Source: a virus. Taken from it: a stretch of DNA of 64,000 nt. A model generated the notes under the pieces. The model was not told the DNA's origin. It was given only the letters and a program-made list of their open reading frames with translations, and did not search any database. Position 1 is the stretch's first letter. Every line of letters starts with the position of its first letter. Shown one piece after another: positions 1-64,000 of this stretch. Where the stretch lies: UHGV virus genome UHGV-0038496, one strand, 5' to 3'. A program made the translations under genes and the position numbers.

Positions 1-157
1 AACCTGCAACCCGCTCGTAGAAACGTTGCATTGCACGGCACTGAATTGAATGAAGGAGCACTTCTTCCGCTGTATTGTCGATGAGTTCGCCCACTTCACG
101 GGCATCCAGTTCAACCTCTACAGCACGTTCAATGTGCTCTGTGCCTTTAACTTTCAT
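1..157 (-). CDS. hypothetical protein, partial (C-terminus lies beyond the window start)
   Basis: Minus-strand ORF starting at ATG about 155-157 (MKVKGTEHIERAVEV...) and running off the window edge; ATGA-type overlap with the 154..375 ORF. Confidence 0.35.
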   Translation of the reverse strand, partial: MKVKGTEHIERAVEVELDAREVGELIDNTAEEVLLHSIQCRAMQRFYERVAG

Positions 158-375
158 TCCTCTATCTCCTCGAATACAGCGTGAGTGTAAGTACCCACCA
201 CTTCCCACGTACCGTCAAGCTGTGGAGTTGTGTACCATGACTCACCATCATCGTCTATGACCATCAAATTACTAGCTATTTGAGGAGACTTCTGGAGTAC
301 GTAAGTACCACCTTCTGTAAACCAAAATGCTTTAGGGTTGACGAATTTAGCTTTTACTAAGATATAGTCTTCCAT
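154..375 (-). CDS. hypothetical small acidic protein
   Basis: 73-aa ORF in track; C-terminal DG.W.V.G...FEE pattern shared with the neighbouring 387..638 ORF. Confidence 0.4.
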   Translation of the reverse strand: MEDYILVKAKFVNPKAFWFTEGGTYVLQKSPQIASNLMVIDDDGESWYTTPQLDGTWEVVGTYTHAVFEEIEE

Positions 376-386
376 GGTAGTGCCCC

Positions 387-638
387 TTAAAGTTCTTCAA
401 ATTCTGCAATTAGTTCCAGACCTTCGACAGTCCACACACCGTCTTCCTGTTCGATTGCTGACCATTCAAACGGTACTCTTTCGTCTTTAACCAGGTAGAT
501 TCCTTCTTCACCTTCTTCCTCTGACAGGACGAGTACGTACTCATGGCCTTCAACAAATAAACCTTCCAGGTGTGGATAACCGTCATCTTCACCTGCTGCG
601 TAAACACATACTACTGGGATTACTTCACGTTCTGTCAT
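387..638 (-). CDS. hypothetical small acidic protein (weak paralogue of 154..375)
   Basis: 83-aa ORF in track; RBS-like AGGAGAG upstream of the ATG at 638. Confidence 0.45.
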   Translation of the reverse strand: MTEREVIPVVCVYAAGEDDGYPHLEGLFVEGHEYVLVLSEEEGEEGIYLVKDERVPFEWSAIEQEDGVWTVEGLELIAEFEEL

Positions 639-657
639 GGCTCACTCTCCTGATCGG

Positions 658-678
658 GGAGGGGAAGTATTCCCCTCC
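658..678 (-). other. GC-rich stem-loop without a U-tract, just upstream of an RBS
   Basis: 7-bp stem GGAGGGG/CCCCTCC with 7-nt loop between polymerase exon 2 stop and the RBS of the 387..638 gene. Confidence 0.35.
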
Positions 679-695
679 AGTATGTTATTGATTTA

Positions 696-1049
696 TCAAT
701 GGCATTCGCCCCACGAGTATCCCACCAGACCTTCACCTGAGATTTGGAAAGGTGCCTTCATGATGCGAGCTGCTTGGTGGAAGCACTTAACAACCATTTC
801 ACCAACCTTGCAATGAATCAACTGGCATTTGCCGTTTTCGTTTATGATTGGATCATACACGGTTTTACCGTTGCTGTCAACTACTTCTTCACCATTTTCA
901 TCTTTACGGGCTTTTTTGTATTTGTTGCCAGTAAAGATACGACCTTTTGCTTCCTCCTCTGCTTTGAATTTTTCCAGTTCTTCCAGAGTATCAAACTCAT
1001 AAACGGTCTTAAACATGCCGTTATCTGGAATTTCATACTGATATTCATC
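696..1049 (-). CDS. DNA polymerase, family A, exon 2 (C-terminal 117 aa)
   Basis: Reading frame opens after an in-frame stop at about 1125 and ends ...VGYSWGECH, like family A polymerase C-termini (T7 ...NWAICH, E. coli Pol I ...WDQAH, from memory); joining it to exon 1 gives LLVH|DEYQYEI, restoring motif C (HDE). The ORF track calls it as a separate GTG-initiated 118-aa ORF. Confidence 0.65.
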   Translation of the reverse strand, partial: DEYQYEIPDNGMFKTVYEFDTLEELEKFKAEEEAKGRIFTGNKYKKARKDENGEEVVDSNGKTVYDPIINENGKCQLIHCKVGEMVVKCFHQAARIMKAPFQISGEGLVGYSWGECH

Positions 1050-1971
1050 CACATGTTCAAGGAGTTCGTTACGCTCCCCCGCACCTTTACGTGCAAAGCC
1101 ACAAGATTTCTCCTGTGGGTCGGACTATCTCACGTTCCTAGATCAGCCACAGGAACCCTCCCATTTCGACCGCACTTGCTGGCCTACTCTACTCGCTTCT
1201 TCACATCAACCTGTGTTGACGCTATGCTTTCGATAGTCTCTGAACGCGACTACCAGGTGTAGTTTTTAGAGATGTGTTTCCACTGCCTTCTTTGCTTTAT
1301 GGCTCTGACTGTTCCATAAGGATACCCAAGATCCCTAATCTCGCACTGTCTCATACCACTTTGCAACAGTTCACAAATCTCTATCACCTCAGCTTCTGTT
1401 AGCACAGCGTTAGCGTTATACTCGCCTACTGGCCTAACTCTGAGGTCATTATCATAAGCGTGTTTGATATTTTTGCCTTGAGTTGTCCACTCCAGATTCC
1501 AGTATGCATTGTTGTACTTATTCCCATCTTTATGGTTCACATAGGTGAATTTTTCAGGATCAGGATTCGGTACAAAGCATTCAGCAACCAAGCGGTGAAC
1601 ACCTTTTGTACACTGCTTCCCATCAATGAACATGATTACGCAAAGGTAACCTCTACCGTTATCAAAACTGAACATTGTTGTGTGATCACGTTTAGATAAA
1701 GGTATTGTTCCGTCATCAAACACAGTGTATCCATGATAATCAAATGATCTAGCCATTTTAACTACACCTCTTTAGTCTTCGCTGCGGGTTGGCATATTGA
1801 GTTTTACCACATTTTGGCATAAAAGTCAACTTAGCGTTCCCGTCAATTAAAGAGGTTATTCGACATAGATTACTCTATGAAGCCACAATGATGTTTATGG
1901 TAATAGATGATTCTTCTGACACCTAGGTCATACCAAGTTTTATTATCTATTTTCAAGGTCATCAGGTTGCG
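1050..1971 (-). mobile_element. group I intron (about 0.92 kb) in the DNA polymerase gene, carrying an HNH ORF
   Basis: Conserved core elements read on the minus strand in canonical order: P-like AATTGACGGGAACGC (rc of 1834-1848), Q-like AACCCGCAGC (rc of 1781-1790), R-like GTTCAGAGACTATCG (rc of 1231-1245), S-like GAGATAGTCCGAC (rc of 1119-1131). Upstream exon ends in U (CAT), intron ends in G (GTG). Boundaries are predicted, not folded. Confidence 0.7.
1250..1756 (-). CDS. intron-encoded HNH homing endonuclease
   Basis: 168 aa with HNH_3-type motif VHRLVAECF...VNHKDGNKYNN..NLEW.T...N.KHA and a C-terminal HTH-like tail; RBS GAGGTG upstream; lies between the Q and R elements of the intron. 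Confidence 0.8.
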   Translation of the reverse strand: MARSFDYHGYTVFDDGTIPLSKRDHTTMFSFDNGRGYLCVIMFIDGKQCTKGVHRLVAECFVPNPDPEKFTYVNHKDGNKYNNAYWNLEWTTQGKNIKHAYDNDLRVRPVGEYNANAVLTEAEVIEICELLQSGMRQCEIRDLGYPYGTVRAIKQRRQWKHISKNYTW

Positions 1972-4329
1972 ATGAACCAATAAGCCTACCAGATCACACA
2001 ATGAAGCACCACCATTCTGCTGATATGCATTCAGCAAGGAGTGTTTAGAGCGTGTCCAGATGGCATGACCATCGAAAGCATAGATAAATTTCTTACCTGT
2101 CGCCTCCCAGAATTTCTCAAGTGCCTCTTTACGACCTTTCAGGCCGAAGTTGGTATCCCAGAATGCGTCAATTACTTGCTGACCAACCTCTGGCACAACG
2201 TCAAGCATATCCGCTACTTTATCCTTTTGAGCACCATACATCACGCCATAAGTGATTGGCTTACCATCACCACGGGAAACCTCTCTGCCCACAACTTTAG
2301 AGTAGGCTTTGGCGTTCAAAGCATGTGCGTCCCCTTCGCTTATGATCCTGTAATACGCCCCGTTGTCGAAATCGTAAGCACCCCATGCACCTATCAGCTG
2401 TTCAAGGTTGGAACCATCAACACCCAACTGATACTTACCTGGAGCAGGTTTCCAGAGACTACGCATCTCTTTACCCAGCACAACCTTTGGTGAAGGTTTA
2501 GGCTGGTTGGCACATATTTTATGTTTCTGTCGTCCGGTAGCAGTCAAACCGGAGCTTTCTGCTGGTAAGCGGTGATCGATCTGCAATCTCGGATGATTCA
2601 ACAATCCAGTATCAACCTTATCCTCTTTGATTGGGTCGAGTACTGACCTACGGTTACGCAATGACAGCCAGAACACAATGTCTTTTGCCATCTCTCCTTG
2701 CAATCTTGCCAGATTAGGACACAAATGCCCGAAGCTATCTTTCAGCTGTGGGGATGTTGGTAGCCCTCTGGCTTTACGCCGGAACTTGGCGAACACCTCC
2801 TGTTCAACCCTGGGGGAGTTCTTACGACTCATGAACTTCGCTTCTGAAATTTTGAATCGCGCATCCCTGTTCAGTTCACGAATGATCAGGGTACGATACT
2901 CGGATGTTTCCAGTTCATCCATGTACTCCCTTACTTTAGCATCAATTTCAGCATCCGGCAACTGTTTTTTGTGGTAGTCACGGGTTAAATCTTTCGTTCT
3001 CCACATTGTTGGTTGCCAGCCTACAGAGATCAGATAACGCTTGATATCCATCTGGTTATTCATTCTCATGGGCACCATGCAATCAGGCATTTTCTTATCC
3101 TGCAAATCCTTAATTGCCTGCTGCATCAAATCATCCGGCAGAGGTTTAGGTGCTTCCTCTGACCGTGCTGCCCTCAGAAAGTCTGCCTGTTTTTCAGGAT
3201 CAGTGCAACCTCTTTCCTCACACCATTTAACACCTGTAGCACTAACACTCCCATCTTTGTTGAAAGCCCGTTTAGGTGCAGGTTTGAAGTCAAAAGCTGC
3301 TTCATTAACCGGATACCCAAGTTTGTTCTTCAACCAGCTGTAGCCGTGTGAAGAGATACTACCATCTGTATTGAACGGTTTCTGTGGGAACTTAGGCTTC
3401 TGGGCCTCTGAAATTTCTTTCAGTGGCAGCTGTGGTTCCACACGATCAGCGATCTCTTTCATCATGTCATCGCATTTCTGACGTAAAGCTATCGCCCCAT
3501 CAATATCAAAGTAAACACCTTGTCTTGCTTGTAAGCCCATCAAGAAGTGCTGGAGCATACCACGACGCAGAGCATACTTCCAAGTGATTTGTTTGAATCC
3601 GCTGGGTTTCTCTTTGTCTGGATCATACATAAAGTTTTGCATGTCAGATTTGCCGTAGAATGTCCCTTTGGACTCGGCGATCAGTTCGTCCCAGAGCAAT
3701 TCCTGAATGATAACGTCTTCCCATACACGGTCTACGTATTTCCAGAGTGGAAGATTGCGCCAGTCATCAATCTTAACTTTCTGGTTGCCAAGTGCATAGC
3801 CCCAAGCCATCAACCCATGTGGACCTACAGCTTGACTTTTCTTAGTTACCGGATTGAATACCGCCTCTGGACAACCTTTCGGTAACGGGCGATCAGGCCA
3901 CAATATACGACTCATCGGCAAAGTATCAAACAGGTTAACCCTGTGACCGTTGATGGTCCCCATGCAATCTTTATCTTCGAACAGGTCGAAATGAATGCCT
4001 GATAATTTTTCAAATAGGATAAAATCGTAGTCAAAACAGTTGTGACCCACTAAAGCGGTTGGCGACCAATCAGAATGTCCTGTCAGCCACTCTTCCATAT
4101 ACCCAAAGTCAGCAACCCGCACCTGACAGTTTTTGTAAACTGTTTGTTTATTGAGAGCGAATTGTTTCGCTGTTTCTACATCTTCCTCGGAGTAATGAGT
4201 CCTGTCGTTTAGCGGCAGGAATAGTATGAAGTTGTTTTTATGATGTTGTTTGTACAATGTGCAATGATAGTAGAGGTCTTTTTCATCAAGCAACCCACTA
4301 CTTTCTGCGTCAAAAGCCCACAATGCCAT
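1972..4329 (-). CDS. DNA polymerase, family A (T7-like), exon 1 with 3'-5' exonuclease domain
   Basis: N-terminal exo motifs FDAESSGL and HNCFDYD; polymerase motif A VDGSNLEQLIGAW (T7 VDASGLELR); motif B R..GK.ITYGVMYG; the track ORF runs 34 codons into the intron to a stop at 1870 with no HDE motif; RBS AAGGAG before the ATG at 4329. Confidence 0.85.
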
Positions 4330-4345
4330 ATGTTCTCCTTATAAG

Positions 4346-4371
4346 GGGGAGTTGGCTGTACTGCTCTCCCC
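4346..4371 (-). other. GC-rich stem-loop without a U-tract, between primase-helicase and polymerase
   Basis: Stem GGGGAG/CTCCCC with 14-nt loop, immediately upstream of the polymerase RBS. Confidence 0.3.
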
Positions 4372-4386
4372 ACTCTCAGTTAAGCA

Positions 4387-6459
4387 TCAGAACGGACAAT
4401 CTTCATCCTCAGGGAACTCCTGTTGGATTACGCTTTGATCGTCCCCTCCATCATCCTCTTCTTCTCCTTCCGCGTCAACAGCTTTTGGTTGAGGTTTCAC
4501 ATCGGCGGTAACTTTACCTTCTGGAGTTTCCACAACAACATGCTCTTCATTGTCAAACATATCTTGCGGCCTCCAGACAATATCTCCATCTTTGTTCAGG
4601 AAGAAACCTGTCTCCTTATCCCACACCCAGTCGCTGGCATCGGAGAATTTACCAGTCTCAGGGTTCATAATCAGCACATCAGCTATGCCTAAGGTTTTAG
4701 CTGGCCTGTTTTTCAGGCTAACTAAACGAACACGCCCACGGGACCTGTCAGGCATCTCTTCTGCTTCTACCCCTATGACAACCCAACTGAGTTGCTCCAT
4801 CGATCCACTACCACGAAGGTTTTCTTTACGGACAGGATACCAGAACGGTAAAGCCCTGCCTTCTTTATCCTTCGGTGGGATAATCTCTGTGCGACGCAAG
4901 TGGGCAATCGCCAGGATGAACACATTAAATTGCTTACAGAACGCTGCAAGCTGTGTCATTGCAAGGTCTAACTCTTTGCGTTCATCTTTTACATTCAAAC
5001 CAGAGATAACCATCGACAGGTGATCCAGCACGATGTAACGACAATGATACAAGCACACCATCTGTTTCAGTTTTGTGATCAGGTCGTTTACAGGTATTGA
5101 ACCGAAGTGCCGGAATACCCTGATTTTGTCAGCATCAACCCAGGCTTTGTGGATATCAAAGTGCTCCTGCTCGGTTAGATACTTGCTTGGATCTTCCATG
5201 AAATTCTTGATATCGTATCCCAGCTGGTTAGCATACAGTGAGTTGATGGCTTCTTCTGGGTCTTCTTCCAGGTGAATCATACACAACCTGTCTTCTGGGT
5301 CGTAGTCATCAGCTTTAGCCACCGTAGGATCCATCAGGTATTTAGCTATCTGGTGCTCAATTTTCTTGGCTACCGTAGTCTTACCACCACCAGAAGGACC
5401 AGTCAGCATAACCAGTGTGCCTTTATGCAAACCTTTCAGCATTTTCTGTAGTTTAGGGAACTCTGCCCCAATATCAACCCCGTTGGTGGATTTTTTACGT
5501 AAATCTTCGATTGAGAAATCACTCAGGCCTGCTACAGCATCTGGCACGTATTTGATCGGGTTTTTGAACATATCGTGAATTTGATCATACTTTTTAGCCT
5601 GGAACAAATCACGGATATCTTTGTAACCCTCTGGATCATTTACTTCACTCGGATACTGCACATGGAAAACGTTGTCAGCCATCAGGAAAGCTGCAACATT
5701 GTGAGTGGCTTCAACACCTTTGGTGACATGTTTTAGCTTCTCAACATCGTTTGCAGCGTCGTTGTCGAAGGCCAGGACAATCTCATCAAAGCTACGAATG
5801 AACTTCTCGTTGTTGGCAAAAGCATCTACGGCATTCGCGCAACCACAGTTAAGCCCTACCACGTTGATTGTGGGAAAACCTTTAGCAGAACCACCATCCT
5901 GCACCGCTTTAATACCGTCAAGAACGCTTTGTGCCCACGCTTTAGCTTTTTTATTTGATGATGGATCTGTAGCTATTTTCCTCACCATCATCCATTCAGT
6001 CTGCCACGCAGCAATAACGTCGCCTTCACCTTCGCAGACAATGATTTTACGATGGTCCGAGCCTTCCCCAACCATTTTCTGACCAAAGAACTGGCTGTTG
6101 GCCTTAACAACAGAAACTACGGTAAAATGCCCCTTCTGCTCTTTTGGGATAGTCCAGTCACGTTTCTTGTAACCAGTCAGGTTGCCATACTTATCGTAAT
6201 ACGGAAAGTATGTAGCAACAATATCCACCCCGTTCTCTTCTGAAACTGCGGAACGGATCCCGAAGTATTTAGCAGCTTCTAAACCTATGTTTTGCTGCGG
6301 AACTTTCAGTATCTTTGTAGAAGCCAGAACACTTTCGACTGTTTCTTGCTCTTTCTCGTCTCTGTAATCTCTTCTCACACTCCCTCCGCTTCTCCATTTT
6401 GTTGCTTGTGGGTTAGGTTGACCAAACTTGGCATAAGCTGAACTAAAGAAATTACCCAT
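4387..6459 (-). CDS. DNA primase-helicase (T7 gp4-like; TOPRIM plus DnaB-like helicase)
   Basis: TOPRIM-like IIVCEGEGDVIAAW, Walker A MLTGPSGGGKTT, helicase motifs (VLDHLSMV, AIAHLRR); 690 aa. Confidence 0.85.
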   Translation of the reverse strand: MGNFFSSAYAKFGQPNPQATKWRSGGSVRRDYRDEKEQETVESVLASTKILKVPQQNIGLEAAKYFGIRSAVSEENGVDIVATYFPYYDKYGNLTGYKKRDWTIPKEQKGHFTVVSVVKANSQFFGQKMVGEGSDHRKIIVCEGEGDVIAAWQTEWMMVRKIATDPSSNKKAKAWAQSVLDGIKAVQDGGSAKGFPTINVVGLNCGCANAVDAFANNEKFIRSFDEIVLAFDNDAANDVEKLKHVTKGVEATHNVAAFLMADNVFHVQYPSEVNDPEGYKDIRDLFQAKKYDQIHDMFKNPIKYVPDAVAGLSDFSIEDLRKKSTNGVDIGAEFPKLQKMLKGLHKGTLVMLTGPSGGGKTTVAKKIEHQIAKYLMDPTVAKADDYDPEDRLCMIHLEEDPEEAINSLYANQLGYDIKNFMEDPSKYLTEQEHFDIHKAWVDADKIRVFRHFGSIPVNDLITKLKQMVCLYHCRYIVLDHLSMVISGLNVKDERKELDLAMTQLAAFCKQFNVFILAIAHLRRTEIIPPKDKEGRALPFWYPVRKENLRGSGSMEQLSWVVIGVEAEEMPDRSRGRVRLVSLKNRPAKTLGIADVLIMNPETGKFSDASDWVWDKETGFFLNKDGDIVWRPQDMFDNEEHVVVETPEGKVTADVKPQPKAVDAEGEEEDDGGDDQSVIQQEFPEDEDCPF

Positions 6460-7186
6460 TGAGTTTGCTCCTTACAACGGGTTCGTTGGCTTCAAATACT
6501 GCTAATGCCCAACCACGAGGTGTCAGGCTCCTGATCATTTTGGTACGAGGAGATTTTCCTCCCAGCTTGGTATGTTGGAAAGAATACCCATTTACATCAC
6601 AAATCTGCGGCACAGGTCGTTTCTCAGGGACAACAAAACCATTTCCGAACCATCCACAGGTTAGCTTCGGATAAGCATCCCTGGGCTTAATCAGGTCAGG
6701 GAACCACGGGTTCTGATCGTCTTCCGGCAGATAGCCACCATACTCATACGGATGGAACTTGTAGTCCGGTTTACGCCACATATTGGACATAACACCAACA
6801 GGGTTCTCCACATGCCACGGACAATTATACATGTTACCCAGCGTTTCTGCAATACGTGCATCTTTTACAGCATTGACCTGAATCAACGGATCTTTTTGTA
6901 GTTTTTTCTTGAAATGCGCTGCCCCAGATACCGCTAAGTGGGTACATGGTGGAAACGACAGGATGAAATCTGGTGCAGGATACATCCCCAGGGTTTCTTG
7001 TGGAAACCACGGGTCAATCCAGTAGTCGATGTACTGAATGTTAGGGTGTTCCTCTACTACCTCTGCATAGCTCCCGTGATCTGCCCCTTCTGCGTTGAAG
7101 CAGAAGCACAGATACCCTGCATCAGCCCAGGGTTTGACAGCAATATCAGAGCCATTGAATAATGCCCACACTACGCCTTGCTTCAT
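6452..7186 (-). CDS. hypothetical protein (about 244 aa)
   Basis: Track ORF 6452..7258 trimmed to the ATG at 7184-7186 (MKQGVVWALFNG...) because it has an RBS GGAGGG 9 nt upstream and the longer reading frame runs through a terminator hairpin. Confidence 0.5.
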   Translation of the reverse strand: MKQGVVWALFNGSDIAVKPWADAGYLCFCFNAEGADHGSYAEVVEEHPNIQYIDYWIDPWFPQETLGMYPAPDFILSFPPCTHLAVSGAAHFKKKLQKDPLIQVNAVKDARIAETLGNMYNCPWHVENPVGVMSNMWRKPDYKFHPYEYGGYLPEDDQNPWFPDLIKPRDAYPKLTCGWFGNGFVVPEKRPVPQICDVNGYSFQHTKLGGKSPRTKMIRSLTPRGWALAVFEANEPVVRSKLNG

Positions 7187-7212
7187 ACTATTTAGCCCTC
7201 CAAACACAAAAA

Positions 7213-7232
7213 CCCCGCCCTTTCGGGCAGGG
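7213..7232 (-). terminator. rho-independent terminator
   Basis: GC hairpin CCCCGCCC-TTTC-GGGCAGGG followed on the minus strand by TTTTTGTGTTTG; downstream of the 7239..7712 gene. Confidence 0.6.
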
Positions 7233-7238
7233 CTGTTA

Positions 7239-7712
7239 TTACTCGACGCGAATCCCAATTGTATACTCTGTTGAGACTAATGTCAAGTCTATGTTTAAAA
7301 TTTTATTCAGTTGTTCGAAATGTTCCTCTGTCAGATAAATCTTTTCAGAGGCTGTGCCAGTTAAATGATACTTCAGGAACCCAGGGTAATCGCTTATAGC
7401 GTAGCGTAGGCACCGCATTTCAGTTGGGTTGATGTAACCGTCATGCATCACCATCTGAGCTACGCCCAGTCCAGCATAGAAGCTCTGAGACTCTTTCAAG
7501 TAGTGCTCCCATACTGTTGTTTCTTTTTTAATCAATCCGAAGAACTTCTCTTCGACATAACGTTTGTTTTTAAGATATTTCAGAATCCTGTTACCAATCA
7601 CTGCAAGATCACGGAATTTAAGAGCAGCTTTTTGTAGCGTTTCCCGTGGTACTTCAATCAGGTCTTGTGCAGCAGGACCAATCTTCCAGAGATAGTCGCT
7701 TTCGTAAATCAT
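7239..7712 (-). CDS. hypothetical protein
   Basis: 157-aa ORF; overlaps neighbours in operon-like fashion. Confidence 0.5.
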   Translation of the reverse strand: MIYESDYLWKIGPAAQDLIEVPRETLQKAALKFRDLAVIGNRILKYLKNKRYVEEKFFGLIKKETTVWEHYLKESQSFYAGLGVAQMVMHDGYINPTEMRCLRYAISDYPGFLKYHLTGTASEKIYLTEEHFEQLNKILNIDLTLVSTEYTIGIRVE

Positions 7713-7990
7713 TTTTTAGCTACCCTCCTGCTTTGGTTTTTGATCCAGTCTGCTTCCAGTGTTTCCAGAACAAAATCGATATCAATATCTTCAAGTACTG
7801 GTGTCGGCGTAGGAACAATCTTAGCTTCATCTACGTTTTTAACCAGCGTGTAAATGATATTGCCCTGTGGTGTTATACACTGTCCTGTGATAACATAGCC
7901 TTCGTCAACGTATTTGCTTAAATCCTTTTCCATAGAATTAAGGCAGCTATCAATACACGGAACCCCGATAATCTTTACATCAGCAGCCAT
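7709..7990 (-). CDS. hypothetical protein
   Basis: 93-aa ORF; start/stop overlap with flanking genes. Confidence 0.45.
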   Translation of the reverse strand: MAADVKIIGVPCIDSCLNSMEKDLSKYVDEGYVITGQCITPQGNIIYTLVKNVDEAKIVPTPTPVLEDIDIDFVLETLEADWIKNQSRRVAKK

Positions 7991-8286
7991 CAGAAGCCTC
8001 CTGTTTCATCAGCAAACGAAGATAGCACATCCGCAGAGTGTAAGTGTTCTTTCAGAGCTTTGTGGGCTGCAAAGTTGATTTTATTACGTAAACCTTTAGG
8101 CAAAAGGAAGAACGGTAATTTGTTACCATCTTTGTAAACTTCAATCTCTACGATTTCGCGGAAGCCGTAGTAATCAATGTCTGATGCACGTTCATTGTAA
8201 TCTGGCAATTGGACTCGGCACAGGCATTCACATACATACTCTTCATGTGTGAAATCCAGATAGAAACTGTGTAATTTGTTAGCCAT
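7990..8286 (-). CDS. hypothetical protein (about 98 aa)
   Basis: Track ORF starts with GTG at 8313; likely start is ATG at 8284-8286 (MANKLHSF...) preceded by AAGGAGA. Confidence 0.45.
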   Translation of the reverse strand: MANKLHSFYLDFTHEEYVCECLCRVQLPDYNERASDIDYYGFREIVEIEVYKDGNKLPFFLLPKGLRNKINFAAHKALKEHLHSADVLSSFADETGGF

Positions 8287-8304
8287 GACTGTCTCCTTAG
8301 TAGT

Positions 8305-8322
8305 GGGGAGCACCTGCTCCCC
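8305..8322 (-). other. GC-rich stem-loop without a U-tract, upstream of an RBS
   Basis: GGGGAGC-ACCT-GCTCCCC hairpin between the 8353..8706 gene and the RBS of the 7990..8286 gene. Confidence 0.35.
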
Positions 8323-8352
8323 TTCATGCTTCTGATATTACCAAAGTTGGGA

Positions 8353-8706
8353 TTATATGTCAAGTTCTTCTACAACACGAAGAATCAATTCAAACGCAGT
8401 GCCGTCTGCGTCAACGCAATCCAAACCTTCGATAATGAAAGTTACAATGTCTTCCACACCCGTGTCTTCCCCGAAGTTAACAGTCAGGAATTGACCTACT
8501 TCGAAAACAGTATCAGAGAACACAAAAGCATGGTAAACATCATAATCTTCATTGTCTGCCACCAGCAGCAAATCGTGATTCTTATGACGTTGTGTGAAGT
8601 CGTGCACTGTTACATCTTGTGGTTCAGATGTATCAACATCAGCGACGTAATTAACAATATTAGCCAGCAGACTCATTATCGGCCTCCTTTTTAACCTTAG
8701 CTTCAA
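8353..8706 (-). CDS. hypothetical protein
   Basis: 117-aa acidic ORF; overlaps the helicase gene end. Confidence 0.45.
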   Translation of the reverse strand: MKLRLKRRPIMSLLANIVNYVADVDTSEPQDVTVHDFTQRHKNHDLLLVADNEDYDVYHAFVFSDTVFEVGQFLTVNFGEDTGVEDIVTFIIEGLDCVDADGTAFELILRVVEELDI

Positions 8707-10048
8707 GATCTTTTCTTACTTTTTCATCCAACCCAGGGAATGTATCGGCGTAAAACTGTATCACCCTTGGGTCTACGATAATATCACTTTCTCTAACAGG
8801 ACGCAAGAGGGTAATGCTCTGAATTTTCTTAGCACGGCTAAGAGCAACATAAGTCATTCCTGCCGCGAATGCACCTCTCTTACCTAAATCAAGGTTGTAA
8901 GCCTCCAGAGTAAGCCCCTGGCATTTATGGATTGTATAGGCATACCCAGATTTCAAAGGTAACTGTTCGAATGACCCTGTGGTTATTCTTTCAATCACTC
9001 TTTTCTTTTTACGGGTAGCCCAGTCAAATTTGATAGACGGTTTGTATTCGTAACTCTCCCATAACTTAGTAGGTACAGTAACAAGTGTACCATCATCCAG
9101 CTCAATGTCAACCTTATCTGTGTGAAATTCTAAAATTGTGCCACGGGATCCATTCACATAATGTGGAACTTTGTGTTTAGGATCAAGGTCGTTAGCAACA
9201 ATCATAACTTTCATGCCTACTTTCAGATACATAGTATCTTCCACTGGCAAGTGATTAGCAGGAAATCTGCCTTTCAAGACCCCCTTGTACATCTTTTCTT
9301 TGCCATTTACACGATCATAGAACTCCCTGTTTATCTCTTCCACCCTTTTGTTGGTTGAGCACAAAATAATGGCATCAGAAGGTTGACCACCATGATAGCA
9401 ACGGGAGTTTAGTTCCTTCACCACATCTTTGGTTCTGCGACCTTCTCGGACACAGTTTAACATTGTGGCAAACCTAATTGACTCCTGCCTGAATTGCTCC
9501 ACAAGGGCAACACATTTCAGGTTGAGGTCTTTCCAGGATTGTGTGTAGAAGCAAAGGTCAGTGTCCCAATATTTGTAGTAATCCTCTCTTTCTTGCATAG
9601 AGATAACAGGCTCTGCCTGGTAGAAATCCCCAAACATGATCACCTGTAAACCTCCGAAAGGTTCATTAGATTTACGAAGGTGTTGGAGTTTCTTATCCAT
9701 CTCCACAAACTTATCCGCACGAACCATAGACACTTCATCAATGACTAAGGTTCGTAGTGCTTTACTTTTGAGAGGTTTGGCTGTTTTAGAACGAATCTCT
9801 GTGAAATCTTCTGGGACAGTCACACCTGCTGACAGGTCAAAAGCCCTGTGTGCGGTAACACCGCCAGCGTTAAGTGCAGCTACCCCTGTTGGGGCAACAA
9901 CCATACAAGATTCGCCGAGTAAAGATTGTATGTCTTGCAAAAGATGAGTCTTACCAGTGCCACCTGGCCCACTGATATAGACATTTTCACCACATAACAC
10001 AGCGGCGAGAGCGGCATCCGTGCCAATCTCATAGGTTTGTTCTTCCAC
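8660..10048 (-). CDS. ATP-dependent DNA helicase, Dda/RecD/PIF1-like (SF1B)
   Basis: Walker A GPGGTGKTHLL, APTGVAA, and C-terminal AYTIHKCQGLT...ALSRA motifs typical of RecD/Dda helicases. Confidence 0.8.
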   Translation of the reverse strand: MEEQTYEIGTDAALAAVLCGENVYISGPGGTGKTHLLQDIQSLLGESCMVVAPTGVAALNAGGVTAHRAFDLSAGVTVPEDFTEIRSKTAKPLKSKALRTLVIDEVSMVRADKFVEMDKKLQHLRKSNEPFGGLQVIMFGDFYQAEPVISMQEREDYYKYWDTDLCFYTQSWKDLNLKCVALVEQFRQESIRFATMLNCVREGRRTKDVVKELNSRCYHGGQPSDAIILCSTNKRVEEINREFYDRVNGKEKMYKGVLKGRFPANHLPVEDTMYLKVGMKVMIVANDLDPKHKVPHYVNGSRGTILEFHTDKVDIELDDGTLVTVPTKLWESYEYKPSIKFDWATRKKKRVIERITTGSFEQLPLKSGYAYTIHKCQGLTLEAYNLDLGKRGAFAAGMTYVALSRAKKIQSITLLRPVRESDIIVDPRVIQFYADTFPGLDEKVRKDLEAKVKKEADNESAG

Positions 10049-10057
10049 TCTTCCTCC

Positions 10058-11341
10058 TTAGAAGAAGATCTCTTCTATTACGTTGCCATCACGGTCAACT
10101 ACATACTCATTCGGCATATCTTCCGTGCGTTTAACAGGAGCCGTGAGTATTTCGAAGCGGCAGCAACGGCATTTAGCAAAGTCGTAGTCATACGGCACAC
10201 TAACCACATCTGCTGGGTCAACAGCCACTTTAGTTAACACACCGTATCCTTTGGCATACTCAGCGCTTGCACAGTGCAGGCCGTGAGAGCAAGCCACCTT
10301 TGGGTTATCCTCTACAAAGTTACGAGGCATTGAGATAAAGCAGCCTTCGTATTGTGGGACTTTACCAGAATGGTAGTCTACACAGCTTCCGTCAGCCTTC
10401 TGAGTTACACCACGGAAACATTCTATACGACCATCAGGTAGAATGTCAATATCATTTGCCTGCATAAAGTTGTAGAGCATGTCTACAGACTTAGCAGACG
10501 GGTTACGAAGCAGACGGACCAGGAACTTGATGTAGCGTTCATCCAGAGTGCCTTCTGCCGCATCCTTTTCAATCCGTTTGGCGATAGTGGAAGTCAGGTG
10601 CACACCATAGTAGAAGAGTTCACCATCACGCATTACGAGGTGATTTTCCAGGTACACCACTTCAATACTTTCCTCTTCCTCTTTCTCCGCGTCCTTAATG
10701 AGCTGAATTGCACCATCGAAGTCGTTAGCACCAACTCTTGCAAACACTTCTTTGTAGAGTTCTTCGTTGTCCTCATCAGCTGTTACAGTGTAAGTCTCTT
10801 CACGAGTGATAATCTGGATCATGCTGCCGAAGATAACCACGACAGGTTCACCATCTGGCACTTTTGGCACCAGGTCATCAGCATTGTAAATCGCTTCATC
10901 ACTGGATGGTTCAACCTCTAAAGGTGAGGCATCACCGTAGTAAGTCGCTGCGTGTTCTGCTGGGGTGTAAACAAGGTTTTTAGGACTTGCATTTTCCCAG
11001 TGCAATACCCCTACTACATTGCCAGGGTATTTTACCACCCAACGCGGAACAGTCGCATAAGGGCCACGGTCGATGAGTGTGGAACCTTCCATGCAGTTTT
11101 CTTTGAACTTACGAGCCTCTCCACGAGAAGCAAACTCTGCATAGTAGTATTCCACTTCCAAAAATTCATTATCAATGTCGCAATTTTTCGGGGAATGTAC
11201 GTCTATCCACCATTCGCCATCGAGAAGATACGGTTTACCCACAGGAAAGCCACGGCTTTCATATTTTGCTTTTGCTACACGAGCATCGTTACGAGTTTTG
11301 TAAGTACGCACGTATACAGCTACGGTTGAACAGTCTGACAT
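10058..11341 (-). CDS. rIIB-like protein (tentative)
   Basis: 427-aa ORF immediately downstream of, and start/stop-overlapping with, the rIIA-like gene; assignment is by position only. Confidence 0.35.
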   Translation of the reverse strand: MSDCSTVAVYVRTYKTRNDARVAKAKYESRGFPVGKPYLLDGEWWIDVHSPKNCDIDNEFLEVEYYYAEFASRGEARKFKENCMEGSTLIDRGPYATVPRWVVKYPGNVVGVLHWENASPKNLVYTPAEHAATYYGDASPLEVEPSSDEAIYNADDLVPKVPDGEPVVVIFGSMIQIITREETYTVTADEDNEELYKEVFARVGANDFDGAIQLIKDAEKEEEESIEVVYLENHLVMRDGELFYYGVHLTSTIAKRIEKDAAEGTLDERYIKFLVRLLRNPSAKSVDMLYNFMQANDIDILPDGRIECFRGVTQKADGSCVDYHSGKVPQYEGCFISMPRNFVEDNPKVACSHGLHCASAEYAKGYGVLTKVAVDPADVVSVPYDYDFAKCRCCRFEILTAPVKRTEDMPNEYVVDRDGNVIEEIFF

Positions 11342-13353
11342 TATTCAGTCTCCTTCTTAGCTTTCATTAATTCAATATATTCAACAACTTCTGGTTTATC
11401 CCAGTAATCCCCCTGGATGCGTTTCAGCAACGGGTAGCGTTTGTATACACCATCCATGTAGCGACGAGCACATTTCACATGAAGGTTCACAAGATGATCT
11501 GCTCTGTCAGCCAGATCCCTATACTTCCACGAGTAGCATCCCATCCACATACGGACCTTATACTTGTTTTCTTTTACTTCTGGGTCAATGCACATTTTCA
11601 CACCGAGTTTTCCCAGTTGCATTTTATATTTTGTGTAACCTGTTGTGTTTGCAGCTTTCATCAAAAGCCAGTTCCAGGCATCCTGTTCCAGAACAGGTTT
11701 TGCATCAACCTCTGTGATAATTCTACAATCTTCTGTCACCCATGTCAAGCGACTTTCAGCAACCATGTAAACATCTTCATCCTGTGGGATACCAAAGGCT
11801 TCACGGAAGACCACCGGATCCTGTTGGTAGATGTTATTGTTTTCACCCAACCAACTGCGGCCTCTCTGGATATCACCATCATACGGGATGCAGTATTTTA
11901 TATCTTTAAAATCCTGCTTACTGATGCGTTCGCGGCAGAACCAACCGTGTTCATCCATCTTTTTGACATAATAGCCCGGTTGATACGTGCTCGCCTGGCA
12001 TTGGTCTTTTGGTGGCTTAGGTAGCTCAGACAGTAGATACAGCACGTCACTGTAGAACGGATCGTTCACATATTTAGCCAGCTCCTCTGACAGGTACGGG
12101 TCTTCCACATAGTAGACGTTGCGGCCTGTCTCATTAGCCAGATAGTTACATTTAATCCGGTTGAACTTACCGTTTGCGTCATTCAGTACCAGCTTACGGC
12201 CTGCTGAAAACTCTGAAGGGCCGTACATATCTCGTTTCAGAGAGTTAGCACCAATCCGAGTACCACCTACGAACACAGGCAACTCATTGATGACTGGGAC
12301 AGTACGACCTTGCATAATGGCTTTCCATTTAGCAGTCATGAACTTCCAGCCCACCAGACGCGAGAAGAAACCACCAGACTCTTTAATGATACGACGGGCT
12401 TCAACCCCAGAAGTGGCCTTATTCAGCAGCACTTCAATCTCTTCACCACGTTTACTGATACCTTCATCCACAAAGGCTTTCAGCTGTTCGAGGAACCCAC
12501 CATCATCATCACCCTCAATCGTCCATTCACGGCCAAGGTTGATATCGCAATCGCCAATCGGAATCTCTACCACCAGGCGCGGATAATCTACCAGAGATTC
12601 AAGATACTCTGAACGATAAGGTTGGTGACCCATCACAACACGGCTTTCCATAGAGCAAGTATTGCCGTGGTAGATGTACAGAGTCCATCCACCTTTTTTG
12701 TATGTGTAGTCAACGTTGCTTCTAAATTGCTCCAGCATCCGTGTGGTGATCGGATCCGACACCTCGAACGGAAACTTAGCATAGTTCAGGCATGAAGCTA
12801 TCGCATGGCGATACGCAGACACATCCCTTTTGCTCACAGGGAACCGGATTGTGATGCCGTTATGCTGCGTAGAAGGCTCGCTACGCGTCTTAGTGACTTT
12901 CGGTATACCTTTGTCCATAAAGACAAGATATTCGCTTCTTGTGCCGTTATAGACGCTTATAACGTTAAAGGCTTCTACCTTGCTCAGAGGTGCTTTTGAG
13001 CCAATGCCTTTGGCACCTACCAGCTCATTACTCTGGCGCTTAGTGGAGTCGCCCAACGTCATAAAAATTGTGCGTACAGTCTCTTCAGACATGCCGAGGC
13101 CTTCATCCTGCACAGAGAAGTAAGGCTCAAGGTCGGTTGGTGTATGGATCTTGATAGGCACATCTTTACGACCTGCTTCAACATGAGCATCCACAGCATT
13201 GAAGATAGGCTCACGACAGGAAGCGAGTAAAGGATCTTTGTAAATACCTTTGATAATCAGGCCAAACGTCTCCGCATTCAGCGCGATTGTCCCTGTGGTA
13301 ACTTCACTCTTACCGAGAATGTTTGCTTCTTTATGGTCACTTTTAATAATCAT
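11341..13353 (-). CDS. rIIA-like protein with N-terminal GHKL-type ATPase fold
   Basis: N-terminal MIIKSD..., then GHKL boxes NAVDAH, DEGLGM, GAKGIGSKA; 670 aa, similar in size to T4 rIIA (about 725 aa, from memory). Confidence 0.55.
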   Translation of the reverse strand: MIIKSDHKEANILGKSEVTTGTIALNAETFGLIIKGIYKDPLLASCREPIFNAVDAHVEAGRKDVPIKIHTPTDLEPYFSVQDEGLGMSEETVRTIFMTLGDSTKRQSNELVGAKGIGSKAPLSKVEAFNVISVYNGTRSEYLVFMDKGIPKVTKTRSEPSTQHNGITIRFPVSKRDVSAYRHAIASCLNYAKFPFEVSDPITTRMLEQFRSNVDYTYKKGGWTLYIYHGNTCSMESRVVMGHQPYRSEYLESLVDYPRLVVEIPIGDCDINLGREWTIEGDDDGGFLEQLKAFVDEGISKRGEEIEVLLNKATSGVEARRIIKESGGFFSRLVGWKFMTAKWKAIMQGRTVPVINELPVFVGGTRIGANSLKRDMYGPSEFSAGRKLVLNDANGKFNRIKCNYLANETGRNVYYVEDPYLSEELAKYVNDPFYSDVLYLLSELPKPPKDQCQASTYQPGYYVKKMDEHGWFCRERISKQDFKDIKYCIPYDGDIQRGRSWLGENNNIYQQDPVVFREAFGIPQDEDVYMVAESRLTWVTEDCRIITEVDAKPVLEQDAWNWLLMKAANTTGYTKYKMQLGKLGVKMCIDPEVKENKYKVRMWMGCYSWKYRDLADRADHLVNLHVKCARRYMDGVYKRYPLLKRIQGDYWDKPEVVEYIELMKAKKETE

Positions 13354-13375
13354 TGGTCAGGCCCCATAGCAGTTA

Positions 13376-13394
13376 GCCCCTCGGTAAGAGGGGC
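13376..13394 (-). other. GC-rich stem-loop without a U-tract
   Basis: GCCCCTC-GGTAA-GAGGGGC hairpin between the 13407..13775 gene and the rIIA-like start. Confidence 0.3.
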
Positions 13395-13406
13395 AAGTGT
13401 TGTGGA

Positions 13407-13775
13407 TTAATTGTCGTGGAGGAGTTCATCTTCCACTTCCCTGTAAATCTCCACGCATTCATCTTGATAGAAGAATGTCTTATCCTTAAGTTGCAGACCG
13501 AAGAGTTCAGCACTATCTTTGTGGCAAGCTCTCACCATCTCTGCAATGTCATAACGTAGCAGATCGTCATTTTCAAAGAAACCTGCTTTATCCTTAACGT
13601 AGATGAAGAAATACTCACTATCAGAACAAGTTAACATCAACTCATCCCAGATTTCATCACCTTCACGATCCTGAACTGTGATAACCCGTGTTGATCTGCA
13701 ATGATACTCTTCCTCTGGATGGTCTGTCAATACCACCAGGAAATTACCACGGCGTTTCTTACCTAATGCAGCCAT
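13407..13775 (-). CDS. hypothetical protein
   Basis: 122-aa ORF. Confidence 0.45.
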   Translation of the reverse strand: MAALGKKRRGNFLVVLTDHPEEEYHCRSTRVITVQDREGDEIWDELMLTCSDSEYFFIYVKDKAGFFENDDLLRYDIAEMVRACHKDSAELFGLQLKDKTFFYQDECVEIYREVEDELLHDN

Positions 13776-13785
13776 TGTGCACTCC

Positions 13786-14979
13786 TTAAGCCTTAGCTAA
13801 CAAGTCACGGAACTCTTCCCCAAACTGTTTGACGATAGTCATCAGGTTAGGGTATGCTTTAATCAGTTTAGCCATGATTTTCTCACGACCATGCTCTTTG
13901 TTCACCAGAATAGCATTGCCAAGTGCATTCGGGCTAATCATCGCTTTGAACACAGAGAATACGAAGTCTCTGTTGTCATTCTGGAAGTTGCTCCATAAAT
14001 ATTCCAGGAAGTTCGCAGCACTGCTAACCACTTCGTCATCATCGACTTCAATGTTAGCCATCATGTTGCGTAAGCCAATACAACCTTCTGAACCCAGAAT
14101 CCAGATGAGGTCTGGAGATTTCTGGCCTTTGAACTCTTTGACTGCCCCAGCAAAGATATCCCCAATCTCTGGCAGATTGCGTTTCTTCGTGTGGTAAGTC
14201 ATAATCTCCAGCATCATCGTGTGACCAATCGTCCCCTGTAACAGGACACGGGCTTCAGCTTCTGAAACCAGACGGCGATCAAGGTCCCACAGAATATCCG
14301 AAGCAGTTACCCATGAACGAGGTGTGGCGAATGCAGGACAGTTGCAGTCTGCCATTGCTTCGTAGTTCTCAATAGATGACGGCTGGCGTTTCAAATAACC
14401 GATCACAGAAGAATGCACACCTTGTGGGAATGCATAGTCTTCCAGGAAGACGTTGGCATCTGGGATAACTTCTACAATAGTTAAACGGTTTGCCAGAGGT
14501 GCTTCCAATACAGACAGCACTGCACCATCACCAGAACGGTTACCTGCACCTACAAACACCGCACCTTTCGGGAATTTGTAGCAACCGCATTTGTGGTCCA
14601 ACATGATCTGCATGGCTACTTTCTGGAGAAAATTATCTGCATGGTTCATTTCATCCAGCAGAATAATACCTTCCCAGTCTGGATCAGTAGGCCAGAAGCT
14701 CGGTGTGGCAAACACAGTGCGAGTTGTGCCATCTTCCTCTGTTACCGGAACAGGCAGGCCAGACAGGTCTGTTGGGTCTTTATCTGACAAACGAACATCG
14801 ATCAAGTTATCTTCCCGTTCTCCAAATAGTTTATCGGCAGTTTGCTTGATGACCTGGCTCTTACCAACACCAGGAGAACCCAGTATAAATAAAGATTTGC
14901 CGTGACGCTGGGCAAACTTGATCATAGCAGGCAACTCACGAACTGTAATCTGCCCACTTTCGAAAATGTTTCTTGACAT
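13786..14979 (-). CDS. AAA+ ATPase (MoxR/AAA_5-like)
   Basis: Walker A GSPGVGKSQ, Walker B ILLDEMNHA; 397 aa. Confidence 0.75.
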   Translation of the reverse strand: MSRNIFESGQITVRELPAMIKFAQRHGKSLFILGSPGVGKSQVIKQTADKLFGEREDNLIDVRLSDKDPTDLSGLPVPVTEEDGTTRTVFATPSFWPTDPDWEGIILLDEMNHADNFLQKVAMQIMLDHKCGCYKFPKGAVFVGAGNRSGDGAVLSVLEAPLANRLTIVEVIPDANVFLEDYAFPQGVHSSVIGYLKRQPSSIENYEAMADCNCPAFATPRSWVTASDILWDLDRRLVSEAEARVLLQGTIGHTMMLEIMTYHTKKRNLPEIGDIFAGAVKEFKGQKSPDLIWILGSEGCIGLRNMMANIEVDDDEVVSSAANFLEYLWSNFQNDNRDFVFSVFKAMISPNALGNAILVNKEHGREKIMAKLIKAYPNLMTIVKQFGEEFRDLLAKA

Positions 14980-15230
14980 TAGTAAAGCTCCTCTCTTGCT
15001 TCGTAAGTATGTTCAAAGTTTTCAAGTTCTGTCATTACATCGAAGACAGGGATGCCATACGCTATGTCGAAATTATAAGCCATTCTACCAGCTACAACTT
15101 CTTGTGGGTCAATTGCCCGATTAGCGTAGAAGTATGCAGGGGTGCACCTACGTGATCCACCCCTCATGCCGCTATGATAATACTTTTCGTAGTCCCTGTC
15201 AAAGTCTAATTCTCTATATTGGTTTGACAT
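14979..15230 (-). CDS. hypothetical protein
   Basis: 83-aa ORF; ATGA-type overlap with the ATPase gene. Confidence 0.4.
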   Translation of the reverse strand: MSNQYRELDFDRDYEKYYHSGMRGGSRRCTPAYFYANRAIDPQEVVAGRMAYNFDIAYGIPVFDVMTELENFEHTYEAREELY

Positions 15231-15245
15231 AGATCAACCTCCGTG

Positions 15246-15620
15246 TTAGAAAGTAGTTTTCACCCACAGATTGTGCCTGTCTGCCCAGTCATAAAGCTCA
15301 GACATGGCATAATCAAAATCTTCCATAGGTGTGATCAAAATATCAATTTCCTCATTGATATAAGCGTGGACCTCTTTACTAAACTCTTCCGGTGGGAGAA
15401 TTGCCAGGAAGTGCTCAACCACATCGTCAAGATCCCAGTCATATTCTGGGCAATCTGCGTTTAATTGCCGTGGGTAGAGTTCAGCTATTTTTCGGGCTAT
15501 CCGTTTGGCGAACTTGTGGACATTATTGCCAGTCCACTCCTGGATTGTACCATCTTCAAGTGGGAGTCCTTCCCACCAGTCAGACAGATCCAGCGTCTTA
15601 TTCCACCGTGCCATAGTCAT
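15246..15620 (-). CDS. hypothetical protein
   Basis: 124-aa ORF in an overlapping small-gene array. Confidence 0.45.
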   Translation of the reverse strand: MTMARWNKTLDLSDWWEGLPLEDGTIQEWTGNNVHKFAKRIARKIAELYPRQLNADCPEYDWDLDDVVEHFLAILPPEEFSKEVHAYINEEIDILITPMEDFDYAMSELYDWADRHNLWVKTTF

Positions 15621-15883
15621 TCTCCCACATCTACCGTTGTAGAGATGACCAGATTTTTAGGGCCAATATCCAGCTCTGCCAGAGGTTTAGAATCACCACC
15701 TGCATACAAAGCCTGGCACACTGTAGGCATCATATCTTCCGGGATATACTCTAACAGGTTAAGTGAGATGTAACCTTTATCTTCTTTCACGAAGTGGATG
15801 ATCATCAGATCGCCAGCTTCAAAGAGGCTACCATCAACTTTAACGTCTTCTGCATTCAGATAAACATTTACGATTGTTTTCAT
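15617..15883 (-). CDS. hypothetical protein
   Basis: 88-aa ORF with 4-nt overlaps on both sides. Confidence 0.45.
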   Translation of the reverse strand: MKTIVNVYLNAEDVKVDGSLFEAGDLMIIHFVKEDKGYISLNLLEYIPEDMMPTVCQALYAGGDSKPLAELDIGPKNLVISTTVDVGE

Positions 15884-16158
15884 TCTTCGATCTCCACTTC
15901 AAATTCTGCTACACATTCAGCTGGGTCGATAAAATCTTCTGCTTCGCAGATAGGTTGACCATACCCATACTTCAATAAATCTTCTACACCTTTTTTCTGT
16001 AGGTGAGCAATCTTCTTATCCAGATCTTCTGGCAAACACCCCATCAGGAAAGCTAAATCCTTCTCTGGGATACATACAGCCAGACACTCTCCAGCTGTCA
16101 TAAGAATTATTTCATCCAGAACCACAGGTTCCATATTACGCAGGACGACTATTTTCAT
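15880..16158 (-). CDS. hypothetical protein
   Basis: 92-aa ORF with 4-nt overlaps. Confidence 0.45.
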   Translation of the reverse strand: MKIVVLRNMEPVVLDEIILMTAGECLAVCIPEKDLAFLMGCLPEDLDKKIAHLQKKGVEDLLKYGYGQPICEAEDFIDPAECVAEFEVEIEE

Positions 16159-16433
16159 TCTCCAACCCCCAGAGCATATGCAGGAGCTTCTTCAAATGCC
16201 AGAACCAGACGATGATTGTGGCGTGGGTCCAGGAAGATTTTAGTTACCCGTAAGCACACAGTGTAACCGTCCATTGCTGCCACAACGTAGTCACCAGGAT
16301 ACGGCAGTTTATCACCAGGGTTAACGAATGCATGGCCCATAGCCAGTTCGTCATCTGTTGTGTGGTGCATTGCAAACCATACAGCATCTGCCTGTGCATC
16401 TTCACCTACGTGGAAAATCTGAGGTTTTTTCAT
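16155..16433 (-). CDS. hypothetical protein
   Basis: 92-aa ORF with overlaps. Confidence 0.45.
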   Translation of the reverse strand: MKKPQIFHVGEDAQADAVWFAMHHTTDDELAMGHAFVNPGDKLPYPGDYVVAAMDGYTVCLRVTKIFLDPRHNHRLVLAFEEAPAYALGVGE

Positions 16434-17326
16434 TAGAAGTCTCCTTCGTATTTAATCTTAGCTTCTTCATCCCACTTCAACATAGGACGAAGTAATTCTA
16501 ACTCATTACCCAGCAGGTTGTCAACCCATAATTGATCTTTTATTCCCATCGCTTCCATAACTTCAAGAGATTCAGGTGAGAATTTACCATCCTCCCCTTT
16601 GAATGACTCCAAAGTATCCGAGCTAACACGGGCATATTCCATACGGCTATCACGCTTCCGGTACTGGAACATCAGGAATTCCCCTGTTGTGTGATACTTG
16701 TTGATCAGCATAACAGGTTCCCCACCCAGAGCTGTGTATTCCCGTGACTTAATCTGCAACGGGGCGAAGTCACTTACACTCTGGTTACCAGTCATCCTGC
16801 TAGTTATTTTCCCATCGTAGCAGAAAACGTATGGCAAGTCAAGCAGGTCAATAGAAATATCTGAAGAGTAACATACACTCCTGCCGTTCAAACTATAATA
16901 AACATACACCATAAAAGGCTGCATGTCAAATGCTTTTGCAAGCATTTTGAAGAAACCTCTCTCTCCACCGATAATGCCGTTCATAAAATAAGGATGCTCT
17001 GCTATAGAGGCAAAGCCTTGTTGGAAACGGAACATGACACACCCAGCACGCTGCCACGATACAGCCTTATTGATCTCCATGCTGAAGCTACCCATAAAAT
17101 TATGGCCTGGCATATCTTCTTTAGTGAACATCCAGTGGAAATCATCAAACCCTGCACTATTGATCGTAGTGTTGATTGAGTTTGCTATTAAGTTGTAGAA
17201 CGGGTGGCAAGCTGTGAACAGTCTGCGACGATACAGGATACTCTCATACAAAGAAGAAAGTATTGTTCCCACATCTGTTGGGGCTTGACTCATAGGGTCA
17301 AATGGTGTAATATGATGCTCAAACAT
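16433..17326 (-). CDS. hypothetical protein (about 297 aa)
   Basis: Track ORF trimmed to ATG at 17324-17326 (MFEHHITPFD...) with RBS GAGAGGAA 7 nt upstream; the longer version would overlap the divergent promoter region. Confidence 0.5.
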   Translation of the reverse strand: MFEHHITPFDPMSQAPTDVGTILSSLYESILYRRRLFTACHPFYNLIANSINTTINSAGFDDFHWMFTKEDMPGHNFMGSFSMEINKAVSWQRAGCVMFRFQQGFASIAEHPYFMNGIIGGERGFFKMLAKAFDMQPFMVYVYYSLNGRSVCYSSDISIDLLDLPYVFCYDGKITSRMTGNQSVSDFAPLQIKSREYTALGGEPVMLINKYHTTGEFLMFQYRKRDSRMEYARVSSDTLESFKGEDGKFSPESLEVMEAMGIKDQLWVDNLLGNELELLRPMLKWDEEAKIKYEGDF

Positions 17327-17400
17327 GGAAAGGTTCCTCTCTTGTTCTGTTATTGGCGAAGAATAGATCAAGATGAACCAAAAGTCAACAACATTTTTAG

Positions 17401-17429
17401 TTGACAAGGGTAAAATTTCATGTTAATGT
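17401..17429 (+). promoter_or_regulatory. sigma70-like promoter (TTGACA, 17-nt spacer, TAATGT)
   Basis: -35 TTGACA at 17401-17406, -10 TAATGT at 17424-17429, about 35 nt upstream of the ATG at 17464. Confidence 0.45.
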
Positions 17430-17463
17430 TCGCCCTAAATACACACAAGCAAGGACATTTGCT

Positions 17464-18498
17464 ATGGCTAAAACAAACATTCAGTATCTGGAGGGCTGCT
17501 ATCAACCGTGGGAGTTGGAGAAGCTGAATAAAAAGTATAAACGTAAACAGGGTAATGCTAAGAAAAGGGGCATCATGTTTACGTTAACGTGGGAGGAATG
17601 GCTCTTTTTTGGGAAAAAATTATTAGGTGATGGGGTTTGTGACTACTCACTTATCCCATTCGACATGCATACAGATGAAAACGGGATAGGTAACCCGTTC
17701 TATCCTTCTCTCGAACGCATAGATTGTGAAGGTGCATACGCATTACACAATTGTTGTGTAGTGGGCACTCGTTGTAACGAGTTAAAAGACTCACTGGTTG
17801 ATCGTGCCAATGCGGTTCTCGTTAAGGATCGCCATGATCGTAAGATTGTCAAAAACATGATTCTCCATATGTCTGATGAACGAATGGAGGCCCTGAAAGA
17901 AGAATACTCTTTCGAAAACTTCATGCGCCAGTATGGCTCTGAAGAAGACAAAGCTGAACTCGGCCTGTTGGGTGGTGAAGAACTTTTGCAACAAATTGAA
18001 GCTAAGGAGGAAGAACCTATGACACCTGCACAGGAATTACGTGAGTTCATGGACAAACGTGCTGAAAAACATGTCAGGGACATTGCGAAAGAGCCTGTGG
18101 CTGAAGAAACGGCTGAAGTTGAAGAAGTACAAGCCGAAGTTGTTGAGGACCGTACAGACGCTCCTGAAGAGCCTAAACCGCTACCTCAGGCATTACCACC
18201 AGATGTGGCTGTTGCTCAGGCTTATGCTTTCTACTGCCAGGTCTTCTACGACATAGGTATGAAAGTGGATCTGACATTCGGACAGTTCAAACAAGTGTAC
18301 CAGAAAAAATGTTGTGCACTGACTGGTGAACGCCTGGGTGACGGACTTAAATCTATCCTGGTGGCTGATCGTGATAAAGGTTTTGTCAAAGGTAACTTCA
18401 TGGTAGTTACACCTGTGATGGAAAAAGCGATGACTGACCTCATGAAAACGACTAACATGACGATGGCAGAGCTTGCAAACATCTTCAAAAAGGTGTAA
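17464..18498 (+). CDS. hypothetical protein with two Cys-containing domains separated by an acidic linker
   Basis: Start moved to the ATG at 17464 (MAKTNIQYLEG...), which has an AAGGA RBS and sits downstream of the promoter; N- and C-terminal segments share a F.LT...KK..G.C pattern around an EEPVAEETAEVEEVQAEVVED linker. Confidence 0.5.
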   Translation: MAKTNIQYLEGCYQPWELEKLNKKYKRKQGNAKKRGIMFTLTWEEWLFFGKKLLGDGVCDYSLIPFDMHTDENGIGNPFYPSLERIDCEGAYALHNCCVVGTRCNELKDSLVDRANAVLVKDRHDRKIVKNMILHMSDERMEALKEEYSFENFMRQYGSEEDKAELGLLGGEELLQQIEAKEEEPMTPAQELREFMDKRAEKHVRDIAKEPVAEETAEVEEVQAEVVEDRTDAPEEPKPLPQALPPDVAVAQAYAFYCQVFYDIGMKVDLTFGQFKQVYQKKCCALTGERLGDGLKSILVADRDKGFVKGNFMVVTPVMEKAMTDLMKTTNMTMAELANIFKKV

Positions 18499-18517
18499 GA
18501 TAGTAGAAAATAACAAC

Positions 18518-18537
18518 GAGGGGGCTTTTGCCCCCTT
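18518..18537 (+). terminator. weak intrinsic terminator or attenuator
   Basis: GGGGGC-TTTT-GCCCCC hairpin followed by TTTGG; located between the 17464..18498 gene and the RBS GGAGGA of the next gene. Confidence 0.3.
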
Positions 18538-18549
18538 TGGAGGATCGTA

Positions 18550-20004
18550 GTGGACGCAAGAAGTTCAGAACTGATTTTAGCACAGAAACCAGAAGCTCTA
18601 CGTATGCTCCAGGGTGCTCGCATGTGGCTCATGGAAAGACTGAGCTTCTACGGTGTGCTCCTGTCAGGCTTACAATTTGTTGAGAACCACACATGGTGTG
18701 ACACTATTGCCACAGACCATAAGCGGATTTACTACAATCCAGAGTTCATCGTGGGTGTTTGTCAGGAACGCCGTGCTATCATTCTGCCTAAGTGCGATGA
18801 TAAAATGAAAGAACAGCTGGATGCTTTCTATGCACCTAAAACGCTTAAAGAGGTTGCTTTTCTCCTGTGTCATGAGATAGGTCACATCATTGCTGATCAC
18901 ATCAGCCGTGGTAAAGCCTTCTCTGATCACAACCTGTTTAACCAGGCTGCTGACCACGTTATTAATACGGGGCTGATGGAAGATTTAGCTGAACCGCCAT
19001 GTGCAATGTTCCCACACGGCATTCGCACACAGCTGAAAAAAGGCCAGCCGTTTGCATTCCTTGAGTATTGCTATTGTGATAAGAAATACCACGGGTGGAT
19101 AACTGAAAAAGTTTATGCAGACCTGGAAAAACAACAACAGCAGCAACAAGGTAAAGGACAAAGTGCCAGTGGTGGTGGTCTACGAGCCACAGATACTCAC
19201 ATGGGTGACGGACAAGGCCAGTCTGACAACCTCAGTGAAGCTATGGGCTACGAAAAAGGCAACCAGCCACCAATGACTCAGGCAGAGAGAGATGCAGCAA
19301 TGCAGGACTCTGGGGACATGATGGAAGCTGCTATGCAGGCGGCAGGTGGTGAAGGTCCGGCACAGGTGCGTGAGTGGATCAAAAATCGCAATAAGCCTAT
19401 TATCAACTATCTGGATGTGATTCGCCAGCGTATGTTGTCACACCGGAAAGCTGATATGACTTATCGCCGTCCGGCACGTCGCTCTGGTGCTTTAACTCAC
19501 ACATTACGTAACAAAGGGGCTATCAACAATCGCCAGTCTGTTATTCTCCCAGGTCGCAACCAGGAGAAAACGATTGACATAGTGGTTGCATTCGACGTAT
19601 CAGGCTCTATCTCTCAACGAACTCTGAAACGTATCACTTCAGAAATCGGTGGGTTGTGCAGCCTGTATAAAGAGTTCAAAGTTACAATGTTCTGTTGGTC
19701 AACAGAAGTTGGTGATGTTCAGGTATACACTCACCAGAATATTGCACAGATGCCTGACTACCAGATTAAGTCTACGTTCGGTACTCGCGCAGGCTGTGTG
19801 TTTGAATATCTGGATAAACATCTGTCTGATGTTCAGGATGTGATTATCTTTACTGACCTGTATCTTGAATCAGATTTTGAAAAAGAGGTTGACAGGAACA
19901 ACTGGGATAAGTATAATACGCTCTGGATCAGGACAGAAGGTGGTAACAAGAACTATACGCCATCTTTTGGCAGAACTATTGATTTGATTGAAAACGCTAA
20001 ATAG
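18550..20004 (+). CDS. putative zinc metallopeptidase-like plus von Willebrand factor A domain protein
   Basis: GTG start with RBS GGAGGA; HExxH motif LCHEIGHIIADH in the N-terminal half; vWA MIDAS-like VAFDVSGSIS in the C-terminal half; Q/G-rich low-complexity linker. Confidence 0.65.
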   Translation: MDARSSELILAQKPEALRMLQGARMWLMERLSFYGVLLSGLQFVENHTWCDTIATDHKRIYYNPEFIVGVCQERRAIILPKCDDKMKEQLDAFYAPKTLKEVAFLLCHEIGHIIADHISRGKAFSDHNLFNQAADHVINTGLMEDLAEPPCAMFPHGIRTQLKKGQPFAFLEYCYCDKKYHGWITEKVYADLEKQQQQQQGKGQSASGGGLRATDTHMGDGQGQSDNLSEAMGYEKGNQPPMTQAERDAAMQDSGDMMEAAMQAAGGEGPAQVREWIKNRNKPIINYLDVIRQRMLSHRKADMTYRRPARRSGALTHTLRNKGAINNRQSVILPGRNQEKTIDIVVAFDVSGSISQRTLKRITSEIGGLCSLYKEFKVTMFCWSTEVGDVQVYTHQNIAQMPDYQIKSTFGTRAGCVFEYLDKHLSDVQDVIIFTDLYLESDFEKEVDRNNWDKYNTLWIRTEGGNKNYTPSFGRTIDLIENAK

Positions 20005-20015
20005 GAGACACAGTT

Positions 20016-20267
20016 ATGGCAACATCTGTATCTTTAAGAGAGCTTGAACCTGTGGTCAAACCTCTCAGAAATTTTAAACCGGGCACGGTTGTAGAAATCC
20101 TGGTGGCAGCTGAAGCACGCAATGTGTTAATCATGGAGGATAACTCTTATGACGGTGGCATCTACACTGTAGACCTGGAAGACTTCTCTTTACAAATTAT
20201 GGACGGTGATTTATCTGCAACAGAAGTTAATGCAGAAATCGTCCTTTGCGGATACGCTCGTCATTAA
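20016..20267 (+). CDS. hypothetical protein
   Basis: 83-aa ORF following the previous gene by 11 nt. Confidence 0.45.
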   Translation: MATSVSLRELEPVVKPLRNFKPGTVVEILVAAEARNVLIMEDNSYDGGIYTVDLEDFSLQIMDGDLSATEVNAEIVLCGYARH

Positions 20268-20282
20268 CAGGGGGACCCAGCC

Positions 20283-20717
20283 ATGCTGACTAAACGCCAA
20301 TGCCAATCTTCGGGCGAAAAACAATGGAAGAAGGAGTGGTTTGGGGTAGAAGTATGCCAGCTTCGGCTGGGTACTTACCTTGACTACGTTTACTACCGTA
20401 ATAACTATGAGATTGTTCAGTACGAGGCCTTTTACACTAAACATCTGATAGAGATTAGCCGTAAGATTCAGGGGCCTGTGGGGACTAAAGAAGACTGGAA
20501 AGTCATCGTGCCGATGGATATGATCTCTGATCCGGCTCACCCAACAGATGATGAAAATATGATGGTCGAATTGATGTTAGGTCTTGACGACCTTGAAATT
20601 GCGATCTATCATATGTGTGTTGAGGCAGCTGCTGCTGACTTTGAAGAGAAGCTCGACGAGCAGGAATTACAAAGTCTTTTAACAGAAAAACTTAAAGAAT
20701 ATTTTACGGGGGATTGA
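20283..20717 (+). CDS. hypothetical protein
   Basis: 144-aa ORF. Confidence 0.45.
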   Translation: MLTKRQCQSSGEKQWKKEWFGVEVCQLRLGTYLDYVYYRNNYEIVQYEAFYTKHLIEISRKIQGPVGTKEDWKVIVPMDMISDPAHPTDDENMMVELMLGLDDLEIAIYHMCVEAAAADFEEKLDEQELQSLLTEKLKEYFTGD

Positions 20718-20718
20718 T

Positions 20719-20955
20719 ATGTTTGCTCGCAAGCCAGAAATGGATAAAGATGTGTTGGGTCACCTGATGCGTTGCCGTCTGGTATGGCAAGAAGCTCGTC
20801 AAGACCGTAAAGTCGTTGTAGTCAGTAACAGTGACGATCCATTCAAGAACTATCGTGAGATGATGGATCTGTACATCCGTCGTGGCCTTGTCAAAGTGGT
20901 TAAACTGGATGACCTGACTGAAGAAGACCTGGAAGGTACGGTGGTAGAACTATGA
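20719..20955 (+). CDS. hypothetical protein
   Basis: 78-aa ORF, 1-nt gap from the upstream gene. Confidence 0.45.
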   Translation: MFARKPEMDKDVLGHLMRCRLVWQEARQDRKVVVVSNSDDPFKNYREMMDLYIRRGLVKVVKLDDLTEEDLEGTVVEL

Positions 20956-21545
20956 GCAACGTAGAATTTTTTACTAACAATCTCCAGAGGGACCTGGATA
21001 CTTTTCTCGAATCTGAGTGGAATGACTACTGGGATAATTATTTTGCCAGTTCTCGCTTCAATGCCTTCAAGATGATATTCGAAAAGTATATCTTCCCAGT
21101 ACCACGGTACTACAGGGAAGAAACTTACACTACTAAGTGTAAAGTGATGATAAGGGCTTTGAAGAACAATGATCATCCCAGTGTAAGTGATCTTCGCAAC
21201 ATGGTCCACGATGTTGATGGTGAAATGCACGTCAGAATCTGGAGAAAACGCGAGAAGCACAAGAAAGAGCTACTACAGTTCGGAGTTGACCTCCTGACTA
21301 ACCGTAATGCTTGTGGCAATAACGGTGGCCCTTGCGTGATGGAAAAACGTGCACCAAAACTGTTGGATCGCTTACTGCGGGATCCGATGGGGATGGATAT
21401 GCTGCGTTTGAGCCTGTTCAAATACATCAAAAAGTGTGTGGATGGTGAGGGATGGGCAATGTCTGCCAAACACTACGGTGAGGATGATGACCCAAACGAA
21501 GGTATCAACCTTCTGCTTCAATTGTTGGAGGGTAATGATGAGTGA
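20952..21545 (+). CDS. hypothetical protein
   Basis: 197-aa ORF with ATGA overlap with the upstream gene. Confidence 0.45.
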   Translation: MSNVEFFTNNLQRDLDTFLESEWNDYWDNYFASSRFNAFKMIFEKYIFPVPRYYREETYTTKCKVMIRALKNNDHPSVSDLRNMVHDVDGEMHVRIWRKREKHKKELLQFGVDLLTNRNACGNNGGPCVMEKRAPKLLDRLLRDPMGMDMLRLSLFKYIKKCVDGEGWAMSAKHYGEDDDPNEGINLLLQLLEGNDE

Positions 21546-21981
21546 TCCATACAGCAAAGAGCAACTGAAAGCAGACTTCGGTAAAATCTTGATGGAAGAT
21601 GCTGACTGGTACTTCCACAAACAAGGTTGGTACGCCAAGTCAACAGCCGCGACAGGTAGTGTCGGTGTCAACATCGTGTGGAAGCTGATGGAAAACTTTG
21701 ATCAGACAGGGAACATTATCGCCCATATTAGTGAGAATCAGGTCCACATGAGCCGTGTGAGAATCCTGGAAGGCTTGCTGGAGTCTGGGGATAACAACAT
21801 CCAACACGCTAAAGCAGCTTTACAGGATGCCTACACAGAGATAATTATAGCGACCTTAAACCAACGCAGACGCTACGAGAAGGCTTTTATCCACCACTCG
21901 GCAGAGTATTTACTGTATGGCAGGATGGATGGTTATGGTCCACTTCTGGCGCTAAGAGATAAAAACTGCACCAGAGAATGA
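21538..21981 (+). CDS. hypothetical protein
   Basis: Track ORF 21436..21981 trimmed to ATG at 21538 (MSDPYSKEQ...) preceded by GGAGGG; the longer form would overlap about 100 nt of the upstream gene. Confidence 0.45.
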   Translation: MSDPYSKEQLKADFGKILMEDADWYFHKQGWYAKSTAATGSVGVNIVWKLMENFDQTGNIIAHISENQVHMSRVRILEGLLESGDNNIQHAKAALQDAYTEIIIATLNQRRRYEKAFIHHSAEYLLYGRMDGYGPLLALRDKNCTRE

Positions 21982-22148
21982 TGGAATCACCTTGTGGGCC
22001 AGGGGTTGTGGAATTGGTGCTGGCAGAATTTATCAGGCCGTACGTGGAAGAACAACCTCTTCACACAATGCCACCTGGACAATACGGTAAAGGTGAGTAT
22101 ATCAACGAACCAAGTAAACTGATTGATCTGATTTTGCAGTTTGACTAA
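21978..22148 (+). CDS. hypothetical small protein (56 aa)
   Basis: ORF below the track cutoff, read by hand (MMESPCGPGV...LILQFD); ATG overlaps the upstream stop. Confidence 0.3.
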   Translation: MMESPCGPGVVELVLAEFIRPYVEEQPLHTMPPGQYGKGEYINEPSKLIDLILQFD

Positions 22149-22168
22149 AAAAAGAAAGTAAAAATCCC

Positions 22169-22197
22169 TTGACATGGAATGATGGTTGTGTTAAGAT
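22169..22197 (+). promoter_or_regulatory. sigma70-like promoter (TTGACA, 17-nt spacer, TAAGAT)
   Basis: -35 TTGACA 22169-22174, -10 TAAGAT 22192-22197; the track ORF 22179..22403 starts inside this promoter, so its true start is taken as 22251. Confidence 0.5.
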
Positions 22198-22250
22198 GCT
22201 TCCATCAAATGAAGAGAAGCACAGTTCAACAGATAAATAAGGAGTCAGCC

Positions 22251-22403
22251 ATGAAATACAATATCGACAATTTAGCTTGTTTCAAAGAAGATTTTGCAGA
22301 TTCTATGGATCAGGCTTGTCCGGGTGAAATTCCTGTACAAGGTGCAGACAAAGATGAAGTAAAAGAGTTCTGCATTGATAATCTTGGCGCATTCGATAAA
22401 TAG
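22251..22403 (+). CDS. hypothetical small protein (50 aa)
   Basis: ATG at 22251 (MKYNIDNLACF...) with a strong RBS AAGGAG 7 nt upstream, downstream of the promoter. Confidence 0.5.
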   Translation: MKYNIDNLACFKEDFADSMDQACPGEIPVQGADKDEVKEFCIDNLGAFDK

Positions 22404-22414
22404 GGGGGTGGGTT

Positions 22415-22558
22415 ATGAAAATAAGACTCGAAGTTTTAGCACTGGTTGCAATGGGTTTGATAGTTCTGGGTGTTCATGCTATGGATGTTGATTGGGGCGC
22501 AGTAGCTGAGAGCATGGCTCAGGCACATCCGATGGGCCTGATGCAAATGAACTTCTAA
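22415..22558 (+). CDS. hypothetical small hydrophobic protein (47 aa)
   Basis: Hand-read ORF MKIRLEVLALVAMGLIVLGVHA... with G-rich RBS; followed directly by a terminator. Confidence 0.35.
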   Translation: MKIRLEVLALVAMGLIVLGVHAMDVDWGAVAESMAQAHPMGLMQMNF

Positions 22559-22566
22559 CTGTATAG

Positions 22567-22592
22567 GCCCCGCTTCGGCGGGGCTTATTTTT
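22567..22592 (+). terminator. rho-independent terminator
   Basis: GCCCCGC-TTCG-GCGGGGC hairpin followed by TTATTTTTGTCTTTT. Confidence 0.7.
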
Positions 22593-22629
22593 GTCTTTTC
22601 CACACAACTGATTGAGTGAAAGAAAACTG

Positions 22630-22658
22630 TTGACATGCCCCGTGCGTTGTGGTATAAA
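22630..22658 (+). promoter_or_regulatory. sigma70-like promoter (TTGACA, 17-nt spacer, TATAAA)
   Basis: -35 TTGACA 22630-22635, -10 TATAAA 22653-22658, upstream of the ATG at 22690. Confidence 0.55.
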
Positions 22659-22689
22659 TACTCCATCAACAGAACGAAGGACCACTACG

Positions 22690-22965
22690 ATGACTAAAGA
22701 ACAGTTACGCTACCTTGAATACGGCCTGTCGATGGTGCAGGAAGGTCTGTCTGCTGCATACCGCATGAATATGCAAGCCAAAGCTAACGATGCCCGTATC
22801 AACCAGATCCTGGATATGGACTTTGCCGAGTTCACAGTTCATGCCAAAGAGATCCCACAGCTGATAAAAGAAAATGAAGAACTGGATCGCAAGATTCATT
22901 GCATCATTGAAGCTGCGGAAAACACACATGCTTTTGCATACAAATTTTTGAAAAATAAGGAGTAG
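22690..22965 (+). CDS. hypothetical protein (91 aa)
   Basis: Start moved to ATG at 22690 (MTKEQLRYLEYG...) with RBS GAAGGA, downstream of the promoter. Confidence 0.5.
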   Translation: MTKEQLRYLEYGLSMVQEGLSAAYRMNMQAKANDARINQILDMDFAEFTVHAKEIPQLIKENEELDRKIHCIIEAAENTHAFAYKFLKNKE

Positions 22966-22968
22966 GCT

Positions 22969-23460
22969 ATGGATTCTGGCTACGATGACGGTAGTGGGGA
23001 TATTTTTGATTACAGCAGTTTAACCACTTCTCTGCCGTTTGAAACACGTAATGGCACGAAGATTGCTGCATTTGACTTCGATAATACGTTCAATGCAGAG
23101 CCTTTCATCTTCGCCTCATTTGTTGGCGCGTTGCAGAAGGCTGGTTGGTATTGCTGCTTTGTCACATTCCGGTTCCCTGAACAGGACAGCTGTGACATTC
23201 GAATGTGGGCTGAAAAGCTGGGTATGGATATCTTCTACACTTCTGGTGTACAGAAAGCAGCTTACATGGCTACGATGGGCATCTTCCCAGATATCTGGGT
23301 TGATGATAACCCAGCAGGTATCCCAGCTAAAAACCAACTGGAGTTCGCCAGGGATGAAGTGATGTATAAACGTAAAGCTAAACAGAATAACTGGCCTCTT
23401 GTTATAGAGGACTACCCAGAACCTGAAGCTGAACCAGAGGAGTACTTACATGAAAAATAA
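22969..23460 (+). CDS. putative HAD-superfamily phosphatase / nucleotidase-like protein
   Basis: Motif I-like AAFDFDNTF (DxDxT) near the N-terminus; 163 aa. Confidence 0.4.
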   Translation: MDSGYDDGSGDIFDYSSLTTSLPFETRNGTKIAAFDFDNTFNAEPFIFASFVGALQKAGWYCCFVTFRFPEQDSCDIRMWAEKLGMDIFYTSGVQKAAYMATMGIFPDIWVDDNPAGIPAKNQLEFARDEVMYKRKAKQNNWPLVIEDYPEPEAEPEEYLHEK

Positions 23461-23635
23461 AATCAGACAACTCTACCACTTCGTGATGTGGAGAGGTTTA
23501 CGTGCATGGGCTAAAGCTCATCGTCGCTTCTTCGGTTACGGTGATGCTTATATCCATCTACATCTGGCTGCTATTCAGCACCACGATGAATACATCGAAG
23601 CAATCGTTCTTGGGGACAGAGACTTCTTACATTGA
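23450..23635 (+). CDS. hypothetical protein
   Basis: 61-aa ORF overlapping the upstream gene end. Confidence 0.35.
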   Translation: MKNKIRQLYHFVMWRGLRAWAKAHRRFFGYGDAYIHLHLAAIQHHDEYIEAIVLGDRDFLH

Positions 23636-23646
23636 TAAAAATTTTG

Positions 23647-23674
23647 TTGACAGGGACGTTAAATTGTGTATAAT
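23647..23674 (+). promoter_or_regulatory. sigma70-like promoter (TTGACA, 16-nt spacer, TATAAT)
   Basis: -35 TTGACA 23647-23652; consensus -10 TATAAT 23669-23674 preceded by TG; about 35 nt upstream of the RBS GAGGAG and the ATG at 23708. Confidence 0.6.
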
Positions 23675-23707
23675 ACACCACATCAAAGAGAGATGAGGAG
23701 TGCAGAA

Positions 23708-23893
23708 ATGAGTAAACGTTATCCTTCAGACAATCCTTATGTTATCGCACTTGGTGCACTGTGTGTTATGCTTGTACTTGTTGCAGTGATTGTGGCAGAC
23801 TATCTGGACATTCAGCAGCAGATCGAGTGCATGAAGCTGTTAAAAGCTAAAGTTGCAGCATTCCAGGCAGATATTTTCAACATTACACACTGA
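23708..23893 (+). CDS. small membrane protein (one predicted transmembrane helix)
   Basis: MSKRYPSDNPYVIALGALCVMLVLVAVIVADYL...; hydrophobic helix; RBS GAGGAG. Confidence 0.5.
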   Translation: MSKRYPSDNPYVIALGALCVMLVLVAVIVADYLDIQQQIECMKLLKAKVAAFQADIFNITH

Positions 23894-23901
23894 GGCCGGA
23901 T

Positions 23902-24042
23902 ATGGACTTGTATTTCATGGTAGACTTAGCTCTGCAAGGTTTTCTTCCAGGTGTCTTCCTGGATGCTCCACCACTCTGGTTGGCCTTCTGGTTGATGATT
24001 GTGGTAGTGATTAACGGTATTCTGGATGCATGTAAAAAGTGA
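23902..24042 (+). CDS. small membrane protein (46 aa)
   Basis: Hand-read ORF MDLYFMVDLALQGFLPGVFLDAPPLWLAFWLMIVVVINGILDACKK; RBS GAGG. Confidence 0.4.
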   Translation: MDLYFMVDLALQGFLPGVFLDAPPLWLAFWLMIVVVINGILDACKK

Positions 24043-24051
24043 GGTGCCAAA

Positions 24052-24249
24052 ATGTCTCTGTATGATATTATTATGTTTATCTTTTGGTTAATTTTTATTG
24101 TTCTGCAAGCTGTAGCGGGTGTACGAGTAGCGGAAATGAAAGGCTACGAGAAGTGGTGGCAGAAACTGCTGGCATTCTTGTTTGCTCCGTACGCAATCAT
24201 CATGATTGTTTTGTTCCTAAAAGATAAAAAACATCCTTCTGAAGAATAA
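24052..24249 (+). CDS. small membrane protein (two predicted transmembrane helices)
   Basis: MSLYDIIMFIFWLIFIVLQAVAGV...LLAFLFAPYAIIMIVLFL...; RBS GAGGTG. Confidence 0.5.
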   Translation: MSLYDIIMFIFWLIFIVLQAVAGVRVAEMKGYEKWWQKLLAFLFAPYAIIMIVLFLKDKKHPSEE

Positions 24250-24282
24250 TCCTTCCTCTTAATCATCTCCTCAAACAAAAAA

Positions 24283-24301
24283 GGGGGCCATCAAGGCCCC
24301 C
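24283..24301. terminator. bidirectional rho-independent terminator at the convergence of plus-strand early genes and the minus-strand structural cluster
   Basis: Hairpin GGGGGCC-ATCAA-GGCCCCC flanked by an A-run on the plus strand (a U-run for the minus-strand transcript) and by AAATTGTTT on the plus side. Confidence 0.7.
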
Positions 24302-24327
24302 AAATTGTTTCCTCTGTTATTATGCTA

Positions 24328-27300
24328 TTACGCTTCCTTGAAGTTAAATCCCGCACGACAAGCTGTCTGAGAGATTCCTTGTACAGAAACAGAAAGCGAT
24401 ATGTAGGTTTTACCGTTTTCCATATCGTTCCAGTTGAGTTCATAACCGCACCAACCAGATTCACTCAGTGCAACCGTAGGAGAAGAATAACCGAATTTGG
24501 CTAATCTTGACGGGTCGCCTGTGTAAATCGTTAGCTGGCCTGACGGTACACCTTTAAGTTCTGGGATATACATACCACCAAAAACTCTCATCGGGTAACT
24601 TACCAGTGTCTGGTAGCTACACGGTTGAGCAGAGAATGTCTCCATATTGCTTGTACCGTAAGGTTGCGGATAAGCCCCGTCAGTCGGGTTACCTACCCAC
24701 GCCCTGTATTGCGGGTGAATCTCTTTAACCGTAATCGTGGTCGTCTTCGTGAAGACTGTTCCGTTAGTATCAGTACAGGAGTATGTGATAACAGCTGTAC
24801 CTACACCCACGAATTTAACCTGACCTGTATCAGTGGTGATCGTGACGGCATCCGGGTTATTCGTTGACCAGGACTCTGAAGCAGCAACTGCGCCATCAGG
24901 TTGCATAGTCGGTTTACGCATAACACCGCTACCACCTTTGATACCAATTCCGTTGAACGGGTTAGGCAGATCGCTCAAGCCTGTAATAACAGTACCGGAA
25001 CCACATTTCCAGTTATAGAGTTTACTAAAGGTATATGAACCTTCGCCGTAAGAAACTTTAGCTGTAATTGTGATAACCGCTGAACCGTTTTTCAGAGCGT
25101 TGATAGCGAATTTACGGTCAGTGAGTTTGGTAGCAACAAAGACTGTTGGATCACTTGAAGTAACCTCAAAGCTCAGACTTGCTGCACCACCAGGTAAGAA
25201 GTTGTCCGTAACGTAGAAGCCTGACTGCGTACCTGACTGGCTATAAGGATAAGTACCACGTTCCTGATAGGCATTCGTTGGAGAATAGAAGCCTTTCAGC
25301 AAGAACTCATAGGTCACGCTTGAACCAGCGGCCCATGTGTGGTTATTGTTCATTAAAGCCCAGCTGTCAGAGTTACTGAATCCATAAATGGAGACACTAC
25401 CTGATTTCGCAGTTACCCTCGGAGATATTTCCAAAGCACCTTTGGTGTAAGGGCCTGCCATATTATCTCTTAAAGTACTGGTTTCATCAGAAGCCTCAAC
25501 CATGGCGGTAAGTTTTGTACCAGCGGATTCTTTACCTGTTTCATCCGTCCAGCGAATTTCAACTGGAACACACCATGCACCAAGTTCAGCGTTCCCGTTA
25601 GGTATTGTACCATCAGTTGGAGTATGGTAAGTGTATGCAAGATCTTTTCTTACCACGAACTCAGCGAGGTTGCTGTAAGCAGAGTTTGCAGCAATTATTG
25701 CACCGTCCAGAGCTTTTTGCGGGTAAATCAGTATATATTCATCCGCAATCCAACTGGTGTTGGGCATACCCCACCATTTCTTATCGCTGTCTGGAGACAG
25801 TTCGCATCCTGTTCTAACATCCATATACTGAATCCGTTTCGTATATTCGATATTAGAATAAGTTTGTGCAACTCTAGGACCCAAAGCCCCCGAAGTTTTG
25901 TCATAAACCATCATAGATAGTGTGACAGGATCCGGGCGTGATATACCGAAGCATTCTACCAGTTTTTCTTTCGGTAATGCACAACAGTTGTCATTAGACG
26001 CATTGGTTGTGGTGTAAACCAATTTGTTATTACTGTCCCATACCTGCAACTGAATGTTGCCAGGTGTCCAGCTTGTGTACTTGGACATGTCGTCGAAGTA
26101 CAGGAACAAATCCCCATCTGCGTTCGTATTTGCATACGTGTTAGCTGAGGTTTTATTCCAACATGGTAAGGTGAACCAACGAGGAATCTGTTTCTGAATA
26201 AGATTACCGCCTATTGCCTGACAAATTTCTCTAGAGAGAACTTCACGGGCAAGAGGTTTGTAACCCCATTCGATCATTGACCCATTGTAACCTTCCACTT
26301 TGTAGGCATCTGAACCTTCCTGGAACAGGATACGAGTCACAGCTGAGTTATAAGAGTTTACAGGTTTAACTGCAAACTGAGAGTAAACCCTCATCCTCAT
26401 ATTCTGCCATTCTCTACCACCGATCTCCCATTGGTTGTCATAGCAACGCATCAGAGAGGTCCAGCAGATCGGAGCCATACGCAAGCCATCGCCGAATCCT
26501 TTTGTCTGGTCATTGAATATTTTCCAGAGGAAAATGTTTACTGACCACATGGCTCTGTGGAAGTTGAACCAGTTGACAGAACGAGCAGCGTTTTGAAGAG
26601 AAGTACCATCAAGATTAGGCCACACAGCATTAACCAGCATATCTTCTGTACCTGCATCCAGAACTACCCCTCTGATTCTCGGAACACGATTTGCACGGTC
26701 TGCTTCGCACCAATTCTTGATTAGCTGGAGTTGTCTACCATAAACCTCGGACTGATCGGTTTTCTCCAACATCACCTGTTTAACATGAACAATAGGATCA
26801 CCATAGTTACCGTTAATAGCCTCTGGTAGCATAGTCTGACCAAAGTCAAAACGGATACCACTCAAAGTGTTTCCACTGTCGGTTGCCCAATCAGCTACGG
26901 AGCTGAAGTCAAACTCAAACAGCCACCAGCCTGCACCTAACAGAATACGTCTGCATTTTGAGGTGTCTGTGCTGGTGATTTTCCGAACTTCCCTATACCC
27001 CTCGCTATTAATATTATAATAGCAATCAATGATGTAAGGTGATGTACCTGAAGCATTACCTGTAGGCACATTTTTACCGATCTGATCACAACTAACAACC
27101 AGTTTTACTTGCTGGAATCCTGAGGACATTGGTACTGACATAGCGGTAGCAGCCAGATCACCACGCGGATCGTGAACTTTCTCAATACAGATGAAACCAT
27201 CCAGAACACTTGAACCAGATGGTGTTACATTCTGCGGAATAAAGTTGCAGGTCTGGTTCATTTGAGTCCATGAACCTATCTCTTTATCCATCAGGTTGCA

Positions 27301-30159
27301 ACGGGCATCGCTGTAAAGCTCACCAGGCCCCCAGTAATACTGAGCATAGCAGTTAAAGAACCATCTTGTTCCATCATATTTGTTTTTATCCACCTGGACT
27401 TCGTTGGCCTGTTTCAGCAAGAATGTATGAGTCTCCGTGAAGATAGCAGGCAGTGTCTGGCATTGGCGAGGCACATAGCCTTGTCCGTTGTTGAACCATT
27501 GGTTACAGCAATAATCACGCAAATAATCGTAACTGCAATATTTGCTGTTAGCATCTTCACTATCGAACAGCGCCAGGTTAGTACCACCAGCACACATGAT
27601 ATATTCATTAACAAATTTATCACTGCGTACAGTTTTTGAATCGACTGTGAACCATTTGGCTTCTGGATCTGTATCCTTAACACGGGTATCTTTAATACAG
27701 ACGTAACACAGGTTAGTAACACCCAGTTTTTTCTGCATATCACGTTTCATACCAAGCATGAATTTGGTGGCACTGGCACCAGGTGTAACAGTGTAATACC
27801 AGTCAGCATCGTGTGCACCAACAACACGAGGATCCTCTTTGAACGCAGCAATGCTGTATGCTACGTTGTTAGCAGGATTAGCAGGTGTTACTTTCGCCTG
27901 AATATCCCCATAGCTGTTCTTAACAATCTCTACAGTGATATCCCCACCGCGTGGTGTACGGATAATCTTACGTGAAGTATCGGCAGAACCACCACCCAGG
28001 GTTAACCCGATATTCTGGTGAGTACCGTCATAGTATTCAATCGTTGATTCCCAACGTAAACCGAAGAAACCAGCATCGTAGCTGACGACTTTCAATGTGC
28101 GTGCACCTCCAGCAGGTTTTTGAGGCGTAGGCCACGGGTTAGCATGGTCGTGAACGTTCAGAGAAGTCCCATTCTGTTCATTGACCTGGTACATTTTACC
28201 ACCAGCACCGTTAGGGTTGTATTCCCACAATGCCTGATTAGCACCTATGTATTTGTACATCTCAGGGCGTTGGTCGTAAATTTCCTGAGTCACATCGTAG
28301 GTCACAGAACCTGCATCTTTTCTGTGCAATCTGATTTTGAATGCATCAGCGTTTTCAGTTGCAGGCTGTGCAGTATCCAGACCTAAGTAAGTCGTGCTAC
28401 CCAAAGATAAGGAACGGTTCAAACCTGTAGTGTACCATGCACTATCAGCTGGGATCATAGGTATGATCGTGTTCCAGTTAATGTTTCTGGTAAGATGTGT
28501 GTGAGTACCAGTTTTATCATGATAGGTGATTTTTACATGGTACAGACCACGACGATCAATGTTTTTGTTCTGTTGGGTAATAAGACAATCCCATAAACCG
28601 AATTCCGAATGGTTAGCATAAGCTGTATACAAAGGATCAGAAACAACTGTCTGTGCAGCATTGGTGATCTCAACTTTGTCGATAAACCACGTTGCACCCC
28701 TAGGCAGAGGTTTAACTCTCAGTTGAACTGTATCCCCAACATAGATGTTGTTAACAGGGTGTTCAGACCCCCATCCGTTGACTCTACTAACTTCTTCAAC
28801 CTCAAAACTGGATACCGGAACGTTCTTAATCCAGTTTGGGTCTACCTGTGTGAAACCTTGAGAACTAAGTTGACCACCGAACAGGTTATTGCAGCCTGCG
28901 AAGTTACCACGAGGAACACCAGACCACCAAAGTTTACCGTTCACCACGGTCAGTGTGCCCATGTAACCTTCACGGTTAATACCTTGGAAGTAAACATTCT
29001 CTGCCCAACTGACAGGTGTACGTTGCTCAACATATGCAGCTGTAGCAATCGCCTGTTTGTGTTGGAACTGTGCACGGGGGTTGGCTTCAGCAGAAGACCA
29101 GCCAACATCGTTACACAGGTTACGAGAGAAGCCTCTGTACTGTTTTGAACCATTATTGAAGAAGATACCATTGGTAGCGTGACCTCTTGCAATAATCACT
29201 TCGTGAGTGTAGGTAATGTTCAATGAACGCCAGGTTTTATCTCCCCAGGAATTCTGTCCATAAAATACGTATACAGGTAAGCCAGAACCGTCTGTGTGAA
29301 TACGTTCTGTAGCAACTATGGCCCCATTCGGACCACACATAAACCATTTGTAGGTTTCACTATTACCAAGCAGATTTGCCCATGTACCGTGCTCTGGTGG
29401 ATAAACCAGGGTAAGCTGACTGTTATTACGCAAGAAATCGTAACCAGCAACCCAATAGCCGTCTGGGCCACCATAGATCACAGAGTTATCATGAACTTCC
29501 AGATTCAATGCAGGGTTTTTCCACTGGCCTGTTACAGGATCCTGAGAAGTTTCGGCAATTTTAACAGGGTTAGCATGTTGGTTTTTATCCACATGCAAAG
29601 AACCGTAGGTGTTATTACCTGAACCATAGATATCCCAGATACCTTCACCTTCAGGTGCACCAATCACCCAGCAAGTGTTGTTCATACCGCCACAGACTTC
29701 GATTAGGCGCTCAGGATGCGTATCAAGCCCCAGAGTGGTCGTAATTTGTGAAGGTAATGCAGTCCACTTAGTTACACAAACATCGTTACCACCAGCCGCT
29801 GTGGAGCCGATAAGACCAGCTGTACAACCGATGTAAAAGAATTTATGATCGAAACTTTCAATCACAAAAGAACGGTCTGCTCTCCAGACATGGTTGATGT
29901 TACGGATCGACTCGTTCGGATAAATACATTCATTGCGGTTGCCTGTTCCGCATTCGCCATATTTGTTAGCGCCTGTCAGAACCAGTAAACCATCCGCATA
30001 AAGAATTGCCAGACTATTTACATATGCTACTGAGTTGCTTGTGCCATCACTTTTATCTATTGGATAGGACAGAACAGCAAGTTCCTTGATCCCATCCTTC
30101 GAGTCCAGATGGAAATTAGCAAGTTTTAACAGAGGAATTGGAAACATTGTGTTCTCCAT
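24328..30159 (-). CDS. very large tail fibre / adhesin-like structural protein (1943 aa)
   Basis: N-terminal region with RCC1-like repeats (LVLTGANKYGECGTG, YGSGNNTYGSL); C-terminal Ig-like segments (AVITITAKVSYGEG..., VTITTDTGQVKFVGVGTAVITYS...); RBS GGAGAA. Confidence 0.6.
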   Translation of the reverse strand: MENTMFPIPLLKLANFHLDSKDGIKELAVLSYPIDKSDGTSNSVAYVNSLAILYADGLLVLTGANKYGECGTGNRNECIYPNESIRNINHVWRADRSFVIESFDHKFFYIGCTAGLIGSTAAGGNDVCVTKWTALPSQITTTLGLDTHPERLIEVCGGMNNTCWVIGAPEGEGIWDIYGSGNNTYGSLHVDKNQHANPVKIAETSQDPVTGQWKNPALNLEVHDNSVIYGGPDGYWVAGYDFLRNNSQLTLVYPPEHGTWANLLGNSETYKWFMCGPNGAIVATERIHTDGSGLPVYVFYGQNSWGDKTWRSLNITYTHEVIIARGHATNGIFFNNGSKQYRGFSRNLCNDVGWSSAEANPRAQFQHKQAIATAAYVEQRTPVSWAENVYFQGINREGYMGTLTVVNGKLWWSGVPRGNFAGCNNLFGGQLSSQGFTQVDPNWIKNVPVSSFEVEEVSRVNGWGSEHPVNNIYVGDTVQLRVKPLPRGATWFIDKVEITNAAQTVVSDPLYTAYANHSEFGLWDCLITQQNKNIDRRGLYHVKITYHDKTGTHTHLTRNINWNTIIPMIPADSAWYTTGLNRSLSLGSTTYLGLDTAQPATENADAFKIRLHRKDAGSVTYDVTQEIYDQRPEMYKYIGANQALWEYNPNGAGGKMYQVNEQNGTSLNVHDHANPWPTPQKPAGGARTLKVVSYDAGFFGLRWESTIEYYDGTHQNIGLTLGGGSADTSRKIIRTPRGGDITVEIVKNSYGDIQAKVTPANPANNVAYSIAAFKEDPRVVGAHDADWYYTVTPGASATKFMLGMKRDMQKKLGVTNLCYVCIKDTRVKDTDPEAKWFTVDSKTVRSDKFVNEYIMCAGGTNLALFDSEDANSKYCSYDYLRDYCCNQWFNNGQGYVPRQCQTLPAIFTETHTFLLKQANEVQVDKNKYDGTRWFFNCYAQYYWGPGELYSDARCNLMDKEIGSWTQMNQTCNFIPQNVTPSGSSVLDGFICIEKVHDPRGDLAATAMSVPMSSGFQQVKLVVSCDQIGKNVPTGNASGTSPYIIDCYYNINSEGYREVRKITSTDTSKCRRILLGAGWWLFEFDFSSVADWATDSGNTLSGIRFDFGQTMLPEAINGNYGDPIVHVKQVMLEKTDQSEVYGRQLQLIKNWCEADRANRVPRIRGVVLDAGTEDMLVNAVWPNLDGTSLQNAARSVNWFNFHRAMWSVNIFLWKIFNDQTKGFGDGLRMAPICWTSLMRCYDNQWEIGGREWQNMRMRVYSQFAVKPVNSYNSAVTRILFQEGSDAYKVEGYNGSMIEWGYKPLAREVLSREICQAIGGNLIQKQIPRWFTLPCWNKTSANTYANTNADGDLFLYFDDMSKYTSWTPGNIQLQVWDSNNKLVYTTTNASNDNCCALPKEKLVECFGISRPDPVTLSMMVYDKTSGALGPRVAQTYSNIEYTKRIQYMDVRTGCELSPDSDKKWWGMPNTSWIADEYILIYPQKALDGAIIAANSAYSNLAEFVVRKDLAYTYHTPTDGTIPNGNAELGAWCVPVEIRWTDETGKESAGTKLTAMVEASDETSTLRDNMAGPYTKGALEISPRVTAKSGSVSIYGFSNSDSWALMNNNHTWAAGSSVTYEFLLKGFYSPTNAYQERGTYPYSQSGTQSGFYVTDNFLPGGAASLSFEVTSSDPTVFVATKLTDRKFAINALKNGSAVITITAKVSYGEGSYTFSKLYNWKCGSGTVITGLSDLPNPFNGIGIKGGSGVMRKPTMQPDGAVAASESWSTNNPDAVTITTDTGQVKFVGVGTAVITYSCTDTNGTVFTKTTTITVKEIHPQYRAWVGNPTDGAYPQPYGTSNMETFSAQPCSYQTLVSYPMRVFGGMYIPELKGVPSGQLTIYTGDPSRLAKFGYSSPTVALSESGWCGYELNWNDMENGKTYISLSVSVQGISQTACRAGFNFKEA

Positions 30160-30166
30160 ATAGTAA

Positions 30167-30188
30167 AGCCTCTCCCGCAGGAGAGGCT
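30167..30188 (-). other. GC-rich stem-loop between two tail genes
   Basis: 9-bp stem AGCCTCTCC/GGAGAGGCT with 4-nt loop, followed by TTACTATAT and the RBS of the 1943-aa gene; no strong U-tract. Confidence 0.35.
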
Positions 30189-30194
30189 AATTAA

Positions 30195-31949
30195 TTAACG
30201 TTGTGCAATAATAACGTCCACAATATCACCGAAACCTGGGTAGGTAAGTTGACAAAGTGTTACGCTACTGGCTTTGTTGTTAACTACAGGAGTTGCAGAC
30301 AGGATTGCATACTTATCACTGAATGTGACCTGATGCCCTGTAGCATCCTGACGGAAATAAATTACCACTGAGAACGGGTTAGGTTTATCTTCTTCCGAAG
30401 CTGCTGTAACACCAGGCCACGTTGCTACGTTCAGGTTGCCAGTAACTTCGACAACATACATGCTGGCATTGCCTGATGGGGTCCATGTTCCGGTAGCTCC
30501 AGCGATATCCTCAGATTCGAATTCTAGTTTGGTTGTGCGGATCTTCTCAATTGTGGTGCTACCACCAACGCTAAGGTTACCGTTGATACTAACGTTACCT
30601 GAGGCGTTCATGATCCCGCAGTTGAGAGTTTTACCCGTATAATCCGGCATCCAACCTGTTAATGTACCAGAGATTTGGAGGTTATGGATGTAGGTTGTTC
30701 CTGAACCTGCTGCGTTCAGGCTTACATCCCCATTAACTTGCAAATTGCGATTCACATTGCAATCGGTGAAGTTACCAGTATTGATGGTGGCAGTCGTACC
30801 ATTCAAGGTTGTAATTGCAGCTTTATTTGCAACAATACCGTTACCTTCAAAAGTAGCCTGCTGGTTAGATTTGAATGTGTCAGCAGACAAATCTTTAACC
30901 TTCGCATTACCCTGAATAACCACGGATCCACCAACCTGCAAGTCACCGTTGACACGGGCATCATTGGTTGTTTCCAGGTAGTTCGGGTAAATATCCAAAC
31001 CATCAACAGAGTGAACAATACCTTCAACTTTACCAAGTACTTTCAGGTCTTTGACCTGGGTTACACCGTCAACCGTCAGGGTGGGTTCCTGAACATCTTT
31101 TTGAGAATTACCACGAATATAAACGTAGTCAAAGTAGTTGTTACCACGACCATCAAAGTGAACAGTGTTGTTATCACTTACCGGAGCACCATTGTGGATC
31201 ACATCAGAGGTCAACAGGTGAGTCTCGATGTTGTAAGGATCCAGCATTGTAGAGGTCCAGTTAGTGTGGTTCTTGTCTGTCCAGTTAAAATTAATAGCGG
31301 AATCTCTACCTGTCAAGGTCAGCTCTTTGAAACGCCCAGCAAAGTCAGAAGCATTCAAGGGGCCACGTAAGGTCAAAGTACCGTTAATGACGGTATTGGT
31401 TAATTCTGATAAGCCACGAACAACCAGAGAACCAATTGTGACCTCCATACCAGCCATGGCTTCAAAAATGCTGTCTACATAGTCAACAACAAATGTGGTG
31501 TTGGCAATGGACAGAGATTTATCATTCATCGGCGGTGTCGGAACACGCGGATCACCCTGGAAGAGTGGGCTACTCAGTTTAGCATAAAATTCAGCAAGCA
31601 CGTTGGCATCGGTGTACAATCTCCACGCTGTGGATTTGGACGGATCGGATGGCAAACGTACTGGCGTAGATTTAGATGCTCCAGGAGCATACCACCATGT
31701 GATTTTTCCATCTGCTTTGTATTCGTAAATCTGGTTAAATACTGTGGTGGAAGAACCATATACCCACGGGATTGGTGGAGTTTTAAAATACAGGTTATCA
31801 AGTAATGCTTTGCGGATGGTAGGGATGGTTGTACCATCCTCTACCACAACTTCATCCACAGCAGTACCATTGACAACCAGATGGAGGCGCTCAGAGTCAA
31901 TTATGACCTGATCCACGGCCTCTTCAAAGTTTGTCATGTCTTGAGCCAC
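30195..31949 (-). CDS. tail fibre / tailspike-like protein (584 aa)
   Basis: Repetitive N/T/G/S-rich beta-type sequence; position within the fibre cluster. Confidence 0.45.
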   Translation of the reverse strand: MAQDMTNFEEAVDQVIIDSERLHLVVNGTAVDEVVVEDGTTIPTIRKALLDNLYFKTPPIPWVYGSSTTVFNQIYEYKADGKITWWYAPGASKSTPVRLPSDPSKSTAWRLYTDANVLAEFYAKLSSPLFQGDPRVPTPPMNDKSLSIANTTFVVDYVDSIFEAMAGMEVTIGSLVVRGLSELTNTVINGTLTLRGPLNASDFAGRFKELTLTGRDSAINFNWTDKNHTNWTSTMLDPYNIETHLLTSDVIHNGAPVSDNNTVHFDGRGNNYFDYVYIRGNSQKDVQEPTLTVDGVTQVKDLKVLGKVEGIVHSVDGLDIYPNYLETTNDARVNGDLQVGGSVVIQGNAKVKDLSADTFKSNQQATFEGNGIVANKAAITTLNGTTATINTGNFTDCNVNRNLQVNGDVSLNAAGSGTTYIHNLQISGTLTGWMPDYTGKTLNCGIMNASGNVSINGNLSVGGSTTIEKIRTTKLEFESEDIAGATGTWTPSGNASMYVVEVTGNLNVATWPGVTAASEEDKPNPFSVVIYFRQDATGHQVTFSDKYAILSATPVVNNKASSVTLCQLTYPGFGDIVDVIIAQR

Positions 31950-31958
31950 GTTATCTCC

Positions 31959-32273
31959 TTAAGCCTTCGGTTCTTCGTCTTTTTGATGATCAGGATGTTG
32001 GCATCCCCAACGAAGTGCAATAAACTTACTGATTAATTGTGGGCAAGCAACTGAAGGAGCATAGATCCATGCATACCATTCCGGCAGGGTATCGGTGTAC
32101 CCCATGTGCAGGAAGACGATAGTCATGGCAAGCATACCAATGTTGGACCACAACTTAGCCTGAGATACCTTATTGGGATCGTCCGGTGCTGCGACCAGCA
32201 TCCACAAAAAGGATTTGATTTTCTTGAACATCACCCCTTCTTTACAATGTCTGTACTGTGATCCATTGACCAT
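31959..32273 (-). CDS. hypothetical membrane protein
   Basis: 104-aa ORF with hydrophobic segments (FLWMLVAAP..., MLAMTIVFLHM); true start may be the internal MFKKIK. Confidence 0.4.
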   Translation of the reverse strand: MVNGSQYRHCKEGVMFKKIKSFLWMLVAAPDDPNKVSQAKLWSNIGMLAMTIVFLHMGYTDTLPEWYAWIYAPSVACPQLISKFIALRWGCQHPDHQKDEEPKA

Positions 32274-33306
32274 TTACCAGTTTCTGGAGTGGAGCGGCCC
32301 AATAGCCAGCACCACGCAATTGTTTCTTGTTACCATTCTGCCAACCACGCATTACGTAGCCAGCTCTTACACGGTTATCACCTGTACCGTCTATCAGCAT
32401 ACCTCCACAACGAACATCGGAGATAGCTGGTTGCGGTAGCGCTAATGTTAAGTTGCCGTTACCATCTGCTGTGGCACCGTTTACTGACCTGCAAACATGT
32501 CTTCCACCTACGACGTGATAATTACCACGGGTTGTGTGACTATCGCAGTTAAAACTGTTGGTATGAAGGTTACCACAAGAGGTCTGGCTTGATACAGAAG
32601 CTGTACTCCAGATACTAACAGTGTTACCGTTCATAGAACCAGCACGTAAGTTATCAGCAGCGATAATGTCACCTACTACGGACAATCTACCACGGTTTGG
32701 AGAGATAGCACACAGTTTCATCAGTGTGAACAGGCTACCACCTACAGGGTGGAATCTGTAGCGGAACCCTTCTGTACCTGTGTAGTAGGATGCTTCAAGG
32801 TCTGCTGTACCGTAGTTGTCGGACATACGAAAATCGAAATAGGTTTTATCCCCACCTTTATACCCAGGGGTATCTGCAATCGTGGAACAGTAAATCGCAC
32901 AAGTATCTGTATTGGCAGATGTGAAATTAATCCTTGTAACCCCTAAAGTCATGTTACCTTTCAAGGTATCCCCTGTCAGGTGAACATAACGGTCATCCAT
33001 CTCCGCTATTGTCAGGCAACCAAGATTTTCCCTTGCAGCAGCTTTGTCCGGTATCTCTGCCAGGTTGTTAGCAACTCGTAAAAAACGGTCATCCCACCCT
33101 GGGATGGCCTCTTCGTTCATGTATTTCAGCCAGTTACCAATCATGTTGAACTCAAAATTCATATGCTCAACAGCAATTTTCTGACTGAAGTCCCAACCCG
33201 CTAACCTCCGTTCATCATTGGGCTGGACCTTATTCAATTCTCGTGTGGTGTCAAGCAGTGCATCCTGATATGCCCACACCTCAAGTGGATAAGTCGGTTT
33301 TGGCAT
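32242..33306 (-). CDS. tail fibre protein, paralogue A (354 aa)
   Basis: N-terminus MPKPTYPLEVWA... and C-terminus ...RGAGYWAAPLQKLVNGQWITVQTL nearly identical to the 34345..35385 product; central region divergent. Confidence 0.65.
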   Translation of the reverse strand: MPKPTYPLEVWAYQDALLDTTRELNKVQPNDERRLAGWDFSQKIAVEHMNFEFNMIGNWLKYMNEEAIPGWDDRFLRVANNLAEIPDKAAARENLGCLTIAEMDDRYVHLTGDTLKGNMTLGVTRINFTSANTDTCAIYCSTIADTPGYKGGDKTYFDFRMSDNYGTADLEASYYTGTEGFRYRFHPVGGSLFTLMKLCAISPNRGRLSVVGDIIAADNLRAGSMNGNTVSIWSTASVSSQTSCGNLHTNSFNCDSHTTRGNYHVVGGRHVCRSVNGATADGNGNLTLALPQPAISDVRCGGMLIDGTGDNRVRAGYVMRGWQNGNKKQLRGAGYWAAPLQKLVNGQWITVQTL

Positions 33307-33335
33307 GTTTTCTCCTGACTAAAATTCTTGACATT

Positions 33336-33364
33336 ATTTTAGCACTAAACTCCTCAAAATGCAA
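33336..33364 (-). promoter_or_regulatory. sigma70-like promoter (TTGCAT, 17-nt spacer, TGC-TAAAAT)
   Basis: Read on the minus strand: TTGCAT, 17 nt, TAAAAT preceded by TGC; followed by RBS AGGAGAAAAC and the ATG at 33306. Confidence 0.45.
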
Positions 33365-33386
33365 CCAGAGGCTTCCTTGCCGTTGG

Positions 33387-33701
33387 TTATTTCTCCTTGT
33401 TACTCAGGAGAATCTGGATAATTTGTTGAATGTCGCTCCGCAATCCATTAACGTCACTTTTGACCTCTTTCCTTAACTCGTCAAGGTTATCTTGAATATC
33501 TTTAAGACGCTGGTTCAACACCGCGTCAAGTCTATCTTTTGTAACCATATTGCTTTTCACCAAAATAAGGTCCTTCTCTAAATCATCCAATCTTTTAGAG
33601 ACGGCTTTCCACTTTACGTGCCACTGACCAAAAATCCAGACACCTATCGGGACAATAACGCTCATGATTATCTCAAAAAGCGTACCAAAGTCCAGTTCCA
33701 C
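33387..33701 (-). CDS. hypothetical membrane-anchored coiled-coil protein
   Basis: N-terminal hydrophobic helix IIMSVIVPIGVWIFG then heptad-like charged sequence. Confidence 0.4.
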   Translation of the reverse strand: MELDFGTLFEIIMSVIVPIGVWIFGQWHVKWKAVSKRLDDLEKDLILVKSNMVTKDRLDAVLNQRLKDIQDNLDELRKEVKSDVNGLRSDIQQIIQILLSNKEK

Positions 33702-33710
33702 ATTACCTCC

Positions 33711-34328
33711 TTAGAAGGCTGGGCGATCAGGGATATGTATGTTAGGGGCTTTGTTTATATCAATCTCCAGTAGGTGAATCCTGTAAAGTTTCAGTTCCTT
33801 AACAAACTGCTCCTGTTCAGGAGATAGTATATAATCCAAGTCCAGCATGTCGCTGAAAGCTCCAAGCCTTGCTGTAGCCCATTGCAATTCTTCTTCAATG
33901 ATCTGCTGTGCAGCATCGATGTAAGGTTTGTTATCAACAACAAATTTCTCACCATCCCAGCGGTAGGCATTGATCATGTTCTCAATGTCTTCCGGGAACT
34001 CCTCTCGTTTACCGTGCAGGACTTGAAGACCATCACTGGGGAAAATACCTGCGGGATCTGTGGTTACAATTTTCAGTAAACCATCGGATTCTATAACTGC
34101 GAACAGGTATTCTACTCCAGATTCCTGGGCAATTTGCTGTAATTCTCGTGTCTGGGCGTACCAGTCACCGTGCTCATTGCGAAGGAAGTAAGCAGAATAA
34201 CGAGCGTAATCTTCAATCTCCTGCTCTGTTAATTCCAAGGTTTGTGGCTGATCTTCATCGAGAGCCAACACCATCGGGCGAGGCTCTTGCGGATCATACA
34301 GCTCAAAACCTGTAGCCATTTTGATCAT
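33711..34328 (-). CDS. putative tail fibre assembly / chaperone protein
   Basis: 205-aa acidic protein immediately downstream of a fibre gene; assignment by position and composition only. Confidence 0.3.
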   Translation of the reverse strand: MIKMATGFELYDPQEPRPMVLALDEDQPQTLELTEQEIEDYARYSAYFLRNEHGDWYAQTRELQQIAQESGVEYLFAVIESDGLLKIVTTDPAGIFPSDGLQVLHGKREEFPEDIENMINAYRWDGEKFVVDNKPYIDAAQQIIEEELQWATARLGAFSDMLDLDYILSPEQEQFVKELKLYRIHLLEIDINKAPNIHIPDRPAF

Positions 34329-34344
34329 AATATGTAACCCTCAA

Positions 34345-35385
34345 TTATAGTGTCTGAACGGTAATCCACTGTCCGTTAACAAGTTTCTGTAGCGGAGCTG
34401 CCCAGTAACCTGCACCACGGAGTTCTTTTTTGTTACCGTTAGCCCATCCTCTCATAACATAACCCGGACGTACCCTATTATTAGAAACCCCATCGATCAA
34501 CATACCGCCGCAGCGAATATCCTGAACGCCTGAAGCTGGGATACTGATAGTCAAGTTACCATTACCATCCGCGTTCACACCGTTGACTGAACGAACTACA
34601 TGGCGACCACCAACCACACAATACTGGCTACGGACTGTCATGTTATCGACGTTGGAACCACCGTTAGCATAGAAGCTACCTGTGGTCAACTGGCTCGATA
34701 CGCTGACGTTACCGAAGGAAGCTGTACCAGTAATGGTGACTGTGTTGGAACGCACGTTGTCCTGTGCTTCAATGTTACCAATGACTTTGAGAAGTGCACG
34801 GTTAACAGAGATAGCATTCAGATGCATCAGTGTAAACTCTGGGTTGATATCCGGTTGTGTAGGTTGGAATCTCCAACGGAAAGCATCAACTATGGAAGTA
34901 CCACCATCGTCGAATGAACCAACGTTATCCATCAAGCAGAAGTCTAACAAGGTTTTATCTGGACTGATTGTGGTTTCTATCCACGCCGCATCTGTTTCCG
35001 CTGCCGCAAAGTTAATGCGTTGCAATCCCAGAGGACCTGTCATTGTGTCACCAGTGATCTTGACGTAACGTGCGTCAGTCTCAGCTTTAGTAACAATGCC
35101 GAGGTTTTTACGGGCAATCTCTACATTCAAAAGATCGCTCAAGTTGTTGTCCTTAATAAGATAACGTCCTTCCATAGACGGGATCTGATCTTCGGAAATG
35201 TATTTGGCCCAGGTAGCCAGCATGTTGATGAGGTAGTTCAACTCTTCACATGATGGTTTCTGCCCTTTATCCCAACCTTTTCTCCAGAGATCGTCAATAG
35301 GACGCATCTTATTCTGTTTATGGGAGTTGGGGAGGATTTGATCCTCCGCAGCCCATATCTCTAAAGGAAAACTAGGTTTAGCCAT
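34345..35385 (-). CDS. tail fibre protein, paralogue B (346 aa)
   Basis: Shares N-terminal (MAKPSFPLEIWA...) and C-terminal (...RGAGYWAAPLQKLVNGQWITVQTL) blocks with the 32242..33306 product. Confidence 0.65.
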   Translation of the reverse strand: MAKPSFPLEIWAAEDQILPNSHKQNKMRPIDDLWRKGWDKGQKPSCEELNYLINMLATWAKYISEDQIPSMEGRYLIKDNNLSDLLNVEIARKNLGIVTKAETDARYVKITGDTMTGPLGLQRINFAAAETDAAWIETTISPDKTLLDFCLMDNVGSFDDGGTSIVDAFRWRFQPTQPDINPEFTLMHLNAISVNRALLKVIGNIEAQDNVRSNTVTITGTASFGNVSVSSQLTTGSFYANGGSNVDNMTVRSQYCVVGGRHVVRSVNGVNADGNGNLTISIPASGVQDIRCGGMLIDGVSNNRVRPGYVMRGWANGNKKELRGAGYWAAPLQKLVNGQWITVQTL

Positions 35386-35398
35386 TTATTTCTCCTGA

Positions 35399-37477
35399 TT
35401 ATGAAAGGTCTGGTGGTGTCACATCTTCTGTGTAGCTTTTAAGGGCTGTCTGCCCCATGTGAACAACAGTTGACTCTTTCGCACTGAATGTGATACTATC
35501 ATTCATAAGTTGAGGATAAGCCCATACGTACTGCTGTACTTCTGGGTAATGATACTCAGTGGTGCAGATATTACCACAGATCATTCTCCACAAAAATTCC
35601 TGATAGTTCTTCTCTGGGTCATAGCCATACACCGGAGCTAAATCTTTACCTGGTACAAACCCTGCGAGGTAGTGGATTTCGTTCCTGTTCCACCCCAAGG
35701 TTTTACGAGGATGTTCGATAGCTTCGAATGAACGTTCTATTTTCCCATTCATAACCCAATCATAGCATTCTGAACAGAAGAAGTCAAGTACTCCTGACTC
35801 TTTCTTGTACTCATCCGGCAGGTTAAGTTTTTCCATCACTGTACCAACAATGGTGGGATAGAAAACAAGGACTGTAACCTGAGCGCCAGGGAATGCTGCT
35901 TTAATTCCGGCAGAGATTGTTGCAATTCTCTGACCGAATTTTTTACGACAGAATGCGATGTACCTGTCATAAACACCACCAGTTAATGGTTTGTCAATGG
36001 TGCCCATGTCAAGTGCATACTCTCCTGTTTCCCTGTAGAACAGCTCTTTTGTGGTGTAGTCGTAAATACAAGGCTTGCGAGAGTCTGTATTGTACCACCA
36101 CCACGGTTCGCCAATCTGCATAATAACAGGAAGGTTTTTACTTTTCAAGATCTGAGCGAAGTTTTTAAAGACGCTCAGCAGGAATGTCATACCCCCTTCG
36201 ATACAAGGCGATAACAGGTAGCTGCAAGGTGTATACCCTGTCTTAGCGTAGCTATCGTCCCATTCGCGTTGAGTCCATTCCAGAGGACAGGCATCACTAT
36301 AAAGCTCCATGCTGACAGAGAACATTGCATCAGTGAATCCGTAACGAGTCAAATTGTAAGCAAAGTCATCATGCCATGCTTTGGCAGCTTTGTTCAGAGT
36401 ACCTGATCTGTCGATTTCCCATTTGTGAGTTGAGCTTCCCCATGAGTAATTATAATAGTGACTCATACCGCAATAGTGGTTGATTCTACCACGGTAGCCA
36501 AGTTTCTGGAGGTTGTAAAGAACACGCGCTGGGGAAACATTCCACATATCATCGTATGCAGTGCAAGCCCTTAAATCGTGACCTTCTACAGTCAGATCAT
36601 TAAGCTGCATGTATTTCCAGCCAGTGTCCGGCTCCAGCATATCAATGCGAAGTTCACAGTCAACATTAGTTGTGCGAACGTCTGTGCTGTTGGCAACATA
36701 ATCCTTAGGCATTAACGGGATCAGGATCTTGCGAACCTGACGAGGGTCAACTGCCACCAAGTAATTATTTTTGTCAACACCCAGACAATCCTCAAAATTG
36801 AGGTGAATATCTGCTGTGGTTTTATCAGCAGAAATGTTAGAAGCATAGTCCGACATACGGACGTAAACTATTGTACCATCAACAAGAGTGATAGTAATTG
36901 TGGCCTGACCTGGGGTTGTAAAGTCAAGAGCGTTGGTGAACTTGACCCTGAACCACAGCTTGGTATTACGCATCTCATAATGATCATCATATCCTACACC
37001 AAAATGGTCGTATGTGTCAACTGTTTCCCAGATTGCTCCAGACATACCCCCCATCGTACGTGAAGTCATTGTGACAATCACTGTGGAGTTGTCTGACTTG
37101 ATCGATGTACTCTCAGTCGGCTGGCAATTTGTTACCCAGTAGCGTGGGTGGAACATTCGTTCTTCTCGTGTTCCCCATTCAAGTCTGCTCAAATCTTCTC
37201 GTGAAATGATCGTGCATTTTGCTTGTTTGGTCCCAATTACCGTCCCCTGTGAGGGGGTATGGAACTGCATATAGAAGCTACGAGGCAGTCTGTTAGGTTT
37301 TTTATCCACAATATTAACAGGGATATCCACAAAAGCAGAATCCACTGGGATGATCGCCTTGCCTTCGACGTGAGTGTAATCACGCCCAGGCACAGCGGTA
37401 TCTGCCAGGGTGTTATACATAAATTCTGCCTGGAGTGTGGTGTAATCCCTGTAAGTTCTGAATACAGCGGTTGCCAT
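35399..37477 (-). CDS. large tail-associated protein (692 aa), possibly enzymatic
   Basis: Location between baseplate and fibre genes; Trp/Tyr-rich central region (GEPWWWY); no family assigned. Confidence 0.4.
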   Translation of the reverse strand: MATAVFRTYRDYTTLQAEFMYNTLADTAVPGRDYTHVEGKAIIPVDSAFVDIPVNIVDKKPNRLPRSFYMQFHTPSQGTVIGTKQAKCTIISREDLSRLEWGTREERMFHPRYWVTNCQPTESTSIKSDNSTVIVTMTSRTMGGMSGAIWETVDTYDHFGVGYDDHYEMRNTKLWFRVKFTNALDFTTPGQATITITLVDGTIVYVRMSDYASNISADKTTADIHLNFEDCLGVDKNNYLVAVDPRQVRKILIPLMPKDYVANSTDVRTTNVDCELRIDMLEPDTGWKYMQLNDLTVEGHDLRACTAYDDMWNVSPARVLYNLQKLGYRGRINHYCGMSHYYNYSWGSSTHKWEIDRSGTLNKAAKAWHDDFAYNLTRYGFTDAMFSVSMELYSDACPLEWTQREWDDSYAKTGYTPCSYLLSPCIEGGMTFLLSVFKNFAQILKSKNLPVIMQIGEPWWWYNTDSRKPCIYDYTTKELFYRETGEYALDMGTIDKPLTGGVYDRYIAFCRKKFGQRIATISAGIKAAFPGAQVTVLVFYPTIVGTVMEKLNLPDEYKKESGVLDFFCSECYDWVMNGKIERSFEAIEHPRKTLGWNRNEIHYLAGFVPGKDLAPVYGYDPEKNYQEFLWRMICGNICTTEYHYPEVQQYVWAYPQLMNDSITFSAKESTVVHMGQTALKSYTEDVTPPDLS

Positions 37478-38166
37478 TAAGCCTCCGTAACGATAGTTGC
37501 GTCAACAACAATATTTTCACACCAAACAGTGGTGGAACCCCAATCAGGCCGTTCATCCGGTACATAAACCAGAGTAGCAATACCGTCTACCCCGAACTGC
37601 TCATCGTCCCAGACTGATCCAAATCCAGCAGCTGTATCATCTCCAGCAAAACCAAATGCCCTGCCCTGTGATTCTGTCAATCTCAGGTGAGTTGGCAGCG
37701 GCATCATATCAAGGATCTGATCAACTGCCTGACTAATGTCGAAGCAAGTTTTCCTGACGTTAATGTCGAATCGGAAGTTGTCCCCAGCCCATGTATCGAA
37801 ATTGTTTCTGCCCAGCAGCTGTTGTAGCGTAGAGATCACATCCTCACGCGTACCACCACGGGACAAAGATGCCTGTTGAATAATAAGTGTAGCACGATAG
37901 TCTGCATCTTGCAAGCCATTTCTTTTTATGCCAAACTGCTTACCAATCTCATCAAAATATTTACCGCTGGCATTGTTAAGTAGACGGCCTTCTGCAAGAG
38001 CAACTAACATCTCATCAACAGTCTGCAACCTTTTAAGGTAGATAGACAGGAACGTTGTCAGGTCTTCTTTCTCTCTCAGAAAATCGCCGGGGAGGTAATC
38101 CAGACCTCCCTCAACGAAATCTGGCAGAGTGTGAATGTGGTTAACATCTATTTTCTTCTCTGCCAT
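37477..38166 (-). CDS. putative baseplate protein (P2 gpI-like position)
   Basis: 229-aa ORF directly downstream of the baseplate J-like gene; assignment by gene order. Confidence 0.3.
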   Translation of the reverse strand: MAEKKIDVNHIHTLPDFVEGGLDYLPGDFLREKEDLTTFLSIYLKRLQTVDEMLVALAEGRLLNNASGKYFDEIGKQFGIKRNGLQDADYRATLIIQQASLSRGGTREDVISTLQQLLGRNNFDTWAGDNFRFDINVRKTCFDISQAVDQILDMMPLPTHLRLTESQGRAFGFAGDDTAAGFGSVWDDEQFGVDGIATLVYVPDERPDWGSTTVWCENIVVDATIVTEA

Positions 38167-38175
38167 AACTCCACC

Positions 38176-39666
38176 TTAAATGATTTGCTGGAATGTGATG
38201 TTGTTTTCATCAAGGTCAAACACCTCTGACATTGCAGCTGTAATGTCAGTAGCTGTATAAGCCTCATCTGAAGCACCAATCGGTTTCACATGGATGCTCA
38301 ATTTGTTAAAACGACCGATACTAACAGCAGCAGAAGCAGCACCTACAAGCTGAATGTTGTAAAGCGTATCTGCAATATCGAGGCCGTTAACAACTGCCAT
38401 CATGGCATCTATGATTGATTCTTTTTCGGTAGCAGAAAGTGCCACACCGGAATACGTTACCTTAACGTCCAGACGGTAAGTATTTGCTTTGGAGTAGTAA
38501 ATTCTTTCCACCTGACCATCTGAGGTGTTGATATCGTAGAACAGGTTACCGTAAGTCCTGTTCGTACAAGCAACCGTATCATACAGAGCCTGACAAATAT
38601 CAGCAGTGGAGCCACCAAACACAACCACCTGGAACTTATAAGGCGGGATGCCTAAGTTGTTAGTCTTATCTGTGTTGTTGGTGAATACCCTGACTTTACT
38701 TACCCCAGCCACATTGTGAATCGCACTCAGGATCGCAGGACGAGTAGCTTTAGCAGTTACCGTGTTGGTGCTTGTAGCTCTCAGGCGATACTCAGCGTCT
38801 GTCTCTACGTTTGTACCTTCGTTGAACATCTCTCTGTTGGTGAGGGAGATGAAACCACTAGGTGTCGGAGAGATCGTGGTAACAGTGTTTGCTTCACGGG
38901 ACATTTCACCTGCTTCAGAAGCGATGACTTCCAGCACGACTGTACGTTCACCAACAATCGGAGAAATACGGAAGTCAACTTTACTGTTCAGGCCTACACG
39001 TTCAAGAGTGGCATCATAGCCAATCCACAACGTACCTGTGGACATATCCACTTGAATCAAATCTTCGTTCAAAAGCGTGGAGTTGTCAACAATAAATTGC
39101 TTGATCTCACCATAGAAACTAACAAGGTCTGTGGAATCCAGTGCCTTATCAGTAAGAATCATGGTTTTGGTAAAAATAGTGCCATCAACCTGATTGGTCA
39201 TCTGGAATATGTATTTACCAATTCTGAGATCCGGTGCTGTTATCTTGTGAGCAATTATGTTGCCTGCTACCTGTGCATTACTTGCGAGTTTGAAGTTACC
39301 ACTGTCAATGCTATAAGTTTCTGTGTCGTAAATCATATTATAAGGGACAGTACTGTTGATTGTCAACTGGCACTGACCAGAAGCCTTAGTACGCCCTCTA
39401 CGATAAACACCTTGTCTCCCCAGTAATTCATCAAGGTAGATGCCTTCTGCCCCGTACAGCGTCTGGGAGGCGTATACAGCAGCCATCATGAGGATTAACT
39501 GGTATTCACGTTCGTTAAAGATTGTGGTGAGCTTGTCAGCAACCGAGTTGCTCTGGACGTTGAAATTATCCCCGAACGCCCTGATCAAGCTCTGCTTAGT
39601 TTCAACGATCAAATCGTTAAGTGTGGGCAATATAAACCCAGCATCTGTTAAACCATATTTAGCCAT
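38176..39666 (-). CDS. putative baseplate J-like protein
   Basis: Track ORF trimmed to ATG at 39664-39666 (MAKYGLTDAG...) with RBS GAGAGGAAAT, downstream of a terminator-promoter pair; size and position match baseplate wedge proteins. Confidence 0.4.
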   Translation of the reverse strand: MAKYGLTDAGFILPTLNDLIVETKQSLIRAFGDNFNVQSNSVADKLTTIFNEREYQLILMMAAVYASQTLYGAEGIYLDELLGRQGVYRRGRTKASGQCQLTINSTVPYNMIYDTETYSIDSGNFKLASNAQVAGNIIAHKITAPDLRIGKYIFQMTNQVDGTIFTKTMILTDKALDSTDLVSFYGEIKQFIVDNSTLLNEDLIQVDMSTGTLWIGYDATLERVGLNSKVDFRISPIVGERTVVLEVIASEAGEMSREANTVTTISPTPSGFISLTNREMFNEGTNVETDAEYRLRATSTNTVTAKATRPAILSAIHNVAGVSKVRVFTNNTDKTNNLGIPPYKFQVVVFGGSTADICQALYDTVACTNRTYGNLFYDINTSDGQVERIYYSKANTYRLDVKVTYSGVALSATEKESIIDAMMAVVNGLDIADTLYNIQLVGAASAAVSIGRFNKLSIHVKPIGASDEAYTATDITAAMSEVFDLDENNITFQQII

Positions 39667-39700
39667 ATTTCCTCTCAGTTGGGAGAAACCCTTGTGACCT

Positions 39701-39729
39701 ATTTTACCAAAAAACAGCAAAATAGTCAA
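39701..39729 (-). promoter_or_regulatory. sigma70-like promoter (TTGACT, 17-nt spacer, TGG-TAAAAT)
   Basis: Read on the minus strand: TTGACT (rc of 39724-39729), 17 nt, TGG then TAAAAT (rc of 39701-39706). Confidence 0.5.
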
Positions 39730-39745
39730 TTACAGATACAAAAAA

Positions 39746-39761
39746 CCCCGCCGAAGCGGGG
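39746..39761 (-). terminator. rho-independent terminator
   Basis: CCCCGC-CGAA-GCGGGG hairpin followed on the minus strand by TTTTTTGTATCTG; downstream of the 39787..40233 gene. Confidence 0.7.
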
Positions 39762-39786
39762 TAATGTATCAGGAGAAACTTGAATT

Positions 39787-40233
39787 TTATTCTTCCTTGT
39801 TACGCAGTTTTTCAACCACCTGTGTAAGCTCTGCAAGGCTTTTCTCAAGTTCTTGCAAACTTGACACTTGTTGTTCCAGCTCAGCAATCCTGTTCTGTGC
39901 TTCAATCAGTTTAGCTTCCTGCTCTGCAATCAGTAATTGTTCTGTGCTTGGCTCTACAAGCTCTGGTTCTTCCATTTCCAGAGATAGAGGCATAATTGCA
40001 GCTTCCATTGCTTCATCAAAATAATCCACCAAAGCCCATTCTTCCAGCTCAAAATCGAAAATTGCCATCTGGCCTTCAGGAATTACATCCGGCGGGGCAA
40101 TTGTTGTGCACAGTGCAGGCAATCCGGTGTGAGGTGGAATTTGGATATCCACTTCGTTCACGAAGGCAAATGTGTCATTTGTCACATTGTAAACGTGAAC
40201 AACTTGCATTTCATCTGACATTTCAAAAGCCAT
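39787..40233 (-). CDS. putative tail fibre assembly protein
   Basis: Start moved to ATG at 40231-40233 (MAFEMSDEMQ...) with RBS GAGGG; N-terminal domain then C-terminal coiled coil; sits directly after the 1635-aa fibre gene. Confidence 0.4.
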   Translation of the reverse strand: MAFEMSDEMQVVHVYNVTNDTFAFVNEVDIQIPPHTGLPALCTTIAPPDVIPEGQMAIFDFELEEWALVDYFDEAMEAAIMPLSLEMEEPELVEPSTEQLLIAEQEAKLIEAQNRIAELEQQVSSLQELEKSLAELTQVVEKLRNKEE

Positions 40234-40280
40234 AGTTTTAACCCTCATGATTGAAGCGTTTGTTAATCTCTGCAACAGCA

Positions 40281-40311
40281 GAGAGGATTAACGTTTTCAT
40301 GCAATCCTCTC
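40281..40311 (-). other. intergenic stem-loop (9-bp stem, 13-nt loop)
   Basis: GAGAGGATT...AATCCTCTC inverted repeat immediately after the fibre stop codon; no U-tract on the coding strand. Confidence 0.35.
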
Positions 40312-40318
40312 TTTTCTG

Positions 40319-43300
40319 TTACGCTAAACGCACAATATAGTTAAATGCAACGTTCTTAACGGTGTTTTCCGTATTACCCGCAGCATTAACCGTGATTGTG
40401 TGGCTGTGTGCACCAATACCAACTGTATGACTGTGTGAGCCGATACCTACGGAGTGGGTGTGAGTACCATTCCCGTCGATAGATCCACTCAGTGAGTGTG
40501 TGTGGGCACCATCCCAAGAAGTTTTAGCCGCCCTCGACACAGCTGTTTTACCAGTAAACGAGCTACTGGTAAGTTTCCACAAAGTCTGTGAACCCTCAGT
40601 AGTGTAACCATCCTGGAAAGTACTAGCACCTGCACCATCCTGGACCTGACAACCGGAACGAGCGTGTTGGTGAGAACCACCAGAACCAACGCTACCCTTG
40701 AGACTGTGACCGTGCCAGCCACTTTCGCCAGTAGTTTTACTACCATAGTTGAAACCAGAAGTGGTTTTAGTACCAAGATCCACACTGTTGGAACTTGCAC
40801 CGTGGGTGTGTGATTTGATACCGTCAGCTTCGGTTGACAGAACATCACGACCAGTGGCTGGTTTACCTTTAATGGTCTGACCACGCATGTCAGGGAGAAC
40901 CCCGCTCGGATACGCAGCAGCCAGTTTAGGATAAGCAGCTTTGTCGAATCCCTGACCAGCCATGATAGCATAACCAGAAGGTGCTGTGTCAGTAGGCCAC
41001 GGTAGCGGAACACCAACCGGAACTCCTGTTTCAGCAAGGTTAACACCATCCATAGTCAGGAACTGGTTTGCTGTAACAATATTACCAGTAATGTTACCGT
41101 TTACTGAGAAATATTTATGCAAGTTATCTTCAGCTGTACCACAGTGGAATACCCAATCGGAAACACCCTGCTCGATATCGGTAGTATCTAAGATTTGGAA
41201 TTCCAAAACGTTCTTACGAGTACTTCCGTTACCCCAATAGTACAATCTGCCGTTATTAGCAGGTAAATTGGAGTTGTTGCTAGGATTGTCAGAACCACCA
41301 ACATGAATGAGCAACTCTTTATCTGTTTCGTCAACATTACGATTCGAGCGTAACTGGATAGCTTTACCAGAATCGTGCCGCCAAACTTCCCACATGTAAG
41401 TTGACCCAGTTCTATCCATGTTACCAACACGGGTATATCTGTCACCAAAACGTGTGATGTACTCCTGTACGCAGCCTTTCGGATTGTTTGCATTGTTCTG
41501 GTAAACAATCAGAGTACCAGCGTACGGTGCTGGGTAATGCCTTTCAGTTGTACAGTCAGCATCTTTTGGTTGGTGGTAAATACCCTCACGAGTACCATCG
41601 TAAGTGTTCAGGTCTGTAGCGTCAAGGCCTACACCTTTATGAGTTAAGATCCTGTTCCATGGTCTGTGATAACCAGCTTCAATGGATCTTGTATACATCT
41701 GGTCAAGGCGACCAGCCATCTGGAAAGCATAGTTTCCAGAGAATGATACAGATATACCACCAACAACCATTGAACCTTCAGGCCCGTTGGTGCTGCCAGC
41801 CATCACTTTGCACGGATTGTTAGCCCCGAACTGGTTGTTCCAGTCACCACTTGTATGGCATACAAAACCACTAGGTGAGTGGAGAGTACCGTCAGCATTA
41901 AAGTTCCAGAATTTATGAGCAGAACCTGTCATATCCCGGACAATAACCTGACCACCAGAACCTGCTGCACGGAATTCAGCCTGACCTAAGTTACCGCATT
42001 TAGAGGTGAACGTACAGTTGATTAAATCTTCTGTACCCTCGGATCTTGTCAGGAAGCCTGCGTTAGATTCAAGAGCTTTACGGGTTGTCTGGCTACCTGG
42101 GCAGATGTATTTCAGACCATTGAACCAGAGTTCTGTTTCACCCATCTCTGTTTTGTTCTGCAAGAACCATTTTTCTCTGGAACCACGATACATCCATTGG
42201 TTACAGTAGAAACCGCTTACACCACCTGTAAAGTCGAAGAGTGCACGCGTGTTGGTTATGCCGTCACCCAATAATGCCTCTTTAAGGCTGGTGATACCTG
42301 CTTTGTATACAACCCCATCGTTATTTTCCGTAGGAGTACCGGATACAAAGTCGTTAGCATAAGTACGAACATCTGTTACTACAGAACTTGCATAAACATA
42401 GACAGGGAACGCTTTTTCATGGACATAGATGGCAGCATATTGCTGATTGCCACGAGTAGGAACAAGCAACCCCAAAATGGACGCTTCATTCTGGTAAAAG
42501 TTGATAATACCGTAGGCAGAATCACCTCTGTCTGTCCAACCACCAGTGCGATACCAACATCTCAGGGTGGAACAGTTCATAGGTTCACTACCCATCGCAG
42601 ATCTGGTATGAATGAGGAGGTCTGTACCAATTGTACCGTTTACCGAAGGTGTGTTGATAATAACAGGATAATATTTATCCTCTTCCGCACCATCAGGTTT
42701 CTGAATTACGAAAGGTGTCGTGTTTACAGCAGAACCACCTGTACCAGTGCTGCTACCACCGCCTTCACCACCGGAGATACCTATGCGTTCTAACCATGCT
42801 TTAACTTCGGTATCAGATACACAGCCTGTACCACCTTTTTCTACTGGGAGTACACCTGTGATCTTATCATCGGTTAAACCAACAGAATCCATTTTACCTA
42901 AAGCACGACCACCGAGGTTAGTCCATGCAGTGGCTGGATCTTTGGCACCAGTACCACCATTGGCAATAGGAAGTGGGATAGTACCTAGACCTTTAGAAGA
43001 ATAACATCCCCAAGCGTCACCACCAGTATTTACGTACAAATACGCAGTACCTGCTTTATTACAAAGCTGAGTCTCACCACCAGTTGTCTGAGTCAGACGA
43101 TCAACCGAAAGGTTGACACGAGCATCAGCAACGGTTCTCGCACCTGTACCGCCTTGGGAGATACTCAAAGGTTGCCAGTTACCAATTTTAGGGTTAAATG
43201 CCCCCCACTGACCGTCAGCATCAACCTGTAAGTAGCAGCCGTTAGCTTGAACGTCAGTAGAACAAACGATAGTCCTTGTATCGGTGGAACGGATGAAGCG

Positions 43301-45226
43301 GGTTAACTTCAAGCTAGTTTTCAAACCGTCGAGACTGTTTGCACCTGTACCACCTTTAGCCACAGGCAGCACACCAGTGATCTTGCCATCTGTCAACGCA
43401 ATGCTATCAAGTTTACCCAGAGCTTTACCACCCAAGTTAGCCCATGCGGTGTTCGCATCTCTTGCACCAGTACCACCCTGACCGATTGCCAGCGGGATGT
43501 AAGAGCTGTTGGCAATATCATAAGCACCCCAGAGTTTACCCTCTGTAATGATCAGTTTGGCAGTGTTTGTTGGGTTGTTGACGGCAGTTTCAGAACCTGC
43601 CTGTACAAGTCTGTTAACCTGTAAAGTATTACGGGTTGTATTCAGATCACGTACAGTAAAGGTGTTACAAGCAACAGTATACGGAACTTCAAAGTTACCG
43701 TCCTCGTTGAAACCCAGGTATCTGTGAATCTGGTTACCTTCTGGACCTTTTTTCAGGTGCAGGGTTAACCATGTTTTATTATCGTTACGGACTTCTGAGT
43801 AAATACGGAAACCGTGTTCTTCTGTCGTACCGTTAGCTTTGTATTTAGTACCATTCAGAATACCTGAAGGACCAACGTTGTTACTTACAGCTCTCAGATA
43901 CAGATTGCTAAAACTGGGTGAATTACCTGCACCAATCCCTATCCACTCACGGAAGCCGTTCGTGTTCACAGGTCTTGACCAGGTTACCCATTGCTGCCAG
44001 GTTTTTTCACCTGCATTATACCAGCGAGAATAATAGGTATCTTCGGTGTTGAACGGATGATATTCCTGACGGCAACCATCTCCCCCGTTCACGTTGTTCT
44101 GCAATACAATCAGTACACCTGCCTGTTGGCAAGGATAACCGTTAGCAGCAGTAGCAAGAGCTGACACTGGTTGATAGTAAACACCAGCTTCATTACCTTT
44201 CAGGTTATTGATATTGAAATTAGCTTCCAGTGCAGTATGGGATCTGTGGAATACCGCAAAGTTACGACGGAACGAAGCAGCATCACGAACACCTGTACCA
44301 CCCTGTTCTACACCCAGAGGTTGCCAGTTATTAGCAGTAGGGTTGTAATACCCCCAACGACCAGAAGTATCCAGTTGCAGGTACGGGACATTACCAATGT
44401 CTTCACCAGAGAAAATAGCCGTACGAGACGGATTAGTCTGGTCAAAACGGTTGAATTCAGATTTTAATGCATGTCTGTGGCATACCGCTTTGTGAGTTTC
44501 TTTGGAAACACGGATGGTGTAGATCGCACCAGTTTTGCCACCCTGCATAATAGCTTCGTACACGTTGGAAGTGGAGGTTTCCGCAACTTTCGATACGAAA
44601 CCATTTAAAGTGCCTTCACCTCTTGCAACATCAGGGAACTGAACAGTTGCTTTTTCATCCATTACGATGTGGCCTGCATAGCCTTCGAGGTAGTTAGCAT
44701 TTGATACAACAGTTACCCTTTCGAAGCTCAGGCCGTTCAGCACACGTACAGCTTCAAAAGCAGCATCAATAGCTTCATCCATAGTATCCTGAATGGTTCT
44801 ACCATCTTCAGTCAATACCAGGGAAGCACCGATTGTGGAACCTAACTCGTCACGTAAAGACGGGTCAGTGTAAACCGACCATGCACCATCAGTTACGCCA
44901 CCATCTTCGTAGGGACTTGACAATGAAGGTACAGTATGCGGGTATCCACCTGTCCAGCGTAAGTATAAATCTTCTTCCTCGTAGTAGCAGAAGTCCATCG
45001 GACCATTCAGGGTGCCACCGTCATGGAAGTTGACAACGTGGGAGAGAGTCGGATCACCTGCCATCAGATCTTTCACTGAAGTTCTGCGGGTGAGGTCTGG
45101 TTGCTGAACGATCAGATAGTCTTCTTCTTTGTTGACTTCTGTGGTTACAGGCAAAGACTCAATCCTGACAAGTTTCACATCTGCCATTGTTTCTCCTGTT
45201 AGGAGGGCCGAAGCCCTCCAGATCAA
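40319..45226 (-). CDS. giant tail fibre protein (1635 aa) with internal repeats and C-terminal His-X-His array
   Basis: Repeated modules around GGTG (QGGTGARD..., ANGGTGAKD..., GVLPV.KGGTG); C-terminal HTHSLSG...[23 protein letters not shown]...[11 protein letters not shown]. Confidence 0.7.
42826..43500 (-). repeat. tandemly duplicated coding modules within the giant fibre gene
   Basis: Two roughly 60-codon blocks (about 42826-43010 and 43306-43500) encode near-identical peptides (...[25 protein letters not shown]...); also seen as mirrored plus-strand shadow ORFs in the track. Confidence 0.5.
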
Positions 45227-47829
45227 ATATACAAGTTGCGATATTGAGCGTAAAGGCCCAGACCTCTCAGTATTTCACCGGAGTGGAAACCTACAGGATC
45301 TGAGTTAGCCCAACAGCCGTTAAGGATATTAGTGCCATTGACAAAATAATGTCTCTGTAAGTCATTCATGCAGGCTTCAACTACTGGGTCAATCTGTGCC
45401 CATGTGTAACCTGCCAAACCTGCATAACAACAACCAGCTAACCATTCAGCGGTGATCCATTGTCTGTCACCTCTGTCCTGATTGGAATAGCCACCTGTCG
45501 TACTGAAATCTGTGGGTAATCTGCCACCATTCGCTGACTGGAATCTGTTCAGGAAAGCAATCCATTTCTGGCAATACTGTTCCAGACGTTCATCCACAGG
45601 TTTTTTATTTTTCTTCAATTCGTAAAGTGCTCTGCAACCAGCAAGGAATGCTCTGCTTTGCATTTTAGAATTGTCCAGCATCATGAACCCACCAATCAGG
45701 CTACCTTTCTGCCAGTTGTAAGCTGTGTAGACAGGACCTTCTGTGCGAAATACGACTGAATATTGCTGCTGAGCATCATACAGGAATTTAACACAGTTAG
45801 TAAGCTCTGCAAGATCTGTAGGTTCTTCACCCATACAGAATACCGCAGGGTACTGTTCGCCAGCTACCGGATAGGCAGGTCTTTCTTCCAGCAAATAATT
45901 GTCTGGATCAGCAACCTTACCTGTAGGCCATGCCCCTGGTGCATAGTTCAGGCTGTCAAATTTGTAATCTGCGACATAGCAATCACCAAGTTTAGCAGTT
46001 GCTGCCACACGGGATGCGAGATGCATTGAGAATCTTACGATGTAAACATCACCTACAAAGTTAAAGAACTCTGGTAAATTGTTTACACAATATAGATTGA
46101 AAATGCCATCGCCAATCTTAGTAGTTGCCAGCTTAATGGTGATCTGAGTCACCTCTTTCAGGTTGGCAAAGAACGGTTTCACTTCATCAGCAGTGTGATT
46201 AGGCTGCGTAGTTTCAAGCAGAAAATCACCAATTGACAAGTTTTCAGTGACCCAGTTTGCACCTGTGCCATGTAGATCAGTATACCATAACCAGCCATCT
46301 TTATCAAGGAAATTAATCCTGACAATATCTGCTGTGCATTGATAAGTAATGGAACGCAGTGCTCTCGTGCCATTAAAATCAAAAACAACCTGACCGCTTG
46401 AGATATTCAACGAAGCGTAGTTATCGCTGTGGCCTAGCAAGGTACTGGAGTAGCCCATGCTCAGAACAGCACCACCACTGGCTGTTAATCTTTCTTCTTT
46501 TGGCAGAAGATAGGATTCACCGAACTCTGGAGATACCCTTACGAAGTCGCGGATCTCAAAAGTGTTGGTCTGCATACCTGTTCCACCGAACGGAACACCA
46601 ACACGGTACTCTATGTTTTTACCATAACCATCATCAATGGTGAAATATGGCTGGAACAGAACATTATCACCACCGAATTCGATTACTATGGCAGAATCCC
46701 TGTTCACTTTATACGTAAGACCGCGTTGAACAACTTCACAAGGTTTACGTGCCCCCATACCAATGTTGATATAACCTTCGGCATCACGGGTGAGTGTAGG
46801 TCTGTTACCTGTGATTGTCACATTACCATCTGCAAAAGGCGCTCTAATCTCCGTGGTGCGTCTGCAAATCATATCATAGGCATTTGGGTTACAGTACGCT
46901 AATAGCTCGCTGTGGGCCTTCTTATAGGCCTCAAAATACTTGCTTTCGTAAGTGATCGAATAAAGTGCATAGCAAGCATCACACCACATTGCCAGTGCGT
47001 CAACAGGTTCTGGCTGATCAGGTGCTGTCACGTTGCATGGAGAAGTGATCACCGGATCATAGCGTTTGATCTCTTTACCGCCCTGTGCAACAGGTAGACG
47101 TACTGCATAGTTTAATTTGTGTGTGCCGTTAACCGAAGTGCTGGCTAACTGAACAGTACCGTACTCAGAAGCAGCATGTCCTGTATCAGCGATAGTGCCG
47201 TTGGCCCAGTAACGATTACCATCCCAGGCTATGTACCAATCAACAGGGTATTTCGTACCAGATGCATACCAGTTCGGAGCAGCATCTGTACCTGCATACA
47301 CATCAGAATTCATAGAATTACGACCTAAAGCACCATCGTAGGCCATAACTGCAACATCAAGATACTCACCCCAGGTAGGTGAGCCAGAGGGAATTTTAGC
47401 TCTCCCTTTGCTGAAAGAGATGTTCACCCCTTTAAAACCACCATGTTGTGGAATACCGTCATCTGTTAATGGGTAGTGGGAAATACGATTGCATTTTCCT
47501 TCTACTGCAAAGTTACCTGTTAAATGTTTATCATAAGCATCCCAGCAGGCTTTTGCTCTGGCTAACCAGAACTCATCCTCTGTTGCTCTGTATACCTCTA
47601 CGTAACCCAGGATCAACACAGCCTGAGCCTCTGGAGTCGTCCAGTCATTGTTGATAGTGGAACCCTTCCAACCGCTGGCGATCAGATGTTCAGGATCAAC
47701 AAGAAAGTTCTGACTATTCGGGCTAACTGTAAGGCCAGTGTTTTTATCGAGGCACGTCCTGTGCCCCTCTATCATCTGGTATACGTTATCAATGCCGTGT
47801 TGAATACGCATATTACCTAGCTCCTGCAA
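45223..47829 (-). CDS. large tail / baseplate-associated protein (868 aa)
   Basis: Position in the structural operon, overlapping the giant fibre gene start; no family assigned. Confidence 0.4.
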
Positions 47830-48481
47830 TGATTAGTGAGCCGTACCACGTTAATCCGTTATCATACGTCTCAAGTTTAAAAATGTCTGTAGCACCCTGG
47901 GTAAAGGTAAGAATAGGTTTTCTACCAAATGCCCAACGGATGTTATCAGGCCAGTAAATTTTACTGCCACCTGCGGTCTGTGTGACTACAACCGTAACAG
48001 AACGTGCTGTACCTTCAACACCTTCTGTCTCATTGTCAAAGACTAATGTGGTGTCAGTAGTCAGGCGAACAATGAAAGTATCTGCAACTTTAAGGTCAAG
48101 TTCCAGTGTACCACCAATGGCACCATAGTCAATTATGCCACCAGAAGCAGTTACCGGAAGTTCACCGAAGACTGCCCATGCACCAGCTCTCACACCACCA
48201 GCTCCTTCCAACGTGGAGTCCGGCAGGATTACTTTCGGATACTCGCCGTTCCAGGTGTAGTAGCGGTTAGTCTCAGTATCATAGGCAAGGTCTTTTTTGC
48301 TATCTAAATGACCACCTTCGTTAAAATAGACAATCTTCGCAATGCCGATATCATTCAGCATATCATTAATTTTGGCCTTACGTGTGCCATCTGACTGGTT
48401 GACAACTAAGAAGTCATCTGTCAATACTGTAGACACATCATCAAGGTCTGGGATAGGAATTGTAGGATAAGCTACAGCCAT
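47813..48481 (-). CDS. hypothetical tail / baseplate protein
   Basis: 222-aa ORF in the structural operon. Confidence 0.4.
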   Translation of the reverse strand: MAVAYPTIPIPDLDDVSTVLTDDFLVVNQSDGTRKAKINDMLNDIGIAKIVYFNEGGHLDSKKDLAYDTETNRYYTWNGEYPKVILPDSTLEGAGGVRAGAWAVFGELPVTASGGIIDYGAIGGTLELDLKVADTFIVRLTTDTTLVFDNETEGVEGTARSVTVVVTQTAGGSKIYWPDNIRWAFGRKPILTFTQGATDIFKLETYDNGLTWYGSLIIAGAR

Positions 48482-48491
48482 AAGATCTCCA

Positions 48492-49256
48492 TTAGTTCAC
48501 ATCAATACCACGGTCAGATTGGTTAGCGATAGCTTCGCCATCTGTTGTCGAAATAACACCAGAAAATTCACGTTCATCAACAACAGTTTTGAAATTGTTT
48601 CTGTTGATCGTTTGATCAGCATCCGTAAGCAGCAGGTCTTTGTTCTGTGCAAGCAGAGAACCAACTGGGATTGGGTTTTCCATTTCAGGACCAGACCATT
48701 CGCTCCACCATGTAGCATCACCAGTACGCGGTAGACGGAAGTTGATCAGATAGTAAAGTTTGTTAGCCCACTTGATCCAACCATCGTCATCACACAGGGA
48801 TGTAGAGCCAGCTTCTGGTTGTGGGTATTCAAACTGGTCGAAGCCTATGAATGCAATCCTGACGATCTCATTCTCTTTGGTAACCACCTCAAAGAATGCC
48901 TGATAGGTACGGGATCTGCGATCCATTGTGGATTCGAAGTTAATAATGTTCAAAACATCCGGTTCTTCACGGGCAATGGAACGAATCTTGTTATCAAGAA
49001 TGGTTTTCATTACCTTTTTGCCAATGTAATCGAGATATGGGAAACCGAACGTCTCGTCCCAATACCACGACCCTTTCCATGTGTTGAACCTCATCCAAAG
49101 CCTTTGTCGTAGGCTTATCTGGTTTGACTCTATCACCTGAAGACCAGAACGTATGTCCAGGTCCCCCGTAACAGGGTCCATTAAGAAATCTGAATACAGT
49201 GTTGACATTTCTTCTCCTGTTAACCGGGTGTAGAAGTGCGACCGCCATGAGGACAA
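48492..49256 (-). CDS. hypothetical tail / baseplate protein
   Basis: 254-aa ORF in the structural operon. Confidence 0.4.
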   Translation of the reverse strand: MSSWRSHFYTRLTGEEMSTLYSDFLMDPVTGDLDIRSGLQVIESNQISLRQRLWMRFNTWKGSWYWDETFGFPYLDYIGKKVMKTILDNKIRSIAREEPDVLNIINFESTMDRRSRTYQAFFEVVTKENEIVRIAFIGFDQFEYPQPEAGSTSLCDDDGWIKWANKLYYLINFRLPRTGDATWWSEWSGPEMENPIPVGSLLAQNKDLLLTDADQTINRNNFKTVVDEREFSGVISTTDGEAIANQSDRGIDVN

Positions 49257-49903
49257 GCATAAGTGTGGGCTTTGTATTCCTGATAGAAACTATCAAGGTC
49301 AACGCCGTTGGCAGTGATCATTCTCCCTTCAGGAGTGACCTTTGCCCCATTCATCACGATGTTACCATCTGTCTTAGCAGTCAGGCTTGCTGCCCCGTTG
49401 TTGAAGCTAAACTCACCAGATTGATCCACAACCAAAGTACCAGCCGGAGTCTGCAATGTAAAGTCTCCGTTCGGTGTCATTGTGAAATGCACTTGGTCAT
49501 TATACAGCTCAACGTTCTCCGGGTCAATAGGCATTGCATTACCATCTGAATGGACAGAAGTAATCGCCCATCCAGGGAACAGGCCATGAGTTTGCATATC
49601 GTCGTTGTTGTTCTCATTACGTTCAGAGAACTGCAAACCAACGATATCCCCAGGCTTGATTGGTAACGTCAGCCTTGCCTTACCACCATTGGCAGATACC
49701 ATTTGAAGCGGAACATCGTAAATCAGTGGAAAGCGATCCACATCGTCATCTTCAAAATATGTCTCAGCCAGAGGCTGGACAGAAGCAGAAGGAATGGAGT
49801 AGTCCACAGAGACAACTCTTGCTCTCACAGAAGTGTGAAAGCCTCGCATCGTCTCCTCGATGAAACTACGAAACGCTGCATCTTTTCTGGCAAGTGTTCC
49901 CAT
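49220..49903 (-). CDS. putative baseplate spike / assembly protein V-like
   Basis: 227 aa with a beta-rich repetitive C-terminal half, in the position of P2 gpV / Mu gp45-type spikes. Confidence 0.4.
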   Translation of the reverse strand: MGTLARKDAAFRSFIEETMRGFHTSVRARVVSVDYSIPSASVQPLAETYFEDDDVDRFPLIYDVPLQMVSANGGKARLTLPIKPGDIVGLQFSERNENNNDDMQTHGLFPGWAITSVHSDGNAMPIDPENVELYNDQVHFTMTPNGDFTLQTPAGTLVVDQSGEFSFNNGAASLTAKTDGNIVMNGAKVTPEGRMITANGVDLDSFYQEYKAHTYACPHGGRTSTPG

Positions 49904-50568
49904 TATTCCTCCTGACTGTCATCAACTAGTAGAGAATCTCTGTAAGAAATTGCGTCAGATAGGTCTTTAAACTGCCTTCTTCTCTTCCCCGGAACTTGAA
50001 CTCTCCACCTGCCACGTTCTTTAGCAAAACGGATATATTTTTCTCCAGACAGATTATCAGACCTTGCTCTTACCTTAATCTTAGGTGCTATACCTGAGGC
50101 AATATCCTCCTCCGCTCGTTCCCTGGCCTCCACAGCTTCTTCAAAAGTATCAAAACTTCCAAGGCTATATTTATGGTTACCATGCACTACCGCTGCTTTC
50201 CACTTGTGCTTAGTATTGCAATAGTGGACACCCGCGACACCTGAAGTGTTATTAATATTTAAATTTTTTCTTTTAATACAAGAGGTGTTCACAGCAGGTG
50301 TGACCAGCTCTAAATTCTCAATGCGGTCATCCCCCCGAATGCCGTTTATGTGGTTAATAACCAACCCTTCTGGGATAGGGCCATTGAACATTTCCCAGAC
50401 AACCCTATGTCTGTAGAAACGTTCATGACCTACACCAACATGCCAGTACCCGTGCCCCGAATCGCACCCAACTTTTGCCCCTGTGTAATGCCCGTTGCGG
50501 CTGGTTTTCCAGAACAACTCCCCATCTACATATAGAAAATGCTCATGAAAATTAATCATCGCTTCCAT
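49903..50568 (-). CDS. free-standing HNH homing endonuclease with AP2-type DNA-binding domain
   Basis: HNH_3 motif LVINHINGIRGDDRIENLELVTPAVN; AP2-like SGVAGVHYCNTKHKWKAAVVHGNHKYSLGSFDTFEEAVEARERA; likely start is the second ATG at 50559 (RBS GAGGA); overlaps both neighbours. Confidence 0.75.
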   Translation of the reverse strand: MEAMINFHEHFLYVDGELFWKTSRNGHYTGAKVGCDSGHGYWHVGVGHERFYRHRVVWEMFNGPIPEGLVINHINGIRGDDRIENLELVTPAVNTSCIKRKNLNINNTSGVAGVHYCNTKHKWKAAVVHGNHKYSLGSFDTFEEAVEARERAEEDIASGIAPKIKVRARSDNLSGEKYIRFAKERGRWRVQVPGKRRRQFKDLSDAISYRDSLLVDDSQEE

Positions 50569-51601
50569 CCTCTATAACACCAGCGTAACACTCCCCAAGG
50601 CCCAATTCTGTAATCCAATCACCTCCTTCAACTTGCCCTTTGTGGTGAACTGTAATCACTTTGTAGAAGCCTGTGTACCGTCTACTTTTCAGGTAGATTG
50701 TTGATTCAGGGATAATTGCACCATTCAGCACCGTGGTCACCGTCAGGCCAACATCCTCTTTTGGATTTTTCTTTTTCTTTTTCTTACCAGTTACACCAGC
50801 TTGTTCATCTGTGATCGGGCTTTTACCTTCTTTGCCACCACCTTTGGCAGCAGCTTTTGCTTTACGTTTTTTAGCAGGTTCTGGGTTCTTAGGTGTGGGA
50901 GAACCGTGCATACCAGTCTCTGCACTGATCTCGTAGACTGAATCTTTAAACCGTTTACCAGTCTTAGTCCAGTAGACTGCGCCATCCTGAACGCTGAAAT
51001 TAGAGTTGGTAAGACGTGCAAACTTCCTAAGGTTCTCAGCCGTGTTGCCGGAGAAAGCCATAGAATATTGCAAAGTCTGATTCCCGAACTTAACCACACG
51101 TCCACGGGGCAGGTTCATATCGTTCAAAAGATCATTCAACACCGTATCCATCGGAGTACCTTTGGCATACGATCTTGTTGTCTGGCATTTGATAATGTTC
51201 TCTGTACCATCACCGAAGATCAGTTTAGTCTTACGGGTTGGACCATCCCACGTATCTTCCACAAACTCAACTGTGCCGGAGAAGATAACCTGGTTATCGT
51301 TATCATAGCCTGCTTCAAGCAGAACAGCAACGGCATCTGCTTGATGGGCATCAAGATAGTTCACTGTATCATCTGACAAGTTGTAGACAATCACATAGCC
51401 TTTGTTTGGCTCTTTGGAATTATCTTTCTGCAAATCAAACTCGATGTTGGCGAATCCGGTATCGGAGCTGATCTCATAGACACCGGAATCTGATTCACTA
51501 CGCTTTTGAACTGCTTTCGGGATATCCACCTTCGTTTTCCCTTTAGCGACCACACATCTACCGAAGAGTAATCGCCAGGTTCTGTGTCTGTACTCAGCCA
51601 T
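50552..51601 (-). CDS. putative baseplate hub / tail protein with poly-Lys tract
   Basis: 349 aa; position after tape measure and two small tail genes; internal KKRKAKAAAKGGGKEGK...GKKKKKKNPKED. Confidence 0.4.
   Translation of the reverse strand: MAEYRHRTWRLLFGRCVVAKGKTKVDIPKAVQKRSESDSGVYEISSDTGFANIEFDLQKDNSKEPNKGYVIVYNLSDDTVNYLDAHQADAVAVLLEAGYDNDNQVIFSGTVEFVEDTWDGPTRKTKLIFGDGTENIIKCQTTRSYAKGTPMDTVLNDLLNDMNLPRGRVVKFGNQTLQYSMAFSGNTAENLRKFARLTNSNFSVQDGAVYWTKTGKRFKDSVYEISAETGMHGSPTPKNPEPAKKRKAKAAAKGGGKEGKSPITDEQAGVTGKKKKKKNPKEDVGLTVTTVLNGAIIPESTIYLKSRRYTGFYKVITVHHKGQVEGGDWITELGLGECYAGVIEDGSDD
50755..50780 (-). repeat. homopolymer-rich simple repeat (CTTTTT)n encoding a poly-lysine tract
   Basis: Plus strand tttttctttttctttttctt inside the hub-like gene. 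Confidence 0.6.
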
Positions 51602-51604
51602 AAA

Positions 51605-51982
51605 TTACTCCATGTAGATTTCATCGTAGAGGCTTGCAGGTGTACCGTACACCAGTTGCAGCTCAGAACGTGCACCCATATTATAGCGACCACAGCGGCC
51701 CCAGAAAAGCTGATCCTTAAAACTCAGGACTATCAGCTTACCTTTTGGTAAGTCATCCCTGTAATGTAGGCCATCGAGAATGTCCTGGCAGGCGCAAACT
51801 TTTCGGCATACCAGAGGATCATCCCCTAATGCACCGAGAGATAACCACCAGGATTCATCCCTCTCATTCCATTGCAGTCGCATTTCGTAGGTTTCATTAT
51901 CAAGCACAACACGCATAGTTTGGTCTGCATATCCATCAATGTCCCACGTAAACGTGATGACACATACTTCTTTGATTTCCAT
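51605..51982 (-). CDS. hypothetical tail protein
   Basis: 125-aa ORF in the structural operon. Confidence 0.4.
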   Translation of the reverse strand: MEIKEVCVITFTWDIDGYADQTMRVVLDNETYEMRLQWNERDESWWLSLGALGDDPLVCRKVCACQDILDGLHYRDDLPKGKLIVLSFKDQLFWGRCGRYNMGARSELQLVYGTPASLYDEIYME

Positions 51983-51990
51983 ACGCCACC

Positions 51991-52875
51991 TTATTTGTTG
52001 TCATGCATGTAGTTATTTTGCTCAGAAGGAACGATTGTAGAGTTACCACCATATTCCTGACGATAGGCTTCCTGAACAGTCATACCAGAGTTTTTTAGCT
52101 GGATGTTTTTCTGTCCGTCCCACTTCTGTTTAGCATTGGTGTATGTCGTATCTGCATACGGACTGGCATTAGCAGAGTTACCAACGTTACTGTCCTTCGT
52201 GCAATCGTTAACCGCACCTTTCTGTTTTGATTTATCAACCTTTTTAGGATTTGTGTAGACAGTAGCATTGACCATCTTGTTGAGGACGAAAGTTCTGAAC
52301 TCTGTCAGCTCAACATCGAACACCAAAGCAGCACCTTCACCTGTGCTTTTCTTCGCACTACATTTGGTAACTATGTAGTTTTCAAGGATAGCTTCCTCGG
52401 TTACCAACGTAACCAATTGTCTTCTCTTGATAACTTCACCCATTGCCTGTAATGCAGCTTCAGGCCTTGCAGAGTCTGCTGGTCTTTGTGGGTCAGTGTT
52501 TCTGTCAATGTAGTTTTGTTCGTACACTATGTGTGGTGAAGTATTCACCCTACCTGTGAAGGAGAATACTGCATCCTTGATCACTGCGTGATCCGAAATC
52601 GTAACACGGTCTTCGACCGCAAACTGTGTTTTATCAACACTTCTGTCGAAAGTATAATTCTCAATCTGGTCAAATATGATAGCGATATCGTTGGTGAAGT
52701 TTTTACCCTTCAACTCAATGTTACGACCACCATAATTCAAGCCGCTGATGAACAAAGTAAACTGTACGTCCTCTGTCTCTTTCTCAGCTTCTTCTGCCTT
52801 CTCTGACCTGACCAGCTGAGGTTTATATAGGTCTTTTTCATCGACCACTTTTTCTACACCGGGTGTATATGGCAT
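51991..52875 (-). CDS. hypothetical tail protein
   Basis: 294-aa ORF; RBS GGAGAGG; first gene after the terminator-promoter pair downstream of the tape measure gene. Confidence 0.45.
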   Translation of the reverse strand: MPYTPGVEKVVDEKDLYKPQLVRSEKAEEAEKETEDVQFTLFISGLNYGGRNIELKGKNFTNDIAIIFDQIENYTFDRSVDKTQFAVEDRVTISDHAVIKDAVFSFTGRVNTSPHIVYEQNYIDRNTDPQRPADSARPEAALQAMGEVIKRRQLVTLVTEEAILENYIVTKCSAKKSTGEGAALVFDVELTEFRTFVLNKMVNATVYTNPKKVDKSKQKGAVNDCTKDSNVGNSANASPYADTTYTNAKQKWDGQKNIQLKNSGMTVQEAYRQEYGGNSTIVPSEQNNYMHDNK

Positions 52876-52909
52876 AACCTCTCCAGTTGCTAGTAGTCAC
52901 CATTTCATA

Positions 52910-52938
52910 ATTATACCATAGAAATGGGGTTTTTACAA
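52910..52938 (-). promoter_or_regulatory. sigma70-like promoter with extended -10 (TTGTAA, 17-nt spacer, TGG-TATAAT)
   Basis: Read on the minus strand: TTGTAA (rc of 52933-52938), 17 nt, TGGTATAAT (TATAAT = rc of 52910-52915). Confidence 0.55.
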
Positions 52939-52954
52939 GTTACATAAAAGAAAA

Positions 52955-52971
52955 GGGGCCGCGAAGGCCCC
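52955..52971 (-). terminator. rho-independent terminator after the tape measure gene
   Basis: GGGGCC-GCGAA-GGCCCC hairpin followed on the minus strand by TTTTCTTTTATG. Confidence 0.7.
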
Positions 52972-52979
52972 TTGAAAGG

Positions 52980-54088
52980 TTAGTTAGTAGGACTTGCAAA
53001 CAGGTTAATATCTTTCCAATTTTCCCATTCAAATCTTGCATCCAGCATTTCTTCGAACTGAGCAGCGTCAAACTCGATTGTAATTTTACCCTCACCAACT
53101 TCCAGAGGAATTGGAGGAATTTCGAAGGATGGTAACGGATCCAAAGGTGTACTTGGAGTTGGATTAGCTCTGTAGGTAATCGGGTTAAGCATACGGTAAT
53201 CCAGGCCAAGGAAAGATGAAATGCCGTTAACACCATCGACAAGCCACTGCGGATGTTTGGTCACGTCAGTTTCCTGGTGGTAGTTTTGCATCCAATCATC
53301 CAACATACCAGCACCTTCGTACCCCATGTAGCCCAGAGCTAATGGTCCTTTCCATTTCCACAGTCCACCAAGTAACCGTGCAAACAATCCTTTCTTAGCC
53401 ATGGCTGCTGCACCACCCGCAGCTGCACCACCTGCGGCGGCACCACCGAGAGCACCTGCAACACCTCCGGCAGCTTTAATCATACCCAGGGTTGCGGCAA
53501 CAGCTTTGACGATTCTCAGCAATTTCCATACGGCGTTAACAACAACTAAGATGGAGAAAGCATAGCCTACCCATTTAGCTTTGCTGAATGTTTCATCAAC
53601 AGTGTCACTTGTATCTTTGACTTCTTTTTTCAGCAGACCAAAGTGGTCTTTGACTTGCAACCACCAGATACGGATACTGACAATCGTGTTGTTCAATTCA
53701 CCAACAATGTCGTTCAGACCCTGGATAAATCCAGATACAAACTCACCAGCCTGCATGATCATTGGGGTGAATGTTTCTCCTGTGCGGATCAGGGTGTAAT
53801 AAAACTCGGTGAGTTCATCTGACCATGTGGTGAACAGTTTTTGTTTAGTCAATTCGATGAAAGTTTTCAAACGGTTTTCAGCCAGAACGTTAGATTTCTG
53901 CATACGTTCATAACCAGCAGCTGACGCTTCGTTCATGTACTTAGCAACGTATTTCATCATTTTGGCTGTTTTGACCTGGCCTTTCTGCATCATGTCCATG
54001 AATTGTTCCATAGACAGCTCAGACAGGTTGAAAGCCTCTTTTGTTGCTTTAATGAACGGCTCGTAAGCACCTGGCATTGCTTCAGCTA
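52980..54088 (-). CDS. tail tape measure protein, exon 2
   Basis: Track ORF is TTG-initiated with an in-frame stop just upstream at 54108-54110; contains a Gly/Ala-rich hydrophobic segment (GGVAGALGGAAAGGAAAGGAAAMAKKG) typical of tape measure proteins; predicted 3' splice site after G at 54089. Confidence 0.6.
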
Positions 54089-54917
54089 CCAATGTCCAGA
54101 CAGTTCGCTACGCTGTCCCGGTGTGCTAAGACACCCGCCACACATTTCTGTGTGGAGCAGACTATATCTTCTCTGGATAACCAGAGCCAACCATTTCAGA
54201 GGCGCTTGCCTCTTACACCGCTACACTCATCACGGTTAGTCGTTGAGCACATAACTTATAAATCTTTCAGCAGTTTAGACCATGCTTTCTTAGTCTTGAT
54301 TCGAACAATTGCTGATCTGCAAGCACCAAATTCTTCCATCAAATCTGTTGTATTCTCAAACCGCCTGTTATAAATTTCGATAACCTCTTCTGCTGTGAGC
54401 TTATGATTGGCATTTGACTCACCAGAGGCATCATTCAGGCCATTTGCAAAAGCATGTTTCTGATTGCCAGATCGAGTAACATACTCCAGATTATCTTTAT
54501 GGTTGTTTGCTTTATTACCGTCCTTATGGTTAACTTCCATCCCAGGTTGTGGAGGTTCACCAAGGAAAGTAAGGGCAACTATTCTGTGAACAAGATACAA
54601 CACACATTTGCCGTTTACCCGAAAGTAAACGCGTTTGTAACCATTGTGTATTGTCTGCTCAGTCAACTGCTTCCGTGTGTTTCTTCTTGTAGAGAATATT
54701 GCACCGTCCTCTCTACAGAAGTACCCATCGTGACCAGGAACTGGTCGGATTTCTAAGTTACTTCGCTGCGGATTATCCATTGTTACATCCTCCAAACTTT
54801 TTACCATACCCCGAGTAGTTACTTCGGGCCATAAACATGTTACCACATTTATTTGGTATTTGGAAGGCTTTAGGAGCTTCCCGCAATTAGGTTGGTTTTA
54901 TAACAGCTAGTATGTCA
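54089..54917 (-). mobile_element. group I intron (about 0.83 kb) in the tape measure gene, carrying an HNH ORF
   Basis: Read on the minus strand: P-like AATTGCGGGAAGC (rc of 54876-54888), Q AATCCGCAGC (rc of 54765-54774), R-like TCAACGACTAA (rc of 54236-54246), S AAGATATAGTCT (rc of 54159-54170). Candidate P1: exon AACAGU pairs with intron GCUGUU, with U-G at the splice site. Intron 3' end GGACAUUGG is homologous to the polymerase intron 3' end GAACAUGUG. Boundaries predicted only. Confidence 0.65.
54256..54780 (-). CDS. intron-encoded HNH homing endonuclease (paralogue of the 1250..1756 product)
   Basis: HNH_3 motif VHRIVALTF...VNHKDGNKANNHKDNLEYVT...NQKHA; shared LTAEEVIEI block; start taken as ATG at 54778-54780 with RBS GGAGGA (track ORF extends upstream to 54846). 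Confidence 0.8.
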   Translation of the reverse strand: MDNPQRSNLEIRPVPGHDGYFCREDGAIFSTRRNTRKQLTEQTIHNGYKRVYFRVNGKCVLYLVHRIVALTFLGEPPQPGMEVNHKDGNKANNHKDNLEYVTRSGNQKHAFANGLNDASGESNANHKLTAEEVIEIYNRRFENTTDLMEEFGACRSAIVRIKTKKAWSKLLKDL

Positions 54918-56142
54918 ACTGTTGTTTTAGTTCCTCAGACATTACCTGTCCTTTACCAAGCATTTGCTGTATCGCCATAATACCACGCTGATATTTTACT
55001 TCATCAGCACCATATGACGCAGCATATTGCGAATAAGCAGAGAACAGATCACGGACTTCCTGCCCTGTCATTTGGTTTTTGGCGTTTACTGCCATTTGAG
55101 AGTAGCCTTGCAGACCTGATTTCAGGTCGAAGCCTAATCTCATAGCTTCACCTTGTACGAATGCAACTTCCGAGTTAGCTTTCGTAGGATCACCCATAAC
55201 GTTGGTAAGAGCAGCACTCGCACCTTCCATCATGTGACCGGATTTGTTAACACTGACAATTGCAGAGAATGCGGTGTACGCTTTAGTCAAATCCATGACT
55301 GTTGTTCTTAATTTATTAAAAGCGGTGCTCAGAGTCATGGTTCCAGCAGCAGCATTAGCAAACCCCTTCTGCATTGCAGCGATCTGGGCGTTGAAAGTTG
55401 ACTTACCTATCAACCCTTTTGCATATTGCTGTTCAACCTGACGGTAGCCACCTAACATATCCCTAAAATTAGCCCCATAACGAGCTGTCAGACGCGTTGA
55501 CATGTTGGTAAGGTGTGTTAGCCTATCCATACCCACATTATTGCGTTTGGGCGTTCCTGAGCTGCCATTTTGCTTGTGCCATCTGTTCATTGCAGCAGTC
55601 TGGGCACGAACAAGTGCTGGGTTGGAAGCTACACCACCCATGTTGGGGTTACCTGGGATATATCTGAAGGTATTTGCTCTGGACAGAGCACGGGGTGAGA
55701 CTGGTTTGTTGGAGAAGTAGGAACTACCTAAGCCACCACTTTTCTTAGCCAGTTTGGATTGTTCCTGATAGAATTTACGCATTCTCACCAATTCAGGATC
55801 TTTGGCAGTCATCTGACCGACAACCTGTTTCCTTCTGGCGTTCTCACGTTTTTCTATCGCAGATCGTACAGCAGCTTCACGTTTAGCCTGGGATACAGCT
55901 TCCTGATGCATACGGCGTTGCTGTTGCAACTGTTTATTCTGTACCCTCTGAACAATCTGACCAGTCTTCTCCATCGATGCTTGCCAGGCTTTCAGAGGAT
56001 TCCCCTTTCCCAAAGAATCGCCCAGCTTTGTAAACTCCCTGCCTAATCCTTTAATTCTTTCAATAGCTTTTTTATAGCTATTGTTATCGATCTCAAATGT
56101 AATTCGGTTTGTGGTTGTGGCAACCACTTTGTTACCAGCCAT
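54918..56142 (-). CDS. tail tape measure protein, exon 1
   Basis: Long alpha-helical, Q/A/K-rich N-terminal region; RBS AGGAGAG before ATG at 56142; the track ORF continues three codons into the intron to a TAG at 54907. Confidence 0.6.
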
Positions 56143-56167
56143 ATTCTCTCCTGGTTAGTAATAAAAA

Positions 56168-56196
56168 AGGGCCGGATCCTTTCGGAACCAGCCCTT
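56168..56196 (-). terminator. rho-independent terminator (probably partial) upstream of the tape measure gene
   Basis: Long hairpin AGGGCTGGTTCC-GAAA-GGATCCGGCCCT followed on the minus strand by TTTTTTATT; no promoter between it and the tape measure start. Confidence 0.6.
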
Positions 56197-56200
56197 TGCT

Positions 56201-56446
56201 TTAACGTCTACGTTTCGCTTTTGCCTGGGCTATCCTGGCTTCTTGCTCTCTCTCAAACTCTTTGTTTTGAACACCGTCAAGGAACTCTTCTATGTCAAGA
56301 TACTCACACAACATCAAGAAGTAGTCCATGTCGGCGCTGTTGAGAGATTCATAGTTCTCACCACGAAACCCTTTCAACACTTTACACCACAGGAAATCGA
56401 ACCAGCTAAGTGAGCTATGCTTCCTTGCCCACTCGCTGGCCTGCAA
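56201..56446 (-). CDS. hypothetical protein (tail assembly region)
   Basis: 81-aa ORF between the chaperone-like gene and tape measure. Confidence 0.4.
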   Translation of the reverse strand: MQASEWARKHSSLSWFDFLWCKVLKGFRGENYESLNSADMDYFLMLCEYLDIEEFLDGVQNKEFEREQEARIAQAKAKRRR

Positions 56447-56457
56447 TACGACTTTGC

Positions 56458-56922
56458 TTATTCCTGAGTTTCCTGGTCCAGACTGTTGATCTGATGCGCC
56501 ATTTGCAATCCCTGCAACATCGCCATCAGGCCGTCTAAACCTTCTTGCGTGAAAAAAGATCCGTAGTTAACCTCCAGCACTTTACCAGCCAGTTTGAGCA
56601 TTGCAAACAGGTTGCCAGCGAAGAGTGCATCTATGTCTACTTTATCCACGCCATCAACGACAACATCTGCGAACAGGATATCGAACAGTTCGTCAATCGA
56701 TTTATCGTCAAGTTGTTCGAATAAGTACACCAGTGCGGTTGGTAACACTTCTGCGAGGTTTTTACCACCGTTCAACAATTCACCACCAATGGCTCCCATC
56801 GGCACTGCAATAATCCTGCCAATTTTAGGAAGGTTATGCATTGCCTGGCGTGGTCCCCAGTGATTTATAATGAAGTTGTGTCCGACTAAATCTATTTCTG
56901 TAGTAGGTCTGAAGTTTGGCAT
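56458..56922 (-). CDS. putative tail assembly chaperone
   Basis: 154-aa ORF in the position typical of tail chaperones, upstream of tape measure; RBS AAGGG. Confidence 0.35.
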   Translation of the reverse strand: MPNFRPTTEIDLVGHNFIINHWGPRQAMHNLPKIGRIIAVPMGAIGGELLNGGKNLAEVLPTALVYLFEQLDDKSIDELFDILFADVVVDGVDKVDIDALFAGNLFAMLKLAGKVLEVNYGSFFTQEGLDGLMAMLQGLQMAHQINSLDQETQE

Positions 56923-56969
56923 TTCTCGTTACCCTTAAAGTTAGTTGTCATGCGTTATCGCATAGATTT

Positions 56970-56998
56970 ATTATAGCATTGTACTCACTTTTTGTCAA
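56970..56998 (-). promoter_or_regulatory. consensus sigma70 promoter (TTGACA, 17-nt spacer, TGC-TATAAT) followed by a short inverted repeat
   Basis: Read on the minus strand: TTGACA (rc of 56993-56998), 17 nt, TATAAT (rc of 56970-56975) preceded by TGC; the hairpin ATGCG-ATAA-CGCAT lies at about +5 to +20. Confidence 0.6.
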
Positions 56999-57008
56999 TG
57001 CAAACAGA

Positions 57009-57026
57009 AAGCCTCCGAAGAGGCTT
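57009..57026 (-). terminator. rho-independent terminator overlapping the nuclease stop codon
   Basis: AAGCCTC-CGAA-GAGGCTT hairpin followed on the minus strand by TTTCTGTTTG. Confidence 0.55.
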
Positions 57027-58563
57027 ATAACCACTTAGCTCTCCATACCCATTTAATCTTACCACTATCCCACAACCGGATAGCCCCAACCAAATCTTCT
57101 ATCTCCCGCTCTGTACGAGGATCAATAGACTTATCTGGGTTGAAGTCTACATCAGATCTGCCAATCTCCTCCAGACGTTTAGGAATCAATCGACGTTGCC
57201 AGTGTGGTTTCGGACGCAAACCATTAGCAGGGTGGAATACTCTGTAGTCAGGTTTGCCATACGTTTCAGCAACAAATCCCAACACTTCATAAACCCCACC
57301 AGCGAAGTAGTCATTCATACTGAATGAACTAACCTCTTCTGGATTATTCTCCCTGATAAACGTTTTAAACAGTCTAGATGCCCCACCACGAACAGAACAG
57401 CTTGATGCAAATCTTGATAACTCCCATGTTGCCTTAGTCGTACCGTTAGCTCTGGCCTGACCTCTCGTAGTTTTACCGTAGCCGAAGCTCATGATTGCTA
57501 CAATTTCACCTTCTTTCGTTTTCAGAGCCAGATTGATAGGGTTAGGAGAATGGCCCTGCGGGTGGTAAGCGTCGTAAAACTCTTTGCACTCTATTGATTT
57601 TAGATGCACAACTTCACACTCCCTGGCATTTACTTTACGCTCACCATTACACCCCAAAGCATGAGCCAGCAACTGGCTGAACACTTTCTGGTTGTTATCC
57701 CAATCATAGTCCGTGATCTGGATCAGGCGAATACCTTTCTCTTTACAGGCTAACCACTTGTTGTAATGGTAGTCTTTAGACTTATGATTATCACCATGCC
57801 AGAAGACACCGTTAACTTCAATCGCCACACGTTTTGATGGGACAAAGATATCTAACTCTTTGCCATCATCCAAGATAGTGCGGTTAGACTGCTCCGCGTC
57901 TGGACAGATAGATTTTACAAAGTCAAAGACAGATCCTTCCACTTTAGAAGTCAATTTTGCACAATGCCTGCACCCATGACCTCTGTGAATGTGTTCTTTC
58001 ACAGGCTGTTGGAACTCTGATCCACATTTTGTGCATTCAATATTGAGAATGCCTTTCTTCCTTTCATCATAAAACATACTTTTGTAAACGTATTTATCTT
58101 TGTGGACCTCTTTAGCTTGTTCCACAACTTCTTCAAAAGAGTTTCTGCTTTTTCTACCACGAGTCATGTTAGCACAACGAGGGCAGCCCTGTCCTCTCAA
58201 ATGTTTGCTAGGTTTTTGTGAGAACACGCCGTGGTCAGGGCAAATAATGTTCACATTTGTCACTCTATCTTTATACACAACCTCAGAGTAATCGTAACGA
58301 TCACCATGTTTTTCTTTGGCCTTTTCGATAAATTCTTCCCTGTTTCCACGTTTACGCTCAAGGTAACATTCTTTGCACCCCTCCCCTTTTCTGTGAGCAT
58401 TCGCTTCTACCGAAAACACGCCATGTTTTTTGCAAATAATGTTAACTTTTTCTCTGCTACCTTTGTACTCAGTTTGACTGTAATCATACATTTCTTCAAA
58501 CTCAGGGTTTTCTTTGAAGACGGCTGTTAGCCATTCTTCTTTTGTATAACCTTTTCCAGCCAT
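57025..58563 (-). CDS. putative homing-type endonuclease: three tandem zinc-ribbon-like repeats plus Vsr-like PD-(D/E)xK nuclease domain
   Basis: Three roughly 45-aa repeats (Y.YS...Y......NIICP.HGVF......H..G.GC..C); nuclease-like block DIFVPSKRVAIEVNGVFWHGDNH resembling the FVDGCFWHGH core of Vsr (from memory); start set at ATG 58561-58563 (MAGKGYTKEEW...) with RBS AGGAG. Confidence 0.65.
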   Translation of the reverse strand: MAGKGYTKEEWLTAVFKENPEFEEMYDYSQTEYKGSREKVNIICKKHGVFSVEANAHRKGEGCKECYLERKRGNREEFIEKAKEKHGDRYDYSEVVYKDRVTNVNIICPDHGVFSQKPSKHLRGQGCPRCANMTRGRKSRNSFEEVVEQAKEVHKDKYVYKSMFYDERKKGILNIECTKCGSEFQQPVKEHIHRGHGCRHCAKLTSKVEGSVFDFVKSICPDAEQSNRTILDDGKELDIFVPSKRVAIEVNGVFWHGDNHKSKDYHYNKWLACKEKGIRLIQITDYDWDNNQKVFSQLLAHALGCNGERKVNARECEVVHLKSIECKEFYDAYHPQGHSPNPINLALKTKEGEIVAIMSFGYGKTTRGQARANGTTKATWELSRFASSCSVRGGASRLFKTFIRENNPEEVSSFSMNDYFAGGVYEVLGFVAETYGKPDYRVFHPANGLRPKPHWQRRLIPKRLEEIGRSDVDFNPDKSIDPRTEREIEDLVGAIRLWDSGKIKWVWRAKWL

Positions 58564-58596
58564 CGAAAAACTCCTAGTAGTTTTAAACACAGGGGA

Positions 58597-58626
58597 ACTA
58601 TACCACAAAACATTAGCTTTTGTCAA
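58597..58626 (-). promoter_or_regulatory. sigma70-like promoter with extended -10 (TTGACA, 18-nt spacer, TGG-TATAGT)
   Basis: Read on the minus strand: TTGACA (rc of 58621-58626), 18 nt, GTGGTATAGT (TATAGT = rc of 58597-58602); about 30 nt upstream of the nuclease RBS. Confidence 0.55.
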
Positions 58627-58642
58627 ACCCTATAAACAAGAA

Positions 58643-58662
58643 AGGCCACCCGAAGGTGGCCT
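58643..58662 (-). terminator. rho-independent terminator after the tail tube gene
   Basis: AGGCCACC-CGAA-GGTGGCCT hairpin followed on the minus strand by TTTCTTGTTTATAG. Confidence 0.7.
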
Positions 58663-58668
58663 GTAACA

Positions 58669-59142
58669 TTAAATGATACCAGTTAAACCTGCAAGTCCCA
58701 TCATTGCAGATTCAATGTTATCTTTGTTCAACCAGCAATCCAGTACGCCGATTTCCCAGTCCAGTTGTGCAACTTCTGTACCGTAGGTCAGGTCAGGTTG
58801 CTTCTGGATCCAACCGATTGTGGAAATACCAGGACCCTGGCTACCTTCCAGCAGAACAGGGAAGAATACAAGCCCTGTGATAGATGCTTGTTTCTGCCAG
58901 TCTGACAGGTAGGCGTTCCATGCTGCTGTGTTCTGGAGAGATACAGTCATTACACCAGATTGGTTACGGGATAATGCTGCACTCATTTCACCATCCACGC
59001 CTACATGCGGGTAGATGTTATCTTCGTTACGAGAGACAACGATTTTGGTGTCTGCCGCAAAACCTGATACACGCTGACCCATCAAATAAAGTTTTACTTT
59101 TTTCGGGTCATATGCATAGGGTGTTAAAATATCTGTGACCAT
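58669..59142 (-). CDS. putative tail tube protein
   Basis: 157-aa ORF immediately downstream of the sheath gene, with RBS AGGAGGG; gene order sheath-tube typical of contractile tails. Confidence 0.55.
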   Translation of the reverse strand: MVTDILTPYAYDPKKVKLYLMGQRVSGFAADTKIVVSRNEDNIYPHVGVDGEMSAALSRNQSGVMTVSLQNTAAWNAYLSDWQKQASITGLVFFPVLLEGSQGPGISTIGWIQKQPDLTYGTEVAQLDWEIGVLDCWLNKDNIESAMMGLAGLTGII

Positions 59143-59153
59143 TTACCCTCCTG

Positions 59154-60539
59154 TTACGCAGTCATTGCCTGGGCATTCGTGCTGGTTGTACCAGTTTTAT
59201 CCAGCAATACATTGATGCGGATTTTCACGAAGTGCAGAGCATTGTTGTAAACCATTTCTACTTTAACACCTTCCAGGGTACGAGCAGCCAGCTGGTTAGC
59301 AGGGATGGTAGCACGTTTTGGAACAGTGATAATCGGATCGTAGAATACGCTGTTTTCTTCATCATACCCAGTCAGGATAGCACCGTTACGGATACCAACG
59401 TTGATCGGGTCGTTCATCAGAACAGATTTAATAACAGGCAGGTCGTCATCAGACATTTTCATGCTCATGCCCATGTTGGATCTGCGATGCATGTAGCCAA
59501 ACATAGATTCTTCGGAACGGAATTTGATCCAGTGGGAGAATCTGATTACGTCAGCATATTGGCCTGAAGCGCATTTACCTTCCCAGAAGCAACCAACACC
59601 GTTGATCATTCTGTAGAAGTTCAGGTTGTTGTCCCACAATGCCATTCTCTGACCGACACCCATGTTCGGAGGAGTGATACCTGGCATTTTTTTCAGGTGT
59701 AAGCTGTCACCATAAGACGGGTCATTGGATGCCATTGCACCGATGATACCACCTTCTGGGAAGTCCATGTTAGCACGAGGATCCCACATACCTAAAGTAT
59801 CAAGCTGGAGCTGTTTGAGAGCATAACCAATACCACTTTCTACACCCATTGCATCTTGATCAGCAGTGGAGTAAACGTGAAGTTTGTAGTTAGCTTGTGC
59901 CCATTTTGCAAGAGCTGTGATAGCAGTAACGCTGTGGTCTTCGGAGCACAGGAAATACCAGTTACTGTTTTCATCATTAATGTCATCAACGACTGTCTGA
60001 GGAGTTTCACTGGATTTATTTTCAATTTTGAAATCGCCAGCACCGTAGCCAACGGTAGCACCTTTGATGGTAACTTTACCGGAGTTAGCTTTAGCAGTTA
60101 CACTGGCACCTGACAAGATTTCATCACCAGTAATAGCTGTAGCCAAAGCCTCAGCGATTGTGGAAGCAGCAGTACCACCACCAACTGGAATGACTATGGC
60201 GCGATCATAATTAGGGATTGCTACGTTTACGATAACTTGGGATTCAGCTGGGAATACGCCACCAACAAAGTCAACAACAGTTTCTGTTGCAGCCTGACGA
60301 CCGATGACGATGTATTGCGGCGGGAACTCACCACCGAAAGCGTTAGAAGCGAAGGTGTGAGCAGCACTGCCTGGTGCAAAACCATCGTCAACTAACTGAT
60401 CGAGTTCAGCGTAAACGCGAGCGCGTTCAGTAAAATTATTGTGGATGGCAATAAACAAGGGAGTTTCGAAGCCTACTGTGTCAATCGGCTGTGTACCCAG
60501 GTTTACTTGCACATCGACAACTTTATCATTGTAAGGCAT
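59154..60539 (-). CDS. putative tail sheath protein
   Basis: About 461 aa (track ORF is GTG-initiated at 60566; ATG at 60537-60539 has RBS AAGAGGAAA); size, composition and position upstream of the tube gene. Confidence 0.6.
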   Translation of the reverse strand: MPYNDKVVDVQVNLGTQPIDTVGFETPLFIAIHNNFTERARVYAELDQLVDDGFAPGSAAHTFASNAFGGEFPPQYIVIGRQAATETVVDFVGGVFPAESQVIVNVAIPNYDRAIVIPVGGGTAASTIAEALATAITGDEILSGASVTAKANSGKVTIKGATVGYGAGDFKIENKSSETPQTVVDDINDENSNWYFLCSEDHSVTAITALAKWAQANYKLHVYSTADQDAMGVESGIGYALKQLQLDTLGMWDPRANMDFPEGGIIGAMASNDPSYGDSLHLKKMPGITPPNMGVGQRMALWDNNLNFYRMINGVGCFWEGKCASGQYADVIRFSHWIKFRSEESMFGYMHRRSNMGMSMKMSDDDLPVIKSVLMNDPINVGIRNGAILTGYDEENSVFYDPIITVPKRATIPANQLAARTLEGVKVEMVYNNALHFVKIRINVLLDKTGTTSTNAQAMTA

Positions 60540-60611
60540 TTGTTTCCTCTTCAATATCTTGTGCACAGGATATTAACAAGCAGCATAATCATTACGCTGC
60601 ATGGAGAACGA

Positions 60612-61160
60612 TTACTGACCAGGGTCGATAACCGCTTGACTGTCATCAGCAGGGTGGAGAACATGAAGCTCAGCTTCGATGCCCTGAAGATCTTCGAACG
60701 CTGCCATGTCAGTCTCAATAAACCTGACGTTAAACGTCATCATTACTGTGGCTCTTACCTCATATGCTTGCTTATTCATCGGGACTCGCAGAGGTGAGAT
60801 TGTAGAGGCCGAAGAATAGGCGTACATAGAACCACCAGGAAAGAATTTATCGTAAAACATCGGAAGGTTTATTGCTTGCAATAATCTGGACAATGCTGCA
60901 TATGCTTTACCACGGTAGGCAGTTAACATATAGGTAACTGTGTAATTGTGGGTAACGTAAGCAACACCCTCTTCGGTCTGGAACTCGTTATCTTCCCAGA
61001 TGTGAGGTTGGATACCCATCGTTTCAAGAAGGATAAACTCACCATCTGGTTTTGGAATGATCTCCTGATCACCCATGATGACACGTCTGCCTGTGGCAAC
61101 TCTTGCCATCTTAGCGACAATTTCCTCCAGATCATTAAAAACTTTTTCAAACTCTTCCAT
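60612..61160 (-). CDS. hypothetical neck / tail completion protein
   Basis: 182-aa ORF upstream of the sheath gene. Confidence 0.35.
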   Translation of the reverse strand: MEEFEKVFNDLEEIVAKMARVATGRRVIMGDQEIIPKPDGEFILLETMGIQPHIWEDNEFQTEEGVAYVTHNYTVTYMLTAYRGKAYAALSRLLQAINLPMFYDKFFPGGSMYAYSSASTISPLRVPMNKQAYEVRATVMMTFNVRFIETDMAAFEDLQGIEAELHVLHPADDSQAVIDPGQ

Positions 61161-61597
61161 CAGATTGTGTCTCCTTCGTTATTTGTGGGTTCTTCCACAA
61201 CATAGGAGCGGTATCTTTCCACACCTGACGTATGATACTGATCGCATTTCAGAACAGTGAACCATGTTAATTCACCATGCAGGTTAGGCAACTGAATCTG
61301 ATCTGCAAGCTGGTATTCCCCTTCATTTGGGCTACGCAGACGTACAGAGGAATAAACCGTATACGCTTCGTATTGTCTACCACCTTCGGGGTTAATTTGC
61401 GAGGAGTAGTCTTTAGCCGCACGGCCTGTTAAAGGCTGCATAACGCATTCTAAAACATCGAACTCTTCTATCTCAAGCTCAACACCTTTGTTAGCAAAAG
61501 GGCTGTTATCGATGCGTTTAAGCGTTCTGTGACGACCTTTGAAAGTCTTCCTAGGAATTAATTTATTTTTACCAATCAATCTGTAGCCTACAGCCAT
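61160..61597 (-). CDS. hypothetical neck / tail protein
   Basis: 145-aa ORF with start/stop overlap. Confidence 0.35.
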   Translation of the reverse strand: MAVGYRLIGKNKLIPRKTFKGRHRTLKRIDNSPFANKGVELEIEEFDVLECVMQPLTGRAAKDYSSQINPEGGRQYEAYTVYSSVRLRSPNEGEYQLADQIQLPNLHGELTWFTVLKCDQYHTSGVERYRSYVVEEPTNNEGDTI

Positions 61598-61607
61598 TCA
61601 ACCTCCA

Positions 61608-62075
61608 TTAGTCTTTTAATTGTCCGATCTTGAAGGTTGCCGACTCAAGCAACACATCGTAATGACGCATAGCTTCGTTAAAGCCTTTTTCTTGCGCCCA
61701 TTGTTCGCTTACCGTTGGATTGCTGAACATTCCCGCCTCGATAACGAACTTGATGGCCTCGGCCCCGCCTTTACCGATTTGCTTCAGGACAGTATCTGGA
61801 CTTGCCCCGCGCGATAAAGCACGAAGCAGTCGTTCCATCTGCTTGGGGAGTTCCGCATTGTAAAATACGAAAGCTGTTTCCATGAAATTACGAACCGGAA
61901 GACCATTCCAGCCAAAGTTATGAATTGCAGCCAGTGTTGCCATATTCAGGCCGGAGTAATGTTCTTCGTCGTAAAATCCATAGGAGATAGTTTTACTTTC
62001 CAGCTTAATGAGTTCCCTGTGGAACCTTTCAAGCTGCTTAAAATTGGTTTTAGAAGTGCATTTTATTCTAAGCAC
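61608..62075 (-). CDS. hypothetical head-tail joining protein
   Basis: 155-aa ORF (GTG start in track) directly downstream of a promoter. Confidence 0.35.
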   Translation of the reverse strand: MLRIKCTSKTNFKQLERFHRELIKLESKTISYGFYDEEHYSGLNMATLAAIHNFGWNGLPVRNFMETAFVFYNAELPKQMERLLRALSRGASPDTVLKQIGKGGAEAIKFVIEAGMFSNPTVSEQWAQEKGFNEAMRHYDVLLESATFKIGQLKD

Positions 62076-62093
62076 TTTGCCCCCAATAGATAA

Positions 62094-62122
62094 ATTATAC
62101 CACAGGCTGCAACAATTTTCAA
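62094..62122 (-). promoter_or_regulatory. sigma70-like promoter with extended -10 (TTGAAA, 17-nt spacer, TGG-TATAAT)
   Basis: Read on the minus strand: TTGAAA (rc of 62117-62122), 17 nt, TGGTATAAT (TATAAT = rc of 62094-62099). Confidence 0.5.
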
Positions 62123-62137
62123 TACTAATTTAGCAAA

Positions 62138-62800
62138 TTACCTGCGAGATGGGTATCTTTTTGGTTGTCCAGGTGAACCACTCATAGGTGTGATACCAGA
62201 AACATCAAAGCCACAAACACTGTTACTATGACGTTTAACTCTCTGGAACTCATCTTCACGAACACCACCGATGATAACCAGTCTACCACAGGAATCCAGT
62301 TCAGAGTCAACATAGTCTGGGTTAGCAACCAACCAGTCAAGGAAGTCTCTCCAGCCCTGCCATGTGGTCTGGCCTATGCGAACTTCAACACTTTCATCAC
62401 CGATTTTTTCCATACGGGAACTAATGCTGGACTCACCGCTCGCAACTTCCTGGACCATCAGCCAGCGAACAGCTTGTACCATTGCATCGTATTTGACATT
62501 CGGCAATCTTTCTGGATGATTTTCCAGATCATGTCTCATTACTGCCATTTCAACAAACAAGGCCAGAGTTTCAGGTGGTAACACCTCTTTTGATACATTG
62601 CCCAGCAGGATACGAATAAATGCTGACAACGAATCTTCTCGACCGAACTCAGGATCAATATCATCATCTGGTACAGTTGGCAATTCCGGCTCCGGTTCTG
62701 TTGGTTCTTCAGGTTCAACTGGATCTACTGGTGCTTCGCCTTCACCAGTGCCAGGATCTTGAGAAGTAGGGACTACCTCTTCTTCTTCATACCACGCCAT
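62138..62800 (-). CDS. hypothetical head / neck protein with acidic Pro/Glu-rich N-terminus
   Basis: Start set at ATG 62798-62800 (MAWYEEEEVV...) with RBS GAAGGAGA; track ORF starts at an upstream GTG. Confidence 0.4.
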   Translation of the reverse strand: MAWYEEEEVVPTSQDPGTGEGEAPVDPVEPEEPTEPEPELPTVPDDDIDPEFGREDSLSAFIRILLGNVSKEVLPPETLALFVEMAVMRHDLENHPERLPNVKYDAMVQAVRWLMVQEVASGESSISSRMEKIGDESVEVRIGQTTWQGWRDFLDWLVANPDYVDSELDSCGRLVIIGGVREDEFQRVKRHSNSVCGFDVSGITPMSGSPGQPKRYPSRR

Positions 62801-62833
62801 TCTGTCTCCTTCAAGGATTATGGACACTTAATT

Positions 62834-62862
62834 ATTATACCATGATGACTACAAATTAGCAA
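62834..62862 (-). promoter_or_regulatory. sigma70-like promoter with extended -10 (TTGCTA, 17-nt spacer, TGG-TATAAT)
   Basis: Read on the minus strand: TTGCTA (rc of 62857-62862), 17 nt, CATGGTATAAT (TATAAT = rc of 62834-62839); the -35 overlaps the last codons of the HNH gene. Confidence 0.5.
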
Positions 62863-63548
62863 TGTAGCCATTCAAGAGGCTCAGTAAGCTCCATTTTGTT
62901 ATGTTTTTCAAGATTCATTGCTGCTGGGATAAGCTGCCAGTTCATATGCCAGTGTAAACCACCTTTAGACAGTGGAATCATATGGTCTACGTGCCACTCT
63001 ATCCCAGTTTCTTCCTTACGGATTTCTGCAAGCTCAAACATCTCTTGCAGTACAAAATCATCAAAATCTGAATACCATTTTGGTATAGCGTGCCGTTTTA
63101 TCTCATTTCTGCGAATAGTTGCATTAAGAAACAAATGTTTATTTCGACGATAAGATGCTGCCCTGCGAGCTTTCATCTTCTCTGGGTTAGCCTTCTCCCT
63201 ACGCCTCCTGTTCTCACAGATTCTATCCTTGTTTTTAGCATAGCGTTGTTTATCGTACTCTCTTGCCTTTTCAACATCAGCAGCACGTTTCGCTTTGACC
63301 TTCTCTTTTATCTCTTCACCTTTCCTGGCATAATACTTTTTAGCACGTTGCTTGTGCTCTTCCAACAACTTCTCCCTATTATCAGCATAGTTCTGTCTGT
63401 CTTTCTCGCGGCTGCATTCCAAACATGCTCCGTTAACTGTTAATCTTTCACAAATGTGACCATGTTTGCAAGGCTTACCAGTAAAATAGCGCACCATTCC
63501 ACGTTCTTTAGCAATACTTCTTTGAATGATGTGTAAGTAAAGTTCCAT
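62856..63548 (-). CDS. free-standing HNH endonuclease with N-terminal Cys-rich zinc ribbon and basic coiled region
   Basis: Classic HNH core EWHVDHMIPLSKGGLHWHMNWQLIPAAMNLEKHNK; N-terminal CKHGHICERLTVNGACLEC; K/R-rich linker; RBS GGGGGTG. Confidence 0.75.
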   Translation of the reverse strand: MELYLHIIQRSIAKERGMVRYFTGKPCKHGHICERLTVNGACLECSREKDRQNYADNREKLLEEHKQRAKKYYARKGEEIKEKVKAKRAADVEKAREYDKQRYAKNKDRICENRRRREKANPEKMKARRAASYRRNKHLFLNATIRRNEIKRHAIPKWYSDFDDFVLQEMFELAEIRKEETGIEWHVDHMIPLSKGGLHWHMNWQLIPAAMNLEKHNKMELTEPLEWLHC

Positions 63549-63602
63549 AACACCCCCTATCTCATTTCAAAGAAAGTATAACACAACTGAATATAAAAAT
63601 AA

Positions 63603-63630
63603 AGCCCCAGACCCGAAAAGGTGTGGGGCT
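63603..63630 (-). terminator. rho-independent terminator
   Basis: AGCCCCA...TGGGGCT hairpin followed on the minus strand by TTTATTTTTATAT; downstream of the partial gene at 63653..64000. Confidence 0.6.
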
Positions 63631-63652
63631 AGTAGTGGTGTAATTTTTAATT

Positions 63653-64000
63653 TTACGCTCTAAGAGCTGCTTCGAAATCTTTCATCATGTTGGCGAAAGT
63701 TTTATTTCGAGCTAAGCTCACACCGTATTGTTTAGCGAATGCTTCAAGAGCCACTTTAGAGCCACTCTTGTCTGCTTCGTCTTCTAAAGCAGCAGCTTGC
63801 TGTAGGATGGCATCGACGCTATCGGGAGCAGCTTCTTCCATACTCATTGTCATTATAGCTGGCTCCGCATCCTGTGATTCAGCAGGCGCTGGAGTTTCAG
63901 TTTCACCACTGTCTTCTACAGGCGGTTCAGGTTCTTTCGGTTGTTCCGGTTCTGGCTCAGGATCAGGCTCTGGCGCTGCTGTAGAGATCAGACCTAAATT
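63653..64000 (-). CDS. hypothetical structural protein, partial (N-terminus beyond the window end)
   Basis: Continuous minus-strand reading frame from the window edge through a Pro/Glu-rich segment (PEPDPEPEPEQPKEPEPP) into the 66-aa track ORF ending ...FEAALRA. Confidence 0.45.
   Translation of the reverse strand, partial: NLGLISTAAPEPDPEPEPEQPKEPEPPVEDSGETETPAPAESQDAEPAIMTMSMEEAAPDSVDAILQQAAALEDEADKSGSKVALEAFAKQYGVSLARNKTFANMMKDFEAALRA

Follow-up and report, generated by a model that had tools for sequence, protein, structure and literature searches.

The stretch of viral DNA analyzed here (UHGV virus genome UHGV-0038496; 64,000 nucleotides, referred to throughout as the window) carries, between positions 17400 and 24300, a plus-strand series of genes, promoters and terminators whose coordinates are collected in Table 1. 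The source genome is that of a divergent rV5-like (Vequintavirinae-like) myovirus, and the region is the counterpart of the 'genes 11-26' transcription unit of Escherichia phage rV5. A search for near-identical sequence among 50,697 phage records gave no match to the region, while a more distant search gave rV5-like matches only, at 66-70% with partial query coverage. The region was compared with four close relatives (L002, L003, L004 and L005). Substitutions are concentrated at third codon positions across the genes of the region, which is a coding signature; the counts at first, second and third positions are ~23-32/14-21/94-108 for the 344-aa gene, 7/6/12 (one relative) for the 50-aa gene, 6/2/14 and 8/4/13 for the 47-aa gene, 8/4/17 for the 46-aa gene and 3/2/13 for the 56-aa ORF, and they are not independent of one another, since all four relatives come from the single metagenome 3300045988 and share ancestry.

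Table 1. Features of the 17400-24300 region, in window coordinates.
Feature	Position	Strand	Details
Promoter P0	17401..17429	+	TTGACA, 17 nt, TGtTAATGT (extended -10); 6/6 and 3/6, with TGn
Srd-like/HNH-family protein gene, 344 aa, rV5 gp011 homologue	17464..18498	+	Start ATG 17464; gene caller, 344 aa
Sigma-70 consensus promoter	19889..19917	+	12/12; within the 3' end of a 484-aa VWA/metallopeptidase gene, before gene 20016..20267
N-terminal fragment, 147 aa, of frameshifted rV5-gp019-family gene	21538..21981	+	SD -9.8 kcal/mol at 21538; gene caller, 147 aa
Frameshift site	21961..21962	+	'gat AA aaactg' against 'gat GCT aaactc' in relatives, net -1 nt
56-aa ORF	21978..22148	+	Apparent C-terminal 56 residues of a 201-aa protein, now in the -1 frame
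Promoter P1	22169..22197	+	TTGACA 22169-22174, 17-nt spacer, TGtTAAGAT, -10 at 22192-22197; 6/6 and 4/6, with TGn
50-aa gene (predicted), acidic, 3-Cys protein	22251..22403	+	SD AAGGAG at 22239-22244
47-aa gene (predicted)	22415..22558	+	SD -12.3 kcal/mol; conserved homologue length
Terminator T1	22563..22598	+	11-bp stem, UUCG loop, U-tract; 4 nt after the 47-aa ORF
Promoter P2	22630..22658	+	TTGACA 22630-22635, 17 nt, TGgTATAAA 22650-22658; 6/6 and 5/6, with TGn
91-aa gene, rV5 gp020 homologue	22690..22965	+	Start ATG 22690
Promoter P3	23647..23674	+	TTGACA 23647, 16 nt, TATAAT 23669-23674; 12/12
61-aa single-pass membrane-type protein gene	23708..23893	+	SD GAGGAG 23696-23701
46-aa hydrophobic mini-gene	23902..24042	+	Called by the gene caller; absent from the first-pass annotation
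65-aa membrane-type protein gene	24052..24249	+	Final gene of the plus-strand unit
Bidirectional terminator	24283..24301		Between the plus-strand unit and a converging 1943-aa tail-fiber-like gene

The promoters of the region consist of TTGACA and TATAAT-like hexamers 16-18 nt apart, with the hexamers more conserved than the spacers and flanks, as is characteristic of sigma-70-type promoters. The strict pattern TTGACA-N16-18-TAnnn[TA] occurs five times on the plus strand of positions 17300-24300 against an expectation of 0.34, a number reached by none of 2000 dinucleotide shuffles, and has no match on the minus strand of the same interval; a looser scan of the region showed no enrichment (20 found, 16.3 expected). 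The -35 hexamer is unchanged across 21 orthologous copies, and no variation is seen in the -10 hexamer of P1, P2, P3 or 19889, in contrast to the variable spacers. At P0 the -35 hexamer is invariant and the spacer variable in five genomes, at 19889 both hexamers are invariant in five genomes, and P2 is conserved in five genomes, with a 1-nt insertion in the spacer of L003. The flank upstream of P1 is A-rich. A T4-late-type reading of P2, prompted by its -10 region TATAAATA, which is invariant in five genomes, was rejected: the sole other copy of this sequence in the window is at 14884 (plus strand), and the minus-strand structural genes have no copy upstream. The sequence CCATCAA, found just after the -10 hexamers of both P1 and P2, was dropped as a specific element because this heptamer is frequent across the window (20 plus-strand copies). 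Elsewhere in the window, several minus-strand promoters precede GC-rich hairpins.

Upstream of P1, the gene of the rV5 gp019 family is split in two. The track ORF of its first part, which begins at 21436, is over-extended in the same manner as the ORFs discussed below and has its SD-led start at 21538; the 147-aa product forms a singleton protein cluster and aligns to relatives of 201 aa. The second part was listed by the first-pass annotation as a 56-aa mini-ORF at 21978..22148. The ORF itself exists, but its standing as a mini-gene does not hold. It falls within a cluster of 223 members, 12 of the 15 listed being 201-202 aa in length, it matches PHROG 12232 at positions 140-188 of 188, the same stretch runs on in frame from the upstream ORF in L002, L003 and L005, and the homology runs upstream past the ATG as far as the frameshift. 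A search for an SD before ATG 21978 found none. The ORF therefore has neither the translation signals of its own nor the stand-alone conservation that would mark an independent mini-gene, and it appears to be the displaced C-terminus of a conserved 201-aa gene that is frameshifted in this genome only.

Two alternatives to this reading of the split gene have to be weighed. The first, which we consider unlikely, is that the frameshift at 21961 arose in assembly or sequencing and that the real phage has an intact 201-aa protein. The window is identical, over 12,144 of 12,144 nt, to the public contig k141_617802, a MEGAHIT-style metagenome contig, and in the sister contig L004 this gene is broken by a different frameshift, one in a G-run (P0020, 85 aa). 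ENA, Logan and NCBI all have records of the 147- and 56-aa protein fragments, which argues against an error, although these three sources may all stem from one sample. The change itself is complex (GCT to AA), unlike a simple homopolymer length error. A simple homopolymer slip by way of an A6 intermediate (GATAAAAAACT) was rejected, as this intermediate was not found in IMG/VR, where the sole match was unrelated and due to chance; a search of IMG/VR for the window's own frameshift variant also found no copy.

The second alternative, less probable again, accepts the frameshift and holds that the 56-aa ORF is functionally expressed, either by termination-reinitiation, which would give a two-subunit form, or by a -1 slip at U-AAA-AAC (21960-21966), whose product would again be of full length, with the sequence ...LALRD-KN-LHQRMMES.... 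The ATG of the ORF does overlap the upstream TGA (ATGA), a -1 slip on AAA-AAC would lead precisely back into the ancestral frame, the substitution counts point to a history of purifying selection on the C-terminal part, and the frameshift is present in the NCBI, ENA and Logan copies. Reinitiation would, however, have to proceed without an SD, at an ATGATG that is the internal Met-Met of the ancestral protein. A programmed -1 frameshift was rejected: U-AAA-AAC is not a canonical X-XXY-YYZ heptamer, is not conserved and is followed by no downstream fold (z = +0.91; equaled or bettered by 166 of 200 shuffles). The singleton 147-aa fragment stands against the 201-202 aa of the listed cluster members, and, because the split is unique to this genome, the arrangement cannot have been selected.

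Four of the sigma-70-type promoters (-35 hexamers at 17401, 22169, 22630 and 23647) overlap or just follow the mechanical starts of four ORFs in the track supplied with the sequence, in which each frame is extended to the first ATG, GTG or TTG after a stop. Track ORF 17401..18498 takes its TTG start from the opening three bases of the P0 -35 hexamer, the ATGATG at 22179-22184 (ATG 22179 and ATG 22182) lies inside the P1 spacer, and GTG 23666 is the final 3 nt of the P3 spacer. It had been claimed earlier that several track ORFs start inside promoters, which applies to those at 17401, 22179 and 23666; TTG 22612 lies 18 nt upstream of the P2 -35 hexamer, and hence before the promoter and not within it. 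In every ORF tested, the best computed SD belongs to the internal ATG: AAGGA at 17451-17455 before ATG 17464 (-5.1 kcal/mol, against -0.4 kcal/mol at TTG 17401), AAGGAG 6 nt before ATG 22251 (-8.8 kcal/mol), GAAGGA at 22676-22681 before ATG 22690 (-5.4 kcal/mol) and GAGGAG before ATG 23708 (-8.9 kcal/mol). At GTG 23666 the SD-like match is weak (-5.2 kcal/mol), and the other upstream starts have no SD.

Comparison with the close relatives and with more distant homologues points to the same starts. The upstream extensions are lost, frameshifted or interrupted by stops in the relatives. ATG 22179 and ATG 22182 are lost in L002 and L003, although the P1 hexamers are invariant in both, and in L003 the stretch ahead of the counterpart of ATG 22251 has gained 7 nt by insertion and contains an in-frame TAG, 12 nt before the ATG. 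TTG 22612 is TTT in L002 and L003, in which the 91-aa gene has no in-frame upstream start, and L002 also lacks such a start for the 61-aa gene, where ATG 23693 is common to L005. This test is uninformative for the 17401/17464 gene, because its upstream TTG is part of the invariant -35 hexamer; here the match of the 344-aa protein to PHROG 3118 starts at residue 15. The 91-aa protein matches PHROG 12604 over its full length (residues 1-90 on profile positions 1-90 of 91), and rV5 gp020 and nomo_10 are likewise 91 aa. Every member of the cluster of the 61-aa protein is 61 aa long, and in the relatives four different promoter/5'UTR contexts all lead into an M[SN]K[RS]Y start. An ordinary gene caller, on the identical contig, already calls exactly the trimmed starts (products of 344, 147, 56, 50, 47, 91 and 61 aa), and the over-long ORFs are therefore an artifact of the 'first start after a stop' track and not new biology. 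The proposed trimming of 17401 to 17464, 22612 to 22690 and 23666 to 23708 is in this way borne out, as is the observation that AAGGAG precedes ATG 22251 while ATG 22179 falls in the P1 spacer.

These results are consistent with a simple mechanism. Host sigma-70 RNA polymerase would start at P0 (17401), 19889, P1 (22169), P2 (22630) and P3 (23647), each transcript beginning a few bases past the -10 box. As a transcript that begins there leaves the upstream codons behind, the SD-led ATG 40-65 nt downstream (17464, 22251, 22690 or 23708) would be its first translatable start. The longer track ORFs are solely a product of the extension rule: the first start codon that follows a stop lies, by chance, in or before the promoter. 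We infer from the DNA sequence where transcripts start, that the SD-led ATGs are the ones used, and what the small proteins do. Early expression of the genes of the region is suggested by promoter type alone, and rV5-type promoters are also present before structural genes; a search of the literature for rV5-like phage transcriptomes yielded none that could be used.

It is very unlikely that the long forms are real alternative isoforms, with read-through mRNAs initiating upstream to give extended proteins of 74, 117, 75 and 365 aa. ATG 22179 and GTG 23666 would indeed be present on some mRNAs, since there is no convincing plus-strand terminator between P0 and T1 (between 17401 and 22563 the search found one weak match, at 20983), and GTG 23666 has the SD-like match mentioned above. 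In one JGI annotation, a relative of the 50-aa protein starts from an upstream ATG (64 aa, P0062), and nomo_19 is annotated in GenBank from an ATG ahead of the -35 hexamer. Against this, the remaining upstream codons are without an SD, the extensions are degraded in close relatives, and the N-termini of homologues coincide with the internal ATGs. In addition, TTG 22612 comes directly after terminator T1, and TTG 17401 has no upstream plus-strand gene that could be a source of read-through.

The P1 unit consists of the promoter, a 47-nt leader, the 50-aa gene, the 47-aa gene and an intrinsic terminator. The internal ATG at 22251, pointed out earlier, defines a real 50-aa gene, in agreement with the lengths of its homologues: 24 of the 28 homologue clusters (listed or fetched) begin or are sized as MKY..., and 19 are exactly 50 aa, while DNA homology with the prophage gene starts precisely at this ATG. 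The gene also shows an in-frame 30-nt indel. The coding evidence for this ORF is weaker at the nucleotide level and strong at the protein level (28 clusters). The hydrophobic 47-aa ORF closed by a clean terminator, also noted before, has a homologue length of 47 aa in 17 of 17 clusters; annotated 45-aa homologues are found in mEp515 (mEp515_97) and in E. coli RM9245 (PGAP). Its product has a hydrophobic, signal-peptide-like N-terminal segment (MKIR-LEVLALVAMGLIVLGVHA) followed by a Met/His-rich tail, and may be a small exported or membrane-anchored peptide. With SD-led starts, in-frame purifying selection and conserved homologue lengths, both ORFs qualify as real genes. T1 has a GC-rich stem-loop (-20.7 kcal/mol, z = -4.2) with a U-tract tail UUAUUUUUGUCUUUU, and its pair 22567/22584 changes from G-C to A-T in L002 and L003, a compensatory change, as befits an intrinsic terminator.

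The cassette is absent from L004 and L005 and partial in L002, in which the deletion runs exactly from ATGAAA (22251) to ATGAAA (22415) and leaves AAGGAG directly in front of the 47-aa gene. This variable presence in sister genomes makes the P1-T1 unit an accessory cassette. The notion that the unit (~22204-22598) is a non-coding RNA with two fortuitous ORFs, although it is short (~390 nt), bounded by promoter and terminator, and encodes proteins without a Pfam family, is hardly credible in view of the third-position substitution bias, the in-frame indels, the strong SD at both ATGs, the constant-length homologues in unrelated temperate phages and prophages (51-64% amino-acid identity), the start-codon-to-start-codon deletion in L002, and an Rfam search at E <= 1 in which all matches were sub-threshold chance matches (best E = 0.16, far under the gathering cut-off), so that no known sRNA or riboswitch is supported.

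Behind P3 lie the 61-, 46- and 65-aa genes, the second of which is conserved in four relatives. A Pfam search with all small proteins of the region returned nothing above the cut-off. Taken together, a track artifact, short SD-led genes, an accessory cassette behind P1 and a 56-aa ORF that is the displaced C-terminus of its neighbor very probably account for the region. The practical value of this result is that a 'first start codon after a stop' track over-extends genes behind strong promoters, and on two occasions in the window even takes the TTG of TTGACA for a start codon; deposited annotations show a like discrepancy within one gene family (nomo_19 as against rV5 gp011). The corrected gene set of the region includes three real genes of fewer than 60 aa (50, 47 and 46 aa) and one broken gene. 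Of modest evolutionary interest are the occurrence, in a virulent rV5-like phage, of a module of two genes and a terminator that is common to temperate coliphage morons, and a concrete case of indel junctions in promoter cores.

The closest known counterpart of the region is the genes 11-26 unit of rV5 (NC_011041), for which sigma-70 promoters P11 and P20 have been annotated (Kropinski et al. 2013, PMC3606486). P11 is the equivalent of P0 and P20 matches P2 in position, and in the rV5 record the CDSs begin downstream of both. The gene order is the same, with Srd-like gp011 and VWA/metallopeptidase gp012, then gp019, gp020 (91 aa), gp021 and gp022; a divergent promoter region precedes gp011, a promoter precedes gp020, and the bidirectional terminators annotated after gp026 have their counterpart in that at 24283..24301. 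In contrast, amino-acid identity between the two genomes is only ~62%, gp019 is intact in rV5 and split here, and rV5 has neither the P1 cassette (50- and 47-aa genes with T1) nor the three small membrane-protein genes behind P3.

Morons, in the Juhala/Hendrix concept, are promoter-gene-terminator units inserted between conserved genes of temperate phages. The P1-T1 unit has its own promoter and terminator, is present in some relatives and absent in others, and is homologous to elements of unrelated phages, as expected of a moron-type cassette. Phages of the mEp021 group (mEp515_97 to _101, PP180003) and E. coli prophages (RM9245) have, between tail genes L and M, a small-gene island on the opposite strand that contains homologues of the 50- and 47-aa proteins, ordered as here and with a homologous terminator core, CCCCGC-TTCG-GCGGGG, behind them; in the RM9245 prophage this core, the same as in T1, follows the 47-aa homologue. 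At ~76-81% DNA identity and 51-64% amino-acid identity, the coding part and terminator of the cassette are homologous to this moron-like island of temperate coliphages and prophages. The two differ in that the cassette resides in a virulent-type rV5-like genome, that only the C-terminal half of a 116-aa prophage protein is kept here, from an internal Met, that the 82-aa KilAC-like gene found between the two genes in prophages is missing, and that P1 and its leader are not homologous to the island.

The promoters also invite comparison with the promoter-early stem-loop (PeSL) cassettes of T4-type phages (Arbiol et al. 2010, PMC2839356; Comeau et al. 2014, PMC4122927), composite motifs in which a sigma-70 promoter is integrated with a stem-loop and which recur in many copies. 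As in PeSLs, strong sigma-70 consensus promoters with AT-rich upstream flanks precede small, functionally uncharacterized genes in a plastic region, a terminator stem-loop adjoins a promoter (T1 and P2, 42 nt apart), and indel junctions between close relatives fall in promoter cores: L004 and L005 have a hybrid promoter in which the upstream flank of P1 is joined to the core of P2 at TTGACATG, and the insertion of L004 at P3 is bounded by two promoters, P3 and a second one. Unlike the PeSL-bearing phages, the genome is rV5-like and not T4-type, and T1/P2 is the only promoter/stem-loop pair in the region. It is conceivable, at somewhat less than even chances, that the consensus promoters and the T1/P2 pair also act as recombination joints in the manner of T4 PeSLs. 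Promoter-led cassettes would then be gained, lost and swapped at two hot spots, one between the gp019 and gp020 homologues and one at P3, where sister genomes would have captured YadA-anchor, lipoprotein and DUF5384 genes, and the virulent phage would have captured part of a temperate moron island, namely the 50- and 47-aa genes with their terminator.

The region belongs to the genome of a large myovirus, a distant relative of Escherichia phage rV5. No near-identical sequence turned up among 50,697 phage records, and a search for distant DNA similarity matched Vequintavirus genomes only, in parts of the query and at 66-70% identity; the 484-aa product of 18550..20004 shares 62% identity with the rV5-family VWA/metallopeptidase. 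Gene calls were based on ENA metagenome contig ERZ27287477 k141_617802 (140,706 bp), which is identical to the window over 12,144/12,144 nt, and comparisons were made with four sister genomes from IMG/VR (L002-L005; ~89% nucleotide identity), all of metagenome 3300045988.

The promoter and ribosome-binding motifs named in a first-pass annotation, made from the sequence alone, were all found where it had placed them (see table). P2 is absent from the tool scan solely because the scan demands that the -10 hexamer end in T. On the plus strand of 17300-24300 there are five instances of the strict pattern TTGACA-N16-18-TAnnn[TA], against 0.34 expected, and 0/2000 dinucleotide shuffles reached five; the minus strand of this interval has no match. 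Across five genomes the -35 hexamer is invariant in 21/21 orthologous copies while the spacers vary at several positions, which at the sequence level is the pattern of functional promoters.

Promoters (named P0 to P3) and ribosome-binding site of the plus-strand unit; SD, Shine-Dalgarno sequence
Feature	Position and sequence	Strand	Remark
P0	17401	+	track "start codon" is the TTG of TTGACA itself
P1	TTGACA 22169-22174, 17-nt spacer, TGtTAAGAT	+	ATGATG 22179-22184 within spacer
SD of 50-aa ORF	AAGGAG 22239-22244	+	6 nt ahead of ATG 22251
P2	TTGACA 22630-22635, 17-nt spacer, TGgTATAAA	+	track start TTG 22612 is 18 nt upstream of -35
P3	23647-23674	+	12/12 consensus; GTG 23666 is the final three spacer bases

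A further 12/12 sigma-70 consensus promoter lies at 19889-19917 (+), within the last ~40 codons of the 484-aa gene, and both its hexamers are invariant in five genomes although they are coding sequence. The -10 region of P2 (22650-22660, +), TGGTATAAATA, is also invariant in five genomes; the T4 late-promoter consensus, TATAAATA, is part of it, and it is similar to the rV5 'late' motif TggTAaAAtA; no other copies were found upstream of structural genes within the window. Intergenic consensus promoters on the minus strand at 7286, 8363 and 15202 are each followed, after ~10-25 nt, by a GC-rich hairpin (in that order, CCCTGCCC-gaaa-GGGCGGGG with a T-run, GGGGAGC-aggt-GCTCCCC and GGGGTG...CACCCC); these may represent promoter/stem-loop composites of the PeSL kind or hairpins that stabilise 5' ends.

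The first-pass annotation had moved the starts of four track ORFs, which are called mechanically from the first ATG, GTG or TTG after a stop, inwards to 17464, 22251, 22690 and 23708. Anti-SD pairing at these codons (-5.1, -8.8, -5.4 and -8.9 kcal/mol, respectively) is the strongest in each ORF, the upstream start codons giving +1.5 to -3.3 kcal/mol with the exception of GTG 23666 (-5.2 kcal/mol). Ahead of the 50-aa ORF (22251..22403), ATG 22179 and ATG 22182 are replaced in both L002 and L003, and L003 has a 7-nt leader insertion and an in-frame TAG 12 nt before the ATG. Upstream of the 91-aa gene (22690..22965), TTG 22612 is TTT in L002 and L003, neither of which has an in-frame upstream start, and L003 carries a 1-nt insertion in the P2 spacer; the product can be aligned over its full length to the 91-aa gp020 proteins of rV5 and nomo and to PHROG 12604, residues 1-90 falling on positions 1-90 of the 91-position profile. 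Relatives of the 61-aa gene (23708..23893) have a common M[SN]K[RS]Y start, each with a GGAG-type SD, after four different promoter/leader sequences; L002 has no upstream in-frame start for this gene, and the in-frame ATG 23693 is common only to the window and L005. Gene calls on the identical ENA contig, of 344, 50, 47, 91 and 61 aa, coincide exactly with the first-pass coordinates. SD strength, the relatives' upstream sequences and these calls uphold the starts at 22251, 22690 and 23708. Comparison between genomes says nothing about 17464, since the TTG upstream of it is part of the invariant -35 hexamer; this start is supported by an SD at 17451-17455, by homologues that begin at the equivalent Met, by the 344-aa call and by the finding of no plus-strand gene upstream of 17401 to supply a read-through transcript.

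Minus-strand ORFs of the track show the over-extended start artefact too. For ORF 57025..58626 (-) the 'start' is a TTG that belongs to a TTGACA-18-TATAGT promoter (58597-58626), with an SD-led ATG at 58563, and the TTG start of track ORF 16433..17407 (-), divergent from the plus-strand unit, overlaps the opposite-strand -35 of P0; the gene caller gives 297 aa for the latter, and hence a start at 17326, not 17407. Deposited starts of the Srd-like gene disagree between nomo_19 (L001:362, phage nomo), where the annotated ATG sits directly before the -35 hexamer, and rV5 gp011 (L012:788, rV5 reference), where the annotated TTG is 42 nt downstream of an SD-proximal ATG that aligns with 17464. The over-long starts reflect a shortcoming of the mechanical ORF track and are not a phage feature, and trimming them is an annotation refinement already delivered by a standard gene caller.

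The proposed 47-aa ORF (22415..22558), closed by the terminator T1 (22563-22598), proved to be a real gene. Its SD (-12.3 kcal/mol) is the strongest of the region, substitutions by codon position (6/2/14 and 8/4/13) show third-position bias, and its homologues form 17 clusters, 17/17 exactly 47 aa long. T1 consists of an 11-bp stem capped by a UUCG loop and followed by a U-tract (-20.7 kcal/mol, z = -4.2); where the window has G-C at stem pair 22567/22584, L002 and L003 both have A-T. The 50-aa ORF, likewise a real gene, has 28 homologue clusters, 19/28 of them 50 aa and nearly all starting MKY[DN]IDN, with many indels in the central segment, always in frame. Pfam gave no family at cut-off for either protein. 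From the basic n-region (MKIR), 16-residue hydrophobic core, VHA motif and Met/His-rich 25-residue tail of the 47-aa product we infer that it is exported or membrane-anchored; the 50-aa product, acidic and with three conserved cysteines, is a predicted cytoplasmic protein. The 47-aa tail after the signal-like segment (22481-22558, +) is MDVDWGAVAESMAQAHPMGLMQMNF, and the mEp515 homologue has ...NMAHAHPMSLMHINY; we take this Met/His-rich tail to be reminiscent of periplasmic Cu(I)-binding Met/His motifs.

A second proposed mini-ORF, of 56 aa (21978..22148), did not survive as a gene of its own. In L002, L003 and L005 the upstream ORF continues in one frame into the 56-aa sequence (...LALRDAKLHRRMMESPYGPG...LILQFD-stop), and the ORF has no SD. 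The 56-aa protein falls in a 223-member 90%-identity cluster in which, among the members listed, 12/15 are 201-202 aa, and the 147-aa N-terminal fragment is a singleton cluster. It matches positions 140-188 of 188 of PHROG 12232, and the rV5 homologue (gp019/nomo_11, 188 aa) has the C-terminus ...VVDLLLQFE. Homology in the 56-aa frame extends upstream of the ATG (KLHQR) up to the frameshift site at 21961-21962, where the window, with "gat AA aaactg" against "gat GCT aaactc" in the relatives, is one base short. Substitutions by codon position (3/2/13) show a third-position bias because the ORF was formerly part of the larger gene. The break may be a true mutation or an assembly error. The frameshift in the window is on record in ENA, Logan and NCBI copies, possibly all from one sample; in sister contig L004 the gp019-family gene is frameshifted elsewhere, in a G-run. 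Ribosomes slipping by -1 at U-AAA-AAC would return to the 201-aa frame, but this is unlikely, as the heptamer is non-canonical, no structure lies downstream (z = +0.91) and only the window genome has the site. Either the gp019-family gene is dispensable or these metagenome assemblies have indel errors. The L004 frameshift is at ~5250-5270, and the JGI product there is only 85 aa.

In the proposed working of the unit, host sigma-70 RNA polymerase would start at P0, the 19889 promoter, P1, P2 and P3, each mRNA having its 5' end a few bases past the -10 box and being translated from the first SD-led ATG; T1 would terminate the P1 transcript and shield P2 from upstream transcription, and the whole unit would stop at the bidirectional terminator at 24283-24301. 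Motifs, motif conservation and coding signatures are observed; transcription start sites, initiation codon choice and timing are inferred, 'early' expression being suggested by promoter type only. According to the rV5 authors, rV5-type promoters are scattered across the entire genome (PMC3606486), and similar promoters also precede minus-strand genes in the window.

The cassette from P1 to T1 differs among the sister genomes. L002 has lost exactly the segment from ATGAAA at 22251 to ATGAAA at 22415, so that the 47-aa gene now stands directly behind AAGGAG; a deletion so precise indicates that both ATGs mark gene boundaries. In L004 and L005 all of 22178-22630 is missing, and they have a single promoter composed of the P1 upstream flank and the P2 spacer and -10, with the junction within TTGACATG. 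Temperate coliphages of the mEp021 group, which are unrelated, and E. coli prophages have homologues of both proteins in the same order and followed by a terminator. In these phages and prophages they sit in an opposite-strand small-gene island between tail genes, which is the classical moron position. A 45-aa homologue of the 47-aa protein is an annotated CDS (mEp515_97; PGAP WP_170994008.1, strain RM9245), and the 50-aa protein is the counterpart of the C-terminal half of a 116-aa prophage protein. Prophage DNA homology (81%, 73 nt) begins exactly at ATG 22251, an internal Met (...EKVEG-MKYDIDN...) of the prophage gene, and resumes across the 47-aa gene and the terminator core CCCCGC-TTCG-GCGGGG (76% over 188 nt); nothing in the prophages corresponds to the P1 promoter and leader. 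The P1 unit is thus an accessory cassette whose coding sequence and terminator are common with temperate-phage morons and whose promoter and leader are absent from the prophage island; transfer may have gone in either direction.

Cassettes vary at a second hot spot, the P3 site, where promoter-led genes have been inserted in three sister genomes, as stretches of 2-2.7 kb that differ between them (L003:6660-9420, L004:6725-8765, L005:6660-9100 and 9690-10915, corresponding to window ~23626-23707 and ~24250). Among the products are YadA-anchor trimeric-autotransporter-like coiled-coil proteins of 257 and 448 aa, which match Pfam PF03895 at E = 1e-16 to 1e-18; others are small membrane proteins, a DUF5384 protein and lipobox proteins (MNFKKAVAAMIVGLS.GLCGC). 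In the window, the P3 operon (23708-24249, +) encodes three successive small hydrophobic proteins of 61, 46 and 65 aa, with one, one and two membrane spans predicted by eye; none of the three belongs to a PHROG or Pfam family or has an rV5 counterpart.

The P1 cassette and the split gene are fresh instances of already known kinds. Plus-strand gene order at 17400-24300 follows the rV5 genes 11-26 unit (phage nomo; rV5 reference record), for which a divergent promoter region P11, an internal promoter P20 and terminal bidirectional terminators are annotated (PMC3606486). The promoter-bounded indels of the rV5-like relatives resemble T4-type PeSL-mediated shuffling; however, membership in the PeSL family is not claimed for this genome, which is not of T4 type and in which no recurring composite of promoter and stem-loop is demonstrated. 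In its behavior, the P1 cassette is like a moron.

Follow-up and report, generated by a model that had tools for sequence, protein, structure and literature searches.

Imm and Sp of phage T4, Llp of T5 and Cor are small, envelope-located early proteins of virulent phages which are accessory to replication, and among the exclusion genes already known, llp (T5) and cor (T1, phi80, N15) adjoin receptor-binding or tail-fibre genes. The cassette of three small ORFs described here may be compared with them, as its putative products would share these general traits and as it likewise lies beside a giant structural gene. It differs in encoding two or three proteins which are translationally coupled in one unit. 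Its proteins have no sequence relationship to Imm, Sp, Llp or Cor (Pfam, PHROGs, NCBIfam), and their sizes and topologies are different. Neither the Pfam family Imm_superinfect nor the imm and sp families of PHROGs has a match in the trio, and searches for exclusion-protein homology (Imm, Sp, SieA, HK97 gp15) in Pfam, PHROG, NCBIfam and PADLOC, as well as with a profile of ORF1, gave no hit.

Gene cassettes with their own transcription signals are the second point of comparison. Morons are by definition genes of temperate phages, in which the prophage expresses them; the phage studied here is presumably virulent. In T4-type phages, the cassettes of hyperplastic regions are bounded by early promoters and stem-loops (PeSLs) (PMC2839356, PMC4122927). 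Both PeSL cassettes and lambdoid morons resemble the present cassette in that a strong sigma-70-like promoter and a stem-loop terminator flank non-essential orphan ORFs, and a neighbouring unit of our sequence (22178-22630), missing from two sister loci, may be gained and lost as a block. The cassette however belongs to a different phage subfamily, its promoter and hairpin do not form one composite motif, and its third ORF varies as an indel without promoter bounds.

Genomic slot, promoter and terminator

The stretch analysed (64 kb, hereafter the window) belongs to ERZ27287477:k141_617802, a metagenomic contig of 140.7 kb which is distantly related to rV5 (Vequintavirinae), and its source is an uncultivated rV5-like myophage. 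Loci of sister phages are designated by L numbers. The features of the cassette and its surroundings are the following:

23450-23635, plus strand: conserved gene for a soluble protein of 61 aa (phrog_12006; PHROG match E 1.5e-18)
23637-23674, plus strand: early-type sigma-70 promoter, 12/12 consensus match
23708-23893, plus strand: ORF1, 61 aa, Shine-Dalgarno (SD) GAGGAG at 23695-23700
23902-24042, plus strand: ORF2, 46 aa, SD GAGG at 23892-23895 overlapping the TGA stop of ORF1
24052-24249, plus strand: ORF3, 65 aa, SD GAGGT at 24041-24045 overlapping the TGA stop of ORF2
24283-24301: GC-rich hairpin terminator, common to the plus-strand operon and the convergent giant gene
24328-30159, minus strand: convergent structural gene, 1943 aa, the other boundary of the slot

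The phrog_12006 gene is the last one in common with rV5 before a variable slot (93-95% identity in sister contigs, 53% with rV5-like phages). At the other boundary, the 1943-aa gene is the positional counterpart of the "structural protein with Ig domain" of rV5_ev147 (LR597647.1), an rV5 derivative, and its 3' part is itself variable. Between the phrog_12006 and Ig-domain genes, rV5-like phages carry three unrelated genes, the products of which are soluble proteins in rV5, while the same slot holds YadA_anchor proteins (Pfam E 1e-16 to 1e-18) in sister phages, with lipoproteins, other tiny TM proteins, an endonuclease VII-like gene and tRNAs as further cargo. The trio is located in a hyperplastic, gene-swapping slot between the last conserved early gene and the giant convergent structural gene. 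The contents of the slot vary even between close relatives and, as for morons and hyperplastic regions, the same flanking genes enclose differing cargo in related phages. A recent foreign acquisition of the cassette, judged by composition, was rejected since its GC content (0.40-0.45) is the same as that of the flanks.

The TTGACA/TATAAT promoter which the initial annotation had placed before the trio is confirmed by a match at all 12 consensus positions within 23647-23674 (-35 TTGACA at 23647-23652, a 16-nt spacer, -10 TATAAT at 23669-23674), with an A-tract at 23637-23640, TGTTGAC at 23645-23651, and a predicted transcript start of the cassette near 23681. The TG that had been noted before TATAAT is however no canonical extended -10 element: TGTG directly abuts TATAAT, which puts TG at -16/-15 and -14/-13 and not at -15/-14, and the scanner for canonical extended -10 promoters scores this one as "no". 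In form, the promoter is identical to the early-promoter consensus of the Vequintavirinae, which is concentrated in early genome regions (PMC7344957). Perfect TTGACA-N15-18-TATAAT sequences occur four times in the window against 0.08 expected from shuffles, and two other perfect consensus promoters are found inside its structural region; the consensus motif is not exclusive to early genes. We infer early expression of the cassette from the promoter type alone. Of the 11 loci examined, 9 have the TTGACA upstream of ORF1, and it is invariant in the five that were aligned, even with unrelated upstream DNA. The promoter co-migrates with ORF1 in sister phages even when the DNA upstream is replaced.

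The hairpin (GGGGGCC-ATCAA-GGCCCCC, a stem of 7 GC pairs with the loop ATCAA) lies 34 nt from the end of ORF3 and folds with -19.4 kcal/mol on the plus strand and -21.8 kcal/mol on the minus strand. Its U-tract is strong on the minus strand (TTTTTTGTTT) and only marginal on the plus strand (AAATTGTTTC). The terminator had been called bidirectional; the hairpin itself stands, and termination in both directions is plausible but asymmetric because of the marginal plus-strand tract. Nine of the 11 loci examined keep the hairpin at the end of the operon (L004-L006, L076-L080 and the window itself); no copy was seen in the other two, L007 and the 1-kb fragment L081. In the manner of a moron, the cassette is preceded by a sigma-70 promoter of its own and followed by a factor-independent terminator, the latter being the hairpin in common with the convergent gene. 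In a search of both strands of 22000-25000 against Rfam, all matches were far below the gathering scores and were driven by terminator hairpins.

Three putative small membrane proteins

The ORFs of 61, 46 and 65 aa are positioned as initially annotated. Each has a GAGG-type SD 6-7 nt before its ATG, and in sister loci the SDs are conserved and coupled to the preceding stop codons. The ORFs themselves are also conserved in the sister phages. The one or two hydrophobic helices ascribed to every ORF were also recovered (one in ORF1, one clear and one weaker in ORF2, two in ORF3), the TM segments and topologies being derived from Hessa-scale hydropathy sums and the positive-inside rule instead of a dedicated predictor. 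Hydrophobicity on the level of the trio is reached by only 6.7% of the six-frame ATG-ORFs of 40-90 aa. Apart from the trio, the small, SD-preceded ORFs with TM segments in the 64 kb, those nested in a large ORF being set aside, are only two: one of 47 aa at 22415 and one of 64 aa at 23502-23696, the latter of which was judged spurious since it overlaps the conserved 61-aa phrog_12006 gene out of frame. The dN/dS ratios calculated among sister phages are 0.15 for ORF1 and 0.14 for ORF2, with dS of 0.5-0.6 for both, and 0.42 for ORF3 (three sequences only). The trio are real genes under purifying selection.

ORF1 has a short basic N-terminus (MSKRY) and one strong TM segment at residues 12-29 (-4.4 kcal/mol), followed by a helical extension of about 30 residues with a conserved cysteine (Cys41). 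It is predicted to be a bitopic membrane protein with N-in/C-out orientation, and AlphaFold2 models it as a single helix spanning residues 10-60 (pLDDT 87). The 31 C-terminal residues are net acidic and predicted to be periplasmic. Their amphipathic moment at 100 degrees is not above that of shuffles; a 3-4 hydrophobic spacing in the C-terminal helix was seen by eye only. A longer GTG start at 23666 was rejected since it falls inside the promoter, has no SD, and gives an extension which is not conserved.

The ORF2 peptide, very hydrophobic and acidic, has a helix-kink-helix form in which residues 3-21 and 23-45 are helical, and is modelled by AlphaFold2 as two helices with a kink at P23 (pLDDT 81). 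The clear hydrophobic segment spans residues 25-41 (-1.9 kcal/mol), and the weaker N-terminal hydrophobic helix contains D8 and Q12, which together with D/N38 are the polar residues conserved within the helices. The turn is formed at DAPP, the C-terminus is KK, and Met6 is replaced by Ile in several homologues. ORF3 would, from its hydropathy, form a two-TM hairpin (residues 6-21 and 39-56, about -3 kcal/mol each) whose basic loop, VAEMKGYEKFWQK, is nearly invariant and whose tail reads KDKKHPSEE. Its topology is ambiguous, as the loop contains 4 K/R and the tail 3.

ORF2 is found immediately 3' of ORF1 in all loci examined, and the pair is present in every sister contig retrieved independently of ORF1-ORF2 (5/5), which points to these two genes as the conserved core of the cassette. 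ORF3 is missing as a clean indel of about 210 bp in L004 and L005, which is not bounded by promoters. It is also missing in L076-L079, and in L080 its place is taken by a two-TM protein of 61 aa with 22% identity, so that it is an optional, dispensable member. The nucleotide identity of ORF1-ORF2 to L005, L076, L077 and L080 is 79-84%, compared with 88-93% for the upstream flanks, and for L006 and L007 the identity is 86-88% over the aligned block in which the cassette lies. Compared with the flanking genes, dN is about fivefold higher.

When 5.8 billion proteins were searched with a word index, the trio found close relatives only, all within the same phage clade. The homologues of ORF1 form 59 clusters (74-90% identity), of which 58 are exactly 61 aa long, while 17 and 14 clusters were obtained for ORF2 and ORF3, respectively. 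An exhaustive HMM profile search with ORF1 among 1.84 billion protein representatives found its own cluster only, a profile scan of IMG/VR with ORF1 returned the same four contigs, and a profile scan of 185,579 species-representative genomes with ORF3 gave nothing useful. None of the three ORFs had a useful match in Pfam (E<=1), PHROGs (E<=0.1), NCBIfam (E<=10) or PADLOC, tblastn of the trio against 50,697 phage records produced nothing relevant, and sequence searches of the PDB found no matches. The trio are orphans restricted to one clade. They do not belong to the type I toxins or Hok-Gef-like proteins, the best NCBIfam match being TisB with E=5.5 and 6.9 bits against a cut-off of 38, and the idea that they are paralogues of each other was rejected (hhalign probabilities of 0.4-6%).

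Candidate roles of the cassette

We tentatively favour, at less than even confidence, the reading that the cassette is an early accessory inner-membrane module which alters the envelope of the infected cell, most probably for superinfection exclusion or immunity, and that it is not a lysis cassette. It would form an early transcription unit complete in itself, at the 3' terminus of a plus-strand early operon, with a consensus promoter that should be read by the host RNA polymerase upon DNA entry into the cell. The three ORFs are coupled in translation, and ORF1 and ORF2 would probably insert together into the host inner membrane, the former as an N-in/C-out bitopic helix with a periplasmic extension and the latter as the acidic helix-kink-helix peptide, with the two-TM hairpin of ORF3 as an optional add-on. 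The module would change the envelope to the benefit of the phage, in the role played by Imm and Sp in T4. We infer membrane insertion, topology, complex formation and exclusion function of the trio. Fast evolution, a slot that holds envelope proteins, the position next to and convergent with a giant structural gene, and the early-type promoter count for an exclusion module. Against this, an important core function would explain the presence of ORF1-ORF2 in all five independently retrieved sister contigs no less well than an accessory role, and the need for a holin with a soluble endolysin, none being known in the subfamily, counts against exclusion. The initial annotation had offered a holin/antiholin set, superinfection exclusion and host takeover as options; the context of the slot (beside a giant structural gene, with envelope proteins in sisters) tilts towards exclusion or takeover. 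Were the exclusion reading right, rV5-like phages would have their first described module of envelope-level immunity. Such phages find wide use in cocktails for therapy and biocontrol, in which it matters whether members exclude one another. At present, the trio are three small orphan membrane proteins of putative function, as are often met with in phage genomes.

The trio could instead be modulators of host membrane proteins, for takeover or counter-defence. Their target in the host inner membrane, which they would bind and then inhibit or redirect, could for instance be the divisome, a transporter, a sensor kinase or an abortive-infection effector bound to the membrane. Some early proteins of phages, and small membrane regulators of bacteria, work in this way. 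The early-type promoter and the position of the unit at the end of an early operon agree with this, as do the size and architecture, which are like those of small membrane-protein regulators. The polar residues D8, Q12 and D/N38 of ORF2 and the invariant loop of ORF3 suggest specific binding surfaces, and an arms race would fit the fast evolution. There is however no homology to any such protein (PADLOC and NCBIfam are without signal), no candidate target can be named, and on computational evidence the reading cannot be told apart from superinfection exclusion. We consider it possible, at about one step below the exclusion module in plausibility.

A role in lysis is somewhat less probable still, and on balance unlikely: ORF1 and/or ORF2 would be a holin or a holin/antiholin pair which releases a GH104 endolysin, with ORF3 as an optional modulator. 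The absence of a nearby endolysin, which had been held against a simple lysis cassette, is correct as an observation, since the rV5-type GH104 endolysin was not found in the 64-kb window. In three sister genomes, its distance from the trio is about 60-80 kb, and no small membrane gene adjoins the endolysin there. As an argument, this is weaker than it looked because the lysis genes of the Vequintavirinae are scattered and the holin of the subfamily is not identified (PMC6658697, PMC7344957), which also makes linkage to endolysin or spanins a weak criterion for a holin here. Furthermore, the GH104 endolysin is soluble and has no signal-anchor sequence, and therefore requires a hole-forming holin. 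The proteins of the trio have the size of holins and their one or two TM helices, and ORF1-ORF2 is kept in all sister genomes examined. The holin candidate of Certrevirus, CB7_82, has 65 aa and two TM segments (PMC7344957), the same as ORF3, which in addition has a charged C-terminal tail (KDKKHPSEE).

The trio has no homology to class II holins such as S21 or to CB7_82, no holin family was matched in Pfam, PHROGs or NCBIfam, and the cassette adjoins neither a muralytic enzyme nor spanins. Typical holin tails are basic and cytoplasmic, whereas the extramembrane part of ORF1 is acidic to neutral and predicted to be periplasmic; ORF2 ends in KK, and the tail of ORF3 is of ambiguous topology. No dual-start motif is conserved, and Met6 of ORF2 varies. 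The cassette is entirely missing from rV5, and the approximately 76 kb of genome outside the window may hold better holin candidates. Together with the distant endolysin, the early-type promoter and the dispensability of ORF3 uphold the initial view that this is not a simple lysis cassette. The more specific proposal, a new two-component holin or holin/antiholin pair (ORF1-ORF2) of the Vequintavirinae-like clade, encoded at a distance from endolysin and spanins, with an early-type promoter driving its loading into the membrane, seems to us rather improbable. If the cassette does act in lysis, one branch of a subfamily still without a known holin would gain one. The "putative holin" of JLBYU08, whose homologue lies at 20283-20717 of the window, was rejected as a holin since it has no TM segment. 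ORF1 also has some likeness to Rz/Rz1 systems (N-in/C-out bitopic topology, a periplasmic helix, a conserved Cys, and a small gene with an overlapping signal next to it). Its periplasmic part is however only about 30 residues long, in contrast to the long periplasmic coiled coil of an i-spanin, ORF2 has neither the signal peptide nor the lipobox of a two-component spanin, and rV5-like phages already have canonical spanins adjoining the terminase (PMC6658697, PMC7344957).

That the ORFs are spurious or decaying cargo without function, carried along by promoter- and terminator-mediated shuffling, is very improbable: they are orphans with relatives in only one clade, in a region of frequent insertion and deletion, and constraint on ORF3 is relaxed (dN/dS 0.42), but dN/dS is near 0.15 at dS 0.5-0.6 for ORF1 and ORF2, length is strictly kept over dozens of variants, the SDs are conserved together with their coupling to the preceding stops, and no sister locus lacks ORF1-ORF2.

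Whichever role applies, it is evident from the locus that a hyperplastic slot rich in promoters, of the kind found in T4-type phages, also exists in Vequintavirinae-like phages and trades envelope proteins including YadA-type autotransporters, as well as lipoproteins, tRNAs and tiny membrane proteins. The neighbouring unit at 22178-22630 lies between TTGACA promoters at 22169 and 22630 and is missing from L006 and L007, and L006 carries a promoter copy on either side of its own insert.

The transcription unit and its promoters

The trio is a real, conserved and clade-restricted transcription unit with an early-type promoter, encoding two coupled core membrane proteins (ORF1 and ORF2) and one optional membrane protein (ORF3). 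The promoter, the three small membrane ORFs and the terminator described in the initial annotation were all recovered at the same positions; the "TG" it had noted at the promoter falls outside the canonical -15/-14 position.

Elements of the trio and its convergent neighbor (window coordinates)
23647-23674, +: promoter, TTGACA (23647-23652), 16-nt spacer, TATAAT (23669-23674), perfect sigma-70 match
23708-23893, +: ORF1, 61 aa
23902-24042, +: ORF2, 46 aa
24052-24249, +: ORF3, 65 aa
24283-24301, shared: terminator hairpin, 7 GC pairs, closing the trio unit
24328-30159, -: convergent 1943-aa gene

Each ORF has a GAGG-type Shine-Dalgarno sequence (SD) 6-7 nt 5' of its ATG. The SD of ORF2, like that of ORF3, overlaps the TGA stop codon of the ORF before it, as is typical of translational coupling. 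The hairpin lies 34 nt past the stop of ORF3 and 27 nt past that of the convergent gene; on the minus strand it has a strong U-tract, on the plus strand a marginal one.

Perfect TTGACA-TATAAT sites occur four times in the window, compared with 0.08 expected from shuffles. The three besides that of the trio are all motif matches to TTGACA-N17/18-TATAAT:

19889-19917, +: perfect promoter
39337-39366, -: perfect promoter, structural region
56970-56998, -: perfect promoter, structural region

Two of them fall in the structural region on the minus strand, so consensus promoters also occur outside the early operon. With its upstream A-tract, the trio promoter reads AAAA-N4-TGTTGAC-N17-TATAAT, an exact match to the putative early-promoter consensus that the Certrevirus CB7 paper gives in the legend of its Fig. 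7; its running text has N3/N19 spacings instead (PMC7344957). The motif is concentrated in the short-early-ORF region of the Vequintavirinae genomes treated there (PMC7344957), and the trio would be expected to be expressed early. In 9 of the 11 loci, the TTGACA -35 box is found ~55-60 nt and the -10 box ~35 nt before the ORF1 start codon, irrespective of the sequence further upstream. As TTGACA stays with ORF1 whatever lies upstream, the conserved unit is promoter-ORF1-ORF2.

Conservation and membrane character

All three ORFs are genuine genes. They are also called in the ENA contig ERZ27287477:k141_617802 (140,706 bp), which contains the window, and ORF1 and ORF2 are present in all four IMG/VR contigs retrieved via the neighboring PNK-like gene, independently of the trio, as well as in further Logan and ENA contigs. 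The length of ORF1 is exactly 61 aa in 58 of 59 clusters. The dN/dS ratios (Nei-Gojobori) are 0.15 for ORF1, 0.14 for ORF2, 0.42 for ORF3 (three sequences only) and 0.06-0.09 for the flanking genes. Judging by nucleotide identity to sister loci from the same clade, divergence is faster in the cassette than in the flanks upstream of it (88-93%): ORF1-ORF2 share 79-84% with L005, L076, L077 and L080, and the aligned block including the cassette shares 86-88% with L006 and L007.

No near match to the window was found among 50,697 phage records, and tblastn of the trio against phage records returned nothing. The trio proteins had no match in Pfam, PHROGs, NCBIfam, PADLOC or the PDB, nor did an ORF3 profile scan find one in bacterial species-representative genomes; no Rfam hit passed the threshold, whichever strand was scanned. 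In a search of 5.8 billion proteins, the relatives were all 74-100% identical, with nothing more distant; those with a long contig on record come from contigs of phage-genome size (up to ~148 kb), and for many the sole source is a fragment of a few kb. When 1.84 billion representatives were searched exhaustively with an ORF1 profile, its own cluster alone was retrieved. Profile-profile comparison (hhalign) found no kinship among the three families. No homology outside the clade was found in these sequence searches, and the trio constitutes a new set of orphan families; as a feature it is of a kind known in phages (accessory cassette, moron or hyperplastic-region type).

Membrane segments were called by summing Hessa-scale values, applying the positive-inside rule and taking secondary structure from AlphaFold2. 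A single strong TM segment in ORF1 spans residues 12-29 (-4.4 kcal/mol), and the protein is modelled as one unbroken helix (residues 10-60, pLDDT 87), with C19 invariant and C41 nearly invariant in the family. It is likely to be N-in/C-out, since K3 and R4 lie ahead of the segment and the next 15 residues after it contain no K/R. ORF2, which is acidic (D2, D8, D21, D/N38, D42) with a C-terminal KK, is modelled as helices 3-21 and 23-45 with a kink at P23 (pLDDT 81), and only residues 25-41 form a clear TM segment. ORF3 has two TM segments joined by the loop VAEMKGYEKFWQK, its most conserved part, and its orientation is ambiguous. The three proteins would insert into the inner membrane, where they may form a complex.

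A hyperplastic slot

The PNK-like gene is ~67% identical at the nucleotide level to that of rV5-like phages (Vequintavirus), and the plus-strand genes around it have rV5-like counterparts in the same order (26-61% protein identity); the rV5-like clade is presumably virulent. In rV5-like phages, three unrelated soluble proteins are flanked by the homologue of the conserved 61-aa gene (phrog_12006) on one side and by the convergent giant Ig-domain gene on the other. The trio occupies this slot, which is hyperplastic and rich in envelope genes, beside a variable giant structural gene and far from the endolysin. Sister contigs can have inserts of 2-3.5 kb 5' of ORF1, with YadA_anchor proteins, lipoproteins, a DUF7338 protein, an endonuclease VII-like gene, other tiny TM proteins, tRNA-Arg(CCT) and tRNA-Met. 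ORF2 can be followed by ORF3, by a two-TM substitute with 22% identity to it, by a lipoprotein of 172 aa or by a DUF5384 protein, and the presence or absence of ORF3 is a clean ~210-bp indel.

Slot cargo in sister contigs (contig coordinates)
L005 5391-6230, L007 5272-6630, L080 994-2691: YadA_anchor gene between the 61-aa gene and ORF1 (equivalent to window ~23640)
L007 7753-8271; L005 6704-7354; L006 6063-6650; L080 4599-5117, 5174-5764: putative envelope proteins
L006 4741-4891: tRNA-Arg(CCT) and tRNA-Met, directly after the 61-aa gene
L077 1822-1896, L080 546-620: tRNA-Arg(CCT), directly after the 61-aa gene
L080 4343-4528: ORF3 substitute after ORF2, 61 aa, two-TM

The YadA_anchor genes resemble trimeric autotransporter adhesins (Pfam PF03895, E 1e-16 to 1e-18); a signal-peptide-like N-terminus is present on the L007 protein and, in L005, on a separate 111-aa ORF just 5' of the gene. 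Other slot proteins are a 172-aa glycine-rich putative lipoprotein (LTGC lipobox), 195/216-aa putative lipoproteins (LCGC lipobox) and a DUF5384 protein of 196 aa, whose N-terminus is signal-peptide-like and which lacks a lipobox. Because several putative envelope proteins occupy it, the slot is an envelope-protein hotspot adjoining the giant structural gene. That gene is itself variable, as its 3' two-thirds are 64-79% identical or unalignable between the window and L077 (4507-8186) and its product is 1943 and 1711 aa long, respectively; it is probably a host-interaction gene. The L080 substitute shares the ...KKPVDNE tail of ORF3; it may be an ORF3 that has diverged strongly or an analogous protein in its place. 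In L006 the trio-type promoter occurs again at 4686, just 5' of the tRNAs; the 64-kb window has no tRNA.

Apart from the trio, the whole window contains two small SD-preceded TM ORFs that are not nested in a large ORF, one of 47 aa at 22415 and one of 64 aa (23502-23696). The latter is probably spurious, as it overlaps the conserved 61-aa gene in a different frame. The 47-aa ORF belongs to a neighboring mini-unit:

22169: promoter, TTGACA-17-TAAGAT
22251-22403: acidic 50-aa ORF
22415-22558: 47-aa TM ORF
22563-22588: strong terminator
22630: next promoter, TTGACA-17-TATAAA

L006 and L007 both lack the block between the two TTGACA promoters (22178-22630), the same modular gain and loss as in the cassette slot. 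This resembles the hyperplastic regions of T4-type phages, where shuffling occurs between early-promoter stem-loop (PeSL) motifs (PMC2839356).

Possible roles and the lysis genes

Where the function of a small phage inner-membrane protein is known, it is mostly superinfection exclusion or lysis control. We tentatively favor an exclusion- or immunity-like role for the trio, given its promoter type, the cargo of the slot, its fast evolution and its place beside a structural gene. A role in modulating a different host membrane target is rather doubtful. A holin/antiholin function is unlikely; in its favor, this phage requires a holin and has no known one. If true, it would be the upside of an otherwise modest finding. 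The initial annotation had offered all three roles and doubted a simple lysis cassette, and its hedged reading is supported in part: the doubt agrees with the distance to the endolysin, and among the roles exclusion is now preferred. Functionless cargo is very improbable given the purifying selection.

The rV5-type GH104 endolysin is absent from the 64-kb window. Three sister contigs carry it at a distance of ~60-80 kb from the trio, with 82-83% identity to the enzyme of rV5-like phages. It lacks an N-terminal signal-anchor. V5-like phages have no classic lysis cassette, their spanins are encoded next to the terminase, and their holin could not be identified (PMC6658697, PMC7344957). The sole small gene beside the endolysin encodes a secreted protein:

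L012 3528-3731, JLBYU08_5, L009 2506-2712: secreted 67-68-aa protein, directly 3' of the GH104 endolysin

It has a signal peptide and two Cys, is conserved in rV5-like phages and the clade of the window, and is ruled out as a holin by its topology. JLBYU08_164 (OK272482.1), from an rV5-like phage, is annotated as "putative holin" and has a homologue at 20283-20717 (+) in the window (47% identical); the annotated protein has no TM or hydrophobic segment, and the label is almost certainly wrong.

Follow-up and report, generated by a model that had tools for sequence, protein, structure and literature searches.

The window analyzed here, a stretch of 64,000 nucleotides of the virus genome UHGV-0038496, contains an uninterrupted open reading frame (ORF) of 1,943 codons plus a stop codon at positions 24328..30159 on the minus strand, with a predicted product of 215 kDa. 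This was the longest ORF in the window, as an earlier note made from the letters alone had stated; the runner-up, at 40319..45226, encodes 1,635 amino acids (aa). The dN/dS ratio against the nearest relative was 0.135 overall and 0.06 to 0.29 across individual domains, and purifying selection acts throughout the gene. The ORF is a genuine protein-coding gene of the phage tail module. Its placement by the earlier note as the last gene of the structural operon was also correct, in that it is the terminal gene of the minus-strand tail operon (the tail-fibre module). The features of the gene and its borders were as follows.

30168..30187, minus strand: stem-loop GCCTCTCC-TGCG-GGAGAGGC, separating the upstream gene for a 584-aa fibre from the 1,943-aa gene
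24328..30159, minus strand: the ORF, orthologue of rV5 gp27, bas54_0041, and phrog_15684 (PHROG match, tblastn, gene order, dN/dS)
30100..30147, minus strand: probable start M5 and conserved N-terminal peptide MFPIPLL... (aa 5 to 20; ATG at 30145-30147, GGAG at 30154-30157)
28834..30027, minus strand: putative divergent RCC1-like domain, aa ~45 to 442 (phrog_4219, HMMER, hhalign, blade map)
27610..28824, minus strand: Ig-like beta-sandwich block, aa 446 to 850, comprising roughly three domains, with a short helical stretch inserted at aa 624 to 641 (AlphaFold2 [AF2], fold search)
27145..27609, minus strand: Cys-rich segment with 10 Cys residues, aa 851 to 1005 (pLDDT, 25 to 45)
26752..27144, minus strand: beta-sandwich, aa 1006 to 1136 (pLDDT, 70 to 86 in both overlapping models)
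26095..26751, minus strand: conserved, mostly helical core with invariant columns, aa 1137 to 1355 (pLDDT, 25 to 45)
25240..26094, minus strand: variable beta-rich block, aa 1356 to 1640 (beta strands; pLDDT, 55 to 85)
24670..25239, minus strand: two Ig-like domains, aa 1641 to 1830, the second (aa ~1726 to 1810) of the Big_2 type (phrog_215, phrog_341, hhalign, AF2)
24331..24669, minus strand: C-terminal beta domain, aa 1831 to 1943 (pLDDT, 60 to 81), absent from relatives P0012 and P0013
24283..24301, no strand assigned: G:C hairpin GGGGGCC-ATCAA-GGCCCCC, 26 nt past the stop codon, with a T-run on the minus strand only

Translation probably starts at the second ATG (M5, nt 30147), which would give a protein of 1,939 aa, because a Shine-Dalgarno GGAG lies 6 nt ahead of it and every relative and positional orthologue compared opens with M-[FLYI]-P-[IF]-P. 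At the other end of the gene, reading along the minus strand, the 7-bp all-G:C stem at 24283-24301 precedes TTTTTTGTTT. The description of this element as a bidirectional terminator was half convincing: the hairpin and the minus-strand T-run are there, but the plus-strand tail is merely AAATTGTTTC. The stem-loop upstream of the gene was considered as a further terminator and set aside, since terminator scoring did not call it. In phage Schickermooser, the annotation places a terminator on either side of the positional orthologue.

On sequence and gene order, the protein is identified as the orthologue of rV5 gp27 and BASEL bas54_0041 in Vequintavirinae-type myophages. It matched phrog_15684 with an E value of 0 (1,929 bits). 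In tblastn searches, it showed 46 to 47% identity over 99 to 100% of its length in more than 100 Vequintavirus genomes, with 108 records covering at least 80% of the query; overall aa identity to rV5-type orthologues was 47 to 50%. The gene order of the window is identical, gene for gene, to that of JeffSchatz and MaxBurger, and the position of the gene is that kept in the rV5 gp27 group, namely, at the end of the tail-fibre module, between the glycosidase-type fibre gene and the strand switch. Full-length homology, gene order, and the N-terminal domain are thus shared with rV5 gp27, LL12 gp27, bas54_0041, and bas55_0041, which carry labels such as "lateral tail fiber protein with intimin domain" and "Ig-like domain-containing protein." The family is already known and annotated, and the window protein adds a divergent relative to it. 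A megablast search of the gene against phages returned no match, and relatives were reached by protein-level searches only; the window phage belongs to a divergent lineage, whose nucleotide identity peaks at ~75% and is limited to the sheath and neck genes.

Divergence is unevenly distributed along the protein. Conservation drops from the N terminus (70% identity to the rV5 type) to the distal half (18 to 35%), and whole modules are swapped or missing among relatives. The C-terminal Ig domains are just ~35% identical to those of the rV5 type, and hmmscan did not detect Pfam Big_2 in the window protein. For comparison, baseplate proteins were 76 to 79% identical to those of Bas54, versus ~70% for the N-terminal domain.

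Positional counterparts were also recognized outside Vequintavirus. The "tail protein" of Phapecoctavirus and Seunavirus (Schickermooser gp247 / phAPEC8_00180, GAP31_232, and PVP-SE1 gp40; phrog_11922) is likewise the product of the last tail-module gene and begins with the same start peptide. It shares with the window protein a homologous RCC1-like N-terminal domain (hhalign, 99.9% over 411 columns) followed by Big_2 domains. In contrast to the window protein, these proteins are shorter (567 to 891 aa) and lack its ~900-residue middle, and their RCC1 repeats are less degenerate and exceed the Pfam cutoff, as do their Big_2 domains. In phi92, the positional counterpart is gp152 (203 aa, "lambda protein V-like fold"), which is 62% identical to the phAPEC8 type. 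This protein retains the start peptide and a pair of Big_2 domains but has neither the RCC1-like module nor the distal region, and only its first 7 residues are common with the window protein. Another phi92 protein, gp150, had been suggested as a relative (PMC7229145) and was set aside in favor of gp152.

The N-terminal region of aa ~45 to 442 is supported by profile searches as a divergent RCC1-like domain, a putative propeller of seven blades. Both motifs quoted in the earlier note are present (LVLTGANKYGECGTG at aa 59 to 73 and YGSGNNTYGSL at aa 178 to 188), and the G-x-[ND]-x-x-G motif occurs four times in aa 1 to 443 and not once in the remaining 1,500 residues. The repeat signature, a hydrophobic strand followed by G-x-N-x-x-G, is that of RCC1 proteins (PF00415 / PF13540 / PF25390). 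An exhaustive HMMER search with the N-terminal profile against 1.84 billion representative proteins retrieved genuine RCC1-repeat proteins (P0024, P0025, P0029, P0030, P0031, and P0033; E values, 7e-19 to 9e-4), which score 154 to 348 bits on WD40_RLD; the best of these E values belonged to P0024, matched in seven stretches. The N-terminal family aligned to RCC1 by hhalign with a probability of 94.3% directly and of 99.9% and then 98.7% through an intermediate family, and phrog_4219 ("regulator of chromosome condensation") matched aa 4 to 423 (E = 7e-9). Homology to RCC1 proteins covered three blades directly and seven via intermediates, the latter mapped by transitive alignment to aa 45-89, 90-153, 154-218, 219-271, 272-327, 328-392, and 393-442. 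The RCC1-like assignment of the earlier note thus held, but over ~400 residues rather than the first 250.

Unlike in typical RCC1 proteins, blades 4 to 7 are highly degenerate and carry long inserts. The window protein missed the Pfam cutoffs for RCC1 (16.9 versus 21.7 bits) and WD40_RLD (21.2 versus 150 bits), so that a profile check for RCC1 succeeded by hhalign and HMMER but not by Pfam threshold; homologues P0018, P0020, P0021, and P0026 exceed the PF00415 cutoff (24 to 36 bits). A single-repeat HMM found one significant blade (aa 52 to 91, 28.6 bits) and one weak blade. Family-level alignments were needed, as aligning the shallow N-terminal profile to an individual RCC1 protein by hhalign recovered one blade only (78%). 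The AF2 model of aa 1 to 446, built on an alignment of 17 sequences, had pLDDT values below 50 and neither supported nor refuted a propeller fold. There is no reason to expect the nucleotide-exchange activity of RCC1. A literature search found no paper describing RCC1-like domains in phage tail proteins, nor did we find an earlier description of this module in the family.

The claim of an Ig-like C terminus was borne out. The family phrog_215 matched aa 1747 to 1826 (E = 5e-11) and was matched again in a second search (E = 3e-11); hhalign against Big_2 segments gave 95.7% (E = 8.8e-9) over aa 1726 to 1808; and pLDDT reached 80 to 89 over aa 1641 to 1830, where dN/dS was 0.06. Foldseek searches with the C-terminal model returned Ig-domain arrays (e.g., invasin 1cwv [E = 3.6e-7], EA1/Sap/SbsB, PrgB, and Ig-bearing major tail proteins). 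Pfam gave no Big_2 (PF02368) match to the window protein even at E values up to 5, so the profile evidence for this domain comes from hhalign and phrog_215 and not from the Pfam cutoff (22.8 bits), which orthologues P0015 and P0014 exceed (33.5 and 27.9 bits). Structure prediction succeeded for the C terminus but not for aa 1 to 446. Further Ig-like domains fill aa 446 to 850, where they are less precisely located than the C-terminal pair. This block is all-beta (pLDDT, 70 to 86); the model of aa 1 to 1150 matched nectin, LRIG1, and other Ig arrays (E values of 5e-5 and weaker), and a sub-threshold Pfam match to Bact_surface_Ig-like was seen at aa 508 to 560. In relative P0009, the block is swapped for a different module (25 to 47% identity there). 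Ig-like domains are probably also present at aa 1356 to 1640.

Such tandem Ig-like beta-sandwiches resemble the arrays of bacterial adhesins and phage proteins (invasin/intimin, S-layer proteins, the C terminus of lambda gpV, and T4 Hoc). The resemblance extends to the Ig array only, as no intimin/invasin beta-barrel anchor, LysM domain, or C-type-lectin tip was found by Pfam. Moreover, the window protein is far larger than the Ig modules of Hoc or gpV and is not encoded among head genes.

The central block of ~500 aa (aa 851 to 1355) matched no family, PDB entry, or homologue outside its own family in profile and NCBIfam searches. Within it, aa 1137 to 1355 are 49% identical to the rV5 type with a dN/dS of 0.14, and E1172-D1173, H1201-R1202, E1245, E1289, E1297, and nine Trp residues are invariant. 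The following block (aa 1356 to 1640) behaves in the opposite way: it is essentially unrelated to the rV5 type (18 to 20% identity to P0014/P0015) and 88% identical within its own clade (dN/dS, 0.24). We regard it as a candidate specificity module because its identity to the rV5 type is only 18%. AF2 was run as two overlapping halves with 16 to 17 sequences (mean pLDDT, 50 and 58) and was unusable for the N-terminal 446 residues, aa 851 to 1000, and aa 1160 to 1350, on which the fold search was uninformative. PDB-sequence searches with the single sequence and the family profile (whole protein, N terminus, and center) gave nothing meaningful, and Pfam searches with the full protein and four subsegments gave sub-threshold matches only (NCBIfam, none). 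In word-index searches for homologues, the N-terminal profile and the central profile each added one new protein, neither informative.

The earlier note had proposed this protein as a candidate primary adhesin, a role that the literature on its orthologues does not support. [quoted passage not shown] Among these phages, recognition of the primary glycan receptor is credited to the deacetylase fibre and that of the terminal lipopolysaccharide (LPS)-core receptor to short tail fibres (PMC8594841, PMC11990801); the 2021 BASEL paper names ECA as the primary receptor, and the 2025 paper names the N4 glycan receptor. Virion proteomics of rV5 detected the orthologue by 3 peptides (3.1% coverage), in a list that also holds unlikely proteins, and no cryo-EM density has been reported as assigned to the counterpart in Bas49, Bas54, phiTE, or phi92. 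The main adhesin is most likely another protein, with this one in an accessory role.

On balance, we lean toward a very large and modular protein that serves a Vequintavirinae-type myophage as a low-copy accessory fibre or adhesin. Its conserved N terminus (the start peptide and perhaps the propeller) would dock onto the conserved baseplate and fibre network, and the chain would extend as a flexible beads-on-a-string fibre, probably not trimeric. In phi92 gp152, the propeller is lost but the start peptide and Ig domains stay, which would suit anchoring by the peptide only. The variable distal modules may then contact host surface glycans weakly and reversibly, which would raise adsorption on particular hosts or in particular niches and would not be needed on a laboratory strain. 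The conserved central core may, in addition, bind or process glycans.

A classical trimeric lateral tail fibre acting as the primary receptor-binding protein, in line with the primary role proposed earlier and with how BASEL annotates the gene, appears unlikely. The gene does lie in the tail-fibre module with its intimin-domain label, it belongs to a trio of large fibre genes with allelic variation, which BASEL reports as moderate for this gene, and rV5 virions show SDS-PAGE bands at ~174 kDa and ~288 kDa. Against this stand the dispensability on K-12 and the crediting of both receptors to other fibres. Neither the Pfam and PHROGs searches (coiled coil, triple beta-helix, collar, and S74-chaperone families) nor the fold search, whose matches were Ig arrays only, found a trimeric fibrous fold or chaperone domain; the same PHROGs search matched the neighboring 1,635-aa fibre to many tail-fibre families, and the Ig-like domains fold confidently as a monomer. 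Only three fibres are visible at the Bas49 and Bas54 baseplates, two of them described as of the short-tail-fibre and beta-helix classes. A nonvirion role, e.g., as a late protein acting at the cell surface or in lysis, would fit the weak proteomic support and the infectivity of virions without the orthologue, but we consider it very improbable: the position in the tail-fibre operon is conserved across four genera, the domains are typical of virion surface proteins, and no signal peptide or membrane segment was evident by eye at the N terminus.

In some phage receptor-binding proteins, such as Gp45 of Staphylococcus phage phi11, glycans are bound by beta-propellers. For an anchor, the N-terminal propeller would be unusual, and it might bind the ligand instead. 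Its dN/dS of 0.08 makes it the most constrained part of the protein, consistent with a reversed polarity in which it is the head that binds a conserved glycan of the host or the environment, and phi92 has lost it while retaining the rest. Alternatively, the protein could decorate the capsid, neck, or sheath as a Hoc-type Ig fibre, e.g., for mucus adherence: phrog_215 is classed under "head and packaging," and Ig-array virion proteins are typically dispensable in the laboratory (Fraser 2006, cited in PMC7344957), as is bas54_0041. We nevertheless find this pair of readings improbable, as the gene ends the tail-fibre module, away from the head genes, the low spectral counts speak against a high-copy decoration, and the variable C-terminal half matches the usual distal specificity end. 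Distinctly improbable, yet compatible with an accessory fibre, is a mainly virion-borne enzyme (glycanase or esterase) with the conserved central block as its catalytic core and the Ig domains and propeller as carriers. The invariant Glu, Asp, His, Arg, and Trp residues of aa 1137 to 1355, under constraint, and the glycosidase and deacetylase domains on neighboring fibres of the phage group would suit such a role, but the family and PDB searches linked the block to no enzyme family and no solved structure, and the AF2 model is unreliable there.

Phages of the Vequintavirinae and related groups have broad host ranges and find use in therapy and biocontrol. A domain map of the largest fibre-module protein aids the design of truncations, knockouts, and host-range engineering and flags the gene as an accessory, not an essential, determinant. 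No general concept is changed: the family had been annotated before, and accessory phage proteins with Ig domains are familiar.

A broader and more speculative idea, which we hold to be rather unlikely, is that the proteins encoded by the last tail-module gene form a distinct class of nontrimeric accessory fibres. Such fibres would combine a short invariant N-terminal docking peptide with an insertable glycan-binding RCC1-like propeller, a module that Vequintavirus, Phapecoctavirus, and Seunavirus have and that is cleanly missing from phi92; the giant versions would add a new carbohydrate-active or -binding fold in the ~500-residue orphan central block. The RCC1-like module heads the proteins of all three former genera, each the product of the last tail-module gene, and the start peptide is kept in all positional orthologues, phi92 gp152 included.

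The giant tail-module protein is encoded by an uninterrupted minus-strand ORF of 1943 codons (24328..30159), the longest in the window, as the earlier note had stated; the runner-up encodes 1635 aa. The true start probably lies four codons downstream of the annotated one, judging from a Shine-Dalgarno-like GGAG located 6 nt upstream of the second ATG (nt 30147) and from the pattern M-[FLYI]-P-[IF]-P with which all relatives start. Relative to its nearest relative (88% amino acid identity, on a 140-kb metagenomic contig), dN/dS was 0.135 overall and 0.06 to 0.29 across every domain. Therefore, the whole length of the protein is constrained coding sequence.

At the DNA level, the gene had no match among sequenced phages. 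The protein aligned end to end (46 to 47% identity) with one gene in >100 Vequintavirus genomes, labeled "structural protein with Ig domain," "Ig-like domain-containing protein," or "lateral tail fiber protein with intimin domain," and was assigned to phrog_15684 (E = 0), a family of unknown function. The surrounding gene order (baseplate proteins, deacetylase fiber, short tail fiber, chaperone, small ORF, second short tail fiber, small ORF, glycosidase-type fiber, the giant protein, strand switch) was identical to that of the BASEL phages JeffSchatz and MaxBurger, which identifies the protein as an orthologue of rV5 gp27 (1878 aa, 208 kDa) and bas54_0041 of phage Bas54. The family is one already known and annotated. 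By sequence comparison, the phage itself is a divergent member of the rV5-type group: nucleotide identity reached ~75% at most, limited to sheath and neck genes, and its baseplate proteins were 76 to 79% identical to those of Bas54. Metagenomes contained 15 closer relatives of the giant protein (54 to 89% identity), besides the rV5 type at 47%.

Both sequence motifs that had suggested an RCC1-like N terminus were found there, one at aa 59 to 73 and the other at aa 178 to 188. The protein itself fell below direct Pfam thresholds for RCC1 (16.9 bits; cutoff, 21.7), for WD40_RLD (19 to 21 bits; cutoff, 150), and for Big_2. In PHROGs, aa 4 to 423 matched phrog_4219 ("regulator of chromosome condensation"; E = 7e-9), and aa 41 to 192 matched phrog_11922 ("tail protein"). 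When an N-terminal profile was run exhaustively with HMMER against 1.84 billion representatives, only 18 proteins were retrieved, in two groups: phage "tail proteins" of 830 to 890 aa that have this N terminus in common, exceed the Pfam RCC1 cutoff, and contain Big_2 domains, and true RCC1-repeat proteins (one with E = 7e-19 and seven matched stretches) that scored 154 to 348 bits on the Pfam RCC1-like domain. Using hhalign, the family was aligned with the phage tail-protein family (99.9%, E = 3.5e-33, 411 columns) and the latter with canonical RCC1 propellers (98.7%, E = 1.5e-16, 322 columns); directly, the protein aligned with RCC1 at 94.3% (aa 26 to 215). The chained alignments mapped seven putative blades onto aa 45 to 442, each retaining a degenerate "hydrophobic strand, G-x-N-x-x-G" signature. 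Because a single-repeat HMM strongly recognized blade 1 only and AlphaFold2 gave no usable model there (pLDDT, <50), the RCC1-like assignment is one of homology rather than of confirmed fold. We found no paper on RCC1-like propellers in phage tail proteins, which makes this module a new annotation, if a modest one.

The proposed Ig-like C terminus was likewise borne out. Residues 1726 to 1808 aligned with Big_2 segments (hhalign, 95.7%) and with phrog_215. Two overlapping AlphaFold2 models (16 to 17 sequences each) were poor overall, with mean pLDDT values of 50 (aa 1 to 1150) and 58 (aa 850 to 1943); values of 70 to 89 were obtained for beta-rich blocks at ~450 to 570, 690 to 850, 1010 to 1135, 1360 to 1630, and 1660 to 1940. 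With the second model, Foldseek retrieved strings of Ig-like domains (NUP210, E = 3.9e-12; invasin, E = 3.6e-7; cadherins, S-layer proteins, titin, and PrgB Ig domains), and with the first, weaker matches to nectin- and LRIG-type Ig arrays. Against the viral library, hits were to fragments of orthologues from Vequintavirus, to PVP-SE1 gp40, and to further phage structural proteins with Ig domains. These matches apply to whole models, since the output lacks query ranges, and are not assignable to particular blocks. Further Ig-like beta-sandwiches are located between the propeller and the center of the protein. The links to RCC1 and Big_2 are made through profile-profile evidence and orthologues that pass the thresholds, including rV5-type orthologues above the Big_2 cutoff.

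An orphan block occupies the center, aa 851 to 1355 (window 26095-27609, minus strand), and had no relative outside the family in Pfam, NCBIfam, PDB sequences, or a large protein collection. It is made up of a Cys-rich stretch, a beta-sandwich modeled with confidence, and a helical core that is conserved. Along the protein, identity to the rV5 type varied.

Amino acid identity to the rV5 type, by segment
Propeller: 70.6%
aa 446-575: 53%
aa 576-850: 51%
aa 851-1005: 45%
aa 1006-1136: 32%
aa 1137-1355: 49%
aa 1356-1640: 18%
aa 1641-1830: 35%
aa 1831-1943: 34%

In one close relative, aa 446 to 850 were swapped out, with flanks still 83 to 95% identical, and two others (1711 to 1716 aa) lacked the final ~230 residues. 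The same N-terminal module opens the last tail-module gene in Phapecoctavirus (891 aa) and Seunavirus (GAP31, 567 aa; PVP-SE1 counterpart, gp40). The positional counterpart in phi92, gp152 (203 aa; phi92 locus 16321-16929), corresponds to residues 1 to 16 of the Phapecoctavirus protein joined to residues 411 to 587 (62% identity); the propeller (aa 17 to 410) is cleanly missing, as is the distal part, whereas the start peptide has been kept along with two Big_2 domains. The next phi92 ORF, gene 153 (17096-17983), is annotated as lacking a ribosome-binding site.

All direct functional data come from orthologues. In rV5, mass spectrometry of virions listed gp27 with 3 peptides, 9 spectra, and 3.1% coverage. 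[quoted passage not shown] In BASEL work, the deacetylase fiber is credited with the primary glycan receptor of the group and the short tail fibers with the terminal receptor, the LPS core (PMC8594841, PMC11990801); moderate allelic variation was noted at the orthologous gene. Cryo-EM of Bas49/Bas54, phiTE, and phi92 assigned no density to the counterparts of the protein. The domain calls of the earlier note hold, but its candidate "primary adhesin" role is unsupported. We consider it somewhat probable that the protein is a low-copy, modular accessory adhesin fiber, and we infer how it docks, its polarity and oligomeric state, and what it binds as follows. The conserved N-terminal end would dock onto the conserved baseplate and fiber network; the propeller, Ig, and orphan modules would reach outward, probably as non-trimeric beads on a string; and variable distal blocks would touch host glycans reversibly, tuning adsorption on particular hosts. 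In this way it would resemble other accessory phage surface proteins decorated with Ig domains.

A classical trimeric primary receptor-binding fiber is unlikely: the protein has none of the hallmarks of trimeric fibers. Of those of intimin/invasin, it has the Ig array alone. It seems similarly improbable that the polarity is reversed or that the protein is a Hoc-like decoration, with the propeller serving as binding head. We are more doubtful of a virion enzyme built around the orphan core, although the invariants of the helical core (E1172-D1173, H1201-R1202, three more Glu, and nine Trp) are compatible with it; such an activity would be compatible with the accessory-fiber reading. That the protein is absent from virions is very improbable.

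The gene comes last, as the earlier note had it for the structural operon, in a long run of head, tail, baseplate, and fiber genes on the minus strand.

Features around the gene
34345-35385, minus strand: short tail fiber, 346 aa, 73% identical to Bas54
33711-34328: tail-fiber assembly chaperone
32242-33306, minus strand: short tail fiber, 354 aa, 48% identical to Bas54
30195-31949, minus strand: upstream 584-aa fiber gene
30168-30187, minus strand: 8-bp stem-loop, GCCTCTCC-TGCG-GGAGAGGC
24283-24301: 7-bp hairpin, all G:C, 26 bases past the stop codon
24052..24249, plus strand: ORF, 65 aa
23666..23893, plus strand: ORF, 75 aa
23647-23674, plus strand: perfect sigma-70 consensus match (TTGACA, 16 nt, TATAAT; 12/12)

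Small plus-strand ORFs converge on the hairpin. Downstream of it, the minus strand reads TTTTTTGTTT and the plus strand only AAATTGTTTC, so that the claimed bidirectional terminator is no more than half convincing. The 30168-30187 stem-loop, between the stop of the upstream fiber gene and the start of the giant gene, did not score as a terminator; in phage Schickermooser, predicted terminators are annotated on both sides of the positional orthologue. A YadA_anchor match (PF03895) occurs downstream on the closest long relative contig, in a 369-aa ORF on the opposite strand (11189-12298, minus strand); a scan of six plus-strand ORFs downstream of the gene in the window gave no match to this family. 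The paralogous short tail fibers (phrog_4465) flank the chaperone, as in Vequintavirus. The relative-contig counterpart of the 584-aa fiber is listed with PF26208/PF26209 ("Phage_phiTE_241_N/_C"), and an rV5-type orthologue of the giant protein has a precomputed Pfam listing of PF26918. The sigma-70 match lies in the ~870-bp stretch (23461-24327) between convergent operons, and the two ORFs downstream of it, with hydrophobic segments, stop just short of the shared hairpin.
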